Source of the DNA: Candidatus Eiseniibacteriota bacterium | GTDB taxonomy: Bacteria; Joyebacterota; Joyebacteria; Joyebacterales; Joyebacteraceae | NCBI GenBank assembly: GCA_043819135.1 | Contig: JBDRFG010000062.1 | Coordinates: 1-35,653 of the forward strand | Direction: 5' to 3' | Length of the DNA stretch: 35,653 nucleotides | Part shown: positions 1 through 35,653 of the stretch, one piece after another | Numbering within the stretch: the first letter of the stretch is position 1 | Layout: each line of letters begins with the position of its first letter | Position numbers and translations under genes: made by a program | The notes under the pieces: generated by a model | Seen by the model: only the letters and a program-made list of their open reading frames with translations | Told to the model about the DNA's origin: nothing | Database searches by the model: none

Positions 1-60
1 AGCCAACCCGCGGATATCAGCCTGAGTCACCGTCGAAGAAGCCCCTTCCTCCGAAACAGA

Positions 61-88
61 GGGGCCCCGTGCAGTCGCACGGGGCCCC
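61..88 (-). terminator. Intrinsic terminator-like hairpin downstream of the secreted protein gene
   Basis: Perfect 12-bp stem GGGGCCCCGTGC-N4-GCACGGGGCCCC, followed on the minus strand by TCTGTTT, about 30 nt after the stop at 120. Confidence 0.7.
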
Positions 89-119
89 AAAGATCCGGCT
101 TGACACCGGCTGTTCCATA

Positions 120-749
120 TCAGCGGTACAGCGCCTTCACCGTGCCCCACGTGGCGCCCTCGACCGGGTTCCACCAGTTGCAGTCGGGCATCGGTCCGAA
201 ATAGTCGCAGACCACGCACGTGCCGTCGTCGGCCTTGATCAAGATCGCATCGTAGTACATCGTAGGCCCGATCGGTACGCCAGGCGAGACGAACATCAGG
301 TGGGCCACGTCCGCGGGCAGCGGATCGCAGGGCTCTGTCAGCCCGTTGTTCCGCCACGTTAGGTGGCGTGACGGCATCCAGCAGTCCAGGTTCTCGAACG
401 CGAGCTCGCTCTCCCAGTGAAGCATGTCGCGAGCCAGGCCCTCCGTATCCACACAGCCCGAATCCGCGTCCGAGAAACCCCTCTGGGGCACGATGTAGTC
501 CGCCTGGTCGGGGTTGTTCGGGTCGAAGTGGAAGCAGTCGTCCAGATGCTCGAGCGAGAGGCTGAAGTGCTCGGGCACGGCTGCGTCCTTGAAGTCCCAC
601 GTGACGTAGATGTTGTACGTCCACGTGTTGCTGTCGTACGGCGCCACCTCGCCCGTCGCCGAGCACGCGACCGCTCCGAGCGCCGGGGCAACAGGCGCCG
701 CACTCAGAACCGCTGTCACAAGAACCGCGTACACGACTCTCCGAATCAT
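120..749 (-). CDS. Secreted Cys-rich hypothetical protein with C-terminal (T)WGxxKALYR tail
   Basis: Likely start MIRRVVYAVLV (ATG 749, GGGGGA upstream); signal-peptide-like N-terminus; ends PVEGATWGTVKALYR. Confidence 0.75.
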   Translation of the reverse strand: MIRRVVYAVLVTAVLSAAPVAPALGAVACSATGEVAPYDSNTWTYNIYVTWDFKDAAVPEHFSLSLEHLDDCFHFDPNNPDQADYIVPQRGFSDADSGCVDTEGLARDMLHWESELAFENLDCWMPSRHLTWRNNGLTEPCDPLPADVAHLMFVSPGVPIGPTMYYDAILIKADDGTCVVCDYFGPMPDCNWWNPVEGATWGTVKALYR

Positions 750-818
750 CGTCCAATCCCCCCAAGGGTTATGTCGCTCCAAAGGCGCGCTCGGGGAAAC
801 ACTTCCCCACATACTGCC

Positions 819-847
819 ATAGTAGCATTTATAGCACCGGAATACAA
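819..847 (-). promoter_or_regulatory. Putative sigma70 promoter for the 120..749 gene
   Basis: Minus strand TTGTAT-17 nt-TACTAT with TGn extended -10, in an AT-rich patch. Confidence 0.5.
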
Positions 848-956
848 ATAACGGTTCCTGACGCGCCTTTGACTGCGAGTGTGGCCCATCTGAACTTACT
901 GTGGGATGAGAAGTTGCGGCGATGCCCTGCGGTCATCTTCGGTTGAGGGCCTTGAG

Positions 957-1104
957 GCTGCGCACCGCGTCAACTCTTGCTGAAGGACCTCACGTTGCGC
1001 ACCGTATCAACCCTTGCTCAGGGACCTCAAGTTGCGCACCGCGTCAACTCTTGCTGAGGGACCTCACGTTGCGCACCGCATCAACCCTTGCTGAGGGACC
1101 TGAG
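957..1104. repeat. Tandem repeat, 4 x 37 bp, overlapping the polX stop codon
   Basis: Units at 957, 994, 1031 and 1068; consensus GTTGCGCACCGCGTCAACYCTTGCTGAGGGACCTCAC; no spacers. Confidence 0.9.
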
Positions 1105-2793
1105 GAGTGCCTTCGGAGTGAGCGTGTTGAGTACGTTCCCGCGGTCGAGCCAGCCCCGCCTGGCCGTCCTGACTCCCAGCTCCATCATCCACATCTGGTC
1201 GACATGGTGACAGTCCGTGCTGATGGCAACCCTGACCCCCATCTCAGCGGCGCGCCTGGCGTTGACGTCGTTGAGATCGAGCCGCTCGTGGTGGGAGTTG
1301 ATCTCAAGAGCGGTTCCCGAATCCGCCGCCGCGGACATGACCCTCTCCAGGTCAACGTCATACGCGGGCCTCGTGCCCAGGAGACGTCCCGTCGGGTGGC
1401 CGATTATGTCAACGTGCGGGTTCTCGATAGCGGAGATCATCCTGCCAGTGATCCGGTCGCTTGACTGCTGGAATCCACTGTGTATTGACGCAACGACAAT
1501 GTCCAGACTCTCAAGCACCTCGTCCGGGAAGTCGACGCGCCCGTCGGAGAGGATGTCAGCCTCGGTACCCGAGAACACGGCGATGCCATTGACCCGCTCG
1601 TTGACCTGTGCGATCTCCTCCGCCTGCTCCAGCAGCCGCTCAACGGTGAGACCGTGGGCCACTCCCAGCGAGTGGGAGTGATCGTTGATGGAGACGTACT
1701 TGTAGCCACGCGCCTTAGCCGCGCGCGCCACATCCTCGATGGTAGAATGGCCGTCGCTGTAGTTCGAGTGCACGTGCAGGTCGCCGCGGATGTCACTCAA
1801 CTCAACGAGTTCCGGCAGCGTGCCCTCGAGCGCCGCCTCGACCTCTCCCCTGTCCTCGCGGAGTTCGGGTTCGACGTACTCCATGCCGAGCTTCTTGTAG
1901 ATGCTCTCCTCGGTGCGAGCCGCTACACGGCGGTCGCCCTTGAAGAGGCCGTACTCACTGAGCTTGAGGCCCTTCGACTGGGCGAGCCCGCGGAGATGAA
2001 CGTTGTGCGCCTGAGAGCCTGTGAAGTACATGAGCGCGGCGCCGTAGACGGAGGGCGGCACGACGCGGAGGTCCATCTGAAGCCCGTCGGCCACACGGAC
2101 GCTCGCCTTCGTCGAACCGGCGGCGAGCACCTCCGTGACTCGAGGGAGGTTCGTGAACGCCTCGATGACGAGCCTGGGCTTCGAACTGAGCGCGAGTATG
2201 TCGATGTCGCCGATGGTCTCGCGCCAGCGCCTGATCGAGCCGGCGACCTCCACCTGGTCGATGCCGGTCGCCTCCTTGAGTTCGTCGACCGTAGCGAGCG
2301 CTGCCGGCAGGACGGTGCCGAGCGTCAGGCGGCCCGAGCGGGACTCGTAGACCCTGATGCCAGCCTCGATGTTCTCAACCTTCTTAGGCCCGATGCCGGG
2401 AAGTTCGAGTATCTTCTTGCCCCGGAGTATGCGCTTCAGGCTCTTGAGCGACTTGACGTCGAGCTCACGCCAGAGAAGTCCGATGGTCTTGGGACCCAGG
2501 CCGGGGATGGAGAGTAGCTCGACGAGTCCCCTGGGGATGCTCTTCCGCTCTCGCTCGTACTGGGAAATGGCGCCCGTCTCGAGATACTCGGCTATCGCGT
2601 CGGCCGTGCCCTTGCCCACGCCCTGGATGCCCAGGATCTCGCGGCTCTCCACGAGGCCGGCGACGTCAGAGGGCAGGTCCCCGAGAATGCGCGCGACCCT
2701 GCGGTAGGCGTTGACCCTGAAGACGCTCTCGTCCTTTATCTCGAGGACGTCGGCGAGCAACTCGAAGATCTCTGCTATCTCCCGGTTCTTCAT
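1081..2793 (-). CDS. polX: DNA polymerase/3'-5' exonuclease PolX (PolX core + PHP domain)
   Basis: MKNREIAEIF N-terminus, HhH motifs (GVGKG, GLGPK), GSIRR..GDIDIL catalytic DxD, YFTGS, PHP motifs DLHVHS, DHS, GHPTGR, STDCH. Confidence 0.95.
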   Translation of the reverse strand: MKNREIAEIFELLADVLEIKDESVFRVNAYRRVARILGDLPSDVAGLVESREILGIQGVGKGTADAIAEYLETGAISQYERERKSIPRGLVELLSIPGLGPKTIGLLWRELDVKSLKSLKRILRGKKILELPGIGPKKVENIEAGIRVYESRSGRLTLGTVLPAALATVDELKEATGIDQVEVAGSIRRWRETIGDIDILALSSKPRLVIEAFTNLPRVTEVLAAGSTKASVRVADGLQMDLRVVPPSVYGAALMYFTGSQAHNVHLRGLAQSKGLKLSEYGLFKGDRRVAARTEESIYKKLGMEYVEPELREDRGEVEAALEGTLPELVELSDIRGDLHVHSNYSDGHSTIEDVARAAKARGYKYVSINDHSHSLGVAHGLTVERLLEQAEEIAQVNERVNGIAVFSGTEADILSDGRVDFPDEVLESLDIVVASIHSGFQQSSDRITGRMISAIENPHVDIIGHPTGRLLGTRPAYDVDLERVMSAAADSGTALEINSHHERLDLNDVNARRAAEMGVRVAISTDCHHVDQMWMMELGVRTARRGWLDRGNVLNTLTPKALLRSLSKG

Positions 2794-2805
2794 CGGATCC
2801 TCTTG

Positions 2806-2850
2806 GGGGGAGCCGGGTCGGGCGCCTCAGGGGGAGCCGGGTCGGGCGCC
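2806..2850. repeat. Direct repeat, 2 x 21 bp (24-bp period), in the rtcB-polX spacer
   Basis: GGGGGAGCCGGGTCGGGCGCC at 2806-2826 and 2830-2850. Confidence 0.8.
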
Positions 2851-2873
2851 GTCCGGTGCCGGTGCGAGTTCGG

Positions 2874-4328
2874 TCATCCTTTGATGACGCCCAGGGGCTT
2901 GAGTCGCGCGACCTTTCGGGCGATGCCCGCGCGGTCCATGACGTCGACGACATCGGACACGTTCTTGTACGCCGACGGCATCTCCTCGGCGAGCGTCCCC
3001 TTCCCGGTCGCCATGACGAAGACGCCCATCTCGGTCAACTCGTCGACGAGCTTCCGGCCGGCCGCGGCCTTTCGAGCCTTCGAGCGCGACATCACTCGCC
3101 CGGCTCCGTGGCACGTGCTCCCGAACGTCTCAGTCATCGCGGCGTCGGTCCCGACGCAGACGTACGAATGAGTCCCCATGTCACCCGGCACGAGCACGGG
3201 TTGACCGACGGCCCGGTAGGCGCTCGGAACGTCGTCGTGTCCCGCCGGGAAAGCACGCGTGGCGCCCTTCCTGTGCACGCAGAGCGTCGTCGCCTCCCCA
3301 TCTACCTCGTGGCGTTCGAGCTTGGCGATGTTGTGGCAGACGTCGTAGACGAGCCGAAGCCCCAGGGACTGCTCTGTCCCACCGAGGACCTTCGCGACGG
3401 CACGCTTCGCAAGGGCGGTCATCACTTGTCTGTTGGCCCACGCGTAGTTAGCGGCGCAGGCCATCGCCGCCAGGTAGCGCTTGCCTTCCGGCGACTCGGC
3501 GGGCGCGCACGCGAGCTGGCGGTCGGGAAGCTGAATGCCGTACTTCCTGACGGCGCCCTGCATGACCTCGAGGTAGTCGTCGCAGACCTGATAGCCCAAC
3601 CCCCGGGACCCCGAATGGATCATCAGCGTGACGCCGTCGACTTTGAGGCCGAACGCCGCGGCCGCGCGCTCGTCGTAGACCTCTTCAACGACGCCGATCT
3701 CCATGAAGTGGTTCCCGGAACCCAGCGTTCCCACCTGATCGAGGCCGCGCTTGATCGCTCGCGGGCCGACGTGAGACGGGTCCGCCGACGCGAGGCGGCC
3801 GCCCTCTTCCGTGTGGTCGAGGTCGGCCTCAGATCCGTAGCCCCTGCGCACGGCCCACGCGGCGCCCTCGGTCATGACCTCCTCAAGCTCGCGCATCGAC
3901 AACTTGCCGATGGCCCCGCTCGAGCCGACCCCGCACGGAACGTCTTTGAAGAGCGCCCTCGTCAGATCGGCAACGCGGTCGCGGATGTCGTCGTGAGTGA
4001 GATTGCTGGTCACCAGTCGCACGCCGCAGTTGATGTCGTATCCGACTCCCCCGGGCGAGACCACGCCGCCCTCCGCCGGGTCCGTCGCCGCGACCCCGCC
4101 GATGGGGAAACCGTAGCCCCAGTGCATGTCCGGCATCGCGAGGGAGTATCCGACGATGCCTGCGAGATGCGCGACGTTGGCGACCTGGTCGAGGCTCTTC
4201 TCGCCTCGGATGTCCGGCATCAGTCGCTCGTCCGCGTACACGCGCCCCGGAACGCGCATGCCTCCGGTCCGCGGCAGCTCCCAGACGCACTCGCTGATCT
4301 GTCGGATGTCAGGTGTGTTCTCGGGCAT
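2874..4328 (-). CDS. rtcB: RNA-splicing/repair ligase RtcB (archaeal/eukaryote-like long form)
   Basis: Motifs MPDMHWGYGFPIGG, GYDINCGVR, GTLGSGNHF, HSGSRG, HRKGAT, PGDMG, STCHGAGR, EEMPSAYK. Confidence 0.97.
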   Translation of the reverse strand: MPENTPDIRQISECVWELPRTGGMRVPGRVYADERLMPDIRGEKSLDQVANVAHLAGIVGYSLAMPDMHWGYGFPIGGVAATDPAEGGVVSPGGVGYDINCGVRLVTSNLTHDDIRDRVADLTRALFKDVPCGVGSSGAIGKLSMRELEEVMTEGAAWAVRRGYGSEADLDHTEEGGRLASADPSHVGPRAIKRGLDQVGTLGSGNHFMEIGVVEEVYDERAAAAFGLKVDGVTLMIHSGSRGLGYQVCDDYLEVMQGAVRKYGIQLPDRQLACAPAESPEGKRYLAAMACAANYAWANRQVMTALAKRAVAKVLGGTEQSLGLRLVYDVCHNIAKLERHEVDGEATTLCVHRKGATRAFPAGHDDVPSAYRAVGQPVLVPGDMGTHSYVCVGTDAAMTETFGSTCHGAGRVMSRSKARKAAAGRKLVDELTEMGVFVMATGKGTLAEEMPSAYKNVSDVVDVMDRAGIARKVARLKPLGVIKG

Positions 4329-4350
4329 GGTGTCCTCGGACTATGTTGCT

Positions 4351-4466
4351 TGGTGGATGGGGGCACCCCCCGTGCTCAGTTGCCTGGTGGGTCCGGGCAC
4401 TCCCCGCGCGCAGTTGGACGCGGCGAAGCCGTATCGACTGTCTGAGCACGGGGGGTGCCCGGACCC
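4351..4466. repeat. REP-like composite repeat: two 34-bp-period direct copies plus one inverted copy
   Basis: GGGCACCCCCCGTGCTCAG (4361-4379) is the exact reverse complement of 4442-4460; a degenerate copy at 4389-4413 matches the reverse complement of 4442-4466 at 22/25. Confidence 0.75.
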
Positions 4467-4471
4467 GCCTA

Positions 4472-4903
4472 CTACGTATCGAAGATAACCCTCACAAACC
4501 AAGCACCTTCAATCTGCTCAACGGCAAGGGCATGGTACGTAACGGCCTTGAGCTCGGATTTGAGCGCGTGGCGTTCAGGGTTGTACTGCTCCCCCGCAAC
4601 ACTCGCTTCGACGACACCGCCCGCCAGCTCGCGCACGCGGAAGCTCGACAACAGCAACTTCTCCGACGCGAACAGAAACAGCAGTTCGGTCAGCCACCGC
4701 ACCATAAGGCCTTCGAGATCGCCCTCCCGCGAGGTCGCCCGGACCGTGCGCGAGACGTCGTCGCCCACGCTGTCGAGATCGCACATGAGGTCGAACATCG
4801 ATGCCGCGGCCAGCTCTAACACCGCCTTGAGGTCGGGCGCTTCGAGTTCGAGACCCACATCGGCCGTGTGCTCGATCTCCGTGTATGCGGGACGCTCCGC
4901 CAT
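4472..4903 (-). CDS. Archease (RtcB activating cofactor)
   Basis: EHTADVG N-terminal motif, KAVTYH motif, C-terminal IFD; directly upstream of rtcB. Confidence 0.93.
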   Translation of the reverse strand: MAERPAYTEIEHTADVGLELEAPDLKAVLELAAASMFDLMCDLDSVGDDVSRTVRATSREGDLEGLMVRWLTELLFLFASEKLLLSSFRVRELAGGVVEASVAGEQYNPERHALKSELKAVTYHALAVEQIEGAWFVRVIFDT

Positions 4904-4969
4904 CGAGTGCTCTCCACCGTTCGCTGCGACCGCCGCGCGCGGCCGCGCCTCAGCGGACGGGACGCCCGC

Positions 4970-6874
4970 CTAGCCGGCGCCGCCGCCGCCGCCGCCACCT
5001 CCGCCGCCGCCACCGCCGGTGCCGCCTCCGCCCGTGCCGCTCGCGGTGCTCATGGCGCTTCCCGCGACGGCGACCATGCTGGTCATGCCCGCGGCCAGAC
5101 CGGCGATGCTTCCGCCTATGCCTTCACTGGCTCTCGCTGCAGACCCCATGTACCACCCCGCGCCGAACGACCGTCCGGCGCTCGCCTCCATCTGCGGCAG
5201 GTGTGGCTCAAGCGCCTTCAGCACCTTGTCGGCGACGCCCAGTGCGACCGCGTAGACGAGGAAGTGCTCCCAGAGGGTCAGCGAGGCCGGCGGCGCCTCC
5301 TTGAGTTCCGAGAAGTGCAGGAGGAACTGTTTGAGCGCCTTCCACTGCCTGAACTCCAGTGCGGCCGCGGGTGAGCGTCGCTTGATCAGAGACGAGAGAA
5401 TCAGCACGGCCACGCCAGCGAGCGCACCTATGACCGCGAACGGCGACTGGAAGCGGGCCGCCAATGCAACACCGGCTGCCATCACCACGCCACCGACGAG
5501 AGAGCTGACGATCATCATGCTCGTGCCCGACTTCTCGAAGTCGCCCCGCTTCTTGGCCTCGTCCTTCACTCTCTGCTTCCAGGACGCGAACCAGCGGTGG
5601 AATTCCGTCGAGCGTTTCCGCGCTTCCTTCTTGAACTCGTGGAGAGAGATCGTGTTCGTTCCGACCGCGCAGTCCCGGGAGAAGATGAACCGCAGGAGGT
5701 CACGCTCGTAGGAAGTCAGCTCCTGGAGGTCCTTGTCGGACTTCATCTTGAGGACGTAGTCGTATTCGGGGGTCCCGCCGAGCTTCTCGAGGAGGCCGCG
5801 GTCCTCTTGCTTCACCTCCTCGATCGTCAGAAACCCGCGCCTGGCAAGGTCCATGATGGTCCCCACCATGTCGCCTGACCCGACCATCCCCGAGGTCATC
5901 AGATAGCCGACGAGCGCGGGCTGACGTTCGGAGGGAAGCTCGCGGAAGTAGTCGCCGTCGAAACGGACCTCGTGCTCCTTGCCGAAGCGCAGGAAGAGGG
6001 ACAGCCAGACGATGAGCGCGACCAGACCCAGTGCGATCGCAGCGATGGCCGCGGTCCGCGCACGCCCTGCGTGCCCCGCCAGGTACTCCTGCGCGGCGAT
6101 GCGCCGGTTGTTGGCGTCCTCAACCCACTGCGCTTCCTCAGCGAGGGCGCGGTCCCGGATGCTCCCGGACGCGCGGCTCGTGGCGCGGGGCACCAGCTCG
6201 GCCGGGAAGAGCACTCTGATCTCGACGAACTTCCCGGGCCGGAGATCGGTGACCTTGAACCTGACGGCGTCGTCCTCGATCCAGTACTCACTCGTCAGCT
6301 CTGTGTGGAGCCACGCGCGCACACGGTCCTTGTCCGCGCCGGGGGGCAGGTGGATCGTGCCCGTCACCTCTCTGGCCAGCACGTCCCAGTTCTCGCCGAT
6401 GAGCTTCCAGTAGAGCTGCGCGTTGTCGTCGTAGACGGTGACCGCGTCGTGTACGACGTAGGAGATGTCGAACGTGCGGGTCTCGTCGTCCGCGCGGTAG
6501 AACCATTTCCCGTAGACAGAGTTGCCGCTGTAGTTGTAGGAGACCCAGTACGAACCGGGGGTCTTCGTGTTGTCGGGGCCGGTATCGCCGAGCGTGTACG
6601 GGCTTCCCCCCTCGCCGATGACGAAGTCCGTGATGTCGACGCGGTTGCCGCCCGCTGTCCTGACCTTCTCTACCTGATAGAAGGCCCACGTGAAGTCGTC
6701 GTTGAAGCGGTATGTCCGGGCCTCGCGGAACTCGAAGCTGCCGTCGGGACGAACGGTCACGTCTACTTCGACCTTCGGAAAATAGTAGCTCTTCGCCGCG
6801 GCCGGGGTCGACACGCCGGTAAGGCATGCGACCGCGAGGACGACGGCAAGGAGAACTCCTGTGAATCTGCGCAT
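4970..6874 (-). CDS. DUF2207 family membrane protein
   Basis: Signal peptide, DGS..FRE, LYWKLIG, TIMDLARRGFL, WEHFLVYAVALGV, Gly-rich C-terminal tail typical of the family. Confidence 0.85.
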   Translation of the reverse strand: MRRFTGVLLAVVLAVACLTGVSTPAAAKSYYFPKVEVDVTVRPDGSFEFREARTYRFNDDFTWAFYQVEKVRTAGGNRVDITDFVIGEGGSPYTLGDTGPDNTKTPGSYWVSYNYSGNSVYGKWFYRADDETRTFDISYVVHDAVTVYDDNAQLYWKLIGENWDVLAREVTGTIHLPPGADKDRVRAWLHTELTSEYWIEDDAVRFKVTDLRPGKFVEIRVLFPAELVPRATSRASGSIRDRALAEEAQWVEDANNRRIAAQEYLAGHAGRARTAAIAAIALGLVALIVWLSLFLRFGKEHEVRFDGDYFRELPSERQPALVGYLMTSGMVGSGDMVGTIMDLARRGFLTIEEVKQEDRGLLEKLGGTPEYDYVLKMKSDKDLQELTSYERDLLRFIFSRDCAVGTNTISLHEFKKEARKRSTEFHRWFASWKQRVKDEAKKRGDFEKSGTSMMIVSSLVGGVVMAAGVALAARFQSPFAVIGALAGVAVLILSSLIKRRSPAAALEFRQWKALKQFLLHFSELKEAPPASLTLWEHFLVYAVALGVADKVLKALEPHLPQMEASAGRSFGAGWYMGSAARASEGIGGSIAGLAAGMTSMVAVAGSAMSTASGTGGGGTGGGGGGGGGGGGGAG

Positions 6875-7125
6875 ACAGTACCTCCGATCGTCTGGACGCG
6901 TGCGGCCGGGCGCGTCCGAGGGACCCGGGGGCCCGGCGCCGGCCCGGGGCCACGACGTGGCCCCCTCGCCTGCACATCTTCCGCCAGCCCCAAGTTACCA
7001 CGCCGCGACGCTGGTTCAAGGGACACTTTCGGCCATCGCTGAACGTCTCTGGCCGCGGATGAGCACCGCGAACCGTGCCCGTTTAGGTCTTGATTCGGGA
7101 AAAACGTTGCCGTAACCTGCTCCGC

Positions 7126-8016
7126 ATGTCAAATACGCGGAGCACGGTTGAGAAATTCGCAGGGGCGGCAAAGAAACGCGCGTGTAGGCTGGCGTGCAGG
7201 CTGGGAAGGAAGCCCATCCTCAAGCGGCCCATCTTCATCATCGGCTGCGGAAGGTCGGGGACGACCATCCTGGGCAACACGCTCGCCGTCCACGCCTCGG
7301 TAACCTACCTGAACGAGTACCGGCACCTCTGGGCCAACGCCTATCCCGCGAGCGACGTGTGGTCCAGCAGGGCGAGGGAACGAGGGGGACGGGTCGACCT
7401 CGCGGAATCCGTCTGCACTCCGGAGCGAAACAGGCGACTCAGGGCCAATTTCTACTGCGAGACCTTCGTGACCGGCAGGCCGCGGCTGGTCGAGAAGTTT
7501 CCCGTCAATAACTTCCGGCTGCCCTTTGTCGACGCGATCTTCCCCGACGCGCTCTTCGTGCATCTTCTCAGGAGCGGCCTCGAGGTCGCCAGGTCGATCG
7601 AGAAGATGGGGCAGGAAGGCCTCTGGTACGGACACGACGACTACAAGTGGAAGGCGCTCGAAGCCTACGCGGGGCGGAGCGAGCGCTACCGTGATCTCCC
7701 GGCTCTGTGCGACACAGCGCGCCTGCGTGGCCTTCTGGAATGGAGGATGTCCGTCGAGACAGCGGTCGAGTTCTTCGACGTACTACCCGCGGAGCGCCAC
7801 GTCAGCCTCACGTACGAGGAACTCCTCGACAGGCCGGTCGAAGTCATCCGGCGAATCGAGGAGTTCGCGGGTCTTGCGCCCAGCAAGACCGTTCACACCT
7901 TCGCGGAGGCCAACCTGCTGAGGCGGTCTCCGAGGATCGACGTCACCCACCTGTCCGACGTCGAGGAGCGTCTCGCAGGCGAACTGATGAGACGCCTGGG
8001 GTATCTGCCCGCGTAG
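7126..8016 (+). CDS. Sulfotransferase family protein
   Basis: PIFIIGCGRSGTT (5'-PSB loop), VEKFP, FPDALFVHLLR, LTYEEL; start set at ATG 7126 (ORF open from 7090). Confidence 0.88.
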   Translation: MSNTRSTVEKFAGAAKKRACRLACRLGRKPILKRPIFIIGCGRSGTTILGNTLAVHASVTYLNEYRHLWANAYPASDVWSSRARERGGRVDLAESVCTPERNRRLRANFYCETFVTGRPRLVEKFPVNNFRLPFVDAIFPDALFVHLLRSGLEVARSIEKMGQEGLWYGHDDYKWKALEAYAGRSERYRDLPALCDTARLRGLLEWRMSVETAVEFFDVLPAERHVSLTYEELLDRPVEVIRRIEEFAGLAPSKTVHTFAEANLLRRSPRIDVTHLSDVEERLAGELMRRLGYLPA

Positions 8017-8039
8017 CCGGAGCGGCGCTCGCCACCCCC

Positions 8040-9395
8040 CTAGCCCTTAGATGATATCGACACATCCCTGAGCAGCAGGTGCGGGTAGCGATGGCTTCCG
8101 ATGAAGCCCATCAGTCCTACTCTCGTCACGTCGCTCGACAGGTCCAGCAGCTGGTCCTTCAGGAGCTTGTAGACGTTGCCTGCGATCATCGTGTCCTTGA
8201 CGCGACCGACGATCTTTCCACCCTCGACCTTGAAGCCGAGCGCCACGTTCCCGGAGAAGTCGCCGGCGACAAGGTTGCCCATCATGATGCCCATGATGCT
8301 GTCGACGATCACGCCGGCGCTGACGCCGGAGAGAAGCTCTGCGTATGGCTTGTCGCCCCCGCCCATCTCCCAGTTCGTGATCTCCGACGCCGGCATCTTG
8401 CCGAGGTCTTTCGTCTGGATCAGGCGCTTGAGCTTGAGCCCGTTCCCGGTGGCCGGGAGGTTCAGCTTCGCCGCCGTGCGCAGGTCGGTCAGAAAGTTCT
8501 TCAGCACGCCACCATCGACCAGCGTCGTCCTCTGCATGGGAACGCCTTCATCGTCGAAGGCCGCCGAGCTGTAGCCGCTCTCCATGAGCCCGTCGTCGTA
8601 GAGAGACACGCGCTCGTCGAAGATGGTCTCGCCGAGCTTCCCGGTAAGAGGAGAAATGCCTCTTTCGACCATCGAACCGTCGACGCCGTAGTTCAGGGTC
8701 AGCATCACGTCGGCCACGGCCCGAGGGGTCAAGATCACCGTCGTGGGACCGCTCGAGACGCCGACGTTCGTCCGTCCGTTCGCGAAGTCCTCGATGGTCT
8801 CGTCCACGAGCTGCGACCCGCCGGCATCCATCGCGGTACCTCCGTAGTAGCCGCCAGCCTCGAGCATGTTGTCACCCTCGACGAGCGAACCCGCGAGGTA
8901 GAACTGGTAGAGCGTGCGCTCCTGCGAGTGCTCGAACCCCTCGGACGTCGCGACGCTCACCGTCTGAACCCTGCGTGTCGTTCCCGACTCCGCATTGATC
9001 TCACCCTCGTAGTCCCGCAGCTTCGCGATGGCGTGCTCGGAGCGCTTCATCATCTCTTCGATGGACAGTCTCTTGACCCGCTCGTCGACCAGCTTCACAC
9101 CTGCGACGTCTGCTGCGCCCGCGAACTTGAACTCCACGGCATCGCCGCAGGCCGACGTCGCTATCGCGTCGTCGACCAGACGGTCCAGCCCGTCCGCCTT
9201 CGTCGTCGTCGCGTAGCCCATGCGGCCGTCCTTGACCAGCCGCAGCGCGTATCCCGTCTCCTCCGTGTTGGAGAGGTTCTTGAGCTTCCCTGCCTCGAAC
9301 TCGACCTCTGTGTTGAGGGAACTCAGTGAGTAGACCTCGCACCGCTCGGCGCCCTTCCCGATGGCCTTTTCGATGATCTTCCTCACGTTACTCAC
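8040..9395 (-). CDS. pmbA: TldE/PmbA family protein (non-catalytic partner of TldD)
   Basis: FDDEGVP, GDFSG, IAGNV motifs; no HExxxH; overlaps the tldD stop. Confidence 0.85.
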   Translation of the reverse strand: MSNVRKIIEKAIGKGAERCEVYSLSSLNTEVEFEAGKLKNLSNTEETGYALRLVKDGRMGYATTTKADGLDRLVDDAIATSACGDAVEFKFAGAADVAGVKLVDERVKRLSIEEMMKRSEHAIAKLRDYEGEINAESGTTRRVQTVSVATSEGFEHSQERTLYQFYLAGSLVEGDNMLEAGGYYGGTAMDAGGSQLVDETIEDFANGRTNVGVSSGPTTVILTPRAVADVMLTLNYGVDGSMVERGISPLTGKLGETIFDERVSLYDDGLMESGYSSAAFDDEGVPMQRTTLVDGGVLKNFLTDLRTAAKLNLPATGNGLKLKRLIQTKDLGKMPASEITNWEMGGGDKPYAELLSGVSAGVIVDSIMGIMMGNLVAGDFSGNVALGFKVEGGKIVGRVKDTMIAGNVYKLLKDQLLDLSSDVTRVGLMGFIGSHRYPHLLLRDVSISSKG

Positions 9396-10758
9396 CTCCG
9401 ATCACGACGTTCTGGATTCTGACGTGGGGCGCGCCGTCGCTGACGGGCAGCGGGAACTGACCTGACTTGCCGCATCCGCCCGGGCCGTCGTGGATGCCCA
9501 GATCGTCGCCGAGCATGTCGATGTCTTTGAGCGTCTTGAAGACGTTGCCGGTCAGCGTCACGTCGCGGACCCTCTCTGCCAGCTTGCCGTCGCGTATCAT
9601 GTGCCCGTCGGCCGCCGTGAACGTGAACATCTCGCCGTTGGTCTGCCCGCCGGAGGCCATGATGGCGTAGACGCCGAGCTTCGTGCCGGCGATCATGTCG
9701 TCGAAGCTCGAGTCGCCCGCCTCGATGCACGTGTTGCGCATGCGACACACCGGAGCGTAGCGGTAGTCGATGGACCGGGCGCTGCCGGTAGGACGCTCGC
9801 CCATCTTACCGGCGGTCTCGCGCGAGTGGAGCCTGCCCGTGAGCTTGCCGTCCGTGATGAGGTAGGTCTTCTCCGTCGGCACGCCCTCGTCGTCGTAGAC
9901 GACGTGGCCGCGCAGCCCCTTGTCGAGCCCCGTGTCGTAGACATTGAGGAACGGCCGTCCGAACTCACGCCCGAGCACCATCACCTTCTGCAGGTTCTCG
10001 TCCTCGTAGACGTTGTCGCCCTCCGACAGGTGGCCGAACGCCTCGTGAATGAAGACGCCGGCGAGCCGCGGGTCGAGCACGACCGTGTACTCTCCGCCCT
10101 TCACCTTCGGTGCGTCCAGCTTGGCGACCGCGATCTCGCAGCTCTTCCTGATGTCGTCCTCGAGCCCCAGCGCAACGCCGAAGTCGTCCGTCGAACCGAA
10201 CGATACCCAGTGCGACTGGGAATCACCGTCGCGGCTGGCCATCGCGGCGATGGCTCCGCCCATGTCCACGCGCTCCTGGTAGATGAGGCTGCCCTCGCTG
10301 CTTCCGAACCAGCGCCGGTGGCAGCGGTCGTAGAAACGCACGGTGGAGCTCACGATGAGATCGTGAGCCGCAAGCACCTGCTCGGTGTAGGCGCGGAAGA
10401 TCCCGACCTTCTTCTCCAGAGGGACCGCTCGAGGGTCGCTCTCGAGGTCTAGCGGTACGTCGGCACGGACGGGGTCCACTTCGGCTAATTGGCTCTTGTC
10501 CTTGCCCACGAGCCTCGCCTGGTCTATGGCGTGCTGCGCGAACTCATCGATACGGTCGACGCTGTTGAAGGACGCGAACCCCCACCCGCCCTTGTTGAGC
10601 GCGCGGACGTTGCCTCCGAAATCGACCTTCTTCCCGAGGTCGGTCAGCTGCGGCCCCGTGAACTGGACCCTCGACTCCTCGGTCTCCTCGATGTGCACCT
10701 CGAGATAGTCGCACTGCGAGGAGAACTTCTTGAGCGTTTGTTCCAGCCGGTCCTTCAT
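9388..10758 (-). CDS. tldD: TldD family metalloprotease
   Basis: HEAFGH metal-binding motif, YDDEG, RMRNT, CGKSGQ..PVSDGAPH. Confidence 0.92.
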   Translation of the reverse strand: MKDRLEQTLKKFSSQCDYLEVHIEETEESRVQFTGPQLTDLGKKVDFGGNVRALNKGGWGFASFNSVDRIDEFAQHAIDQARLVGKDKSQLAEVDPVRADVPLDLESDPRAVPLEKKVGIFRAYTEQVLAAHDLIVSSTVRFYDRCHRRWFGSSEGSLIYQERVDMGGAIAAMASRDGDSQSHWVSFGSTDDFGVALGLEDDIRKSCEIAVAKLDAPKVKGGEYTVVLDPRLAGVFIHEAFGHLSEGDNVYEDENLQKVMVLGREFGRPFLNVYDTGLDKGLRGHVVYDDEGVPTEKTYLITDGKLTGRLHSRETAGKMGERPTGSARSIDYRYAPVCRMRNTCIEAGDSSFDDMIAGTKLGVYAIMASGGQTNGEMFTFTAADGHMIRDGKLAERVRDVTLTGNVFKTLKDIDMLGDDLGIHDGPGGCGKSGQFPLPVSDGAPHVRIQNVVIGGE

Positions 10759-10779
10759 GTCCGTCTCCCAGGGGAGTCT

Positions 10780-11202
10780 CTAGTCGTCTTCCACCAGTGT
10801 TATCTTGTGGCTCATCTCGACCGGGTCGCGAAGCGAGCCTCCGACTGTGCAGTACTTGTCTTCGGAGAGGCGGACGGCCTTCTCGACCTTGTCGGGGGAG
10901 AGTCCCTTCCCCTTGATGACGTACTCCGTCTCGATCCGTGCGAACCTCGCGGGATAGCCCTCGGCCTTCGTGGCTCTCACGATGACTTCCATGTCCTCGA
11001 CGGGCTCACGCATCTTCTTCAGGATCTCGACGGTGTCGCTGCCCGTGCAGCCGGCGAGCCCCCAGAGCACTAGCTCCGCGGGGCGGAAACCGTCGCCCTC
11101 ACCGCCCACCTCCTTGCTCCAGTCCATCCTGACGGTGTGACCCTCTCCGTCCTTGCCCTCGAACTTCCGTCCTCCGACCCACTTCGCCTTGACCTCGAGC
11201 AA
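10780..11202 (-). CDS. OsmC/YhfA family protein
   Basis: RPAELVLWGLAGCTG and KYCTV two-Cys motifs; TTG start at 11202 behind AAGGAGGTG. Confidence 0.85.
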   Translation of the reverse strand: MLEVKAKWVGGRKFEGKDGEGHTVRMDWSKEVGGEGDGFRPAELVLWGLAGCTGSDTVEILKKMREPVEDMEVIVRATKAEGYPARFARIETEYVIKGKGLSPDKVEKAVRLSEDKYCTVGGSLRDPVEMSHKITLVEDD

Positions 11203-11249
11203 CAGCACCTCCTTGGGATCAAGTCCGTGGCGTAGGGTGTCCCGGCCTG

Positions 11250-11921
11250 CTACCAGGCCGGGATCCTGTATGCGATGCCGACGGTCACGGACGCGCAGTT
11301 CCCGCTCAAGGGATCGTCGAGCGCGTTCTCCGTGAGCCCGACGGCGTGGTGTCCATAGCCCCCGTGCGTGTAGTCGGCCCGCAGGAAAGCGGACCACGCG
11401 CTGCTGTGAATGTAGTCGACGCCGAGCGTGACGTAGGCGCCGTAGCCGGTCAGTCGCTCGAACGGGTCGGATGAGTCATAGCCCGTGTCGCGCTCCAGGG
11501 TGAGCTTCGCCCACCCGGCGCCCACGAACGGCTGGAAGCGATACTCCTCGAAGAAACTGAATCTGGCGCCGACCTTGATGAGGTCGAGGTCCCACTCTCT
11601 CTTCTCTTCGCCCGCGCCGACGGTGTGATTCGTCTGGAGCATCCGCCCCTCGAACGCGATGTTGTCGGAGACGCCCCACATCATCCCGAACCCGAAGCCC
11701 AGGCCCTCGGTGACGTCGAACTCCTCCCTGTAACCCGCGCCGGTGGCGAACGTCACGCGCGGGAACTCCGCCCAGATCTCGGCTCCCCCGCGACCGTACC
11801 GCGTCGACCTCCAGCCCCGACCGGGTCGTGCCGCCGATGCCTCCAGAACCGTTGCGGCGAGGACCAGCGCCACCAGGACCAGCGCGACGGCGAGCAGCGT
11901 GTGGCTATTCTTCAGTCTCAT
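11250..11921 (-). CDS. Outer membrane beta-barrel protein (OmpA/OmpW-like small barrel)
   Basis: Signal peptide, alternating amphipathic strands (QPFVGAG, YVTLGVDY), aromatic C-terminus. Confidence 0.7.
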   Translation of the reverse strand: MRLKNSHTLLAVALVLVALVLAATVLEASAARPGRGWRSTRYGRGGAEIWAEFPRVTFATGAGYREEFDVTEGLGFGFGMMWGVSDNIAFEGRMLQTNHTVGAGEEKREWDLDLIKVGARFSFFEEYRFQPFVGAGWAKLTLERDTGYDSSDPFERLTGYGAYVTLGVDYIHSSAWSAFLRADYTHGGYGHHAVGLTENALDDPLSGNCASVTVGIAYRIPAW

Positions 11922-12228
11922 TCTTGATCCACTCCCCGTAGTCCTTTGACACACCCGCGATGCCGACCGTCACGACCTCGGGCACCTCGTAGGGGTGCCT
12001 CTCGATGATCCACTGCTCAAGTGAGGGCGCCAGAGAGCGCGTCGTCTTGAAGACGCAGAGCCACTCTTCTGCTTCCTCCATTGCTCCGTTCCACCAGTAG
12101 GTGCTGCTAACGGGCCCCACGAGCTGGCCGCAAGCCGCAAGCCGGCGCCCTACCGCATCGCGGATAAGTTCCCCCGCGACTTGTCGGTCGTCGAGCGTCG
12201 TCTGGATTTGAACGAACTCGTGCGGCAT
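11905..12228 (-). CDS. cutA: Divalent-cation tolerance protein CutA
   Basis: RLAACGQ, STYWWNG, E..KT, HPYEVPE motifs. Confidence 0.93.
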   Translation of the reverse strand: MPHEFVQIQTTLDDRQVAGELIRDAVGRRLAACGQLVGPVSSTYWWNGAMEEAEEWLCVFKTTRSLAPSLEQWIIERHPYEVPEVVTVGIAGVSKDYGEWIKNETEE

Positions 12229-12288
12229 GGACCGTGGCGTCACGTCGCGTGCCTCAGCGTGTGTGAGAGGGAGCGCCGGTCGGGCGCA

Positions 12289-13614
12289 CTAGATAAGTAT
12301 ATACCTCAGGACAAACAGAGCGGCAAGCAAATACACCAACCAGTGGACTTCCCTGGCCCTGCCCGAGAACGCCTTGATGAGCGGGTAACTGATGAAACCG
12401 ATCGCCAGCCCGTGCGCGATGCTCGACGTCATGGGCATGATAATGAGCGTCAGGAAGGCCGGTATGGCCTCCGAGTACTCGTCCCACTCGATCCCGGTGA
12501 TGCACTTCATCATCATGCATCCGACAATGACGAGCGCCGGCGCCGTGACGGGATGGAGGAAGACGCCGGGGGCAATCTCGAATCCTCCCCCGAACATCTC
12601 GGCCAGCGGAGAGAAGAAGAGCGCCAGCAGGAAGAGGCCCGCCGTCATGATGCCGGCGAGTCCCGTCCGGCCGCCCGCGCTGACGCCGGCCGCGCTCTCT
12701 ATGTAGCTCGTGGTGGTGGACGTTCCCACCGCGGCGCCCACCATCGTGCCCACGGAGTCAGCGAGGAGCGCCCGGTTGACGCGCGGGAGCTTCCCGTCCT
12801 TCATGAACCCGGCCTGCGTTCCGACGCCGATCAGCGTACCAACGGTGTCGAACATGTCGAAGAAGAGGAAGATGAAGATGGGAGTGAGATACTCCCATCG
12901 GAGCGCCCCGATCGGATCCATCTTGAACAGCGTCGGCTCGAGCGTCGGCACGGCGAAGACGCCGGTGAACGTGATGAGTCGGGTCGCCAGACCGGCGGCG
13001 CCGGTGGCGAGTATGCCCCAGAAGATCCCGCCGCGGACCCTCGCCGCCATCAGTATCCCGGTGACCGCGAGACCGAAGAGGGCCAGCAGGGTGTGCGGGC
13101 GGTGCAGGTCGCCGAGGGTCAGGTAGGCGGCCGGGTCGGACTCGATGATGCCCGCGTCCTTCAGGCCCAGGAACGCGATGAAGAGACCGATGCCCGCCGC
13201 GGTGGCCAGCTTGAGCGTGCCGGGAATGGCCGTGATGATGAGTTCGCGCGCGCGCGCGACCGTCAGGATGGTGAAGACGACGCCAGAGATGAAGACTATG
13301 CCGAGGGCGATGGTCCACGGCACGCCCATTTTCCCGCAGACGACGAAGCTGAAGTACGCGTTGAGCCCCATGCCTGGAGCAAGCGCTATCGGGTAGTTGG
13401 CCCAGAGGGCCATTATGAGCGTGGCGATGGCGGAGCTGATGCACGTCGCCGCCATGACCGCCCGGAAATCCATGGCCGCCCCGGCGGAGGACGACAGCAG
13501 TCCGGGGTTCACGAAGATGATGTAGGCCATCGCCATGAAGGTGGTGGCACCGGCGAGAAGCTCGGTGCGAGGAGTCGTACCGTTCTCTCTGAGCTTGAAG
13601 ATGCGCTCCAGCAT
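12289..13614 (-). CDS. NCS2 family (AzgA/PbuG-like) purine permease
   Basis: TTFMAMAYIIFVNP, ALAPGMGLNAYF, DMFDTVGT, YIESAAG..GGRTG; start MLERIF behind GAGGGAG. Confidence 0.93.
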   Translation of the reverse strand: MLERIFKLRENGTTPRTELLAGATTFMAMAYIIFVNPGLLSSSAGAAMDFRAVMAATCISSAIATLIMALWANYPIALAPGMGLNAYFSFVVCGKMGVPWTIALGIVFISGVVFTILTVARARELIITAIPGTLKLATAAGIGLFIAFLGLKDAGIIESDPAAYLTLGDLHRPHTLLALFGLAVTGILMAARVRGGIFWGILATGAAGLATRLITFTGVFAVPTLEPTLFKMDPIGALRWEYLTPIFIFLFFDMFDTVGTLIGVGTQAGFMKDGKLPRVNRALLADSVGTMVGAAVGTSTTTSYIESAAGVSAGGRTGLAGIMTAGLFLLALFFSPLAEMFGGGFEIAPGVFLHPVTAPALVIVGCMMMKCITGIEWDEYSEAIPAFLTLIIMPMTSSIAHGLAIGFISYPLIKAFSGRAREVHWLVYLLAALFVLRYILI

Positions 13615-13711
13615 GGCTCCCTCCCTCGTGGGCAGTATCGGAGGATCCGGCAGTCGGGCGCGGCCGCCGGAAGCCAGCAGTCGGGCAGGGACTGCGCGGC
13701 CATTCGCGGGC

Positions 13712-13740
13712 AGTATAGGAAGGGCTGGAAGAGCGGGCAA
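13712..13740 (-). promoter_or_regulatory. Putative sigma70 promoter of the NCS2 permease
   Basis: Minus strand TTGCCC-17 nt-TATACT about 100 nt upstream of the start. Confidence 0.55.
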
Positions 13741-13860
13741 GGGGAAAGCTGCGGGCCTGGAACGGCCGGCGATGGGATCCGGCGGAGTCCGGAAGGAGAC
13801 AGCGGGCGACCGGCTGCGCGGAGCCGACCGCCCGTCTGAGGGTAGTTCTTCTTGCGTCTG

Positions 13861-14361
13861 CTAGCGTTTCCCTCCACCGCCGCGCCCGCCTCCGGGCCCT
13901 CCGCTCATCCGGGAACGCATCTGCTCGCGCAGCAGCTCGGCCTTGCGAATCAGCTCGCGATACTCATTCATCTGCTCCGAGGTCAGGAGTTCCGCCAGCC
14001 GGTCCTCGGTCCGCTCGTTCAGGTCGTCCATTCCCGCTCGAATGTCATCCATCATCGACGGGTCGGGCCGTCCTCCGCTTTGAGGCCGCATCGCTGCGAA
14101 CATCTCCTCGCGCTCATCCTCTGCGGCCTCGAGCGCCGCCCGGACGAGTGGCAACTGTTCGGGCTCGAGTTCGAGCTGCGTAATGATCTCGTAGACGGAC
14201 GGGCCCTGGGGCATCTGCATCGCCCCTCCCCGTCCACCGGTGGGATAGCCGCTGTTCGTTTCGGAGCCGCAGCCGCTGACGGTCACCTGAACCGACAGCG
14301 CCAGCGCGAGCGCCGCGAGCAGAGACAGAGCTGTAGGGATGAGACCACGTTGCCTCGTCAT
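13861..14361 (-). CDS. Putative lipoprotein, Spy/CpxP (LTXXQ)-like helical periplasmic protein
   Basis: Hydrophobic signal ending VSGC (lipobox-like), LELEPEQ and LLTSEQ motifs, Gly-rich end; RBS AAGGAG. Confidence 0.65.
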   Translation of the reverse strand: MTRQRGLIPTALSLLAALALALSVQVTVSGCGSETNSGYPTGGRGGAMQMPQGPSVYEIITQLELEPEQLPLVRAALEAAEDEREEMFAAMRPQSGGRPDPSMMDDIRAGMDDLNERTEDRLAELLTSEQMNEYRELIRKAELLREQMRSRMSGGPGGGRGGGGKR

Positions 14362-14543
14362 TGCCGTCTCCTTCTCTTTCCGGGAAGCATTGCCGCCGCG
14401 AGATTTCGCCTCATGCTCCACCTCGCGGCGGCGTCCTGCAGGGGGGTGGCCGACCCGCGTGTCGGAGTTCGCGAGAAGGCCTCGGGAGACGGACGAGGGA
14501 GTGACCGGCGGGGTCTCCCAATCCACCGGCCGGGGGGATGCTG

Positions 14544-15179
14544 CTAGTCGTCGTCGACCGCGTCGTCAGCGAACGGGCACCACGGCGTCATCTGACCGGG
14601 CGTCCCGCCACCCATTCCGGGGCCGCCCATCGCGCTACGAGCGCCCATCGCGCTACCGGGACCGCCCTTTGCGCCGCCACGGCCCATCATACCACCGCCG
14701 CCCATTCCACCTCTGCGACCCATCATGCCCGGATGACCCTGACCGCCCATACCGCCATGGAGCAGCCCGCCAAGGCCCCGGTCGAAGAGCACCTTCTGGT
14801 CGTCGTCGAGAAGCGGGCGGATCTCCTTGTGGATCTGGAGCCTCAGCTTCGCCAGCTTCACTTTGATCGCGGATACTTCCTCGATGGTGTTCTCGATGGC
14901 GCCGTAGTCCGGGGCGGCATCGTCCTCGACGTCACGCGCCTCGAGCATGATGACCTTGAGCCTGTTCGTCAGCTCAGCCCGATCGTCGTTGTAATTGTCT
15001 TGGATCTTCTCTATCTGCTCCTGCTGCTCTGCTGTGAACGCCGGTCCCATGCCTCTTCCCATTCCCCGATGTCCTCCTCCGGCCCTGCCACGCATCGCGA
15101 CGGCGGGAACAGCTATCAGAGCCACAGCCACCAGCGCCAGTACCACGATCGTTATGAGCTTCCTCTTCTTCGACTTCAT
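14544..15179 (-). CDS. Spy/CpxP/ZraP family periplasmic chaperone or metal sensor
   Basis: Signal peptide, FTAEQQEQI and LLDDDQK motifs, Gly/Met-rich flanks; lies downstream of a ZraSR-like pair. Confidence 0.75.
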   Translation of the reverse strand: MKSKKRKLITIVVLALVAVALIAVPAVAMRGRAGGGHRGMGRGMGPAFTAEQQEQIEKIQDNYNDDRAELTNRLKVIMLEARDVEDDAAPDYGAIENTIEEVSAIKVKLAKLRLQIHKEIRPLLDDDQKVLFDRGLGGLLHGGMGGQGHPGMMGRRGGMGGGGMMGRGGAKGGPGSAMGARSAMGGPGMGGGTPGQMTPWCPFADDAVDDD

Positions 15180-15320
15180 CGTTCTCTCCCTTCGATTCCG
15201 GATCCTGAGGGCGACTGCCATCGGGCCGTCTCTTCTTCGGACCCCCGACCTCTTTCCTTCTGTGATGCCCGCGACCGTGGGTCGTGTTCCAGTCGCGAGC
15301 ATGTTCTGCCTCTTAATCAA

Positions 15321-15336
15321 AGCAACCGTGATGCCA
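15321..15336 (-). promoter_or_regulatory. Sigma54 (-24/-12) promoter for the Spy/ZraP-like gene
   Basis: Minus strand TGGCATCACGGTTGCT, matching TGGCA-N6-TTGC (GG-N10-GC). Confidence 0.85.
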
Positions 15337-15545
15337 AAACGGGCCGGGTCGACGACGATTCTTGCGGAGCGCGCAACGCCACACTGTTACACAAGTTGCG
15401 CGCGCCGGTCGCGCGGGCGTGCCGCGTTCGGAAAGCCGGAGGTGTGTCGTTTGTTCCCCAGGAGACCTGACGGGACACCGGAAGTGCGCAGGTTCTTCGC
15501 ACCCTTCGGACATGCCCGGAGGCGCGTGCGGTGAGCCCCAAACGA

Positions 15546-16889
15546 CTACAGGTCTATTGCGTATTCCTTGATCTTGTTCTGGAGGGTCCTTCTGGAGATG
15601 CCGAGGACCTTCGCCGCGTGGGTCCTGTTCCCCTCGGTCTGCTTGAGGGTCTTTATGATGGTGTCGCGCTCGACCTCGCGCATGGTCTTGCCGCCAGTGA
15701 GTGACGTCCCCTCCCCGCCGACGGACGAGGCCTGGACCTTGGCCGGAAGGTGCTCGGGGAATATCGTCTCGCCGCGGGAGAGCACGACAGCTCGCTGCAC
15801 GGCGTTCTCGAGCTCGCGGACGTTGCCGGGCCACTCGTAGTTCATCGCCATGCGCACCGTGCTCGGCGACATCTTCTTGGGCTTGCCGCCCGACGGCGCG
15901 TGGGCCCGCAGGAAGTGGTCTATGAGAAGCGGAATATCACCCACCCTGTCTCGCAGCGGTGGCAGCGTAATGGTGACGACGTTCAGCCGGAAGTAGAGGT
16001 CCTCGCGGAAGCTCCCCGCTGCTATCTCGGCTTCGAGGTCCTTGTTGGTAGCCGCGATGACGCGCACGTCAACCTTGACGTCCGTGGACCCACCGACGCG
16101 CTGCACGATATGATCCTGTAGAAACCGGAGGAGCTTCGCCTGGAGTGCCTCGGACATGTCGCCGATCTCATCCAGGAAGACGGTCCCTCCGTCGGCCGTC
16201 TCGAACTTCCCTCGCTTCTGATGAACGGCGCCGGTGAAGGCGCCCTTCTCGTGACCGAAGAGCTCACTCTCGAGGAGTCCCTCCGGGATCGCCGAGCAGT
16301 TGACCGCGACGAGGGGCTTCCTCACGCGACCGCTCGAACTGTGGATCTCCCGGGCTATCATATCCTTGCCGGTACCGCTCTCGCCGAGGAGGAGGACCGA
16401 CGCGTCACTGTCGGCCACTCGGTGGGCGATGTCGAGCACGTCACGAAGCGCGTCGCTCGCCCCGATGATGCCCGTCGCGAGCGCGAACTCGTCGCGTTCG
16501 TCCGCGTGCGACTCGGGCGTGCCCTCCATCCAGCGGCCGATGACCCGCCGCACCTCGTCGATGTCTATCGGCTTCGTGATGTAATCGAAAGCCCCGAGCT
16601 TCATGGCGGAGACCGCGGTCTCAACGGAGGCGTACGCCGTCATCATGATGACGCCGGTCTCGGGGCTTAAGCTCTTGATGCGTTCGAGCGCCTCGATGCC
16701 GTCCATGCCGGGCATGCGCAGGTCCATGACGACGAGATCGTGGAAGCCGGCCCGGAGTCGTTCCACCGCCGCCTCGCCGTCGCCGGCGGTGTCGACCGCG
16801 TGGCCGTCGCTCTCGAGGACGGCGCGCAGGAGTTCCAGCACGCTGGACTGGTCGTCGACGACGAGGATGTTGAGTGGCGCTGCCTCCAT
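15546..16889 (-). CDS. Sigma54-dependent response regulator (NtrC/ZraR family)
   Basis: Receiver (VVDD, DLRMP, KP), Walker A GESGTGKD, ESELFGHEKGAFTGA, FLDEIG, WPGNVRELEN, Fis HTH. Confidence 0.95.
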   Translation of the reverse strand: MEAAPLNILVVDDQSSVLELLRAVLESDGHAVDTAGDGEAAVERLRAGFHDLVVMDLRMPGMDGIEALERIKSLSPETGVIMMTAYASVETAVSAMKLGAFDYITKPIDIDEVRRVIGRWMEGTPESHADERDEFALATGIIGASDALRDVLDIAHRVADSDASVLLLGESGTGKDMIAREIHSSSGRVRKPLVAVNCSAIPEGLLESELFGHEKGAFTGAVHQKRGKFETADGGTVFLDEIGDMSEALQAKLLRFLQDHIVQRVGGSTDVKVDVRVIAATNKDLEAEIAAGSFREDLYFRLNVVTITLPPLRDRVGDIPLLIDHFLRAHAPSGGKPKKMSPSTVRMAMNYEWPGNVRELENAVQRAVVLSRGETIFPEHLPAKVQASSVGGEGTSLTGGKTMREVERDTIIKTLKQTEGNRTHAAKVLGISRRTLQNKIKEYAIDL

Positions 16890-16908
16890 CTACTCTCCTC
16901 TGGTCGCT

Positions 16909-18837
16909 CTAGAGCGGCGTCCCTCCACCATTCTCCCTCGACTTCGTCTCTCCGGCGACGGGGAGCACGAGCGAGAACGTCGTGCCCTGGCCCTGCGAGC
17001 TTCTGACCCCGACCCGCCCGCCGTTCTGCTCGACGACGCGAGACACGACGGTGAGACCGAGGCCGGTCCCCCTTGGCTTGGTGGTGTAGAACGGCTCGAA
17101 CAACTTGCCGACCTCTTCTTCGGACATCCCCTCGCCCGTGTCGGTGACGCCGATGGTCACCGTGGGCGGGCCGTCCGTGGAGCCGCTGACAGATGTCTCG
17201 ATGGTAAGTGTTCCGCCCTCGCCCATGGCCTCGATGGCGTTCAAGAGCACGTTCAGGAGCGCCTGCCGGATCTGCATCGGGTCGACGAGCACGTCCGGAA
17301 GGCCCTCACCGAGCTTCATCTCGATGCTGACGCGTTTGAACTGGGCGTCCTCAGACACGAGCGCCAGCGCCTCCTCGATCATCGTGCCGGAAGATATCTG
17401 CGTCCTGTCGGGCGCCACCGGACGCGCGAAGTCCAGGAGTTCCTGGACGACGCGGTCCAGCCGCTCGACCTCTTCTATCATAATGTCCGAGTAGCGCTCC
17501 TCCTCGGAGCCGGGCTCGAACTTCGTCCGGAAGAACTGCGCGAACCCCTTGAGCGAGCTCAGAGGATTGCGGACCTCGTGCGCGACACCGGCAGCCAGTC
17601 TGCCGAGCGACGCCAGATGGCGTTCCCTCTCGACGGCTTCCTTGAGCTCCTCGATCTCGCGCAGGTCCTGGAAGAGCAGCACGGTCCCGGCACGCTCGCC
17701 CTCTTCGTCCCACAGGGACGAGGCGGAGAGAGCGACGGGCACGGACCCGGCACGACCGACCACGCGCGTCTCGGTCTCGAGAACCTCCCGCTCGCCGGTC
17801 AGTACGCGGTCGACCTCCGCCCGGTCCGCGTCGTGGTCGACGCGCATGACGTCGTTCACGTCCGCCCCGTCGACGACCGCGGCCCCCAACCCGAGGATCG
17901 CCCTCGCGCCGGCGTTCACGGTCACGACGTGCCCGGTAGCATCGAGAGAGACGAGTCCGCTCGTCATGCTTTCGATGATGTTGCTCGTGTAGGAACGCAT
18001 GTTCTCGAGGGCGGTCCGCGTGGACCTGTGGGTCGCTATTATGAAGAGGAAGTAGATGGCCGTGCCGCCCACGAGAAGCAGGACACCCGCGAGCATGAGC
18101 GTGTAGTTTCTGGAGGAATGGAAGGCGGCCTCAAGTTCGGTGGCGTCGAGGCCCACTACGGCGGTGATCGGAACGGGAGCGTTGGGATCGACCGGACGGC
18201 CGAGGAGTTCCTCGAGCCTCGCCCGGACCAGCTCGGGGTCGGCCGGAGTGACCAGAGCAAGGCGCCCAGGCGGCCCCATCCTGCTGCGGCCCAACTGCCG
18301 GAGCCTGTGGTCGGCAGCCGCCGGAGGAGGCAGGTCGATCGAGACGCGATACTCGTAGACGCGGCGCCCGCCGGTCTCGACGATCCTGGTCCCGACCGCT
18401 ATGTCGACCCGCACGCCCGTCGGCCCGTGTCCCCCGGGAAGCCCGATGCGTCGGACGCCTCTGGGGTCACCACGGACGTCCGTTCTGACGTCGGCCTCAG
18501 GCAGTAGCCGGCCTACCTCCACACTGTCGCTATGTACGACAATCCTGCCGTCGCTATCCAGCAGGGCCAGGTAGGCGATGCCGGGGTGGGTCGATGACAC
18601 CTCCTCGAAGAAGGTGTTGATGCGGGTGGGGCGCCACGCGGGAGACATGAGCTCGGCCCTGAGGTCTGCCCGCGTGAACGAGAGGATCCCCCGGGCCTGA
18701 TACCAGAGGATCTCGGACAGCTGCTCCCGCCCTCGACCGATGTCGCGGTACGAGATGAAAGCCACGGTGATCGCCAAGAGGACGATGCCGATGACGATGG
18801 ATGTGATGGGTAGATAGGCCACTCGCTTCGAACGCAT
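16909..18837 (-). CDS. Sensor histidine kinase with PAS domain (ZraS/AtoS-like)
   Basis: Two TM segments, PAS, AHEVRNPL H-box, NVLLNA, DTGEG, FEPFYTTK, GTGLGL. Confidence 0.93.
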   Translation of the reverse strand: MRSKRVAYLPITSIVIGIVLLAITVAFISYRDIGRGREQLSEILWYQARGILSFTRADLRAELMSPAWRPTRINTFFEEVSSTHPGIAYLALLDSDGRIVVHSDSVEVGRLLPEADVRTDVRGDPRGVRRIGLPGGHGPTGVRVDIAVGTRIVETGGRRVYEYRVSIDLPPPAAADHRLRQLGRSRMGPPGRLALVTPADPELVRARLEELLGRPVDPNAPVPITAVVGLDATELEAAFHSSRNYTLMLAGVLLLVGGTAIYFLFIIATHRSTRTALENMRSYTSNIIESMTSGLVSLDATGHVVTVNAGARAILGLGAAVVDGADVNDVMRVDHDADRAEVDRVLTGEREVLETETRVVGRAGSVPVALSASSLWDEEGERAGTVLLFQDLREIEELKEAVERERHLASLGRLAAGVAHEVRNPLSSLKGFAQFFRTKFEPGSEEERYSDIMIEEVERLDRVVQELLDFARPVAPDRTQISSGTMIEEALALVSEDAQFKRVSIEMKLGEGLPDVLVDPMQIRQALLNVLLNAIEAMGEGGTLTIETSVSGSTDGPPTVTIGVTDTGEGMSEEEVGKLFEPFYTTKPRGTGLGLTVVSRVVEQNGGRVGVRSSQGQGTTFSLVLPVAGETKSRENGGGTPL

Positions 18838-18973
18838 GCTGTCTTGCCTCCCAGGCCATTAGACACCATGAGTTCGGAGGCGGGCAAGAGGAAAGCACGG
18901 CTGCGTGTGGCAGATGCCGCAGGCATTGAGGACGCCGGCCGCGTGAGTTCGCCACTGACGCGACGCAGGAGGC

Positions 18974-19810
18974 TCAGTAGTGGCCGAGCGTCCCCGAACT
19001 GCGCGCACGCCGGCAGCCCCACTCGAGCACGGCGAGCCCCGCGGCGAGCGATACTCCCGCGGCCACCGCGAGGAAGAGCAGAGAACCGGCAGACCCGGTC
19101 GCGGCGGCGCACCCGGCCCCGTAGCGCGCAACGGCGAGTGCGTGTGTGGTCGGCAACGCTCCCGCCCCCGCCTGGAGCCAGCGGGGCAGCATGTCGACCG
19201 GGAAGTAGACGCCACCGAGGAGCCCCGCGGCGCCGCTCACCGCCCACGAGATCGGTTCTCCCTCCTTCGAGACCATGATGACGCCGGCGGATGCCAGCCC
19301 GGCCCCGCACATGACGAGCAGGTACAACCCCAGAGCCGCGACCAGCGACGGCGAGAGTCGGAGGTTCAGACCGATGAGAGCAGCGGCGCCTGCCATCAGG
19401 AGCGCCCCGCCCAGGACCGTGATGGCGAGTTCGCCGGCGCCCGCCAAGAGCACCAGCACCGGTGTCGGCAAGCGGGTCGTCAGGAGCAGCTCCAGCGTCC
19501 CCTGGAGCTGTTCGCGCCGGACGGCGGAGCGGAACGAATGCAGCCCCGAACTCGCGAGCGAGTGCACGAAGATGCCCACGACGGCGAACGACGAATAACT
19601 CATCCCGTAGTGCTCGATGAATCCGGAGCCGGCGCACGACACGACACGACCCACGAACGAGAACGTCACGAGCGACAACACGAGCGATGCCAGACCGAGC
19701 GCGAGCTTGGCCCGGTAGCTCGCGTAGGTGGCGAGTTCCCGCCTGAAGAAAGCAAGAGCGGAGGTGAGCACGAGCGATACCGCGCCGGTCTGTCGAGGTT
19801 CCGTCCTCAC
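18974..19810 (-). CDS. ABC-2 type exporter permease
   Basis: About 6 TM segments, REQLQGTLELLL, GGVYFPVDMLPRWLQ..LPTTH; GTG start overlaps the ATPase stop (GTGA). Confidence 0.85.
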   Translation of the reverse strand: MRTEPRQTGAVSLVLTSALAFFRRELATYASYRAKLALGLASLVLSLVTFSFVGRVVSCAGSGFIEHYGMSYSSFAVVGIFVHSLASSGLHSFRSAVRREQLQGTLELLLTTRLPTPVLVLLAGAGELAITVLGGALLMAGAAALIGLNLRLSPSLVAALGLYLLVMCGAGLASAGVIMVSKEGEPISWAVSGAAGLLGGVYFPVDMLPRWLQAGAGALPTTHALAVARYGAGCAAATGSAGSLLFLAVAAGVSLAAGLAVLEWGCRRARSSGTLGHY

Positions 19811-20472
19811 GCTCCGACCCTCCCCCCGCCCAGCTCGATCACGAGGTCGCACCGTGAGGCAACCGCAGGGTCGTGCGTAGCCAGCACCACGGACCGTCCC
19901 GAGCGCGCGCGGCGCTTGAGCGCTCCCCACAAGAGCTCGCGCGCCCTTTCGTCCACCGACGCGAACGGCTCGTCAAGAACGAGCAAACGGGGCTCCCCGA
20001 GGCATGCCCTGGCCACGGACAGCCTGGCCAGCGCCCCGCGCGACAGGCTTCTGGCGGGCCTGGCGAGAAACCTCTCCAGGTCCAGCTCGGCGGCGAGCCG
20101 CATGATCTCCGCGGCGATCCGACCGGAGCTGATGCCCTTGAGCCGAGCGAAGAAGGCAAGGTTGTGCCTGGCCGACAGGCGCCAGTAGAACGACCGGCCC
20201 GTGCCCAACGACACTCCAATGGAGCGGCGCACCGCGGACTGCTCGGTCACGACGTCGCTACCGAAGACGAACCCTCGCCCTGACGACGGCCTGACCAGCG
20301 TCGCGATGATCCTGAGGGCGGTCGTCTTGCCCGCCCCGTTCGGCCCGACCAGAGCGGCGAGCTGTCCCTCCCCCACGGAGGCCGAGACCCCCGCGAGCGC
20401 CGGCACCTCTCGCCCCTTGTGCACGTAGTTCTTGCACACGCGCTCCAGCCTGACCGCCGGCGTTTCGTTCAT
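19807..20472 (-). CDS. ABC exporter ATP-binding protein
   Basis: Walker A GPNGAGKT, signature LSRG, Walker B LLVLDEP, H-loop ATH; start MNETP. Confidence 0.9.
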   Translation of the reverse strand: MNETPAVRLERVCKNYVHKGREVPALAGVSASVGEGQLAALVGPNGAGKTTALRIIATLVRPSSGRGFVFGSDVVTEQSAVRRSIGVSLGTGRSFYWRLSARHNLAFFARLKGISSGRIAAEIMRLAAELDLERFLARPARSLSRGALARLSVARACLGEPRLLVLDEPFASVDERARELLWGALKRRARSGRSVVLATHDPAVASRCDLVIELGGGRVGA

Positions 20473-20488
20473 TGAGCCCCCGTACCAC

Positions 20489-22027
20489 TCATGGAGCACC
20501 CGGCGCGGATCCGCCATCCGCGGGCCCGGACGCGGACCCGGGAGACACCGCGAACGACCACGCGCTCACTCTGCCGCCCGCCGGGGCGACGCGAACCAGT
20601 TCCGGCTCGGGCGTCCCGACGAGGTCGCACGCGATGAGCCCCGCGGCGCCCGCGACGTTGTCGAATCCCGCGCGCGTCGAACCCGTCTCGCCGTCCAGCA
20701 GGTACACACCCTCGACGTCCCAGATCAGCAGGTCGAAGGTGGAGCCTCCCGCGGCGGCGACCGACAGGTTCCCCCCGGCGGCGGCCGGAGCTTCTCCCAT
20801 GTCACCAACGAGCAGGCATGGATCGTAGACGTTCTCGCGGGTCTCGAACCTCCACATGACGTCGCCCGACCCGGGGTCGCACGCGTACAGGAACCCGTCG
20901 CTGCACCCGAGGACCAGCTCGCTGCCGGGGCCCCCATCGAGTTCGACGGGGGTAAGGCAGTTCACGGGCTCTCCGGTCTCACGGAGCGCGTCTCTGATGA
21001 ACCTGGGGATCTTCGGGTTTGTAAGATGCGACTCGTGTGACTCGACCCCGAACTGCAGCCTGTCGAGCACTTCGCCGGTCCGCGCGTTCATCACAACGAC
21101 CGCGCCCGCGAAGCAACCGACGGCCAGCTCGGCGATGCCGTCACCGAGGAAGTCCGCAAGCACCGGCGTCGAACTGACCACGCCCTCCGGGTTGAGGCGC
21201 TCGCGCCTACCCAACCCTACTTCCCACGCGAGTTCACCTTCGCCAGAGAGACACAGCAGGTGGTTCCCGTTCTCGGCGACGAGGACCTCGTCCCGGCCGT
21301 CTCCGTCCACGTCCAGCGCGGACGGGTGAGTGAACCCACTCGCGAACGGCCCGCTGGCGGAGACCGCATCGCGAGACCATAGCTCGCGCAGGTCGTCACC
21401 GGCGAGAGCCGCCAGAACGTCGTCCCGCTTCTTCCCCGCGGTGTAGACGATGCCCGGACCGAAGCCGTCCGAACTCCCGCCGGCCGGCCGCTTGCACACG
21501 CGAGCGCAGACCAGATCACCAATGGTTCCAGCCAGAGTGGCTCCGAGCACGTGCTCTCCCGTCGCACCGTCGAGCACTGAGAGCTCGTCGCCACACGCCA
21601 CGACCACCTCGACCGTCCCGTCGCCGTTAAGATCCGCCGCTACCACGCACGAGCGCTGGGGGAAGGCGGCGCGCCAGAACACGTCCCCACTTGCGCCGTC
21701 GAGAACCACGACGCCGGACGGTTCGTTGCGTCGGCCTCCGTGCAGCAGGACCTCGTGTCGACCGTCGCCGTCGAGATCCGCGACCGTCCCGCTGAGCAGC
21801 ACCTGCCCCGGAAAGCTGACGCTGCGCTCCCACAAAACCTCGCGCGTGAACCCGGGGCCGGGCTCCGACGGCAGCACGAGGTCCGGCGTGCGTGCGTCCG
21901 CAGAAATCGAACGGGTCAGGTCGGCCGCTACCGCGTCCGCGCGCATCGGGCCGGGCGGGGCGGCGAGTATCACCGCCGCCACCGCCACCCATAGCCACGC
22001 CCGCAGCCTTCTTCTAGTAATCGACAA
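20489..22027 (-). CDS. Secreted FG-GAP/PQQ-like repeat beta-propeller protein
   Basis: Repeats DLDGDGRHE, DLNGDGTVE, DVDGDGRDE, DFLGDGIAE plus W-containing blade motifs; probable TTG start at 22027 gives a signal peptide (start uncertain). Confidence 0.75.
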   Translation of the reverse strand: MSITRRRLRAWLWVAVAAVILAAPPGPMRADAVAADLTRSISADARTPDLVLPSEPGPGFTREVLWERSVSFPGQVLLSGTVADLDGDGRHEVLLHGGRRNEPSGVVVLDGASGDVFWRAAFPQRSCVVAADLNGDGTVEVVVACGDELSVLDGATGEHVLGATLAGTIGDLVCARVCKRPAGGSSDGFGPGIVYTAGKKRDDVLAALAGDDLRELWSRDAVSASGPFASGFTHPSALDVDGDGRDEVLVAENGNHLLCLSGEGELAWEVGLGRRERLNPEGVVSSTPVLADFLGDGIAELAVGCFAGAVVVMNARTGEVLDRLQFGVESHESHLTNPKIPRFIRDALRETGEPVNCLTPVELDGGPGSELVLGCSDGFLYACDPGSGDVMWRFETRENVYDPCLLVGDMGEAPAAAGGNLSVAAAGGSTFDLLIWDVEGVYLLDGETGSTRAGFDNVAGAAGLIACDLVGTPEPELVRVAPAGGRVSAWSFAVSPGSASGPADGGSAPGAP

Positions 22028-22190
22028 GGCAGACGTCCCTGTTCGAGCAGTTCCCGAAGTCGAACGCGCACTCGTCGACTCCACCGCAGTTGCCCCAGTC
22101 GATGAAGATGTAGCACATCATCGATGCGGGGATTGCCCCCTCGGTCACCGAGGACAGGGAACTACCGTTGGCCATCCTGAGATGCTTCAT
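22014..22190 (-). CDS. RiPP (ranthipeptide-like) precursor peptide 2, 58 aa
   Basis: MKHLRMANGSSLSSVTEGAIPASMMCYIFIDWGNCGGVDECAFDFGNCSNRDVCLVDY; RBS AGGAGG; leader similar to precursor 1. Confidence 0.88.
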   Translation of the reverse strand: MKHLRMANGSSLSSVTEGAIPASMMCYIFIDWGNCGGVDECAFDFGNCSNRDVCLVDY

Positions 22191-22230
22191 TGAGATTCCT
22201 CCTCTCATGAACAGCGGCGCCACGGCGGCG

Positions 22231-22407
22231 CTACTGCGTGTCAATGATACAGCTGTCCGCGGTGACGCATCCGTTGTCCAGGTCGAACAACCAGCACACG
22301 TCGGCGTTCGGACATTGCGAGTAGTCGACGAGGCAGATGTCGCTCACTTCTCTCTGCGCCGCCGGCACCGAACGGACCAGCCCGTTCGCGACCTTCATGT
22401 GTCTCAT
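22231..22407 (-). CDS. RiPP (ranthipeptide-like) precursor peptide 1, 58 aa
   Basis: MRHMKVANGLVRSVPAAQREVSDICLVDYSQCPNADVCWLFDLDNGCVTADSCIIDTQ; RBS GGAGGTGA overlaps the radical SAM stop codon. Confidence 0.88.
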   Translation of the reverse strand: MRHMKVANGLVRSVPAAQREVSDICLVDYSQCPNADVCWLFDLDNGCVTADSCIIDTQ

Positions 22408-22411
22408 CCCA

Positions 22412-24964
22412 TCACCTCCCCTCACGCATGTTGACACCACCCAGTTCGTCCCTACGCGTCCCGCCCGATTCTCGCCCGGCGTCGAACTCGGGACGGACCG
22501 CTTGCCGCGCCGCCTCCGCGAGCCTCGCCCTGCTCTTTTTGGGAAGAGACACGTAGAGCCACATCGACAGCTCCAGTATCCGCTGCGTTACTCGACACCG
22601 AGGTCCCGTCGGCCCGGCGAACGTTCCCTCGGCGGATTCGACGTCGTGCAGGCACGCCCCGCCGCACAGGCCGAACGCCCAGCAATCTGCGCAGGCGGCG
22701 GACCGTCGCCCCAGCGCGCCAAGCAATCTGCCGACGGCGAAGCGGTCGAGCCCCCCGCCCACGTCGCCGACGGCGTATCGCGCGTCACCCGCGAACCGGT
22801 GACAGAGGTACAGACGACCGTCGTGGTCGACGGAGACGTAGCGGGCGCCGGCGCCACAGGGCGCGAGACGCTGTCGACCCAGCTCAAGAGCAAGCACCGG
22901 CTCGATGAAGCACCCCGCCGATGGACGACGCCCCGCGCGTATCGACTCGAGCTCCGCGCGGGCAAGCTCGTCCAGCTCCCCAACAAGCCTATCGGCGAAC
23001 TCGGTGGTCATAGGCGCGCCGCTCACCGGCGCCAGGTGGACGACCCCGAATCCGAGTCCCACGAGATGGCCGACCAAGTCCGTCAGTGCGACGGAGTCCT
23101 CGGTCACGGTCGCTCGCGCGCCCGGACGCATGCCCTCTGGAAGCCCCCGGAGGTTAGCGGCTATTCTCTCGTACGAACCACCGCCGTCCGGAAATGGCCT
23201 GTGAGCGTCGTGGGAGTTCGCCGGGCCGTCTATGCTCACGAGAATGCGGACCCCGACAGCGTGGAGCATCTCGGCCACGTCCGGTGTGAGAAGTGTGCCG
23301 TTCGTCGTCATGTGAAACGAGATGTCCACGCCTCGGGTCGCCGCGCGGCCGCGCGCGTACCGGGCCGTGCGTTCGATGAGACCGGGATTGAGCAGCGGCT
23401 CCCCACCGAAGAAGACGACGGAGACGCTCCTCTCCCCAAACGACTCGCTCAGCAGGAGGTCGATCGCCGCGCGGGCGACATCGTCAGACATCAGTCTCGA
23501 TGTGTGAGGCTCACGTCCCAGATAGCAGTAATCGCAGGAGAGATTGCATCCCCCGGAGACGTTGAGCGCGACCGACGCGATTCCGCTTAGGCTAGGCCCA
23601 TCCGCGCCGGACAGGTGGCGCTCATCCATCGTGAATTCGAGGTGTGCCCCATGACAGAGCAGAGCGTCGCGCCGGCCTCCGGTGAGCACGGAGATCTCGC
23701 CCAGCGCCTCACCAACAGGACCCGGACCGTGGTTCATGCGCAGCACGTCCAGCGCGGCGCTGGACTCTCCGGCCCGGAGCCACCTGATGACGTCCGAGGC
23801 CAGCCCATCTGCTTCGAAGAAGAGCCCCGACCGCGTGTCGAACACGAACACGTCGTCGTCGACCTGGAAATCGTGGAGCCCGTCGGCGGGAGCACGACCT
23901 CGCCCGGTCGTGTTCCCGTCCAAACGGTCAGGACCCGGATCGGGACTCGCCCCCGAGTCGGTTCGCGCATGCGACCCGGCTTCCCCGGCGCGCTCCACGA
24001 TCGCGAGCCGCCTCGACATGCGGCCGAGCACGAGTCGCGCCCTGTCCTGTGACCGCCGGAGGTGCGATTCGAGGATGGTGGCGCCAAGGAGCGCAGCCCC
24101 GGCGGCGCCCCGGTCGTATCGCGAGCACACCAGTTCCACGAGTTCGTCCAGCGCTCCCGACCGCGCACCGAGCCGCAGGAGTTCGCCCGCCCCGCACGCC
24201 TCGGCGGGTGTCGCCAGACCGCTCCTCGTGGCCATCAGCCACGCCGCCGCCGACCACCGTCGCGCCGACAGGTCAGGCTCCAGGTCTTCTATGTCATCTG
24301 CAAGCTGGTAGGCCGCGTGGTAGTCCTCGACTATCCGCTCAGCCCGGGCGAGCGTGTCGGGACGTCCGGCCAGGAGGGCCATGCCAGCCGCGGAGGCCTT
24401 GAGCGGCGACATCTTGCGTCCGAGTTTCGTGAGGGTTTCCGCAAGGGCCTCCTCCCCGACGGCGGACCCCCCGTCGTCGGACATGAGCACGCGCGACTCC
24501 CACTCCAGGCTCGTGAAGAACTCGTCGAGGTATCGTTCGAGGTGAATCCAGAACGCGGACCCCGTCGGGAACAGACGCGAGTACTCGAGCACGAACCGAA
24601 GGAACGAGTCATCGGAGAGACGGGCGGCCGCGGGAGTGGGGCTCTCGTCGCCGTCGAGCCATCGGTCCTGCTGGAGGAAGTGCGCGGCCCCGAAGGCATT
24701 CCCGAGCGCCATGGTCCTCGCCGCCGCCAGGCAGTCGGCGAACGGGTGCGCGCCGGCCAGTGCGAACGGAAGGAGTATGACTATGTTGCCGGGTGTGATG
24801 CCGGGGTCGGCGCATCGTGACGGAAGGCAGGAGACATCGGGCCGCGCGGCCGGACGGCCAGCGCACGGCTCCGCGAGGTCCGCGCTCTGCCCACGGGCCT
24901 CCTCGAAGCGCCGCGCAACCAGCCTGCACTCCGCTCCGGGATCGTAGAAACCTATTCTGGACAA
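22412..24964 (-). CDS. Fusion maturase: isoprenoid-synthase-fold domain + RRE + radical SAM/SPASM
   Basis: QQDRWLD, RKMSPLK, YQLADDIED in the N-terminal helical domain; RRE-like HDFQVDDDVFVFDTRSGLFFE; CNLSCDYC, FFGGEPLL, TTNGTLL, VSIDG; SPASM CGAG..LYLCHRF..CADCWAFGLCGGAC..C. Start uncertain (TTG 24964; frame open to 25015). Confidence 0.88.
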   Translation of the reverse strand: MSRIGFYDPGAECRLVARRFEEARGQSADLAEPCAGRPAARPDVSCLPSRCADPGITPGNIVILLPFALAGAHPFADCLAAARTMALGNAFGAAHFLQQDRWLDGDESPTPAAARLSDDSFLRFVLEYSRLFPTGSAFWIHLERYLDEFFTSLEWESRVLMSDDGGSAVGEEALAETLTKLGRKMSPLKASAAGMALLAGRPDTLARAERIVEDYHAAYQLADDIEDLEPDLSARRWSAAAWLMATRSGLATPAEACGAGELLRLGARSGALDELVELVCSRYDRGAAGAALLGATILESHLRRSQDRARLVLGRMSRRLAIVERAGEAGSHARTDSGASPDPGPDRLDGNTTGRGRAPADGLHDFQVDDDVFVFDTRSGLFFEADGLASDVIRWLRAGESSAALDVLRMNHGPGPVGEALGEISVLTGGRRDALLCHGAHLEFTMDERHLSGADGPSLSGIASVALNVSGGCNLSCDYCYLGREPHTSRLMSDDVARAAIDLLLSESFGERSVSVVFFGGEPLLNPGLIERTARYARGRAATRGVDISFHMTTNGTLLTPDVAEMLHAVGVRILVSIDGPANSHDAHRPFPDGGGSYERIAANLRGLPEGMRPGARATVTEDSVALTDLVGHLVGLGFGVVHLAPVSGAPMTTEFADRLVGELDELARAELESIRAGRRPSAGCFIEPVLALELGRQRLAPCGAGARYVSVDHDGRLYLCHRFAGDARYAVGDVGGGLDRFAVGRLLGALGRRSAACADCWAFGLCGGACLHDVESAEGTFAGPTGPRCRVTQRILELSMWLYVSLPKKSRARLAEAARQAVRPEFDAGRESGGTRRDELGGVNMREGR

Positions 24965-25021
24965 GTCGAGCGTTCCACCGGGGAATCGGGAGCGGTGCAT
25001 CAGGCGATCGGGCAAATGAGA

Positions 25022-25049
25022 AGGGCGAACCCCGGGTGGAGTCCGCCCT
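25022..25049 (-). terminator. Terminator/attenuator-like hairpin upstream of the maturase
   Basis: Minus strand AGGGCGGACTCC-ACCC-GGGGTTCGCCCT (12 bp with G-U pairs that form only on this strand) followed by TCTCATTT. Confidence 0.5.
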
Positions 25050-25321
25050 GCAGATCATGGTTCCAGGATGAGGTACGGCCGGCAGGTCTGGTGCGGGAGA
25101 GCGTCCGAGATAGCCTGCCGGCCGTCGTGGGCTGACTCCATCCCCGCGGAGGTGAGAGCAAGTTACTGACCAAGCTAACTGCCTGGGATGGAGCTATGAC
25201 GAAGAGCCGTGTCGTAGGTGCGTCCTGCTTCTGGATGCTTCGGCTCTTCCGGGGGTAACCTTTCACACTGTCTATATCGATTACAGCCGCGGCGCCTCTC
25301 CAGCATGCAGCTGTCTTGATC

Positions 25322-25396
25322 TCAGCCGAGGAACGGCGATGCAATTCCGATGAGCAGGATCACGACCATTACCTTTGTCTTCGCCGCACTCGGCAT
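25322..25396 (-). CDS. Putative small hydrophobic peptide, 24 aa (MPSAAKTKVMVVILLIGIASPFLG)
   Basis: ATG preceded by GAGGTTGAGGAA; basic N-terminus then hydrophobic stretch; too short to appear in the ORF track. Confidence 0.4.
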   Translation of the reverse strand: MPSAAKTKVMVVILLIGIASPFLG

Positions 25397-25559
25397 TTCC
25401 TCAACCTCTATGTGATCTCCGCGGGGACTTCCGCGGTGGTCTCATAAACGGAAGGAGAAGCAGACCAAAGAGCGACCGGACTCGCCCCCCCTGCGTATCT
25501 AACACCCTGGCCGCCTCTCCCTCCGTATTCCGTTGTCAAGTCATCCACATACTCTTAGG

Positions 25560-25575
25560 GCATCAAGTGTGCCAA
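25560..25575 (-). promoter_or_regulatory. Putative sigma54 promoter pointing into the RiPP cluster
   Basis: Minus strand TTGGCACACTTGATGC: TGGCAC -24 box and GG-N10-GC spacing; -12 box ATGC instead of TTGC. Confidence 0.65.
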
Positions 25576-25766
25576 GTGTGCCAGAAATGGCCGCTCAATC
25601 GGAAAGGACGTCGCCTCTCTAACCACTGATACCCAAATCACTTACGACCGCTCGACGACGCGTGCCAGACGTTACTGACTCCGCTTCAGGACACGATTCG
25701 GACGCCCTTTCAGATATCTCGTAGGACCGGGACTGTAACCCCCTGACTCTCAAACAGTTGCGGCAC

Positions 25767-25801
25767 CGTCAAGATCTGGACGGTCCGTCAGGTTCCTGAC
25801 G
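25767..25801. promoter_or_regulatory. Tandem palindromic sites CGTCA-N6-TGACG (candidate enhancer/UAS)
   Basis: CGTCAAGATCTGGACG (25767-25782, one mismatch) and CGTCAGGTTCCTGACG (25786-25801, perfect), about 200 bp upstream of the sigma54 box. Confidence 0.55.
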
Positions 25802-25922
25802 CGCCGGTGGGCCGCCCATGGGTGCCGGCGGACCCCGACGGCCGATGGCCCCTAGCCGGGCCGGCCACGCACGCGCGGCGCGGTGCCGGGCGCGCAGGCT
25901 GCCTGGCTGGCGGCACCATGGA

Positions 25923-25955
25923 AACACCCCCGGCGCGTCGCGCCCCGGGGGTGTT
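25923..25955 (-). terminator. Hairpin downstream of the TPR-sigma54 activator gene
   Basis: 11-bp inverted repeat AACACCCCCGG / CCGGGGGTGTT about 45 nt after the stop at 26001. Confidence 0.55.
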
Positions 25956-26000
25956 GGGACTCTCTCTGTATGGACTCGGGACGTGCCCGTTCAGCGGGCT

Positions 26001-29000
26001 CTACCCGATCCCGTACTTCCTCATCTTGGCATGGAGGCCCGGCCGCGAGAGCCCCAGGAGGTCCGCAGCGGCCTGCTTGTTCCAGCCGGTCCTGCCGAGA
26101 GCCTCAAGGATGCGGCTCTTCTCCAGCGCCTCCACCTCGTCCTTCAGTGAACGCCTCAGCGCCTCGTCCGAGCGGAGCCCGGTCTGGTACTGGTCGCGGA
26201 GCTCGGGACGAACCTTGTCGATACCGATGACATCATTGTCCGCCGCAAGCGCCACTCCCCTGCGCACGTCGTTCTCGAGTTCGCGGACGTTGTTGCCGCG
26301 CCAGTCGTGCTTCGTGAACAGCTCGCGCACCTCGCGGCTGAACCCGGGGATCGACTTCCCCTCGCGCTCGCAGTAGAGCTTGAGGAAGTGCTCCATAAGG
26401 AGCGGGATGTCGTCCGGACGGTCCCTGAGCGGCGGGATCTCGATGACGACCGCGCAGAGCCTGTAGAAGAGGTCGCGCCTGAACCGGCCTTCCTTGACCT
26501 CCTCGGCCAGGTCCTTGTTGGTCGCGGAGATGACGCGCGCGTCGCTGGTCCGGGTCACGTTCTCCCCGACTCTGCGATACTCGCCGTTCTGCAGGAACCG
26601 GAGCAGCTTCACCTGCAGCTGGGGGCTCATCTCGCCGATCTCATCCAAGAAGAGCGTCCCCTGGTCGGCAACCTGCACCAGGCCCTCGCGGTCACGGTCT
26701 GCGTCGGTGAACGAGCCCTTGACGTGGCCGAACAGCTCGCTCTCCTGCAAATGCTGCGCGATCGCGCCCGCGTTCAAAGCGACGAACTTGCCGGTCTTGC
26801 TCCGCCCGCCCTGATGGATGGCGCGAGCGATGATGTCCTTGCCGACGCCCGACTCGCCGCGGACGACGATGGGCACCCGGCTATCCCTTAGCCGGTCGAC
26901 GCTCGCGAGGATCCGCTGCATCTCGGGGTTCCTGGTGATGAACCCTGATGACTCGGGTGATGTCCCGAGCTCTTCGGCGAGACGGCCGTTCGCTTCCCAC
27001 GCGCTCGATTCGCCCAGTCGCGAGCAGGCAACGCCCAGCATCCTTGCGGCGGCGCCGATGAACTCGATGTCGCTCTGGGTGAAGGGTGTCGAACGCTCGC
27101 TAACGAAGCGGTCCGCATACAGGACATATGAGCGGTCGCGGCGGAACCCGACCTTGGCCGGGATGAGCGCGACGGCGCCTACGTCCTGCGGCGCGCCCCC
27201 GTCGGAGGAACGCCCGTCGCTGATCACGAGAGGTCTGGCGTGCCCGCGCGCGGCCAGAGTGGTGCGGACGAACCGTGTGGCCTCGACAACGCCCCTGCCG
27301 GACCGGTCCACGGAAGTGGCAATGACCGGCGCCGCGCCCTCGGTGAGCGAGAAGAGCAGCAGCCTGTCGGCGACCAGCACGTCGGCGATCTCTTCGGCGA
27401 ACTGATGGAGATCCTCCGCGCGCGGCTCCGCGGTCTCGAGGAACCTGTATCCCTCTGCTATGGTCGAGTACCTCGCCTGCAGCGACACCGCCGCGTCGGC
27501 GAGCCCCGCGTCCAGCTCTCTGAGTATTGCGTCGACCTCGGCCAGGCCCTGCGTATCGTGCCCGACCTCAAACTTCAGCCGCGACCTCTCGAGCCATGTT
27601 CTGGCGCGGTCGGGCTGGCCGCCCCTCTGAAGCGCCTTCCCGCGCTCGAGCTGGCAGCGCGCGACCCAGCCGCCGGCCCCGACCCTGGTGAAGATGGCCT
27701 CTGCCGCCGAAAAGCGCGCCTCGATCCTGTCGAGGGGAAGCTGACCCTGCGGCGCCGAGTCCCTGAGGCCCACACCGTCGGCCATGGCGGTCCTGGCGAG
27801 TTCCATCGACTCGCCTATCCTGCGCAGCATCTCCTCGGCCCGCGTGATCAGCACCTCGGCGGCTGTCGCCTCACCCTTCGCGTAGCAGACGCTGGCCAGC
27901 ACGCGCAGGGTGGCGCCCTCCTCGAGCTTGTCGCCGATCTCACGAGTGAGCTTGATGGCCTCCGAGCAGTCGCGTTCGGACTCCTCGAGCCTGCCGAGTC
28001 TGAACAGAACGTCGGCGCGGCGGCGAAGCACCTCGCCCACGACGTCACTGTTCGAAGACAGCCTGTAGGCGCATCCCAGAGCCCTGTTCAGGGTTCCGAG
28101 CGCGTCCTCGTTCCTGTCCTGGTCCATTTCGAGGTGGCCGATGAACTCGAGCGCCAGCGCCTCGGCCCGGAGGTATCCGCGCTCCTGACTCGTATGAAGC
28201 GCCTCGTCGAAGAGGCCGCGCGCCCTGCCCCACTCGCGCCGCTCGCGGCACACGTTGCCGAGCGCCGTCGAGGCCGCGACGAAACCTCTGGTCGCGCCGA
28301 TTCTCGAATAGATGTCACGCGCCTCGTTCAGATGGCCCTCGGACTCGGCCCAGCGCGACAGCTTGTAGAGGATGATGCCGAGGTTGGTCAGCCTGTCGGC
28401 TATCGCGGCCGAACGTCCGAGCCGTCTGTCGATCTCGAGCGCATCTTCCAGGTGCTCGAGCGCGCCGTTCAGATCGCCCATGCGCTTCGCGAGAATGCCG
28501 AGGTTGTTGTAGGCCGAGGCGAGCCCGGCCTCGTCGCCCAGACGCTTCTGCGAGACGAGGTAGTCGGTGAAGTAGTCGCGAGCCGCGGTGATGTTGCCGA
28601 GCTCTGCGTTGGCTATGCCGAGGGCCTTGCCGGCCTCGGCGAGCAGAGGATTGTCGGGAGACATCCTCAGGGTTTCGTACGCCTTCTGAGCGGCTCGGAG
28701 CGCCTCGTCGTAGCGGCCGCTCTCGATCTCGACCCTCGCGAGGACGACGTTCGCCTCGGCCCAGACCGAGGTCGCGTTCTCATCGAGTTCGAGGTCGTCA
28801 AGCTTGGCGCAGTAGTTACGCGCGCTCCTGTAGTCGCCAAGACCCAGGTGGCACCTCGCGATGCGCACGAAGAGCCCTGCGGCTTCCATGTCGGAGAGCT
28901 CAGCTCCGAGTTCCCCTCCACCTGCCTGAACGAAGTAGCCAAGCGCGTCCGAGTAGCTGTCGGACCCGAGATAGACGTCTCCGAGTCGGATGGCCGTCAG

Positions 29001-29093
29001 CGCCGCATCCCTTGCGCTGCGCGATTCCATCGCCTTTCGGAACGCCTCCAGCATCTCGCGTTCCCGGCTATTGTCCGGTCGCTGACGTGCCAA
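26001..29093 (-). CDS. TPR-repeat sigma54-dependent transcriptional activator (TPR - GAF-like - AAA+ - Fis HTH)
   Basis: TPR motifs (ASAYNNLGILAKRMGD, LTNLGIILY), GESGVGKD, ESELFGHVKGSFTDA, LFLDEIGE, RRDLFYRL, NVRELEN, C-terminal HTH; no receiver domain. Confidence 0.9.
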   Translation of the reverse strand: MARQRPDNSREREMLEAFRKAMESRSARDAALTAIRLGDVYLGSDSYSDALGYFVQAGGGELGAELSDMEAAGLFVRIARCHLGLGDYRSARNYCAKLDDLELDENATSVWAEANVVLARVEIESGRYDEALRAAQKAYETLRMSPDNPLLAEAGKALGIANAELGNITAARDYFTDYLVSQKRLGDEAGLASAYNNLGILAKRMGDLNGALEHLEDALEIDRRLGRSAAIADRLTNLGIILYKLSRWAESEGHLNEARDIYSRIGATRGFVAASTALGNVCRERREWGRARGLFDEALHTSQERGYLRAEALALEFIGHLEMDQDRNEDALGTLNRALGCAYRLSSNSDVVGEVLRRRADVLFRLGRLEESERDCSEAIKLTREIGDKLEEGATLRVLASVCYAKGEATAAEVLITRAEEMLRRIGESMELARTAMADGVGLRDSAPQGQLPLDRIEARFSAAEAIFTRVGAGGWVARCQLERGKALQRGGQPDRARTWLERSRLKFEVGHDTQGLAEVDAILRELDAGLADAAVSLQARYSTIAEGYRFLETAEPRAEDLHQFAEEIADVLVADRLLLFSLTEGAAPVIATSVDRSGRGVVEATRFVRTTLAARGHARPLVISDGRSSDGGAPQDVGAVALIPAKVGFRRDRSYVLYADRFVSERSTPFTQSDIEFIGAAARMLGVACSRLGESSAWEANGRLAEELGTSPESSGFITRNPEMQRILASVDRLRDSRVPIVVRGESGVGKDIIARAIHQGGRSKTGKFVALNAGAIAQHLQESELFGHVKGSFTDADRDREGLVQVADQGTLFLDEIGEMSPQLQVKLLRFLQNGEYRRVGENVTRTSDARVISATNKDLAEEVKEGRFRRDLFYRLCAVVIEIPPLRDRPDDIPLLMEHFLKLYCEREGKSIPGFSREVRELFTKHDWRGNNVRELENDVRRGVALAADNDVIGIDKVRPELRDQYQTGLRSDEALRRSLKDEVEALEKSRILEALGRTGWNKQAAADLLGLSRPGLHAKMRKYGIG

Positions 29094-29136
29094 AGCAGGC
29101 CCCGCAGTCAGATTGCTTTCCAGGTCCTTCTTGCGC

Positions 29137-29484
29137 CTACAGCAGTACTACGAGGAAACCGAAGAGGGTCCTGATCTCGATACGAAGCACGCCGAGACGT
29201 CCGAGCAGCCGTGCTTCGTCGATCACATCGTCGTCCTCTTCGTCACCGCCGGTCGCGGCCGGGTCGCCGTTGGTCCTGCCAATAACGGTGTTGTTGCCCC
29301 AACGGTCATCGTCGCCGCCGTCGATGTCCTCGCCGTCGTCACCGTCCTTGAAAGTGGTGACAGTTGTCACGCTGTCACCAGTGACTGACGGGCGCTGCAG
29401 CGTCGCTGAGCCTGCAGGAACACTGCAGAGGCCAAGACTCAGCGCGAGGACCACAAGCAGGCCGAGAATTCTCCTCGTACTCAC
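29137..29484 (-). CDS. Small secreted acidic protein, 115 aa
   Basis: GTG start behind AAGGAGG; signal peptide MSTRRILGLLVVLALSLGLCSVPAGSA; Asp/Gly-rich middle with GGDDDRWG; hydrophobic C-terminus. Confidence 0.7.
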   Translation of the reverse strand: MSTRRILGLLVVLALSLGLCSVPAGSATLQRPSVTGDSVTTVTTFKDGDDGEDIDGGDDDRWGNNTVIGRTNGDPAATGGDEEDDDVIDEARLLGRLGVLRIEIRTLFGFLVVLL

Positions 29485-29662
29485 TGCCTTCCTCCTTGTG
29501 GTTGCTGTCTGGAGATCTCCAAACAAACAGAACTAAACAAAACTCGAGGTCGCGTCATCGTACGTCTTCATCGCCGGGATTGATGCGCCAATACTCCGCC
29601 CGGCGGCGGATTGACGCTGCTACTAGTGGGGGTGTCCGGTGGGCAACTGCTTGCCCAAGTCC

Positions 29663-29692
29663 ATACTACCACGATCGGGGCCAACCGGTCAA
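29663..29692 (-). promoter_or_regulatory. Putative sigma70 promoter for the small protein/activator pair
   Basis: Minus strand TTGACC-18 nt-TAGTAT with TGn extension; palindrome GGGCAA-N4-TTGCCC (29641-29656) immediately downstream. Confidence 0.5.
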
Positions 29693-29733
29693 GAGCCGCT
29701 CACGGATTCGGAGGCGGATTCAGCGAAGGCCGC

Positions 29734-30504
29734 TCAGGAACAGCCCATCCCCACCTTGTCTGACACGTGCCGGACCATCGGGTTCAGGCATCGCTCGAAC
29801 ATGAGCCGGCCTTTCTCGGCCGTCGCGGCCGACGGCCGCCCCTCGGCCCCGCTCCAGCCGGACTCCGGGGGAGCTGTCCCAATACCCTCGGGGAAAGCCC
29901 GGAACCGCGTTTCACACTCCTCCTCGCCATCCGCCGCCAGGTCCATCCGCACCAGATCCGGGTGCAGGAAGAGCATCAGGGAGGTCTCCGCCTCGCAGGC
30001 GTGCTCGACGCCATCCTGTTGAGTGAGGATGTCGCTGATGTCGGTCCAGTACGGAAAGAGGATGGAGACGTCGCAGAGCCCCTCCCCGCATGCCGGCTCC
30101 GCCAGGAGCGGCAGGGCGCCCTGCTTGAGCGCCTCCTGATGCGCGAAGGAATACCCGTCTATCGCGCAGCCGTGCGCCGTGACAATGAAGAACTGCCGGA
30201 ACCCCTGGCGCTCCCAGTCCTCCAGGACGTCGGTCACGAACGCCCTCAGGGCCTCGGGAGAGAACCCGGCGGTCCCCGGCACGAACCGGTCGCAGGGGAG
30301 GTTGACGCCGTAGCCAACGGTCGGGGCCGTCGCGACGCCCGTCGCCTCAGAGACACGGGTCGCGAACGCCTCCGCGATGAGTGTATCGGTGGCCAGCGGG
30401 AGATGCAGCCCGTGCTGCTCGCACGTGCCCACGGGGATGATGAGAGCCCGACACCTCTCGAGGTAGTCGGCGACGTCCTTCCAGCTCATCTCGGAGAGTC
30501 TCAT
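29734..30504 (-). CDS. Creatininase/creatinine amidohydrolase family protein
   Basis: IPVGTCEQHGLHLPLATD, AHG, HACEAETS, ATAEKG motifs. Confidence 0.9.
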   Translation of the reverse strand: MRLSEMSWKDVADYLERCRALIIPVGTCEQHGLHLPLATDTLIAEAFATRVSEATGVATAPTVGYGVNLPCDRFVPGTAGFSPEALRAFVTDVLEDWERQGFRQFFIVTAHGCAIDGYSFAHQEALKQGALPLLAEPACGEGLCDVSILFPYWTDISDILTQQDGVEHACEAETSLMLFLHPDLVRMDLAADGEEECETRFRAFPEGIGTAPPESGWSGAEGRPSAATAEKGRLMFERCLNPMVRHVSDKVGMGCS

Positions 30505-30590
30505 CTCTTGTCCTCGCGGGGAACGCGATCGGGGTCCGTCGTGACAGGGGCCGCGCGGGCGGGCGGGATAGCGCCATCAGTCCAGCGCGT

Positions 30591-31040
30591 CTAGAGAAGG
30601 AAATCGTCCATGTCCGAGTCGCGCTTCTTCGGGCGCTCTACGGTCGGGCGTTCCTCTGGTCTGGCGGGGCGTGGCCTCGTCACCGGCTGGACTCCGACCG
30701 GCAAAGGCTCGACGCCGGTCCCTCCCCCGGCGGTAGCGGGCCGTCCGCCTTCTGTGGCCCCGGCGTCCACCGCCCAGCGGGACATGAACTCGATGAAGTC
30801 GCGCAGGTTCCGGTCGCCGGTGTCCCAGTTCGCCTGGTACCAGACCCACCTGCCGTCCTTCTCCTCGACGGCGAGCCCGGCGTCCTTGAGCTTCCGAAGG
30901 TGATACGAGACCTGAGGCTGCGTCAGCCCCAGCTCGGCGACGATCTGGGAGACGTTCTTCCTGATGCCGAGAACGGCCAGAAAGACCGAGAGGCGGGTGG
31001 TGTCGCCCAGTTCCTGAAGAGCGGAGAAGGGCCGCAGCAT
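30591..31040 (-). CDS. ArsR/SmtB family transcriptional regulator with low-complexity tail
   Basis: LGDTTRL, QPQVSYHLRKLKDAGL..KDGRWVWY winged HTH. Confidence 0.88.
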   Translation of the reverse strand: MLRPFSALQELGDTTRLSVFLAVLGIRKNVSQIVAELGLTQPQVSYHLRKLKDAGLAVEEKDGRWVWYQANWDTGDRNLRDFIEFMSRWAVDAGATEGGRPATAGGGTGVEPLPVGVQPVTRPRPARPEERPTVERPKKRDSDMDDFLL

Positions 31041-31351
31041 GCTTCCGTCCGGTTGAGGTTCTGTACAGGAGTGACACTGATAGAGCTAGCACCGTCCGGC
31101 GAGCCAGTCAAGCGCAATGACGGAGCGCGTGGGCGGTTCCGCACGGTCGCGTGGCCGCACGCCGACCGCCGCCGTGGGCCAGCCATCACGGCCGGACCGT
31201 CCGTCACGACCGGAGAAACCTGTTCCCGTGGGCACCAGACCATTCTAGAATGGTCGAAACAGAGCATCTGCGGGAAGAGACGAAGAACACGCGAAGCGGG
31301 GGCACGGCGCCCGCACCGCTAGAGCGACGGTTCGCTCCGGAGGCAGTCACC

Positions 31352-32509
31352 GTGACGAAGCAGCATCCATCCAAACCCGATCTGAGAAAGCCGCGTCCAT
31401 CCAAGCCCGACCTGAGAAGGCCGCGTCCATCCAAGCCCGACCTGAGGGGGCTCTCGCTCGACGAGATCACGTCCCTCGTTCTGAAGCTTTCTGAGCCCGC
31501 CTACCGGGCGGGCCAGATCGCGGACTGGGTGTTCGCGAGAGGCGTACGAAGCTTCGACGAGATGACGAATCTCTCCAAGACCCTGCGCGAGAGGCTGTCG
31601 AAGAATGCGACGCTTTCCTGTGCTAGCGTAGTCGAGACTTACGAATCCAAAGCGAAGGCGGACGAGACCAAGAAGCTGCTGCTCAAGTACGCGGACGGCG
31701 CCAGAATCGAGGCCGTGTTGCTCAAGGACGAGGACAGGATCACGGGGTGCGTCTCGTCGCAGGTCGGCTGCAAGTACGGATGCTCGTTCTGCGCCACGGG
31801 CTCGATGGGATTCGCGCGCAACCTGACCGCGGGCGAGATCGTCGAGCAGGTGATCGCCCTTCGGGAGGCCGCTGCGCCCGAACGGCTCAGCAACGTGGTC
31901 TTCATGGGCATGGGCGAACCGCTCGACAACTACGACAGCGTGATGGCGGCTGTCAGGATCGCGAATGCCGAGTGGGGTCTCGGGATAGGCGCGCGCCGCA
32001 TAACCATCTCGACCGCCGGACACGTCCCCGGCATACAGAAACTCGCCAGGGAAGGTCTGCAGGTCCAGCTCGCTGTCTCTCTCAACGCGCCCAGACAGGG
32101 ACTGCGCTCCACGCTGATGCCGATCGCGGACATCTACTCGCTGACCCAACTCACCGATGCGATCGAACGCTACTCAGAGAGCACGGGACGCCGAGCAACG
32201 CTCGAATACGTGCTTCTTCGCGATATCAACGATTCACCCGAGTTGGCCGACGAGTTCGCCGCGATCGCCCGAGGGCTCCTATGCAAGGTCAATCTCATCT
32301 GTTATAATGAAGCTAAGGACTCAGTGTACGCACCCTCTACCGATACAGCAGTCGAGCAGTTCTTCTCGCGCGTGAGCGGGCGTTGCCCGACGGTCGTGAG
32401 GAGAATGAGCCGCGGCAGCGACATCGCCGCGGGCTGCGGGCAGCTGTGTGTCTCGCTCGACGGGATCCGACGGCCGCGAGCCGGACGGCGCCCCGGAGCG
32501 CGCCGTTGA
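31352..32509 (+). CDS. rlmN: 23S rRNA (adenine2503-C2)/tRNA dual-specificity methyltransferase RlmN
   Basis: CVSSQVGCKYGCSFCATG, NVVFMGMGEP, ISTAG, LAVSLNA, EYVLL..IND, RGSDIAAGCGQL; GTG start at 31352 behind GGAGG. Confidence 0.93.
   Translation: MTKQHPSKPDLRKPRPSKPDLRRPRPSKPDLRGLSLDEITSLVLKLSEPAYRAGQIADWVFARGVRSFDEMTNLSKTLRERLSKNATLSCASVVETYESKAKADETKKLLLKYADGARIEAVLLKDEDRITGCVSSQVGCKYGCSFCATGSMGFARNLTAGEIVEQVIALREAAAPERLSNVVFMGMGEPLDNYDSVMAAVRIANAEWGLGIGARRITISTAGHVPGIQKLAREGLQVQLAVSLNAPRQGLRSTLMPIADIYSLTQLTDAIERYSESTGRRATLEYVLLRDINDSPELADEFAAIARGLLCKVNLICYNEAKDSVYAPSTDTAVEQFFSRVSGRCPTVVRRMSRGSDIAAGCGQLCVSLDGIRRPRAGRRPGARR
31367..31448 (+). repeat. In-frame 30-bp tandem repeat (about 2.7 copies) at the rlmN 5' end
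   Basis: CCATCCAARCCCGAYCTGAG at 31367, 31397 and 31427, encoding PSKPDLR(K/R)PR. Confidence 0.85.
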
Positions 32510-32528
32510 CCTTCTGGTGGTGAGTGCA

Positions 32529-33344
32529 ATGGACAGACTGAGACCCCTGATCGCAGCGGCAATAACGGCGGCCCTCGTTTCCACGAGCGTCGCCGCGACC
32601 GATTCTCCAGCTCGCGAGAGCTCCGAGCTCGAGCTTGAGAGCCTGGTCCGCGAGATCGGGAACGTCCTCCCCCAATCGTGGCAGATCATCGAATCCGGCA
32701 TCGGACAAGTACCCATCGGGTGGACGGGCCCGGAGACCGGTCTCTACGTCATGGTCGAGGACACGAGCACGCGCTTCTTCCATCCTAACGGCTTCCACTA
32801 CTACTCCTTCTACAGAGTCTGGCTGATGCCGTCCGGGTGGGAGGGCGAAATGAGGCACACGCCCTACACAACCGACAGCGCGCCCGCGTTCCTGTTGGGG
32901 TTGAGCGCTGACTGCGTCGCACTGTACCACACGGCCGGCGGCAACGTCTGGGCCGACGGCCCCGCGGTATTCTGCTCGACGCTCGGTCTGAACGCGATCA
33001 GGTACTCCGACCTGACTCGGCGCGTGGTCGACCTGGAGATCGAGGGCCGGCTGACCGAGGCCGCCCACGCCGTCGACGACCGGGGGAACGAGCCCGCCTC
33101 GCGTTCGGAGGCCGCATCGTTCGAGATGAGCCCGTACCGGATCGTCGGACTCGCCGGCGACGGACCGGGACTGTATCTGGAGTACGTTTTCGGGAACGAG
33201 GACGACCCGGACGAGTCGCAGCTCGATGACCTGACCGAGCAGCTCGTGGGGAGTGTCTTCGAGAGATTCCCGGAGGTCGAGTCGCTCTATCTTCGCCGTT
33301 GCACGCGCGATACCTTCACTGATACTATCGTCAACCGCGACTGA
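32529..33344 (+). CDS. Secreted hypothetical protein
   Basis: Signal peptide MDRLRPLIAAAITAALVSTSVAA; codon usage like neighbouring genes; follows rlmN by about 20 nt. Confidence 0.7.
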   Translation: MDRLRPLIAAAITAALVSTSVAATDSPARESSELELESLVREIGNVLPQSWQIIESGIGQVPIGWTGPETGLYVMVEDTSTRFFHPNGFHYYSFYRVWLMPSGWEGEMRHTPYTTDSAPAFLLGLSADCVALYHTAGGNVWADGPAVFCSTLGLNAIRYSDLTRRVVDLEIEGRLTEAAHAVDDRGNEPASRSEAASFEMSPYRIVGLAGDGPGLYLEYVFGNEDDPDESQLDDLTEQLVGSVFERFPEVESLYLRRCTRDTFTDTIVNRD

Positions 33345-33514
33345 CGAAACTCCCACCATGGCCGCAGGGTCACACGTTCGGGAGTCGGCACTGCCGGCTG
33401 GGCGTGACCGTGCCCAGGCGGCGGCTCGGTGCACCCGCGGTCCAATGACAGCGAACCTGGGTGGCCGCGGTCCGCCAACACCTGCTCGGTTCGACAACAT
33501 CATGGAGGACGACC

Positions 33515-34726
33515 ATGCCCGCGTGGAGAAAGACACTTCTTGCCCTGCTGGTTCCGGTTCTGATGACGCTCGCACTCTCGACGGCCGCGCTCGCGGACAA
33601 ACACAGCGCGTTCTTGGAGTTCTCCGCAGGAGACCTCACCGATTTCGAGATCTGGGATGACAGCCACTTCAGTCCGACGGGTGAGCTCTACTACAACCGC
33701 GTCGACGGGCTTCTCTTGTACATGGGTATGAAGTACCGCTCGGACACTCAGCTTCATCCCAGGCTCAAGGCCGTGTGGGGCTGGCCGTCCTCGCGCAGCG
33801 ACTCCTACTACCAGCTTCACATCGAGCAGCCCATCCACAGTCAGGACAGCTTCTCGTTCGGGGTCAGCCTCTACAACAGAAGCGCGTGGAGCCGCGAGGA
33901 CGCGGAGACCATATCCGACTTCGGCAACAACGTGCAGGCGTTCTGGGCGCGGATCGACGACCGCGATTACTTCCGCCAGGACGGCGTGACAGTCTTCGCG
34001 CAGCACAAGGCAACGACGCAGCTGACACTGAGGGGTGAGTACCGGTCTCACCAACTGGAGTCGCTCTCGGAGAGTCAAAGCGTGTGGACCCCCTTTCAGA
34101 ACGACGATCAATGGCGCGAGAACCCGCCGCTCATGGTCGGCGTGCTCAAGAGCGCGCGCGAGTTCGAGGGCAGAATGTCCAGCTACGTCTGGTCGGCGGA
34201 ATACGACTCACGCGACGAGGACGCGAAGACGGGCTGGTGGGCGCGTGGTATCGCGGAGTATGGCGGCAGGGCTGCCGGCGGCAACTACAAGTTCAGGAAG
34301 CACACGTTCGAGGGCGCGAAGCTCTTCCCCATCACGTCGACGCAGACGCTGGGAGTCTTCGGCATGTGGGGCATCAGCAACGGTACGGATTTTCCTTCCC
34401 ACAAGCTCTTCCATCTCGGCGGACGCGGCAATCTCCGCGGATACGACTACAAGGAATTCAGCGGTAAGAACATCCTGTTCGGGCGCGTCGAGTACAGAGT
34501 GCAGATGACCGAGCCGCTGGAGATGGTGTACTTCCTCGAGAGCGGCCAGGTCGGCTACAGCACCTCCATACCGGAGTCGGACGATTCCGACGGACACAAG
34601 CACGACGCCGGGATAGGCTTCCGCTTCGAGGCGCCCTGGGACGGATGGTGGGGAATCGACGTCGCAAAGGCTATGGAGGAAGAGTCCGACATCAAGGTGT
34701 ATCTCAGCCTGCTGCTCGTCCACTGA
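33515..34726 (+). CDS. Omp85/BamA-TamA-type surface antigen beta-barrel protein
   Basis: Signal peptide, YNRVDGL, LGGRGNLRGY (loop-6 RG[Y/F] motif), GRVEYR, DAGIGFRF; RBS GGAGG. Confidence 0.75.
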   Translation: MPAWRKTLLALLVPVLMTLALSTAALADKHSAFLEFSAGDLTDFEIWDDSHFSPTGELYYNRVDGLLLYMGMKYRSDTQLHPRLKAVWGWPSSRSDSYYQLHIEQPIHSQDSFSFGVSLYNRSAWSREDAETISDFGNNVQAFWARIDDRDYFRQDGVTVFAQHKATTQLTLRGEYRSHQLESLSESQSVWTPFQNDDQWRENPPLMVGVLKSAREFEGRMSSYVWSAEYDSRDEDAKTGWWARGIAEYGGRAAGGNYKFRKHTFEGAKLFPITSTQTLGVFGMWGISNGTDFPSHKLFHLGGRGNLRGYDYKEFSGKNILFGRVEYRVQMTEPLEMVYFLESGQVGYSTSIPESDDSDGHKHDAGIGFRFEAPWDGWWGIDVAKAMEEESDIKVYLSLLLVH

Positions 34727-34831
34727 CACGACGAGTGAGACTCGCTGTCCGGTGGCTGGACGAAGTGGCGGGGCGCAATTCCGTACGGTTGAAGTGTCAA
34801 CGCAACAGCGCGGCGGGAAGGGGATTGAAGT

Positions 34832-35653
34832 ATGAGGGGGCTTCTTGTGATTGCAGCCGCATGCGCGGCTGTCCTAGTGGTTACGCTGGCGCCCGTCACG
34901 GCCGGCGCGGACACCTTCGCCGACACGTGGTTGAGAGGAGCGAGTTCGGTCGCCGTGAACGACGACGCGACCGCTCTGTTCATCAACCCGGCAGGGCTCG
35001 GAATGTACGAGGGCTCGAATTCGTATACGTCCCTGTCGATGGCCGGGAAGGACGTCGTCGGTGTCTCGGCGGCGTCGAAACTCGGTCCAATCGGACTGGG
35101 ATACAGCAGGCATTACCTGTGGGAACCGGGCAGCGACGCGGAGGCTGGGCTTCGCCCGGCCGACGACGCGGTCGACGTCTACTACGCCGGGCTCGCTCTT
35201 GGCGACCCGCGCTCGTTCAGCGTCGGCTTCGACTACCGCTGGTTCCGTCCTCAGTTCGGCGAGGAGAGGAAGACCGGGACCTGGGACATGGGCGCGATGT
35301 ACAGGCCGTCGAGCGTCCTGTCGTTCGGCGCCGCCATCCGGAACATGTCGGAGCCCGACGTGCTCGGTGACGACGGCTGCTCGTGCGGCACGAAGACGAC
35401 GTACGTCGCCGGGCTTGCGGTGCGCCCCATGGGCAACACGCTGACGCTCATGGCCGACGCCAGCGCCGAGCGCGACCAGGACCTTGCGGACGCCGTCTAT
35501 ACCGCAGGAGTGGAGGCCGAGGTTGCGGACGGCCTGATCTTCCGCGGCTCGCTCCAGTCCTACCCCGACGGAGACGACCGCGGGCAGGAGTTCAGTGCCG
35601 GCCTGTGGTTCAACATGAGACACGTGGGCGTGGGTGCCGACTACAGGAGCTTC
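34832..35653 (+). CDS. Outer-membrane barrel protein (FadL/PorV-like N-terminus), truncated by the window end; possibly a barrel-fused SppA
   Basis: Read directly (not in ORF track): MRGLLVIAAACAAVLVVTLAPVTAGA-DTFADTWLRGASSVAVNDDATALFINPAGL...WDMGAMYRP...; open to the end of the window. Confidence 0.7.
   Translation, partial: MRGLLVIAAACAAVLVVTLAPVTAGADTFADTWLRGASSVAVNDDATALFINPAGLGMYEGSNSYTSLSMAGKDVVGVSAASKLGPIGLGYSRHYLWEPGSDAEAGLRPADDAVDVYYAGLALGDPRSFSVGFDYRWFRPQFGEERKTGTWDMGAMYRPSSVLSFGAAIRNMSEPDVLGDDGCSCGTKTTYVAGLAVRPMGNTLTLMADASAERDQDLADAVYTAGVEAEVADGLIFRGSLQSYPDGDDRGQEFSAGLWFNMRHVGVGADYRSF

Follow-up and report, generated by a model that had tools for sequence, protein, structure and literature searches.

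Quinohemoprotein amine dehydrogenase (QHNDH) clusters encode a periplasmic propeller and an ABC exporter, and their small gamma subunit QhpC, which undergoes maturation by QhpD before an ABC pump exports it, assembles with the beta-propeller subunit QhpB. In the envelope stress module ZraS/ZraR/ZraP, a kinase that senses the periplasm is combined with a sigma-54 regulator of the NtrC type and a secreted member of the CpxP family. To our knowledge, ComQ is the sole RiPP prenyltransferase with a fold of the isoprenyl-diphosphate-synthase type. PapB, the maturase of PapA in the freyrasin system, is described in two papers as forming Cys-Asp/Glu thioethers in Cys-Xn-Asp-type motifs (PMC9413430, PMC10739248). 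ComQ is presented as an isoprenyl transferase that alkylates a conserved Trp of ComX (PMC4979651), and the RiPP prenyltransferases other than ComQ confirmed in print are all of the ABBA type (PMC12715784).

The window analyzed here (35,653 nucleotides of Candidatus Eiseniibacteriota DNA) contains a locus that the initial annotation had described as a candidate new RiPP system of six packed, co-directional genes confined to 18974..24964. All six genes lie on the minus strand at the coordinates first given, but the conserved block extends beyond these limits, spanning 14544 to 29093 with eleven genes. Besides the six, it includes genes for a sigma-54 activator with TPR repeats, a membrane peptide of 24 aa, a histidine kinase, a response regulator of the sigma-54 type and a protein resembling CpxP/ZraP. 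The features are as follows.

26001..29093, minus strand: TPR-rich sigma-54 enhancer-binding protein, 1030 aa, with a TPR region, a Sigma54_activat AAA+ domain and a Fis-type HTH
25560..25574, minus strand: sigma-54-like -24/-12 box TGGCACACTTGATGC, upstream of the 24-aa small ORF
25322..25396, minus strand: 24-aa hydrophobic small ORF MPSAAKTKVMVVILLIGIASPFLG, unannotated
25158..25172, minus strand: another sigma-54-like box, TGGTCAGTAACTTGC, some 190 nt ahead of the maturase start
22412..24964, minus strand: maturase, 850 aa (867 aa from an alternative upstream TTG at 25015)
23960..24964, minus strand: maturase N-terminal domain, aa 1-335 of 850
22412..23878, minus strand: maturase C-terminal part, aa about 363-850
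22231..22407, minus strand: precursor 1, 58 aa
22014..22190, minus strand: precursor 2, 58 aa, a paralogue of precursor 1
20489..22027 (or ..22084), minus strand: FG-GAP/PQQ-type propeller
19807..20517, minus strand: ABC transporter ATPase, DrrA-like (alternative ATG at 20472)
18974..19810, minus strand: ABC-2 type permease, GTG start
16909..18837, minus strand: sensor histidine kinase (Pfam PAS, HisKA, HATPase_c)
15546..16889, minus strand: NtrC-type response regulator with receiver, sigma-54 AAA+ domain and Fis HTH
15322..15336, minus strand: sigma-54-like box TGGCATCACGGTTGC, preceding the CpxP/ZraP-like gene
14544..15182, minus strand: secreted CpxP/Spy/ZraP-like protein with a Gly/Met-rich tail

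Our reading, which we hold with about even confidence, is that of a sigma-54-controlled, lineage-wide operon for two ribosomal peptides that would be thioether-bridged, perhaps prenylated, and exported. The packing is as originally reported: a GGGAGG directly precedes the maturase stop TGA, which the initial annotation placed inside the ribosome-binding site of precursor 1 and which the ATG of that gene follows 4 nt later, and the ATPase stop overlaps the permease GTG start in the GTGA at 19807..19810. Four of the six genes give Pfam matches above cut-off, and this, together with the same gene order in relatives, indicates that they are more than chance open reading frames of GC-rich DNA. Conserved synteny in related genomes was likewise found, as tblastn against related Eisenbacteria contigs yielded 19 loci, of which all 13 that reach through the permease keep the six-gene order, while the remaining six end before the permease with the order unbroken. 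The N-terminal domain of the maturase is present in 30 of the 31 genomes of the phylum set, including 20/20 of high quality, and homologues with adjacent Cys/Asp peptides are the regular finding, peptide-less ones not being the pattern. Because all 31 genomes represent one family, part of this synteny may reflect shared descent; however, the gene upstream of the TPR activator is kept in only 2/12 loci, which counts against shared descent alone. Contigs from one RNA library match 20430-20610 with no differences and 24420-24667 with one, a weak hint of expression given that DNA carry-over is possible.

The C-terminal part of the maturase consists of an RRE-like region, a radical SAM core (CNLSCDYC; Pfam Radical_SAM, 69.9 bits) and a Cys-rich SPASM region, as the initial annotation had held. 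The closest solved structure by sequence is CteB (5wgg), which is aligned over essentially its full length (residues 7-448 of 453, E 4.8e-40) and thus across all three regions, and across 21 fused homologues there is no variation at C473, C477 and C480 of the CxxxCxxC motif or at seven C-terminal SPASM-region cysteines. Among NCBIfam models the top scorers are without exception maturases of thioethers or peptides, namely PapB (248.7 bits; equivalog cut-off 340), QhpD (238.8; 453) and the SCIFF maturase (177.3; 425). Since the protein falls under the cut-off of every curated NCBIfam maturase model, the type of cross-link is extrapolated.

The two peptides match no Pfam or NCBIfam family, and their annotated Cys/Asp pattern is borne out by alignment: in both, every one of five invariant Cys is paired with an equally invariant Asp 3-5 positions further on. 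In precursor 1 (18 orthologues) the pairs are C25-D28, C32-D36, C38-D42, C47-D51 and C53-D56, with Y29 and W39, and in the leader N8 and G9, also invariant; in precursor 2 (16 orthologues) they are C26-D31, C35-D39, C41-D44, C48-D52 and C54-D57, along with Y27, W32 and the C-terminal Y58. The leader consensus M-K/R-H-L/M-K/R-x-A-N-G is conserved, and its start here, MKHLK, presumably resembles that of SCIFF leaders. The precursor 2 profile finds one copy in this genome and matches in 28/31 genomes of the phylum set; wherever positions were compared, its match shares a contig with that of the maturase.

These features place the locus near PapB/PapA, with an RRE-radical SAM/SPASM maturase and repeated Cys-Xn-Asp motifs for each of which one small ring is expected. 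Unlike PapA, there are two paralogous precursors in which CX2D, CX3D and CX4D spacings are mixed, and unlike PapB, the maturase carries an additional 335-aa N-terminal domain; an ABC-2 type pump, a propeller, flanking sigma-54 regulators and lineage-wide presence further separate the two systems. CteB also lacks the N-terminal isoprenoid-fold domain, and the partner residues here are Asp, not the Thr of CteA. We consider it very probable that the maturase makes a thioether RiPP. The chemical steps and their order, as we infer them, would begin with the conserved leader, probably held by the RRE-like region, after which the radical SAM/SPASM half would link all five Cys to their Asp partners, 3-5 positions further on, giving five small thioether rings by ranthipeptide-type chemistry as in PapB and QhpD.

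The initial annotation had suggested that the product may also be isoprenylated, and the N-terminal domain does have an isoprenoid-enzyme fold by profile and structure, but not by Pfam: the 335 aa have no Pfam match (polyprenyl_synt at E 0.12, 12.1 against a cut-off of 27 bits), and no NCBIfam match either. A family profile searched against PDB sequences matched 27 entries, all 27 isoprenyl diphosphate synthases or MoeN5 (best E 1.4e-6). The domain was modeled at an AF2 pLDDT of 91, and the top Foldseek matches of the model are all prenyl diphosphate synthases. VIA gave Z 22.1 (rmsd 3.0 A over 268 residues) against GGPP synthase 5jfq_B, with rows 1-41 all trans-isoprenyl-diphosphate-synthase-type enzymes, whereas class I cyclases score no higher than Z 12-14. 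The fold is shared over about 270 residues, at Z 19-22, with such enzymes as GGPP synthase 5jfq and heptaprenyl synthase 5h9d and with MoeN5. On the strength of this model we confidently predict a trans-isoprenyl-diphosphate-synthase fold of an undescribed family.

In 48 aligned sequences of this domain, very divergent at 17-30% identity, D104, D223, D227 and D231 never vary, and D100 and K189 hardly do; the Mg-binding Asp positions are retained. As in trans-isoprenyl diphosphate synthases, the second Asp-rich motif DDxxD and its preceding Lys align, and the first motif keeps its first and last Asp: D100 and D104 align by HMMER, in a weak stretch, with those of the 5h9d FARM. The K184...DDxxD stretch likewise aligns with the GKT...SARM stretch of the genome's own IspA-like enzyme, although hhalign against that enzyme assigns only 26% probability over 58 columns. 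Unlike those enzymes, to which identity is 10-18%, the first motif is degenerate (QDRWLD instead of DDxxD), and by an uncertain alignment reading the GGKRxR and RRG positions are not basic, so that the basic residues for IPP binding appear to be absent, which speaks against chain elongation. A shared fold does not imply a shared reaction; a scaffold role is conceivable, as is a reaction on a free isoprenoid.

The first of these alternatives is a plain ranthipeptide-type system in which all chemistry falls to the radical SAM half, the N-terminal domain serving non-catalytically in dimerisation, peptide handling or membrane association. The degenerate QDRWLD and the lack of any Pfam or NCBIfam match fit this view, and because trans-isoprenyl diphosphate synthases are obligate dimers, the fold could be there solely for dimerisation. 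However, the metal-binding Asp positions are invariant despite the great divergence of the family, and 7/10 other fusions lack the radical SAM cysteines yet retain QDxxxD, K and DDxxDWxxD, the opposite of what a passive domain predicts. We regard the plain system as unlikely, and judge it somewhat more probable than its converse that the N-terminal domain tailors the peptide catalytically.

In about 37 protein clusters the domain precedes an RRE-bearing peptide maturase within the same polypeptide. Other relatives are attached to SPASM proteins from which the radical SAM cysteines have been lost, and five homologues are fused to SQHop-cyclase-like (terpene-cyclase-like) toroids. Free-standing copies adjoin radical SAM/SPASM maturases and NHLP-clan precursors at two loci, L047 and L053. 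Judged by these sequences, the domain is a conserved, catalytic-looking part of a wider RiPP-linked family. The second alternative is that it makes or cyclises a free isoprenoid, either a terpenoid or a lipid carrier, the fusion merely co-localizing two pathways. The fold and metal motifs are typical of isoprenoid enzymes, the toroid fusions agree with this, and the ABC-2 pump could suit a lipophilic cargo, as such pumps often carry lipophilic or lipid-linked substrates. Against it stand the covalent fusions to peptide maturases, those to radical-SAM-dead SPASM scaffolds, for which no role but peptide binding is plausible, the free-standing copies immediately beside precursor genes and, with the uncertainty already noted, the non-basic IPP-binding positions, and we regard it as improbable.

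Under the reading of a peptide-tailoring domain, the reaction may tentatively be prenylation, which we rate slightly below an even chance. The ABBA type of the other RiPP prenyltransferases confirmed in print speaks against it. By analogy with ComQ and ComX, the domain would most likely ionise an isoprenyl diphosphate and alkylate the bound peptide, and two canonical polyprenyl synthases in the genome could supply substrates. The acceptor would be an invariant aromatic residue (Trp or Tyr) or a thiol; the precursor core at L047 has no Trp, so Trp cannot be the acceptor family-wide. The likeness to ComQ is drawn at the superfamily level and extends to the kinase and response regulator encoded beside the enzyme and precursor genes, as in ComQXPA of Bacillus. 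In contrast to ComQXPA, the domain here forms one protein with a radical SAM maturase, sigma-54-type regulators are encoded, and a CpxP/ZraP-like partner gene accompanies the kinase/regulator pair.

The propeller, which follows precursor 2 in all loci reaching it, matches Pfam FG-GAP_3 (49.8 bits) and PQQ_2 (48.7 bits), and its model (AF2 pLDDT 83.8) has a helix at 6-22 followed by an eight-bladed beta-propeller, whose best natural Foldseek matches are BamB (TM about 0.7 on target). With its N-terminal hydrophobic helix it is probably periplasmic. The annotated export module is supported by Pfam ABC_tran (81.7 bits) and NCBIfam drrA (146.7 bits, below cut-off) for the ATPase and Pfam ABC2_membrane (39 bits) for the permease, and both genes keep their place in related loci by tblastn synteny. 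The conserved block encodes no leader protease, a point against our reading. In the export route we envisage, the ABC-2 pump would take the product to the periplasm, where the BamB-like propeller may be a pump accessory or a peptide-binding partner. A QHNDH-like maturation, in which the cross-linked peptides would be small subunits assembling with the periplasmic propeller, perhaps with a Trp-derived cofactor, is the least probable alternative and very unlikely. In its favour, QhpD is the second-best maturase model with a full-length match from RRE to SPASM, Cys, Asp and Trp are invariant in the peptides, as expected for Trp-containing substrates with Cys-to-Asp/Glu cross-links like those of QhpD, a secreted propeller and ABC exporter are encoded alongside, and near-universal presence would befit an enzyme or a structural component. 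Against it, QhpD scores far under its cut-off, no NCBIfam model, including any for the gamma subunit, matches the precursors, cytochrome (heme subunit), protease and flavoprotein genes are absent from the block, and the propeller is closest to BamB-type eight-bladed propellers. The most likely product is a pair of exported five-ring Cys-to-Asp thioether peptides.

Regulation would involve sigma-54, for which rpoN is present in the genome. The TPR activator (Pfam Sigma54_activat 209 bits, TPR_12 132 bits, HTH_8 49 bits) lies directly upstream of the maturase in 18/18 loci with upstream sequence, at 67-96% identity. A TGGCAC...ATGC box occurs at the site equivalent to 25560..25574 in 10 related loci (700-nt range searched), and 18/18 related loci have a TGGYC-N7-TTGC-type box at 84-320 nt ahead of the maturase match. 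Because the loose sigma-54 pattern can readily arise by chance (10 found in the window against 5.6 expected), the case for the boxes rests on position and conservation. The 24-aa ORF, which matches nothing in Pfam or NCBIfam, is found between the activator gene and the maturase in 19/19 sequences (the window and 18 loci); its variable sites number 7/6/12 by codon position, and its last 15 codons show third-position synonymous changes, barring one Ala to Val.

On the other side, the histidine kinase, with two hydrophobic segments around a region of about 220 aa ahead of its PAS, HisKA and HATPase_c domains, comes next after the permease in 12/12 loci long enough, one with a 1.9-kb insertion. 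The response regulator (Pfam Response_reg 113.9 bits, Sigma54_activat 239.5 bits) follows it in 11 related loci, and the CpxP-like gene lies 3' of the regulator in 8/8 loci extending past it. This layout, including the sigma-54-like box before the last gene, is of the ZraS/ZraR/ZraP type, except that the CpxP-like protein falls just under its Pfam thresholds (Metal_resist 27.9 bits, cut-off 29.2; LTXXQ 22.6, cut-off 24.3) and that, throughout the lineage, the module stays firmly linked to an operon for peptide maturation and export.

Finally, a literature search for this architecture found no description in print, in keeping with the novelty first proposed. The near-universal presence of the operon in the Eisenbacteria lineage (30/31 genomes) is more in line with a core function in the envelope or in signalling than with an antibiotic cluster of sporadic occurrence.

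Six co-directional genes, which the initial annotation had read as a candidate RiPP system, were recovered as open reading frames in the positions proposed for them, with Pfam matches above cut-off for Radical_SAM, FG-GAP/PQQ_2, ABC_tran and ABC2_membrane; precursors 1 and 2 matched no Pfam or NCBIfam family. The six genes are as follows:

22412..24964 (or 25015 through an upstream TTG), minus strand: maturase, 850 aa (867 aa from the TTG)
22231..22407, minus strand: precursor 1, 58 aa
22014..22190, minus strand: precursor 2, 58 aa
20489..22027/22084, minus strand: propeller, 512-531 aa
19807..20517, minus strand: ABC ATPase
18974..19810, minus strand: ABC-2 permease

The tight packing can be read directly. 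GGGAGG is followed by the maturase stop, with the precursor 1 ATG 4 nt farther on, so the stop does lie within the ribosome-binding site of precursor 1 as first described, and the ATPase stop and permease start share GTGA. The propeller stop falls 16 nt before the ATPase gene or 29 nt inside it, depending on the ATPase start chosen. GC content is 62-70% across the whole window, with no break in composition at the cluster, and Rfam gave no match in 18500-26500.

The C-terminal 490 aa of the maturase align with CteB residues 7-448, out of 453 (structure 5wgg; E 4.8e-40), and Pfam Radical_SAM scores 69.9 bits against a cut-off of 29.5 bits. Across 21 homologues, the cysteines C473, C477 and C480 of the radical SAM motif CNLSCDYC are invariant, as are seven in the SPASM region (C703, C721, C758, C761, C767, C771 and C790), the Cys-rich part that carries auxiliary Fe-S clusters in maturases of the ranthipeptide/sactipeptide type. 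The Pfam SPASM model had no match on the maturase, although the SPASM region of CteB is aligned. The radical SAM and SPASM parts of the proposed RRE-radical SAM/SPASM enzyme are thus borne out, whereas the RRE, a PqqD-like leader-binding region, is putative: residues ~363-460 align with CteB residues 7-100 and with the N-terminal portions of the QhpD and SCIFF models, and the PqqD Pfam model had no match. Among NCBIfam models, the maturase scores 248.7 bits (E 8.8e-74) against a cut-off of 340 for the PapB equivalog (NF047865), 238.8 bits against 453 for QhpD (TIGR03906), 215.4 bits against 518.7 for the nif11-type maturase and 177.3 bits against 425 for the SCIFF maturase (TIGR03974). Because all four scores fall below their cut-offs, the maturase is placed in the thioether/peptide-maturase group as the equivalog of no named member.

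The Cys/Asp patterning noticed in the two peptides proved to be a conserved property. Precursor 1 has five invariant pairs in 18 orthologues (C25-D28, C32-D36, C38-D42, C47-D51 and C53-D56), together with invariant Y29 and W39, and precursor 2 has five in 16 orthologues (C26-D31, C35-D39, C41-D44, C48-D52 and C54-D57), together with Y27, W32 and the C-terminal Y58. Both leaders start with M-K/R-H-L/M-K/R-x-A-N-G. Because PapB is reported to link Cys to Asp or Glu in Cys-Xn-Asp-like motifs (PMC9413430, PMC10739248), the most economical prediction is that five Cys-to-Asp rings would form on each peptide.

An adjacent precursor with repeated Cys-Xn-Asp/Glu motifs is a feature that this cluster has in common with the PapB family and the ranthipeptides, whose thioether runs from the Cys sulfur to a non-alpha carbon of the partner residue. 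The cluster is predicted to work like PapB-, QhpD- and CteB-type thioether RiPP pathways, although none of their equivalog thresholds is reached. The partners in the QhpD/QHNDH system are QhpA/B/C/E/G, whereas no cytochrome, subtilisin or flavoprotein gene is present among the eleven genes of the conserved block defined below, and no QhpB-like propeller appeared among the sequence or Foldseek matches of the block's propeller, which is an absence and not an exclusion. In its AF2 model (pLDDT 83.8), the propeller starts with a hydrophobic helix, ahead of eight blades; BamB ranks best among its natural matches in Foldseek, and its orthologues form ~46 clusters at E < 1e-50. It may assist the pump or bind the peptides. 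The ATPase and permease resemble the DrrAB components of ABC-2 pumps. The block has no gene for a leader protease; TldD/PmbA pairs process some RiPP leaders, and such a metalloprotease pair is encoded at 8040..10758 on the minus strand, ~5 kb beyond the response regulator. Overall, homology supports well the reading of this cluster as a thioether RiPP system, which we regard as highly probable.

When the first 350 aa of the maturase were used for a word-indexed protein search, 37 clusters were returned, the window's own included; fusion is the norm, since nearly all of these proteins are 750-870 aa long and all have a radical SAM domain. A synteny scan with one genome per species yielded 19 loci, titled mostly as Candidatus Eisenbacteria, with one Candidatus Effluviviaceae and the rest MAGs. 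The five genes downstream of the maturase keep their order in all 13 loci that reach through the permease, and in the remaining six, which stop earlier, the order is unbroken as far as they go, so that the synteny proposed as a check is indeed conserved in relatives. Maturase homologues without adjacent Cys/Asp peptides, named beforehand as evidence against the system, were not seen: the precursors adjoin the maturase in 17/17 loci that reach them.

The six genes outlined at first stand, but they are part of a larger conserved block of eleven minus-strand genes (14544 to 29093). A gene for a TPR/sigma-54 activator (1030 aa) precedes the maturase in 18/18 loci with upstream sequence, and the permease is followed by a histidine kinase (12/12 loci extending there), an NtrC-type regulator (11 loci) and, after this response regulator, a secreted CpxP/ZraP-like protein (8/8 loci reaching it). 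Next to the activator, on its upstream side, lies a gene retained in only 2/12 loci; therefore, the block has an edge there and the synteny is more than general collinearity.

In a phylum set of 31 genomes from one family and eight genera, the N-terminal domain of the maturase (aa 1-335, hereafter N-domain) occurs in 30 genomes, including 20/20 high-quality ones, the single miss being a 65% complete genome. A precursor-2 profile matched in 28/31, on the maturase's contig wherever places were compared, with a single match in the window's own genome. One complete genome of the set (G023) has two fused-maturase copies on different contigs but went unmatched by this profile, perhaps because its precursors diverge or because it has a second system.

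For the N-domain itself, the Pfam polyprenyl_synt model (PF00348) scored 12.1 bits (E 0.12), below its 27-bit gathering score, NCBIfam gave no match, and a single-sequence search of PDB sequences returned nothing significant. A profile built from 48 sequences matched 27 PDB sequences at E <= 1, all of them isoprenyl diphosphate synthases or MoeN5 (best E 1.4e-6). With the AF2 model (pLDDT 91, pTM 0.88), the top Foldseek matches were all prenyl diphosphate synthases, and VIA, run all-against-representatives, aligned 268 residues with GGPP synthase (Z 22.1, rmsd 3.0 A). Rows 1-41 of the VIA list contain only trans-IPPS-type enzymes or prenyltransferases, MoeN5 and Ord1 among them, and class I terpene cyclases come next at Z 12-14. 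By AF2, VIA and Foldseek, the modelled N-domain has the all-helical class I isoprenoid synthase fold.

In the alignment of 48 sequences, D104, D223, D227 and D231 are invariant, and D100, K189, E156 and W139 are nearly so. The second Asp-rich motif of isoprenyl diphosphate synthases, DDxxD, is present at 223-227 (D223-D224-x-x-D227 invariant), and K/R184, ahead of it, corresponds in the alignments to the GKT Lys (KT motif). The first motif, DDxx(xx)D, reads QDRWLD: its first and its final Asp correspond to D100 and D104, and in place of the second Asp stands R101. In the AF2 model, long helices spanning 78-104 and 202-226 each end, C-terminally, in one of the two Asp motifs, which is the usual site of these motifs in the trans-prenyl-synthase fold. 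The IPP-binding GGKRxR and RRG positions are not basic according to our own, uncertain reading of the alignments. Because the DDxxD motif and the KT Lys are kept, the first motif reads QDRWLD and the IPP-binding positions are not basic, the N-domain would seem to bind and ionise an allylic diphosphate without elongating chains. Two canonical polyprenyl synthases in the genome could supply its substrate; compared by hhalign with the genome's own IspA-like enzyme, the N-domain gave a local match of 58 columns at 26% probability.

The N-domain thus has the fold of trans-isoprenyl diphosphate synthases (AF2, Foldseek, VIA Z 22.1), which favours the earlier suggestion of isoprenylation, but it stays below the Pfam polyprenyl_synt cut-off and lacks the canonical first Asp-rich motif, which weighs against it. 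The nearest functional precedent is ComQ, which prenylates a Trp of ComX (PMC4979651); both precursors of this cluster have an invariant Trp. The other RiPP prenyltransferases checked are of the ABBA type (PMC12715784). Prenylation of the peptides is a reasoned but tentative reading, to which we would give slightly less than an even chance.

The N-domain also occurs outside this architecture. An exhaustive phmmer search returned 207 representatives at E <= 0.001. The 30 of them scanned for domain content include further radical SAM/SPASM fusions, numerous stand-alone proteins of ~320 aa, one protein above the polyprenyl_synt cut-off (P0062, 28.9 bits) and one that reaches that of Terpene_syn_C_2 (P0055). 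The cluster names of ten homologues read only 'hypothetical' or 'uncharacterized'. In alignments, with which Pfam agrees, seven of ten other fusions (P0054, P0061, P0063, P0066, P0068, P0069 and P0072) are without the radical SAM CxxxCxxC and keep the SPASM cysteines and the N-domain motifs QDxxxD, G-x-K...K and DDxxDWxxD; judging from their sequences, they look like radical-SAM-dead peptide-binding scaffolds. Five of the 30 scanned homologues (P0056, P0058, P0059, P0064 and P0076) have a squalene-hopene-cyclase-like toroid ahead of the N-domain, and P0059 (1081 aa) combines the toroid, an N-domain-type domain and a degenerate, radical-SAM-dead radical SAM/SPASM body.

A metagenome scan seeded on the SPASM motif (alignment A3) gave 79 loci, mostly with ordinary radical SAM/SPASM proteins. 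Run over 98 loci, an N-domain HMM matched the 18 Eisenbacteria-type loci that include the maturase N-terminus and only 2/79 metagenome loci (L047 and L053); the wider-family context is therefore known from two loci, both chosen through their radical SAM gene. In each, a free-standing N-domain gene comes directly after that of an Os1348/NHLP-clan precursor (scores of 74.5 and 79.2 bits; cut-off 40), itself after a radical SAM/SPASM maturase. The layout in L053:2581-11771 and L047:602-5553 is M50/PqqD-like membrane protein, maturase, precursor and free-standing prenyl-synthase-like protein. The cores of the L053 and L047 precursors are GCDWICYGYKWG and KGCVIRYGV, and L053 additionally encodes two small SPASM-type proteins, a B12-radical SAM enzyme and a toroid protein. 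Together with the fusions, these loci, few in number and selected through the radical SAM gene, connect the N-domain in Rosetta-stone fashion with peptide substrates and with a second isoprenoid-binding fold.

Several features around the core genes bear on regulation:

25560..25574, minus strand: sigma-54-like box upstream of the 24-aa ORF, conserved in relatives
25322..25396, minus strand: unannotated 24-aa hydrophobic ORF, MPSAAKTKVMVVILLIGIASPFLG, with the sigma-54 activator gene on one side and the maturase on the other
25158..25172, minus strand: sigma-54-like box upstream of the maturase, conserved in relatives
15322..15336, minus strand: near-consensus sigma-54-like box, TGGCATCACGGTTGC, preceding the CpxP-like gene
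14544..15182, minus strand: secreted CpxP/Spy/ZraP-like protein with a Gly/Met-rich tail

The genome has rpoN, and a loose sigma-54 pattern was not enriched over shuffles (10 versus 5.6). The palindrome TGGGCAACTGCTTGCCCA at 29640..29657, ~550 nt upstream of the activator gene, fits this loose pattern on both strands. Just past the activator gene stop (~25925..25960, minus strand), a GC-rich inverted repeat is followed by a T run; this is probably the activator gene's terminator, which would set it apart from the sigma-54-driven operon. The 24-aa ORF is present in 19/19 sequences examined; its variation is mostly synonymous and at third positions, as is typical of coding sequence, and in most loci a conserved ACAGCTGC lies 8-12 nt past its stop. 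The block's kinase/regulator/CpxP-like trio resembles the ZraSR/ZraP layout, a ZraPSR-type envelope stress module. ComQXPA-type quorum sensing was down-weighted as the main reading because the kinase/regulator pair has this CpxP/ZraP-like partner of its own. Short RNA contigs from one groundwater metatranscriptome library, which contains 6% of the words, match three places: 20430-20610, across the propeller/ATPase junction, without differences; 24420-24667, with 1 difference; and 25305-25423, where the 24-aa ORF lies, with 6 differences. They give a weak hint that the cluster is expressed, DNA in the library being possible, and stretches lacking cover are uninformative.

In the literature outside subscription journals, no paper was found in which a radical SAM RiPP maturase has a prenyl-synthase-like domain as a fused part or as a partner, nor any description of the N-domain family or of the Eisenbacteria cluster, and the claimed novelty of the architecture holds to that extent. 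The most far-reaching proposal, which we consider unlikely, is that the N-domain would found a new RiPP-tailoring family of trans-prenyl-synthase fold that lipidates ribosomal peptides, yielding peptide-terpenoid hybrids where a toroid is fused or adjacent. The Eisenbacteria product would then be two prenyl-anchored five-ring thioether peptides, made by every member of the lineage and either forming part of the envelope or giving a ComX-like signal to the flanking sigma-54 regulators.

With this cluster, an isoprenoid-type transferase would for the first time be found fused to a radical SAM thioether maturase, and lipidated RiPPs would have a second, independent route besides ABBA enzymes and ComQ. 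The N-domain also recurs with radical-SAM-dead SPASM scaffolds, terpene-cyclase-like toroids and NHLP precursors, and therefore one biochemical characterisation would annotate the whole unnamed family of 207 representatives. The near-universal presence of the cluster and the way in which it is regulated would fit a core role in the envelope or in signalling better than that of a sporadic antibiotic. That essentially every genome of an uncultured phylum has such a RiPP cluster, connected with sigma-54 and with a module resembling envelope stress systems, speaks for a core function in physiology.

Follow-up and report, generated by a model that had tools for sequence, protein, structure and literature searches.

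A single bifunctional enzyme probably converts two paralogous 58-residue peptides, A and B, into prenylated ranthipeptides, judging from the sequence of a 35,653-nucleotide stretch of Candidatus Eiseniibacteriota DNA (the window). The features of the operon are collected in Table 1.

Table 1. Features of the operon and its surroundings, by position in the window. Maturase residues are numbered from TTG 25015, the upper end of the open frame.
Feature	Position	Strand	Details
TPR-containing sigma-54 activator	26001..29093	-	immediately upstream in all loci that extend far enough
Sigma-54 -24/-12 promoter-like site	25560..25574	-	29/29 loci with both flanks
Structured leader	25397..25549	-	conserved; long stem, invariant apical hairpin
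24-aa ORF	25322..25396	-	basic then hydrophobic; ends IASPFLG; first cistron past the sigma-54 site
Conserved non-coding blocks	25064..25321	-	between the 24-aa ORF and the maturase
Maturase (candidate bifunctional)	22412..24964	-	likely start TTG 24964; ends 4 bases before precursor A
Trans-isoprenyl-diphosphate-synthase-like domain	23981..24943	-	maturase residues 25-345
RRE (leader-binding) domain	23636..23890	-	limits approximate; aligns with CteB N-terminus, PDB 5wgg
Radical SAM core + SPASM	22586..23578	-	radical SAM Cys C490/C494/C497
SPASM domain			seven Cys: C720, C738, C775, C778, C784, C788, C807
Catalytic-proximity residues of maturase			Y498, F536, T570, S594, H739, R740
Precursor A, P0001	22231..22407	-	58 aa; leader Asn8 invariant; core Cys25/32/38/47/53, Asp28/36/42/51/56, Tyr29, Trp39
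Precursor B, P0002	22014..22190	-	58 aa; leader His3 and Asn8 invariant; core Cys26/35/41/48/54, Asp31/39/44/52/57, Trp32, Tyr at end
FG-GAP/PQQ-like beta-propeller	20489..22006	-	start uncertain, about 22006
ABC transporter ATPase, DrrA-like	19807..20517	-	start approximate
ABC-2 permease	18974..19930	-	start approximate
Histidine kinase	16909-18837	-	with response regulator, always next downstream
Sigma-54 response regulator	15546-16889	-	pair spans 15546..18837

The precursors and their radical SAM partner

The two precursors, with their leaders and ten Cys...Asp motifs, are present as originally predicted, and hydrophobic and polar motifs do alternate in both. The suspected mis-starts in the mechanical ORF list are real: it begins the peptides at 22440 and 22244, while the true ATGs, at 22407 (A) and 22190 (B), have purine-rich ribosome-binding sites and agree with the starts of homologs. 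Both are genuine coding ORFs, as variation among homologs falls mainly at third codon positions, with 20, 14 and 29 variable columns at codon positions 1, 2 and 3 in 24 A cores and 15, 11 and 29 in 22 B cores.

From each Cys to its Asp the offsets are +3, +4, +4, +4 and +3 in peptide A and +5, +4, +3, +4 and +3 in peptide B, so that five of the ten motifs are not Cys-X3-Asp; six of the ten are hydrophobic. When the cores were shuffled 200,000 times, the register arose by chance with a frequency of 3e-4 (A) and 2.5e-5 (B). Conservation of the Asp residues, on which the original prediction had staked itself, was found throughout the aligned homologs (24 of A, 23 of B): none of the five Cys or of the five Asp that follow them varies, the acceptor is always Asp and never Glu, and of 98 homologs of B in the database 96 keep the full register. 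The motif DxCLVDY occurs in both peptides as claimed, as ring 1 in A and ring 5 in B, although the Asp before its Cys is not invariant in A, where homologs have Asp or Glu or a shifted residue. The suggestion of a two-component product does not hold as an obligatory feature, since four genomes carry a third paralog and one (G008) has two loci with a single precursor each.

The maturase lies beside a precursor in 26/26 cases, each time with the RRE, radical SAM CX3CX2C and SPASM architecture of the CteB/PapB/QhpD group. Its likely start is mirrored by the Atlas record of the protein, which likewise begins at residue 18; a spliced start was ruled out, as in all loci a credible start codon lies shortly upstream of the conserved part. 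The top NCBIfam models are PapB (NF047865; 248.7 bits against a curated cut-off of 340) and QhpD (238.8 against 453), scores that fall short partly because the maturase is distant, and the SCIFF maturase model TIGR03974 is not reached either (177.3 bits, cut-off 425). We compared six active-site residues, a set taken from PMC10288494, with those of QhpD and CteB. All 26 maturases of the family, and likewise QhpD of Paracoccus, have the combination Y-F-T-S-H-R, whereas CteB has F-F-T-S-H-Q. Because these residues equal those of the Cys-Asp/Glu cross-linker QhpD, it is very likely that the maturase forms Cys-Asp thioethers. The precursors are in this way supported as substrates of a PapB/QhpD-type enzyme, as had been proposed. 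In two genomes outside the family (G053 and G058) the match covers the radical SAM part only and no such precursors are present; a radical SAM match was also seen on a Streptomyces plasmid.

The proposed kinship with SCIFF peptides is not supported. The CteA leader, given in the original prediction as MKHIKILNG, binds its RRE as a beta-strand, and the whole RRE-SAM-SPASM part of the maturase aligns to CteB (E 4.8e-40), whose seven SPASM Cys it shares. However, the residues after the AuxI cysteine are His-Arg, as in QhpD, rather than the His-Gln of CteB, the acceptors are Asp rather than Thr, and the model of the six-Cys SCIFF precursors (TIGR03973) matched none of the 47 homologs scanned (24 A and 23 B). 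The freyrasin comparison stands in part: the freyrasin-family model NF037957 weakly matches four of the 24 A homologs (lowest E 0.018), but none of the 23 B homologs and neither window peptide. Searching the PDB with the profile of A turned up chance-level matches only. Freyrasin, made by PapA/PapB of Paenibacillus polymyxa, shares the RRE-radical SAM-SPASM enzyme, the order Cys then Asp and the leader Asn (PMC9413430, PMC12373016, PMC8172795), this Asn having been suggested to mediate binding to the PapB RRE (PMC9413430). It has six X3 motifs where A and B have five in-line motifs of X2, X3 and X4 spacing, and it lacks the invariant Trp, the propeller, the sigma-54 control and the set of one to three precursor paralogs seen here; PapB also lacks the fused 320-residue prenyltransferase-like domain. 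In vitro PapB accepts Cys-Xn-Asp with n = 0-6 and requires the Asp to follow the Cys (PMC9413430), while according to one review it does not, for the most part, accept X2 and X4 spacings (PMC8172795).

The fused domain, the single tryptophan and competing readings

The original prediction mentions neither the prenyltransferase-like domain fused to the maturase nor the single Trp of the peptides. Exactly one Trp is present in 58/58 precursor cores, at core position 7, 15 or 28, and it always adjoins a ring residue. Neighbouring Tyr, Ile and Gly are conserved equally, so conservation alone does not single out the Trp. In two lineages the Trp has been lost and regained elsewhere, and the evidence for relocation consists of these two events.

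Within the domain D117/D121, K206, H233, Y236-Q237 and D240/D241/D244 are invariant (25/25), and all 25 members have both a first Asp motif (i, i+4) and a Gln-x-x-Asp second motif. D117/D121, Q237 and D240/D244 correspond to D89/D93, Q197 and D200/D204 of PalQ, and the Tyr-Gln pair to Y215-Q216 of Ord1; ordinary synthases, too, can have this Gln ahead of their second Asp motif. The predicted structure (pLDDT 90.7) has an all-helical trans-isoprenyl-diphosphate-synthase fold (Z 22.3, rmsd 3.1, 268 aligned), and every one of the 20 PDB matches to the domain profile is a prenyl synthase or transferase, the best chain-elongating synthase reaching 21.7 bits. The same profile scores 74.5 bits against a Tolypothrix enzyme that precedes an NHLP gene and 58.9 bits against a Paenibacillus enzyme, PalQ-like by its gene context, that precedes five NHLP-type genes, whose products carry a Trp close to their end, as the PalX core does (PMC10853753). 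All characterised peptide prenyltransferases of this fold act on Trp, with PalQ requiring a terminal one (PMC13290415). These resemblances make the domain a candidate PalQ/ChrP-type peptide prenyltransferase.

PalQ/PalX, ComQ/ComX and the ChrPC P domain (PMC10853753, PMC13290415) share with our domain the fold and both Asp motifs, the second of them preceded by Gln; PalQ and ComQ also share a nearby histidine kinase, and sequence homology is seen to the Paenibacillus enzyme with its PalX-like precursors. Unlike them, the domain here is fused to a radical SAM enzyme predicted to form thioethers, and A and B have short RRE-type leaders, with an internal, ring-flanked Trp, instead of NHLP leaders. 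Prenylated lanthipeptides made by MppC/MppM (PMC12715784) provide a precedent for the logic of the product, a thioether-cyclised peptide with leader-dependent Trp prenylation, but use lanthionine chemistry and a stand-alone prenyltransferase of ABBA fold. We found no published description of a Trp-prenyltransferase-like domain fused to a maturase; the ChrPC paper (PMC11484575) and the PalQ supplement might mention such fusions.

Relatives of the domain are also fused to class II terpene cyclases, as in ChrPC, and, in 12 of the top 150, to SPASM modules without the radical SAM motif; the wider family comprises 1346 clusters. For the distant fusions, metagenome scans yielded loci in 0/44 and 0/424 stretches, a protein search with their alignment gave no further named fusion, and cluster look-ups gave no taxa. 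As no genomic context was found for them, Trp-bearing precursors are shown only in the present maturase family.

If the thioether rings form, prenylation of the Trp by the fused domain is more likely than not. The strongest competitor, which we consider rather doubtful, is that the rings form and the domain leaves the peptides unmodified, making or moving an isoprenoid elsewhere or serving as a dimerisation scaffold. Fold searches do not separate synthase from transferase, with chain-elongating synthases placed above Ord1, and Trp is frequent in membrane-binding peptides. We know of no solved structure of a peptide prenyltransferase of this family. On the other side, the invariance of the catalytic residues in 25/25 domains argues against a dead scaffold, the RRG that follows the first Asp motif in chain-elongating synthases is absent, the closest relatives of known context flank Trp-ending precursors, and in relatives the domain is still joined to RRE/SPASM modules from which the radical SAM motif has been lost.

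A second competitor, improbable in our view, is that the peptides are QHNDH-like small subunits, caged by thioethers, whose modified Trp acts as cofactor or anchor in an assembly with the secreted beta-propeller in the periplasm. The active-site profile is that of QhpD, whose substrate QhpC also carries Cys-Asp/Glu thioethers (PMC13692751), and the operon contains a propeller, as that of QhpD/QhpC does, together with an ABC exporter, and is inherited like a core gene. The propeller (model pLDDT 87.3) begins with what resembles a signal peptide and carries a conserved insertion that is basic and helical, but its structure search returned generic propellers only, with no specific quinoprotein match. 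Pfam/NCBIfam scans of the neighbours and gene order revealed no haem subunit, QhpC-family gamma subunit, flavin monooxygenase or S8 peptidase in the operon, and unlike in QhpD/QhpC the substrates are 58-residue paralogs. Each of the two window peptides has five Cys matched to five Asp, with none left over to form cysteine-tryptophylquinone, and the Trp position varies.

About equally improbable, or slightly more so, is a different cross-link pattern, with sactionine (alpha-carbon) links, nested pairing or only part of the rings. The sactisynthases GggB and QmpB resemble ranthisynthases (PMC10288494), and extra Asp residues in several homologs offer alternative ring partners; against this, the acceptors are invariant Asp, as carboxylate recognition predicts, and the active-site profile is identical to that of QhpD. 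That A and B are unmodified metal-binding or disulfide peptides and chance neighbours of the radical SAM gene is very improbable indeed, for although they are rich in Cys and Asp and a ZraSR/ZraP-like module follows the operon, the Cys number is odd, the leader is of RRE type and a thioether-clade RRE-SPASM enzyme lies 4 bases away in all loci.

Control region and distribution

The promoter-like site is one of 34 such sigma-54 motifs in the source genome (2.7 Mb), and the adjacent TPR activator is likely to drive the operon. Its TPR part found generic TPR proteins only among 36 PDB matches. Rfam gave no significant match to the structured leader. The frame and TGA stop of the 24-residue ORF are kept in 29/29 loci, with 6, 6 and 15 variable columns at the three codon positions (22 loci), and the non-coding blocks after it finish with a GC-rich stem of 10 bp that lacks a U-run. 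Readthrough of the TGA, as selenocysteine or into a lipoprotein, was rejected since the following frame is not conserved and often closes immediately. Peptide quorum sensing of the RRNPP type combines a TPR regulator of that family with oligopeptide import; a role of the 24-residue peptide as a re-imported pheromone is weakened, as no Opp/Dpp binding protein (PF00496) was found in the 92% complete genome. One metatranscriptome contained 7% of words, and its contigs fell on 11 of 30 bins at low depth, none on the precursor region.

The operon is present in 29/31 genomes of the phylum sample and in 20/20 of good quality; the paper describing this uncultured seep/sediment lineage leaves it unmentioned. 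Clusters for peptide natural products are patchy as a rule. The near-universal presence suggests a routine physiological job. A use at the cell surface or in signalling is possible and is favoured over an antibiotic, which seems unlikely, because of the core-gene-like inheritance and because both known ComQ/PalQ systems have a histidine kinase beside them. Whether the histidine kinase and response regulator here are part of the system is uncertain.

Proposed pathway and significance

In the pathway that we propose, the TPR activator would turn on the operon at the sigma-54 site, and the RRE would bind the common leader, of M-K-H-L-x-x-A-N-G type, by analogy with CteB and PapB. The radical SAM/SPASM part would then bond the sulfur of every Cys to the beta-carbon of the conserved Asp that follows it, so that each peptide would carry five in-line rings, 4-6 residues in size. 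With Mg2+ and an allylic diphosphate supplied by ordinary synthases of the cell, two of which are encoded elsewhere in the source genome, the isoprenoid-synthase-like domain would prenylate the single Trp. No peptidase domain was found in the ABC-2 permease, and the leader may be removed by a protease outside the operon, TldD/PmbA (11-13 kb away) being a candidate. The ABC-2 transporter might export the lipidated, acidic and rigid cores, and the secreted beta-propeller might hold or present them.

More speculatively, and we regard this as unlikely in its entirety, lipidated ranthipeptides of one radical SAM/prenyltransferase fusion could be phylum-wide core machinery: a prenylated ComX-like signal or surface ligand, locked by its rings, exported, held by the propeller, read by the adjacent kinase and controlled by a TPR-sigma-54 activator, with a first transcript of an undescribed structured leader and a 24-residue peptide. 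PapB-type enzymes are already in use for stapling designed peptides (PMC9413430, PMC12373016), and for peptide drugs lipidation is wanted (PMC12715784). If the prenylated-ranthipeptide reading is true, Cys-Asp thioether stapling and Trp prenylation, known apart, would unite in one leader-guided enzyme, a natural staple-and-lipidate catalyst that copes with X2, X3 and X4 rings as well as with a Trp inside the chain, available as a tool of one gene and a 58-residue substrate. The wider domain family, with its degenerate radical SAM and cyclase fusions, may then represent a larger unexplored set of prenylated peptides.

The paired precursors and their spread

As originally predicted, two 58-residue open reading frames encode paralogous precursor peptides, A and B, and each core contains five cysteines followed by an aspartate three to five residues downstream. 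Both are indeed mis-started in the mechanical list of reading frames, which begins at upstream GTG/TTG codons. Core shuffling (200,000 trials) gave chance probabilities for the Cys-Asp register of 3e-4 (A) and 2.5e-5 (B), a profile of A retrieved B (E 4.5e-8), and codon-position bias makes coding selection on the precursors evident. A profile search of the source genome found no further copies elsewhere.

Features of the window
Feature	Position	Strand	Remarks
Consecutive PolX/PHP, RtcB and archease genes	1081-4903	minus	ordinary RNA/DNA repair group
TldD/PmbA pair	8040-10758	minus	11-13 kb downstream; candidate leader protease
Kinase, sigma-54 regulator, ZraP/Spy-like gene	14544-18837	minus	sigma-54-like site ending at 15336
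Precursor B, 58 aa	22014-22190	minus	ATG start with ribosome-binding site, agrees with homologs
Precursor A, 58 aa	22231-22407	minus	ATG start with ribosome-binding site, agrees with homologs
Sigma-54 site, structured leader, 24-aa ORF, further stems	25064-25574	minus	29/29 loci
Region upstream of activator	29137-35623	minus	several ORFs without Pfam match, some conserved in relatives
Creatininase-family gene, same region	29734-30504	minus	

The maturase, encoded upstream of A, was present in 28 of 30 same-family genomes from 8 genera, while 2 of 30 unrelated genomes gave a match, to the radical SAM domain only. In a phylum sample drawn exclusively from this one family 29 of 31 genomes matched, the two misses being 57% and 65% complete, as did all 20 genomes with at least 90% completeness and at most 5% contamination. 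Of 34 loci scanned, three stop short of the precursors and two are from unrelated genomes, leaving 29 usable loci (28 genomes) with 58 precursors: 29 A-type, 25 B-type and four third paralogs. Gene order is constant as far as contigs extend: TPR-sigma-54 activator, maturase, precursors, beta-propeller, ABC ATPase, ABC-2 permease, kinase and regulator. One relative, G008 (L030, L048, L049), has two locus copies, each with a single precursor of A-type register and a moved tryptophan.

The alignments took in 24 of the 29 A-type and 23 of the 25 B-type sequences; from the A-type set, three close duplicates and both divergent peptides of G008 were omitted. Five cysteines, five aspartates, leader Asn8 and the tryptophan are invariant in both alignments, and the leader-core linker varies freely; loss of the aspartates among homologs, which would have spoken against the original prediction, was thus not seen. 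The Cys-Asp/Glu register is partly selected, since the extraction pattern required Cys then Asp/Glu, with no demand for Asp over Glu or for Trp. Among additional B homologs from a database search 96 of 98 keep the register complete, the exceptions being a one-residue insertion and a frameshift; the figure is partly circular because the search was word-seeded. The A/B observation is real.

The fused domain and the single tryptophan

On balance we favour a pathway in which one enzyme, the maturase, would bind the leader, form five Cys-Asp thioethers and prenylate the core tryptophan, after which the leader would be cleaved elsewhere and the product exported. The first 345 residues of the maturase, searched alone, had no Pfam match, and PF00348 was weakly matched by 10 of 25 domain members. 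All 20 matches in a PDB profile search were prenyl synthases or transferases, the Atlas record lists "class 1 isoprenoid biosynthesis enzyme" clusters, and the domain model (pLDDT 90.7) fits the prenyl synthase/transferase fold by Foldseek and VIA-align (Z 22.3; Ord1 19.2). In the 25 of 27 domain copies that were aligned, H-F-L-x-Q-D-x-x-x-D, L-K and H-x-x-Y-Q-x-x-D-D-x-x-D are invariant and the RRG motif is absent. PalQ D89/D93, Q197 and D200/D204 correspond to maturase D117/D121, Q237 and D240/D244, and Ord1 Y215-Q216 (PMC12510300) to Y236-Q237.

The domain profile does not retrieve either of two ordinary synthases elsewhere in the source genome. It retrieved 1346 protein clusters; among the best 150, 39 have at least 600 residues, of which 17 combine a radical SAM motif with SPASM, 12 have SPASM and lack the radical SAM motif, and 10 show neither pattern. 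The twelve (P0021, P0023, P0025-P0029, P0032, P0033, P0038, P0046, P0081) join RRE/SPASM modules to a prenyltransferase-like domain, and two carry an additional N-terminal cyclase-like part; such radical-SAM-dead fusions are perhaps retained as leader-binding scaffolds. Class II terpene cyclase matches occurred in 4 of 56 domain relatives scanned, a pairing reported for ChrPC (PMC13290415).

A stand-alone domain member as query matched two plasmid-collection records. The gene for the Tolypothrix enzyme (74.5 bits with the domain profile) is followed by an annotated NHLP gene. That for the Paenibacillus enzyme (58.9 bits) is followed by five NHLP-type genes whose products carry a near-terminal Trp, four with an N-V-R-K start reminiscent of the PalX core (PMC10853753). 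This Paenibacillus cellulosilyticus locus (L083:6001-8502) comprises an unannotated PalQ-like gene and five tandem NHLP-type precursors with Trp near the terminus.

Each of the 58 cores carries exactly one tryptophan, with no core lacking it or holding a second. It stands at core position 15 in A, at 7 in B and in three of the third paralogs, and otherwise at 28; in every core it adjoins a ring residue. Tryptophan makes up 1.2% of residues in long reading frames of the source genome. The A-type Trp is gone from two G008 peptides and the B-type Trp from the third paralog of another relative, G013, each with Trp at 28 instead, in two independent events. These relocations, being unselected, are modest evidence that the Trp is needed and its position flexible. 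A number of Tyr, Ile and Gly sites match the Trp in conservation. Formation of the rings with no prenylation, though the foremost alternative, is unlikely.

The likeness of A/B to PalX/ComX lies in the predicted lipid. Lanthipeptides already offer an example of prenylated thioether peptides, made by an enzyme of another fold (PMC12715784). In the literature searched, largely without subscription papers, no description of a radical SAM/prenyltransferase fusion was found, and an earlier mention is conceivable; the main text of PMC11323493, on this phylum, mentions no RiPPs, radical SAM or terpenes.

Predicted ring chemistry

Maturase residues 376-830 align with CteB, the SCIFF maturase, across RRE, core and SPASM, with seven SPASM cysteines identical. 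The top NCBIfam models were PapB, QhpD, nif11-maturase and SCIFF maturase, none reaching its cut-off. The locus fell outside SCIFF in membership tests, and the SCIFF-like label is not supported; it fell outside freyrasin also, and freyrasin-like holds for the predicted rings, where A/B resemble freyrasin and QhpC, and not for membership.

At six catalytic-proximity positions, taken as defined on CteB in PMC10288494, 26 of 26 full-length family maturases have Y-F-T-S-H-R, as does the annotated Paracoccus QhpD, whereas CteB has F-F-T-S-H-Q. QhpD forms Cys-Asp and Cys-Glu links (PMC13692751), and PapB is reported to take Cys-Xn-Asp with n = 0-6, to fail with Asp ahead of Cys and to depend on a conserved Arg (372) presumed to sit close to the carboxylate, and has been proposed to bind a leader Asn through its RRE (PMC9413430). 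By numbering, maturase R740 may be the equivalent of Arg372. The shared QhpD residues would suit A/B as QHNDH-like subunits; the locus does not score as QHNDH, and we consider this very improbable. Against the rings, PapB is reported to refuse X2 and X4 spacings in most cases (PMC8172795). Weighing the residue profile and the PapB/QhpD precedents against these limits, we consider five in-line Cys-Asp(beta) rings per core likely, as predicted from sequence. Some other linkage is very improbable. That the invariant cysteines and aspartates serve unmodified metal binders is scarcely credible.

Upstream region, neighbouring genes and possible product

Of 30 loci given, 29 have both flanks, and all 29 carry the sigma-54 site upstream of the maturase. 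Next come a conserved stem whose apical hairpin is invariant (double changes in 5 of 33 pairs), a 24-residue hydrophobic ORF that keeps its frame and stop in all 29 but lacks its ATG in the two G008 loci, and further conserved stems (double changes in 5 of 18 pairs); Rfam had no match for the region. Among 34 sigma-54-like sites in the source genome, only this one has such a short hydrophobic ORF behind it. The ORF could possibly be a regulatory leader peptide, a small membrane protein or a ligand of the TPR activator, and the region an undescribed leader peptide or small RNA. A paralog of the TPR-sigma-54 activator, with 53% identity across the TPR region, occurs elsewhere (L085, G000:C99 about 18469-22500). 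Behind it, too, come a sigma-54-like site and some 500 bases that hold no long gene and close with a GC-rich hairpin; all 7 of 7 genomes of the genus conserve this DNA, possibly a sigma-54-driven small RNA.

After B lies the beta-propeller gene, whose product has a conserved basic helical insertion and, in relatives, N-termini resembling signal peptides; domain and model comparisons yielded no specific function. Pfam/NCBIfam-type scans found no peptidase domain in the ABC exporter. TldD/E is reported to remove the microcin B17 leader (PMC5810440), and in 14 relatives the TldD/PmbA pair shares contig and strand with the locus; it is only a candidate protease, since the entire region is syntenic. 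A ZraP-like gene comes after the kinase and regulator genes; the three resemble ZraSR-ZraP, and kinase and regulator may form a separate circuit.

As guesses, the product of A/B may tentatively be assigned a surface or signalling role, some other use is also conceivable, and use as an antibiotic appears unlikely.

Follow-up and report, generated by a model that had tools for sequence, protein, structure and literature searches.

The window, a stretch of 35,653 nucleotides from a Candidatus Eiseniibacteriota bacterium (GenBank assembly GCA_043819135.1, contig JBDRFG010000062.1), carries at 22412..24964 a fusion gene for a trans-isoprenyl-diphosphate-synthase-like (trans-IDS-like) domain, a linker, an RRE, a radical SAM domain and a SPASM domain; like all features described below, it lies on the minus strand. 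Starting at a TTG, the frame from 22412 to 25015 runs through 867 codons without interruption, in agreement with an earlier note on this DNA, which had seen neither stop nor frameshift. Of the candidate starts TTG 24964, ATG 25000 and TTG 25015, the first gives a protein of 850 aa, the length of this protein's own database entry (P0002), and agrees with the starts of homologues (P0003 begins with MSRTGFFDPG). Residues of the fusion protein are numbered according to the 867-aa reading, counted from 25015. The trans-IDS-like domain (N-domain) covers residues ~21-345 (23981..24955, from the AlphaFold2 model). A Gly/Pro/Asp-rich linker, AGEAGSHARTDSGASPDPGPDRLDGNTTGRGRAPADG (residues ~346-378, 23882..23980), found as the earlier note had described it, joins the domain to the RRE, radical SAM and SPASM half (residues ~379-867, 22415..23881; PF04055, E 3.7e-19). 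The linker differs in length and sequence among 23 aligned homologues (columns 366-441 of alignment A1).

A search with the N-terminal part as query gave 37 homologous clusters, with lengths of 748-872 aa in all except two. The fusion is real and conserved: the genome count that the earlier note had proposed as a check found the parts joined in one reading frame at 24 of the 26 related genome loci. In the lineage (Candidatus Eisenbacteria), 30 of the 31 genomes have the N-domain, and the two counts together exclude an assembly artefact. The cassette as a whole is near-universal and single-copy (30/31 genomes; 20/20 high-quality ones). The literature covered, which for ChrPC was a review, yielded no description of a trans-IDS-like domain fused to an RRE/radical SAM/SPASM protein.

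The C-terminal half contains the CxxxCxxC motif (CNLSCDYC, residues 490-497, 23525-23548) and seven more invariant cysteines (C720, C738, C775, C778, C784, C788 and C807, between 22595 and 22858). Its best NCBIfam match is PapB (NF047865) with 248.7 bits, which does not reach the curated cut-off of 340 bits, followed by QhpD (TIGR03906) with 238.8 bits over residues 380-827 (cut-off 453, not reached) and the SCIFF maturase (TIGR03974) with 177.3 bits (below its cut-off of 425). It is collinear with PDB entry 5wgg, which we take to be CteB (E 6.8e-40, query 2-441 against chain 8-448). The features of the PapB type are present: as in PapB (freyrasin) and CteB (SCIFF), an RRE, CxxxCxxC and seven SPASM-type cysteines are combined with substrates that carry repeated Cys-x(2-4)-Asp. 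The fusion protein differs from both in its extra N-terminal domain of ~345 residues, and the system differs in its mixed Cys-Asp spacings (i+3, i+4, i+5) and its leader motif M-K-H-L-R-x-A-N-G. PapB is reported to link Cys to Asp or Glu.

The N-domain is a trans-IDS fold by its AlphaFold2 model, which comprises ~325 residues in 13 helices (pLDDT 87.9, pTM 0.85). Among the Foldseek matches listed, all were polyprenyl, FPP or GGPP synthases (TM 0.41-0.64). VIA-align gave Z 22.3 and an rmsd of 3.2 Å over 271 residues for the GGPP synthase 5jfq, and Z 19.9 and 19.6 for the non-elongating prenyltransferases Ord1 (9v4g) and MoeN5. The proposal that about 320 helical residues ahead of the RRE form a class I isoprenoid synthase is upheld by the three programs at the level of fold, the type being that of trans-prenyl-diphosphate synthases. 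At the level of sequence, a family HMM of the N-domain matches solved trans-IDS chains with E 1.2e-5, the second Asp-rich motif being the sole stretch that HMMER aligns to them, and the family profile reaches only E 0.43 against Ord1. The match to Pfam PF00348 (12.1-12.4 bits, E ~0.1) is confined to the second motif and is below the gathering threshold of 27; at E up to 10, PF00348 matches 5 of 14 family members. The NCBIfam search of the domain gave no match. Against the genome's own FPP/GGPP synthases, hhalign aligned ~50 columns with a probability of 13-14%.

As read from the translation, the IPP-site signatures GGKRxRP (before the first Asp-rich motif) and RRG (after it) are absent from the N-domain; the genome's own synthase carries FGGGKRLRP and DDDDTRRG. 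At the corresponding distances the fusion protein has LLPFAL, ~30-35 residues before the first motif, and, in place of an RRG after it, DRWLDGDESPTP; both may be positional equivalents of the signatures. The genome encodes two canonical prenyl-diphosphate synthases, one of them adjoining a gene that resembles dxs by its sequence; these synthases could supply the prenyl donor.

The first Asp-rich motif region is HFLQQDRWLD (H112-D121, 24653..24682), or FLQQDRWLDGD for residues 113-123 (24647-24679), with both D117 and D121 invariant. In the motif itself (DRWLD), Arg stands second, an unusual replacement. Loci L009, L017, L020-L023 and L025 have QDDxxD at this position and the other loci QD[E/G/H/R]xxD; the motif is degenerate in the fusion protein, as the earlier note had said, and relatives carry the canonical DDxxD at the same place. 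The GRKMSPLK motif (G199-K206, 24398..24421; RKMSPLK, residues 200-206), with the invariant K206, is set by hhalign opposite GKTARPL and RKTGALF of the genome's own FPP/GGPP synthases. The second Asp-rich motif, YQLADDIEDLEPD (Y236-D248, 24272..24310), includes YQLADDIEDL (residues 236-245, 24281-24310) with an intact DDxxD; Q237, D240, D241, D244 and D248 are invariant. All these motifs, like CxxxCxxC and the SPASM cysteines, occur in the translation where they had been claimed. None of D117, D121, K206, Q237, D240, D241, D244 and D248 varies among 23 full-length homologues or among 24 genome-derived N-domains, which makes the motifs more than a chance resemblance.

To our knowledge, ComQ stood alone as an isoprenoid-synthase-fold peptide prenyltransferase before 2023-2026, when a few others were reported. 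Published descriptions state that the ComQ-family enzyme StheQ holds Mg2+ with the first and last residue of D-E-x-x-D (D85/D89), and that its K174 and Q212, the latter three residues before a pseudo-SARM, contact the diphosphate. For PalQ they name D89/D93, Q197 and D200/D204, dependence on Mg or Mn, and specificity for Trp, other electron-rich residues being turned down as acceptors; the D200A/D204A variant retained activity, which means that a conserved motif is no simple guide to catalysis. According to a review, Trp is the target of every trans-IDS-like peptide prenyltransferase characterised, and these enzymes are homodimers. The modelled N-domain shares the all-alpha trans-IDS fold with ComQ/StheQ, PalQ, the P-domain of ChrPC and Ord1, which acts on free Trp. 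Compared by published description, it also keeps the Asp at either end of the first motif, as in StheQ and PalQ, and has a Lys and a Gln ahead of the second motif that are candidate counterparts of theirs. Q237 lies three residues before D240, and its pairing with StheQ Q212 and PalQ Q197, like that of K206 with StheQ K174, is by spacing only. The comparison with ComQ therefore appears apt for how the enzyme would work, since the key residues described for trans-IDS-like Trp prenyltransferases appear to be kept. Unlike the ComQ family, with its pseudo-SARM as described for StheQ, the N-domain has a full DDxxD as second motif, and unlike the known trans-IDS-like peptide prenyltransferases it lacks detectable sequence membership (see the NCBIfam and Ord1 results above).

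Directly downstream of the fusion gene lie the genes for precursor peptides A (22231..22407) and B (22014..22190), each of 58 aa. Peptide A has the leader motif MRHMKVANG and five Cys, each followed after 3-4 residues by Asp; peptide B has MKHLRMANG and five Cys with Asp 3-5 residues after each. Each contains exactly one Trp (W39 in A, W32 in B), as previously claimed, and this residue does not vary within the clade. In every readable locus the fusion gene is followed by two or three precursor genes, 48 peptides in 23 loci in all; the core Trp is present in 48/48, at the position typical of its family in 47. The invariant core across precursors includes five Cys and five Asp (candidate thioether pairs of the PapB type), one Trp and one or two Tyr. 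Invariant residues are C25, D28, Y29, C32, D36, C38, W39, D42, C47, D51, C53 and D56 in A (14 aligned), where Y29 and W39 are the sole ones beyond the Cys and Asp, and C26, Y27, I28, D31, W32, G33, C35, D39, C41, D44, C48, D52, C54, L55, D57 and Y58 in B (20 aligned). As evidence, the constancy of this Trp counts for less than it seems to, because the precursor cores are conserved throughout (mean column identity 60-74%) and Tyr is invariant too.

Next to the precursors, a gene at 20489..22084 encodes an FG-GAP/PQQ-like beta-propeller (Pfam FG-GAP_3, PQQ_2) with a twin-arginine-like N-terminus (TRRRLRAW); its start codon is uncertain because the listed ORF overlaps precursor B. It is syntenic in 21 of 26 loci, the contigs of the other five stopping short of its position. 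A syntenic ABC transporter (18974..20517) is made up of an ATPase (19807-20517) and an ABC-2 permease (18974-19930). It is followed by a two-component system (15546..18837) of a sensor kinase (16909-18837) and an NtrC-type sigma-54 response regulator (15546-16889). The kinase has PAS, HisKA and HATPase domains and two TM segments around ~215 aa that are presumably extracytoplasmic; it comes after the permease in 17 loci, and kinase and regulator are syntenic in 4/4 extended genomes from other genera. Upstream of the operon, 26001..29093 encodes a TPR, sigma-54 activator and Fis-HTH regulator with 67-96% identity in 25/26 loci, the contig of L014 beginning too near the fusion gene; the fusion protein, 41-77% identical across loci, is less conserved than this activator. 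Synteny of the cassette holds in 26/26 loci as far as the contigs extend, and in the 4/4 extended genomes. The cassette contains no obvious leader peptidase.

A sigma-54-type promoter-like element, TGGCACACTTGATGC (25560..25574), precedes the fusion gene. It is a match to a loose pattern that is weak by itself (7 matches in the window against 4.9 expected); its TGGCAC and downstream TGC are kept in 6/6 aligned loci. Between this element and the fusion gene lies a conserved leader of ~490 nt (25060..25545; blastn identity 70-92%, 26/26 loci) that includes a 24-codon ORF, MPSAAKTKVMVVILLIGIASPFLG (25322-25396), found by translation. An Rfam search of the leader gave no match.

The wider family of the N-domain comprises 1260 representatives at E up to 0.001; it is unnamed, and most members are annotated as hypothetical. 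Among the best 150 of the 1260, 18 carry CxxxCxxC (17 of them also SPASM-type cysteines), 12 have SPASM-type cysteines without CxxxCxxC, and several are fusions to squalene-hopene-cyclase-like domains. Relatives with a fusion of this last kind are P0056, P0063, P0066, P0068, P0091 and P0182. Weak matches to Terpene_syn_C_2 occur in three relatives (P0061, P0063, P0074). A stand-alone homologue (L036) is encoded between two PapB/SCIFF-like radical SAM genes and an NHLP-clan precursor, and adjoins a gene of the geranylgeranyl reductase family (163 bits, cut-off 158.8). The core of its precursor, CCYTCGGGCTLG, has Tyr and Cys and is without Trp; relatives of the N-domain therefore need not act on Trp.

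The reading preferred here, at even odds (probability about 0.5), is that the fusion protein is a bifunctional enzyme making Trp-prenylated, five-fold thioether-bridged peptides within a sigma-54/ABC-exporter/two-component cassette that resembles ComQXPA. From family resemblance and substrate pattern, the C-terminal half would be a radical SAM/SPASM enzyme with an RRE, of the same type as PapB, CteB and QhpD, and most likely forms five thioether bridges from Cys to Asp in each downstream precursor. The N-domain most likely binds a prenyl diphosphate (C10-C20) via Mg2+ at D117/D121, would ionise it, and probably transfers the prenyl group to the single invariant Trp (W39 in A, W32 in B), while the one RRE between the two catalytic domains would hold the leader. 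As with peptide Trp prenyltransferases, the fusion gene adjoins precursors with a conserved Trp; unlike in the known trans-IDS-like systems, the candidate Trp has an internal position, within or next to a predicted thioether ring. A fusion of a prenyltransferase domain to a second RiPP tailoring domain is also seen in the ChrPC type (Hubrich et al., Chem 2024, as reported in the review), in which the partner is a terpene cyclase and not a radical SAM thioether maturase.

The lipidated polycyclic peptides would probably be exported by the adjacent ABC-2 transporter. The product may be a signal sensed by its own producer, as in ComQXPA, because the cassette has a kinase that would sense the periplasm, an NtrC-type regulator, a second sigma-54 activator and a sigma-54-like promoter. 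The window and Bacillus ComQXPA both unite a prenyltransferase-type enzyme, a Trp precursor, a sensor kinase and a response regulator in one conserved gene set, and a histidine kinase is likewise described as part of the PalQ gene set. The window system differs from ComQXPA in that its kinase has two TM segments, a putative periplasmic domain and PAS, that its regulator is an NtrC-type sigma-54 activator, that an ABC exporter, a beta-propeller and a second sigma-54 activator are added, and that the peptide would be thioether-bridged. More speculative, and rather doubtful in its entirety, is a near-universal ComQXPA-like self-signalling circuit of Eisenbacteria, in which one fused enzyme with a shared RRE would make a prenyl-Trp, five-thioether pheromone that is exported by ABC-2, sensed by the periplasmic domain of the kinase and fed back through sigma-54 on a structured leader RNA and promoter.

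Several other readings were weighed. An active prenyltransferase might use an acceptor other than Trp, such as Tyr (Y29 in A; Y27 or Y58 in B), a carboxylate, Ser/Thr or the new N-terminus that arises when the leader is cut off; both precursor families conserve Tyr as strictly as Trp, and the L036 precursor core offers Tyr and Cys. This is nevertheless held to be unlikely, since every characterised peptide-acting enzyme of the fold targets Trp according to the review, PalQ rejected other electron-rich residues, and the Gln and the first SARM Asp, which the papers tie to indole recognition, are invariant in the N-domain. A non-catalytic N-domain, serving the radical SAM enzyme for dimerisation, as a scaffold or in binding the hydrophobic core, is given a similarly low chance. 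Most members have a degenerate first motif (DRxxD, DExxD, DGxxD, DHxxD), 12 of 36 long representatives persist despite loss of the radical SAM cysteines, so domains here can decay, and the trans-IDS-like prenyltransferases are homodimers by the review's account; on the other hand, the two metal/diphosphate motifs contain eight polar residues that never vary, at 40-77% domain identity, and in StheQ, as described, no residues of the first motif other than its first and last bind the metal, both of which are kept.

In quinohemoprotein amine dehydrogenase maturation, QhpC has thioethers between Cys and Asp/Glu as well as a quinone derived from Trp, the beta-propeller is QhpB, and the bridged subunit is transported by an ABC exporter. 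The window resembles this system in having a radical SAM/SPASM enzyme, small peptides with Cys, Asp and Trp, and a beta-propeller and an ABC exporter nearby. The bridged peptides could accordingly be small subunits or ligands of an exported beta-propeller, with Trp serving for a cofactor or for packing, which can coexist with prenylation. QhpD is the second-best NCBIfam match, the propeller is of the TAT type, and a near-universal, single-copy cassette is unusual for a dispensable natural product. The low probability assigned reflects a QhpD score well below the family cut-off, a propeller without a match to any Qhp family at E up to 0.1, and the fact that no QhpG-type monooxygenase, heme subunit or QhpE-type protease, nor any other Qhp family member, was seen in the window. 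Least probable of all is a small-molecule prenyl-diphosphate or terpene synthase whose fusion couples a lipid or terpene to the peptide pathway and leaves the peptide unmodified. The closest solved folds among the matches listed are elongating synthases, and the weak Terpene_syn_C_2 matches in relatives point the same way, but GGKRxRP and RRG are lacking, two canonical synthases are already present in the genome, and the N-domain is covalently joined to an RRE-bearing peptide maturase that always adjoins precursors.

If the preferred reading of a prenylating, thioether-forming enzyme is true, the locus, whose substrates are short and strongly conserved, would establish prenylated ranthipeptides as a hybrid RiPP class and would provide a compact catalyst for lipidated, multiply bridged peptides. 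Ranthipeptide maturases are under development as tools for peptide macrocyclisation. The N-domain family spans fusions to radical SAM/SPASM, SPASM-only and terpene-cyclase-like domains, for the annotation of which the window is an entry point. The presence of the cassette in 30 of 31 genomes, together with two sigma-54 regulators and a two-component system, argues for a physiological role in signalling or at the envelope over that of an accessory antibiotic, and this role would be among the first functional handles on Eisenbacteria.

The fusion gene occupies an uninterrupted open frame of 867 codons on the reverse strand (window 22412-25015), beginning with TTG. An alternative start at 24964, also TTG, yields a product of 850 amino acids, as in database entry P0002 for this protein, and agrees with the N-termini of the aligned homologues; residue numbers below follow the 867-residue reading. 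On translation of the reverse strand the first Asp-rich motif, FLQQDRWLDGD, lies at residues 113-123 (24647-24679), RKMSPLK at residues 200-206, YQLADDIEDL at residues 236-245 (24281-24310) and the CxxxCxxC motif, as CNLSCDYC, at residues 490-497 (23525-23548). An earlier note had described an unbroken gene at 22412-24964; the single frame and the position of every motif that it listed were recovered, and its observation on this gene is confirmed. The Gly/Pro/Asp linker of that description corresponds to residues ~346-378, which, when 23 homologues are aligned, is the sole segment free to vary in both sequence and length, as is expected of a linker.

The fusion of the N-terminal domain to a radical SAM maturase is established. 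With the N-terminal part as query, 37 clusters were matched, all carrying a radical SAM Pfam annotation and all but two measuring 748-872 amino acids. Relatives were found at 26 species-level genome loci, the named ones all being Candidatus Eisenbacteria MAGs, and in 24 of these the N-domain motifs and CxxxCxxC share one stop-free frame; the exceptions are L026, where the contig stops ahead of the radical SAM part, and L004, where the frame is broken. An assembly artefact is ruled out as the source of the fusion, since 24 independent assemblies share it in a single frame. A count on 31 genomes of the window's phylum (one family, 8 genera) found the domain in 30, including all 20 of high quality; the only genome lacking it is 65% complete. 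In one genome (G023, contigs C89 and C56) the domain occurs twice (E 3.4e-90 and 3.4e-87); the other domain-bearing genomes have it once. In L004 (3886-6469, genome G005) the N-domain frame runs for 433 codons, beyond which the radical SAM part is read in another frame; the interruption reflects a frameshift, an error of sequencing or a true split of the gene. The literature covered, which did not extend to Hubrich et al. 2024 (PMC11484575) and Hubrich 2026 (NPR), yielded no description of a prenyltransferase-radical SAM fusion or of a prenylated ranthipeptide.

The C-terminal half matched Pfam Radical_SAM (E 3.7e-19). Among NCBIfam models, the PapB ranthipeptide maturase ranked first (248.7 bits); QhpD (238.8) came next, then the nif11-type maturase, then the SCIFF maturase (177.3). 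The scores of all four fall short of the curated cut-offs; the QhpD and SCIFF models start aligning at residue 380, so that the RRE is included. The nearest solved chain is 5wgg (CteB), collinear over query positions 2-441 (E 6.8e-40). C490, C494, C497 and seven further C-terminal cysteines are invariant in the aligned homologues. Together, these matches and the invariant cysteines describe an ordinary-looking thioether-forming RRE/radical SAM/SPASM protein, which would thus belong to the thioether-forming group but to no curated family. Thioether formation is well supported by analogy as the predicted function of this half.

Sequence comparison gave a fainter picture of the N-terminal domain. 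The only Pfam match of the isolated domain was PF00348, under threshold at 12 bits, and a search of NCBIfam with the domain alone returned no match. Single-sequence phmmer against the PDB reached only E 0.11-1.1, with matches confined to the surroundings of the second Asp-rich motif. With the alignment profile A2, 5 of 5 PDB matches were trans-prenyl synthases (E 0.005-0.45), and the wider profile A4 brought the best such match to E 1.2e-5. Alignment by hhalign of the A3 and A4 profiles with the genome's own FPP/GGPP synthases extended over ~50 columns, in the surroundings of the K motif and the second motif, at a probability of 13-14%, which is insufficient for mapping the active site. The structure was predicted from A3, which comprises 24 N-domains from the window and genome DNA, with 13 helices, a pLDDT of 87.9 and a pTM of 0.85. 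Among the Foldseek matches listed for this model in the PDB, all were polyprenyl, FPP, GGPP, octaprenyl or solanesyl synthases (TM 0.41-0.64, probability 1.00). In an independent VIA-align scan of 48,161 chains, the Z scores of GGPP, heptaprenyl and solanesyl synthases were 20-22 (rmsd ~3.0-3.3 A over ~270 residues), and Ord1 (Z 19.9) and MoeN5 (Z 19.6), two prenyltransferases that do not elongate, fell in one group with them; terpene cyclases and squalene synthase scored lower (Z 12-14). The isoprenoid-synthase fold proposed in the earlier note is thus borne out by the predicted model, in which a trans-prenyl-synthase fold can be regarded as settled.

Identity among the N-domains of homologues is 40-77%. 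Invariant residues include P83, R100, N106, H112, F113, D117, D121, D135, W156, R161, Y162, K206, H233, Y236, Q237, D240, D241, D244, D248 and R253. The first Asp-rich motif, rightly described before as degenerate, is D-R-x-x-D in the window protein, D-D-x-x-D at L009, L017, L020-L023 and L025, and D-E/G/H-x-x-D in other loci; an ordinary DDxxD was probably ancestral, with drift confined to the second position. Inspection of the window N-domain by eye found neither the GGKRxRP nor the RRG signature, both of which are present in the genome's own FPP/GGPP-type synthases (L028, L029). In the published structures of StheQ, of the ComQ family, the first and last residues of D-E-x-x-D hold the metal; the diphosphate is contacted by K174 and by Q212, which stands three residues ahead of the pseudo-second motif. 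For PalQ the published work names D89/D93, Q197 and D200/D204, a requirement for Mg2+ or Mn2+, and Trp as the sole accepted residue. A 2026 review gives Trp as the target of every characterised trans-IDS-like peptide prenyltransferase, and places the Gln, along with the Asp that opens the second motif, close to the indole NH. All these residues are kept in the window N-domain at matching spacings, from which their structural equivalence to those of StheQ and PalQ is inferred.

Two precursors, each with a good ribosome-binding site, are encoded on the reverse strand downstream: precursor A (MRHMKVANGLVRSVPAAQREVSDICLVDYSQCPNADVCWLFDLDNGCVTADSCIIDTQ) right after the fusion gene, and precursor B (MKHLRMANGSSLSSVTEGAIPASMMCYIFIDWGNCGGVDECAFDFGNCSNRDVCLVDY) after precursor A. 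Types A and B follow the fusion gene wherever the contig is readable (23 loci, 48 peptides), with a third paralogue in three loci; the contig of L003 ends past type A. The invariant core of type A (14 aligned) consists, besides Y29 and W39, of five Cys and five Asp, with an Asp 3-4 positions past each Cys; that of type B (20 aligned) of five Cys, five Asp (3-5 after), Y27, I28, W32, G33, L55 and Y58. PapB bridges repeated Cys-x(n)-Asp (PMC10739248, PMC9413430). As the repeats in the precursors follow this substrate pattern, Trp is among the very few invariant residues that thioethers would leave unexplained; the cores are conserved as a whole, and Tyr is as invariant as Trp. Prediction of a complex between the N-domain (A3) and precursor B scored 0.00, a value uninformative on binding either way. 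Transfer of a prenyl group to Trp, the acceptor proposed in the earlier note, is the most likely function predicted for the N-domain, with a probability of about one half.

As far as contigs extend, tblastn recovered a common order of neighbouring genes in 26 of 26 loci, and also in 4 of 4 extended genomes from other genera. A TPR/sigma-54 activator (26001-29093, reverse strand) is followed by an intergenic stretch of ~1 kb, the fusion gene, the precursors, a beta-propeller protein with a twin-arginine-like N-terminus, an ABC ATPase, an ABC-2 permease, a histidine kinase whose two TM segments enclose ~215 amino acids taken as extracytoplasmic, and an NtrC-type regulator. This layout resembles both ComQXPA and the PalP-PalX-PalQ set. 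It also shares with the Qhp system a radical SAM enzyme, a Cys/Asp/Trp peptide (here predicted to be bridged), a propeller and an ABC exporter; a Qhp-like role for the whole system is a rival reading of low probability. A TldD/PmbA-type metallopeptidase pair is encoded at 8040-10758 (reverse strand). Such pairs process some RiPP leaders; this one was dropped as a candidate leader peptidase, lying ~5 kb outside the cassette.

Within the cassette the activator is the best-conserved protein (67-96% identity where the contig reaches it, versus 41-77% for the fusion), and it lacks a receiver domain. A sigma-54-like element, TGGCAC-N5-ATGC (25560-25574, reverse strand), is kept in six aligned loci; the pattern is not rare by itself, with 7 matches in the window against 4.9 expected. 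Between this promoter-like element and the fusion gene lies a leader of ~490 nt (25060-25545, reverse strand), with 70-92% DNA identity in 26 of 26 loci. An alignment of 14 loci, in which identity of the fusion proteins to that of the window falls to ~41%, shows invariant runs of 20-30 nt in the leader, such as GGGGGGCGAGTCCGGTCGCTCT. RNAalifold predicted a nested hairpin at its 5' end, with compensatory changes in 2 of 17 pairs; at gathering thresholds the window matched nothing in Rfam, nor did 24900-25700 at E <=1. The leader may be a structured regulatory RNA. It contains an ORF of 24 codons (25322-25396, reverse strand; MPSAAKTKVMVVILLIGIASPFLG) with GAGG upstream and a single hydrophobic helix. 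Substitutions across the 14 loci fall mostly at third codon positions, a bias by which the ORF may be genuine and specify either a small membrane protein or a leader peptide with a regulatory role.

The A3 HMM matched 1260 proteins at E <=0.001, 342 of them at <=1e-10, among 1.84 billion representatives. The best 150 of the 1260 include 114 stand-alone proteins (<450 amino acids, mostly ~300-340), 18 with CxxxCxxC (17 of these also with SPASM-type cysteines), 12 with SPASM-type cysteines and no CxxxCxxC, and 6 with neither. The motifs LPFWL, QDxxxD, K-x-APLK and QLxDDxxDWxxDL are kept across 40 family members. Neighbours in the ESM Atlas comprise 'hypothetical' clusters of several phyla and, in addition, one cluster annotated as 'class 1 isoprenoid biosynthesis enzyme family'. 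In a sample searched with Pfam, a fused squalene-hopene-cyclase-like domain precedes or follows the prenyltransferase-like one in P0056, P0063, P0066, P0068, P0091 and P0182, P0056 combining cyclase-like, prenyltransferase-like and SPASM parts in one protein. CxxxCxxC is lost and the RRE/SPASM fusion kept in P0055, P0057, P0058, P0060, P0062, P0072, P0082, P0111, P0056, P0063 and P0067; P0062 carries the label of a SPASM domain-containing protein and is assigned to a Candidatus Thorarchaeota MAG, the other source names of relatives being uninformative. These proteins possibly represent a non-radical, SPASM-only maturase lineage.

A metagenome search from the family member P0054 gave 43 pattern matches, no relative among them. 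One from P0187 gave 6 loci with the full gene in 3, counted as one cluster because they are 100% identical. The genes of this RiPP cluster (L036, 444-9767 of a metagenome contig; three identical copies, n=1) run in order from two tandem PapB/SCIFF/QhpD-like radical SAM genes through one for a stand-alone prenyltransferase-like protein, one for an NHLP-clan precursor and one of the geranylgeranyl-reductase family (163.2 bits, cut-off 158.8) to those for M16 and M50 peptidases and for a permease of the MacB type. The precursor, of the Os1348 family, ends in the core CCYTCGGGCTLG, which contains no Trp and so argues against Trp as a universal acceptor. The gene set as a whole supports a partnership of the family with thioether maturases and its link to isoprenoids.
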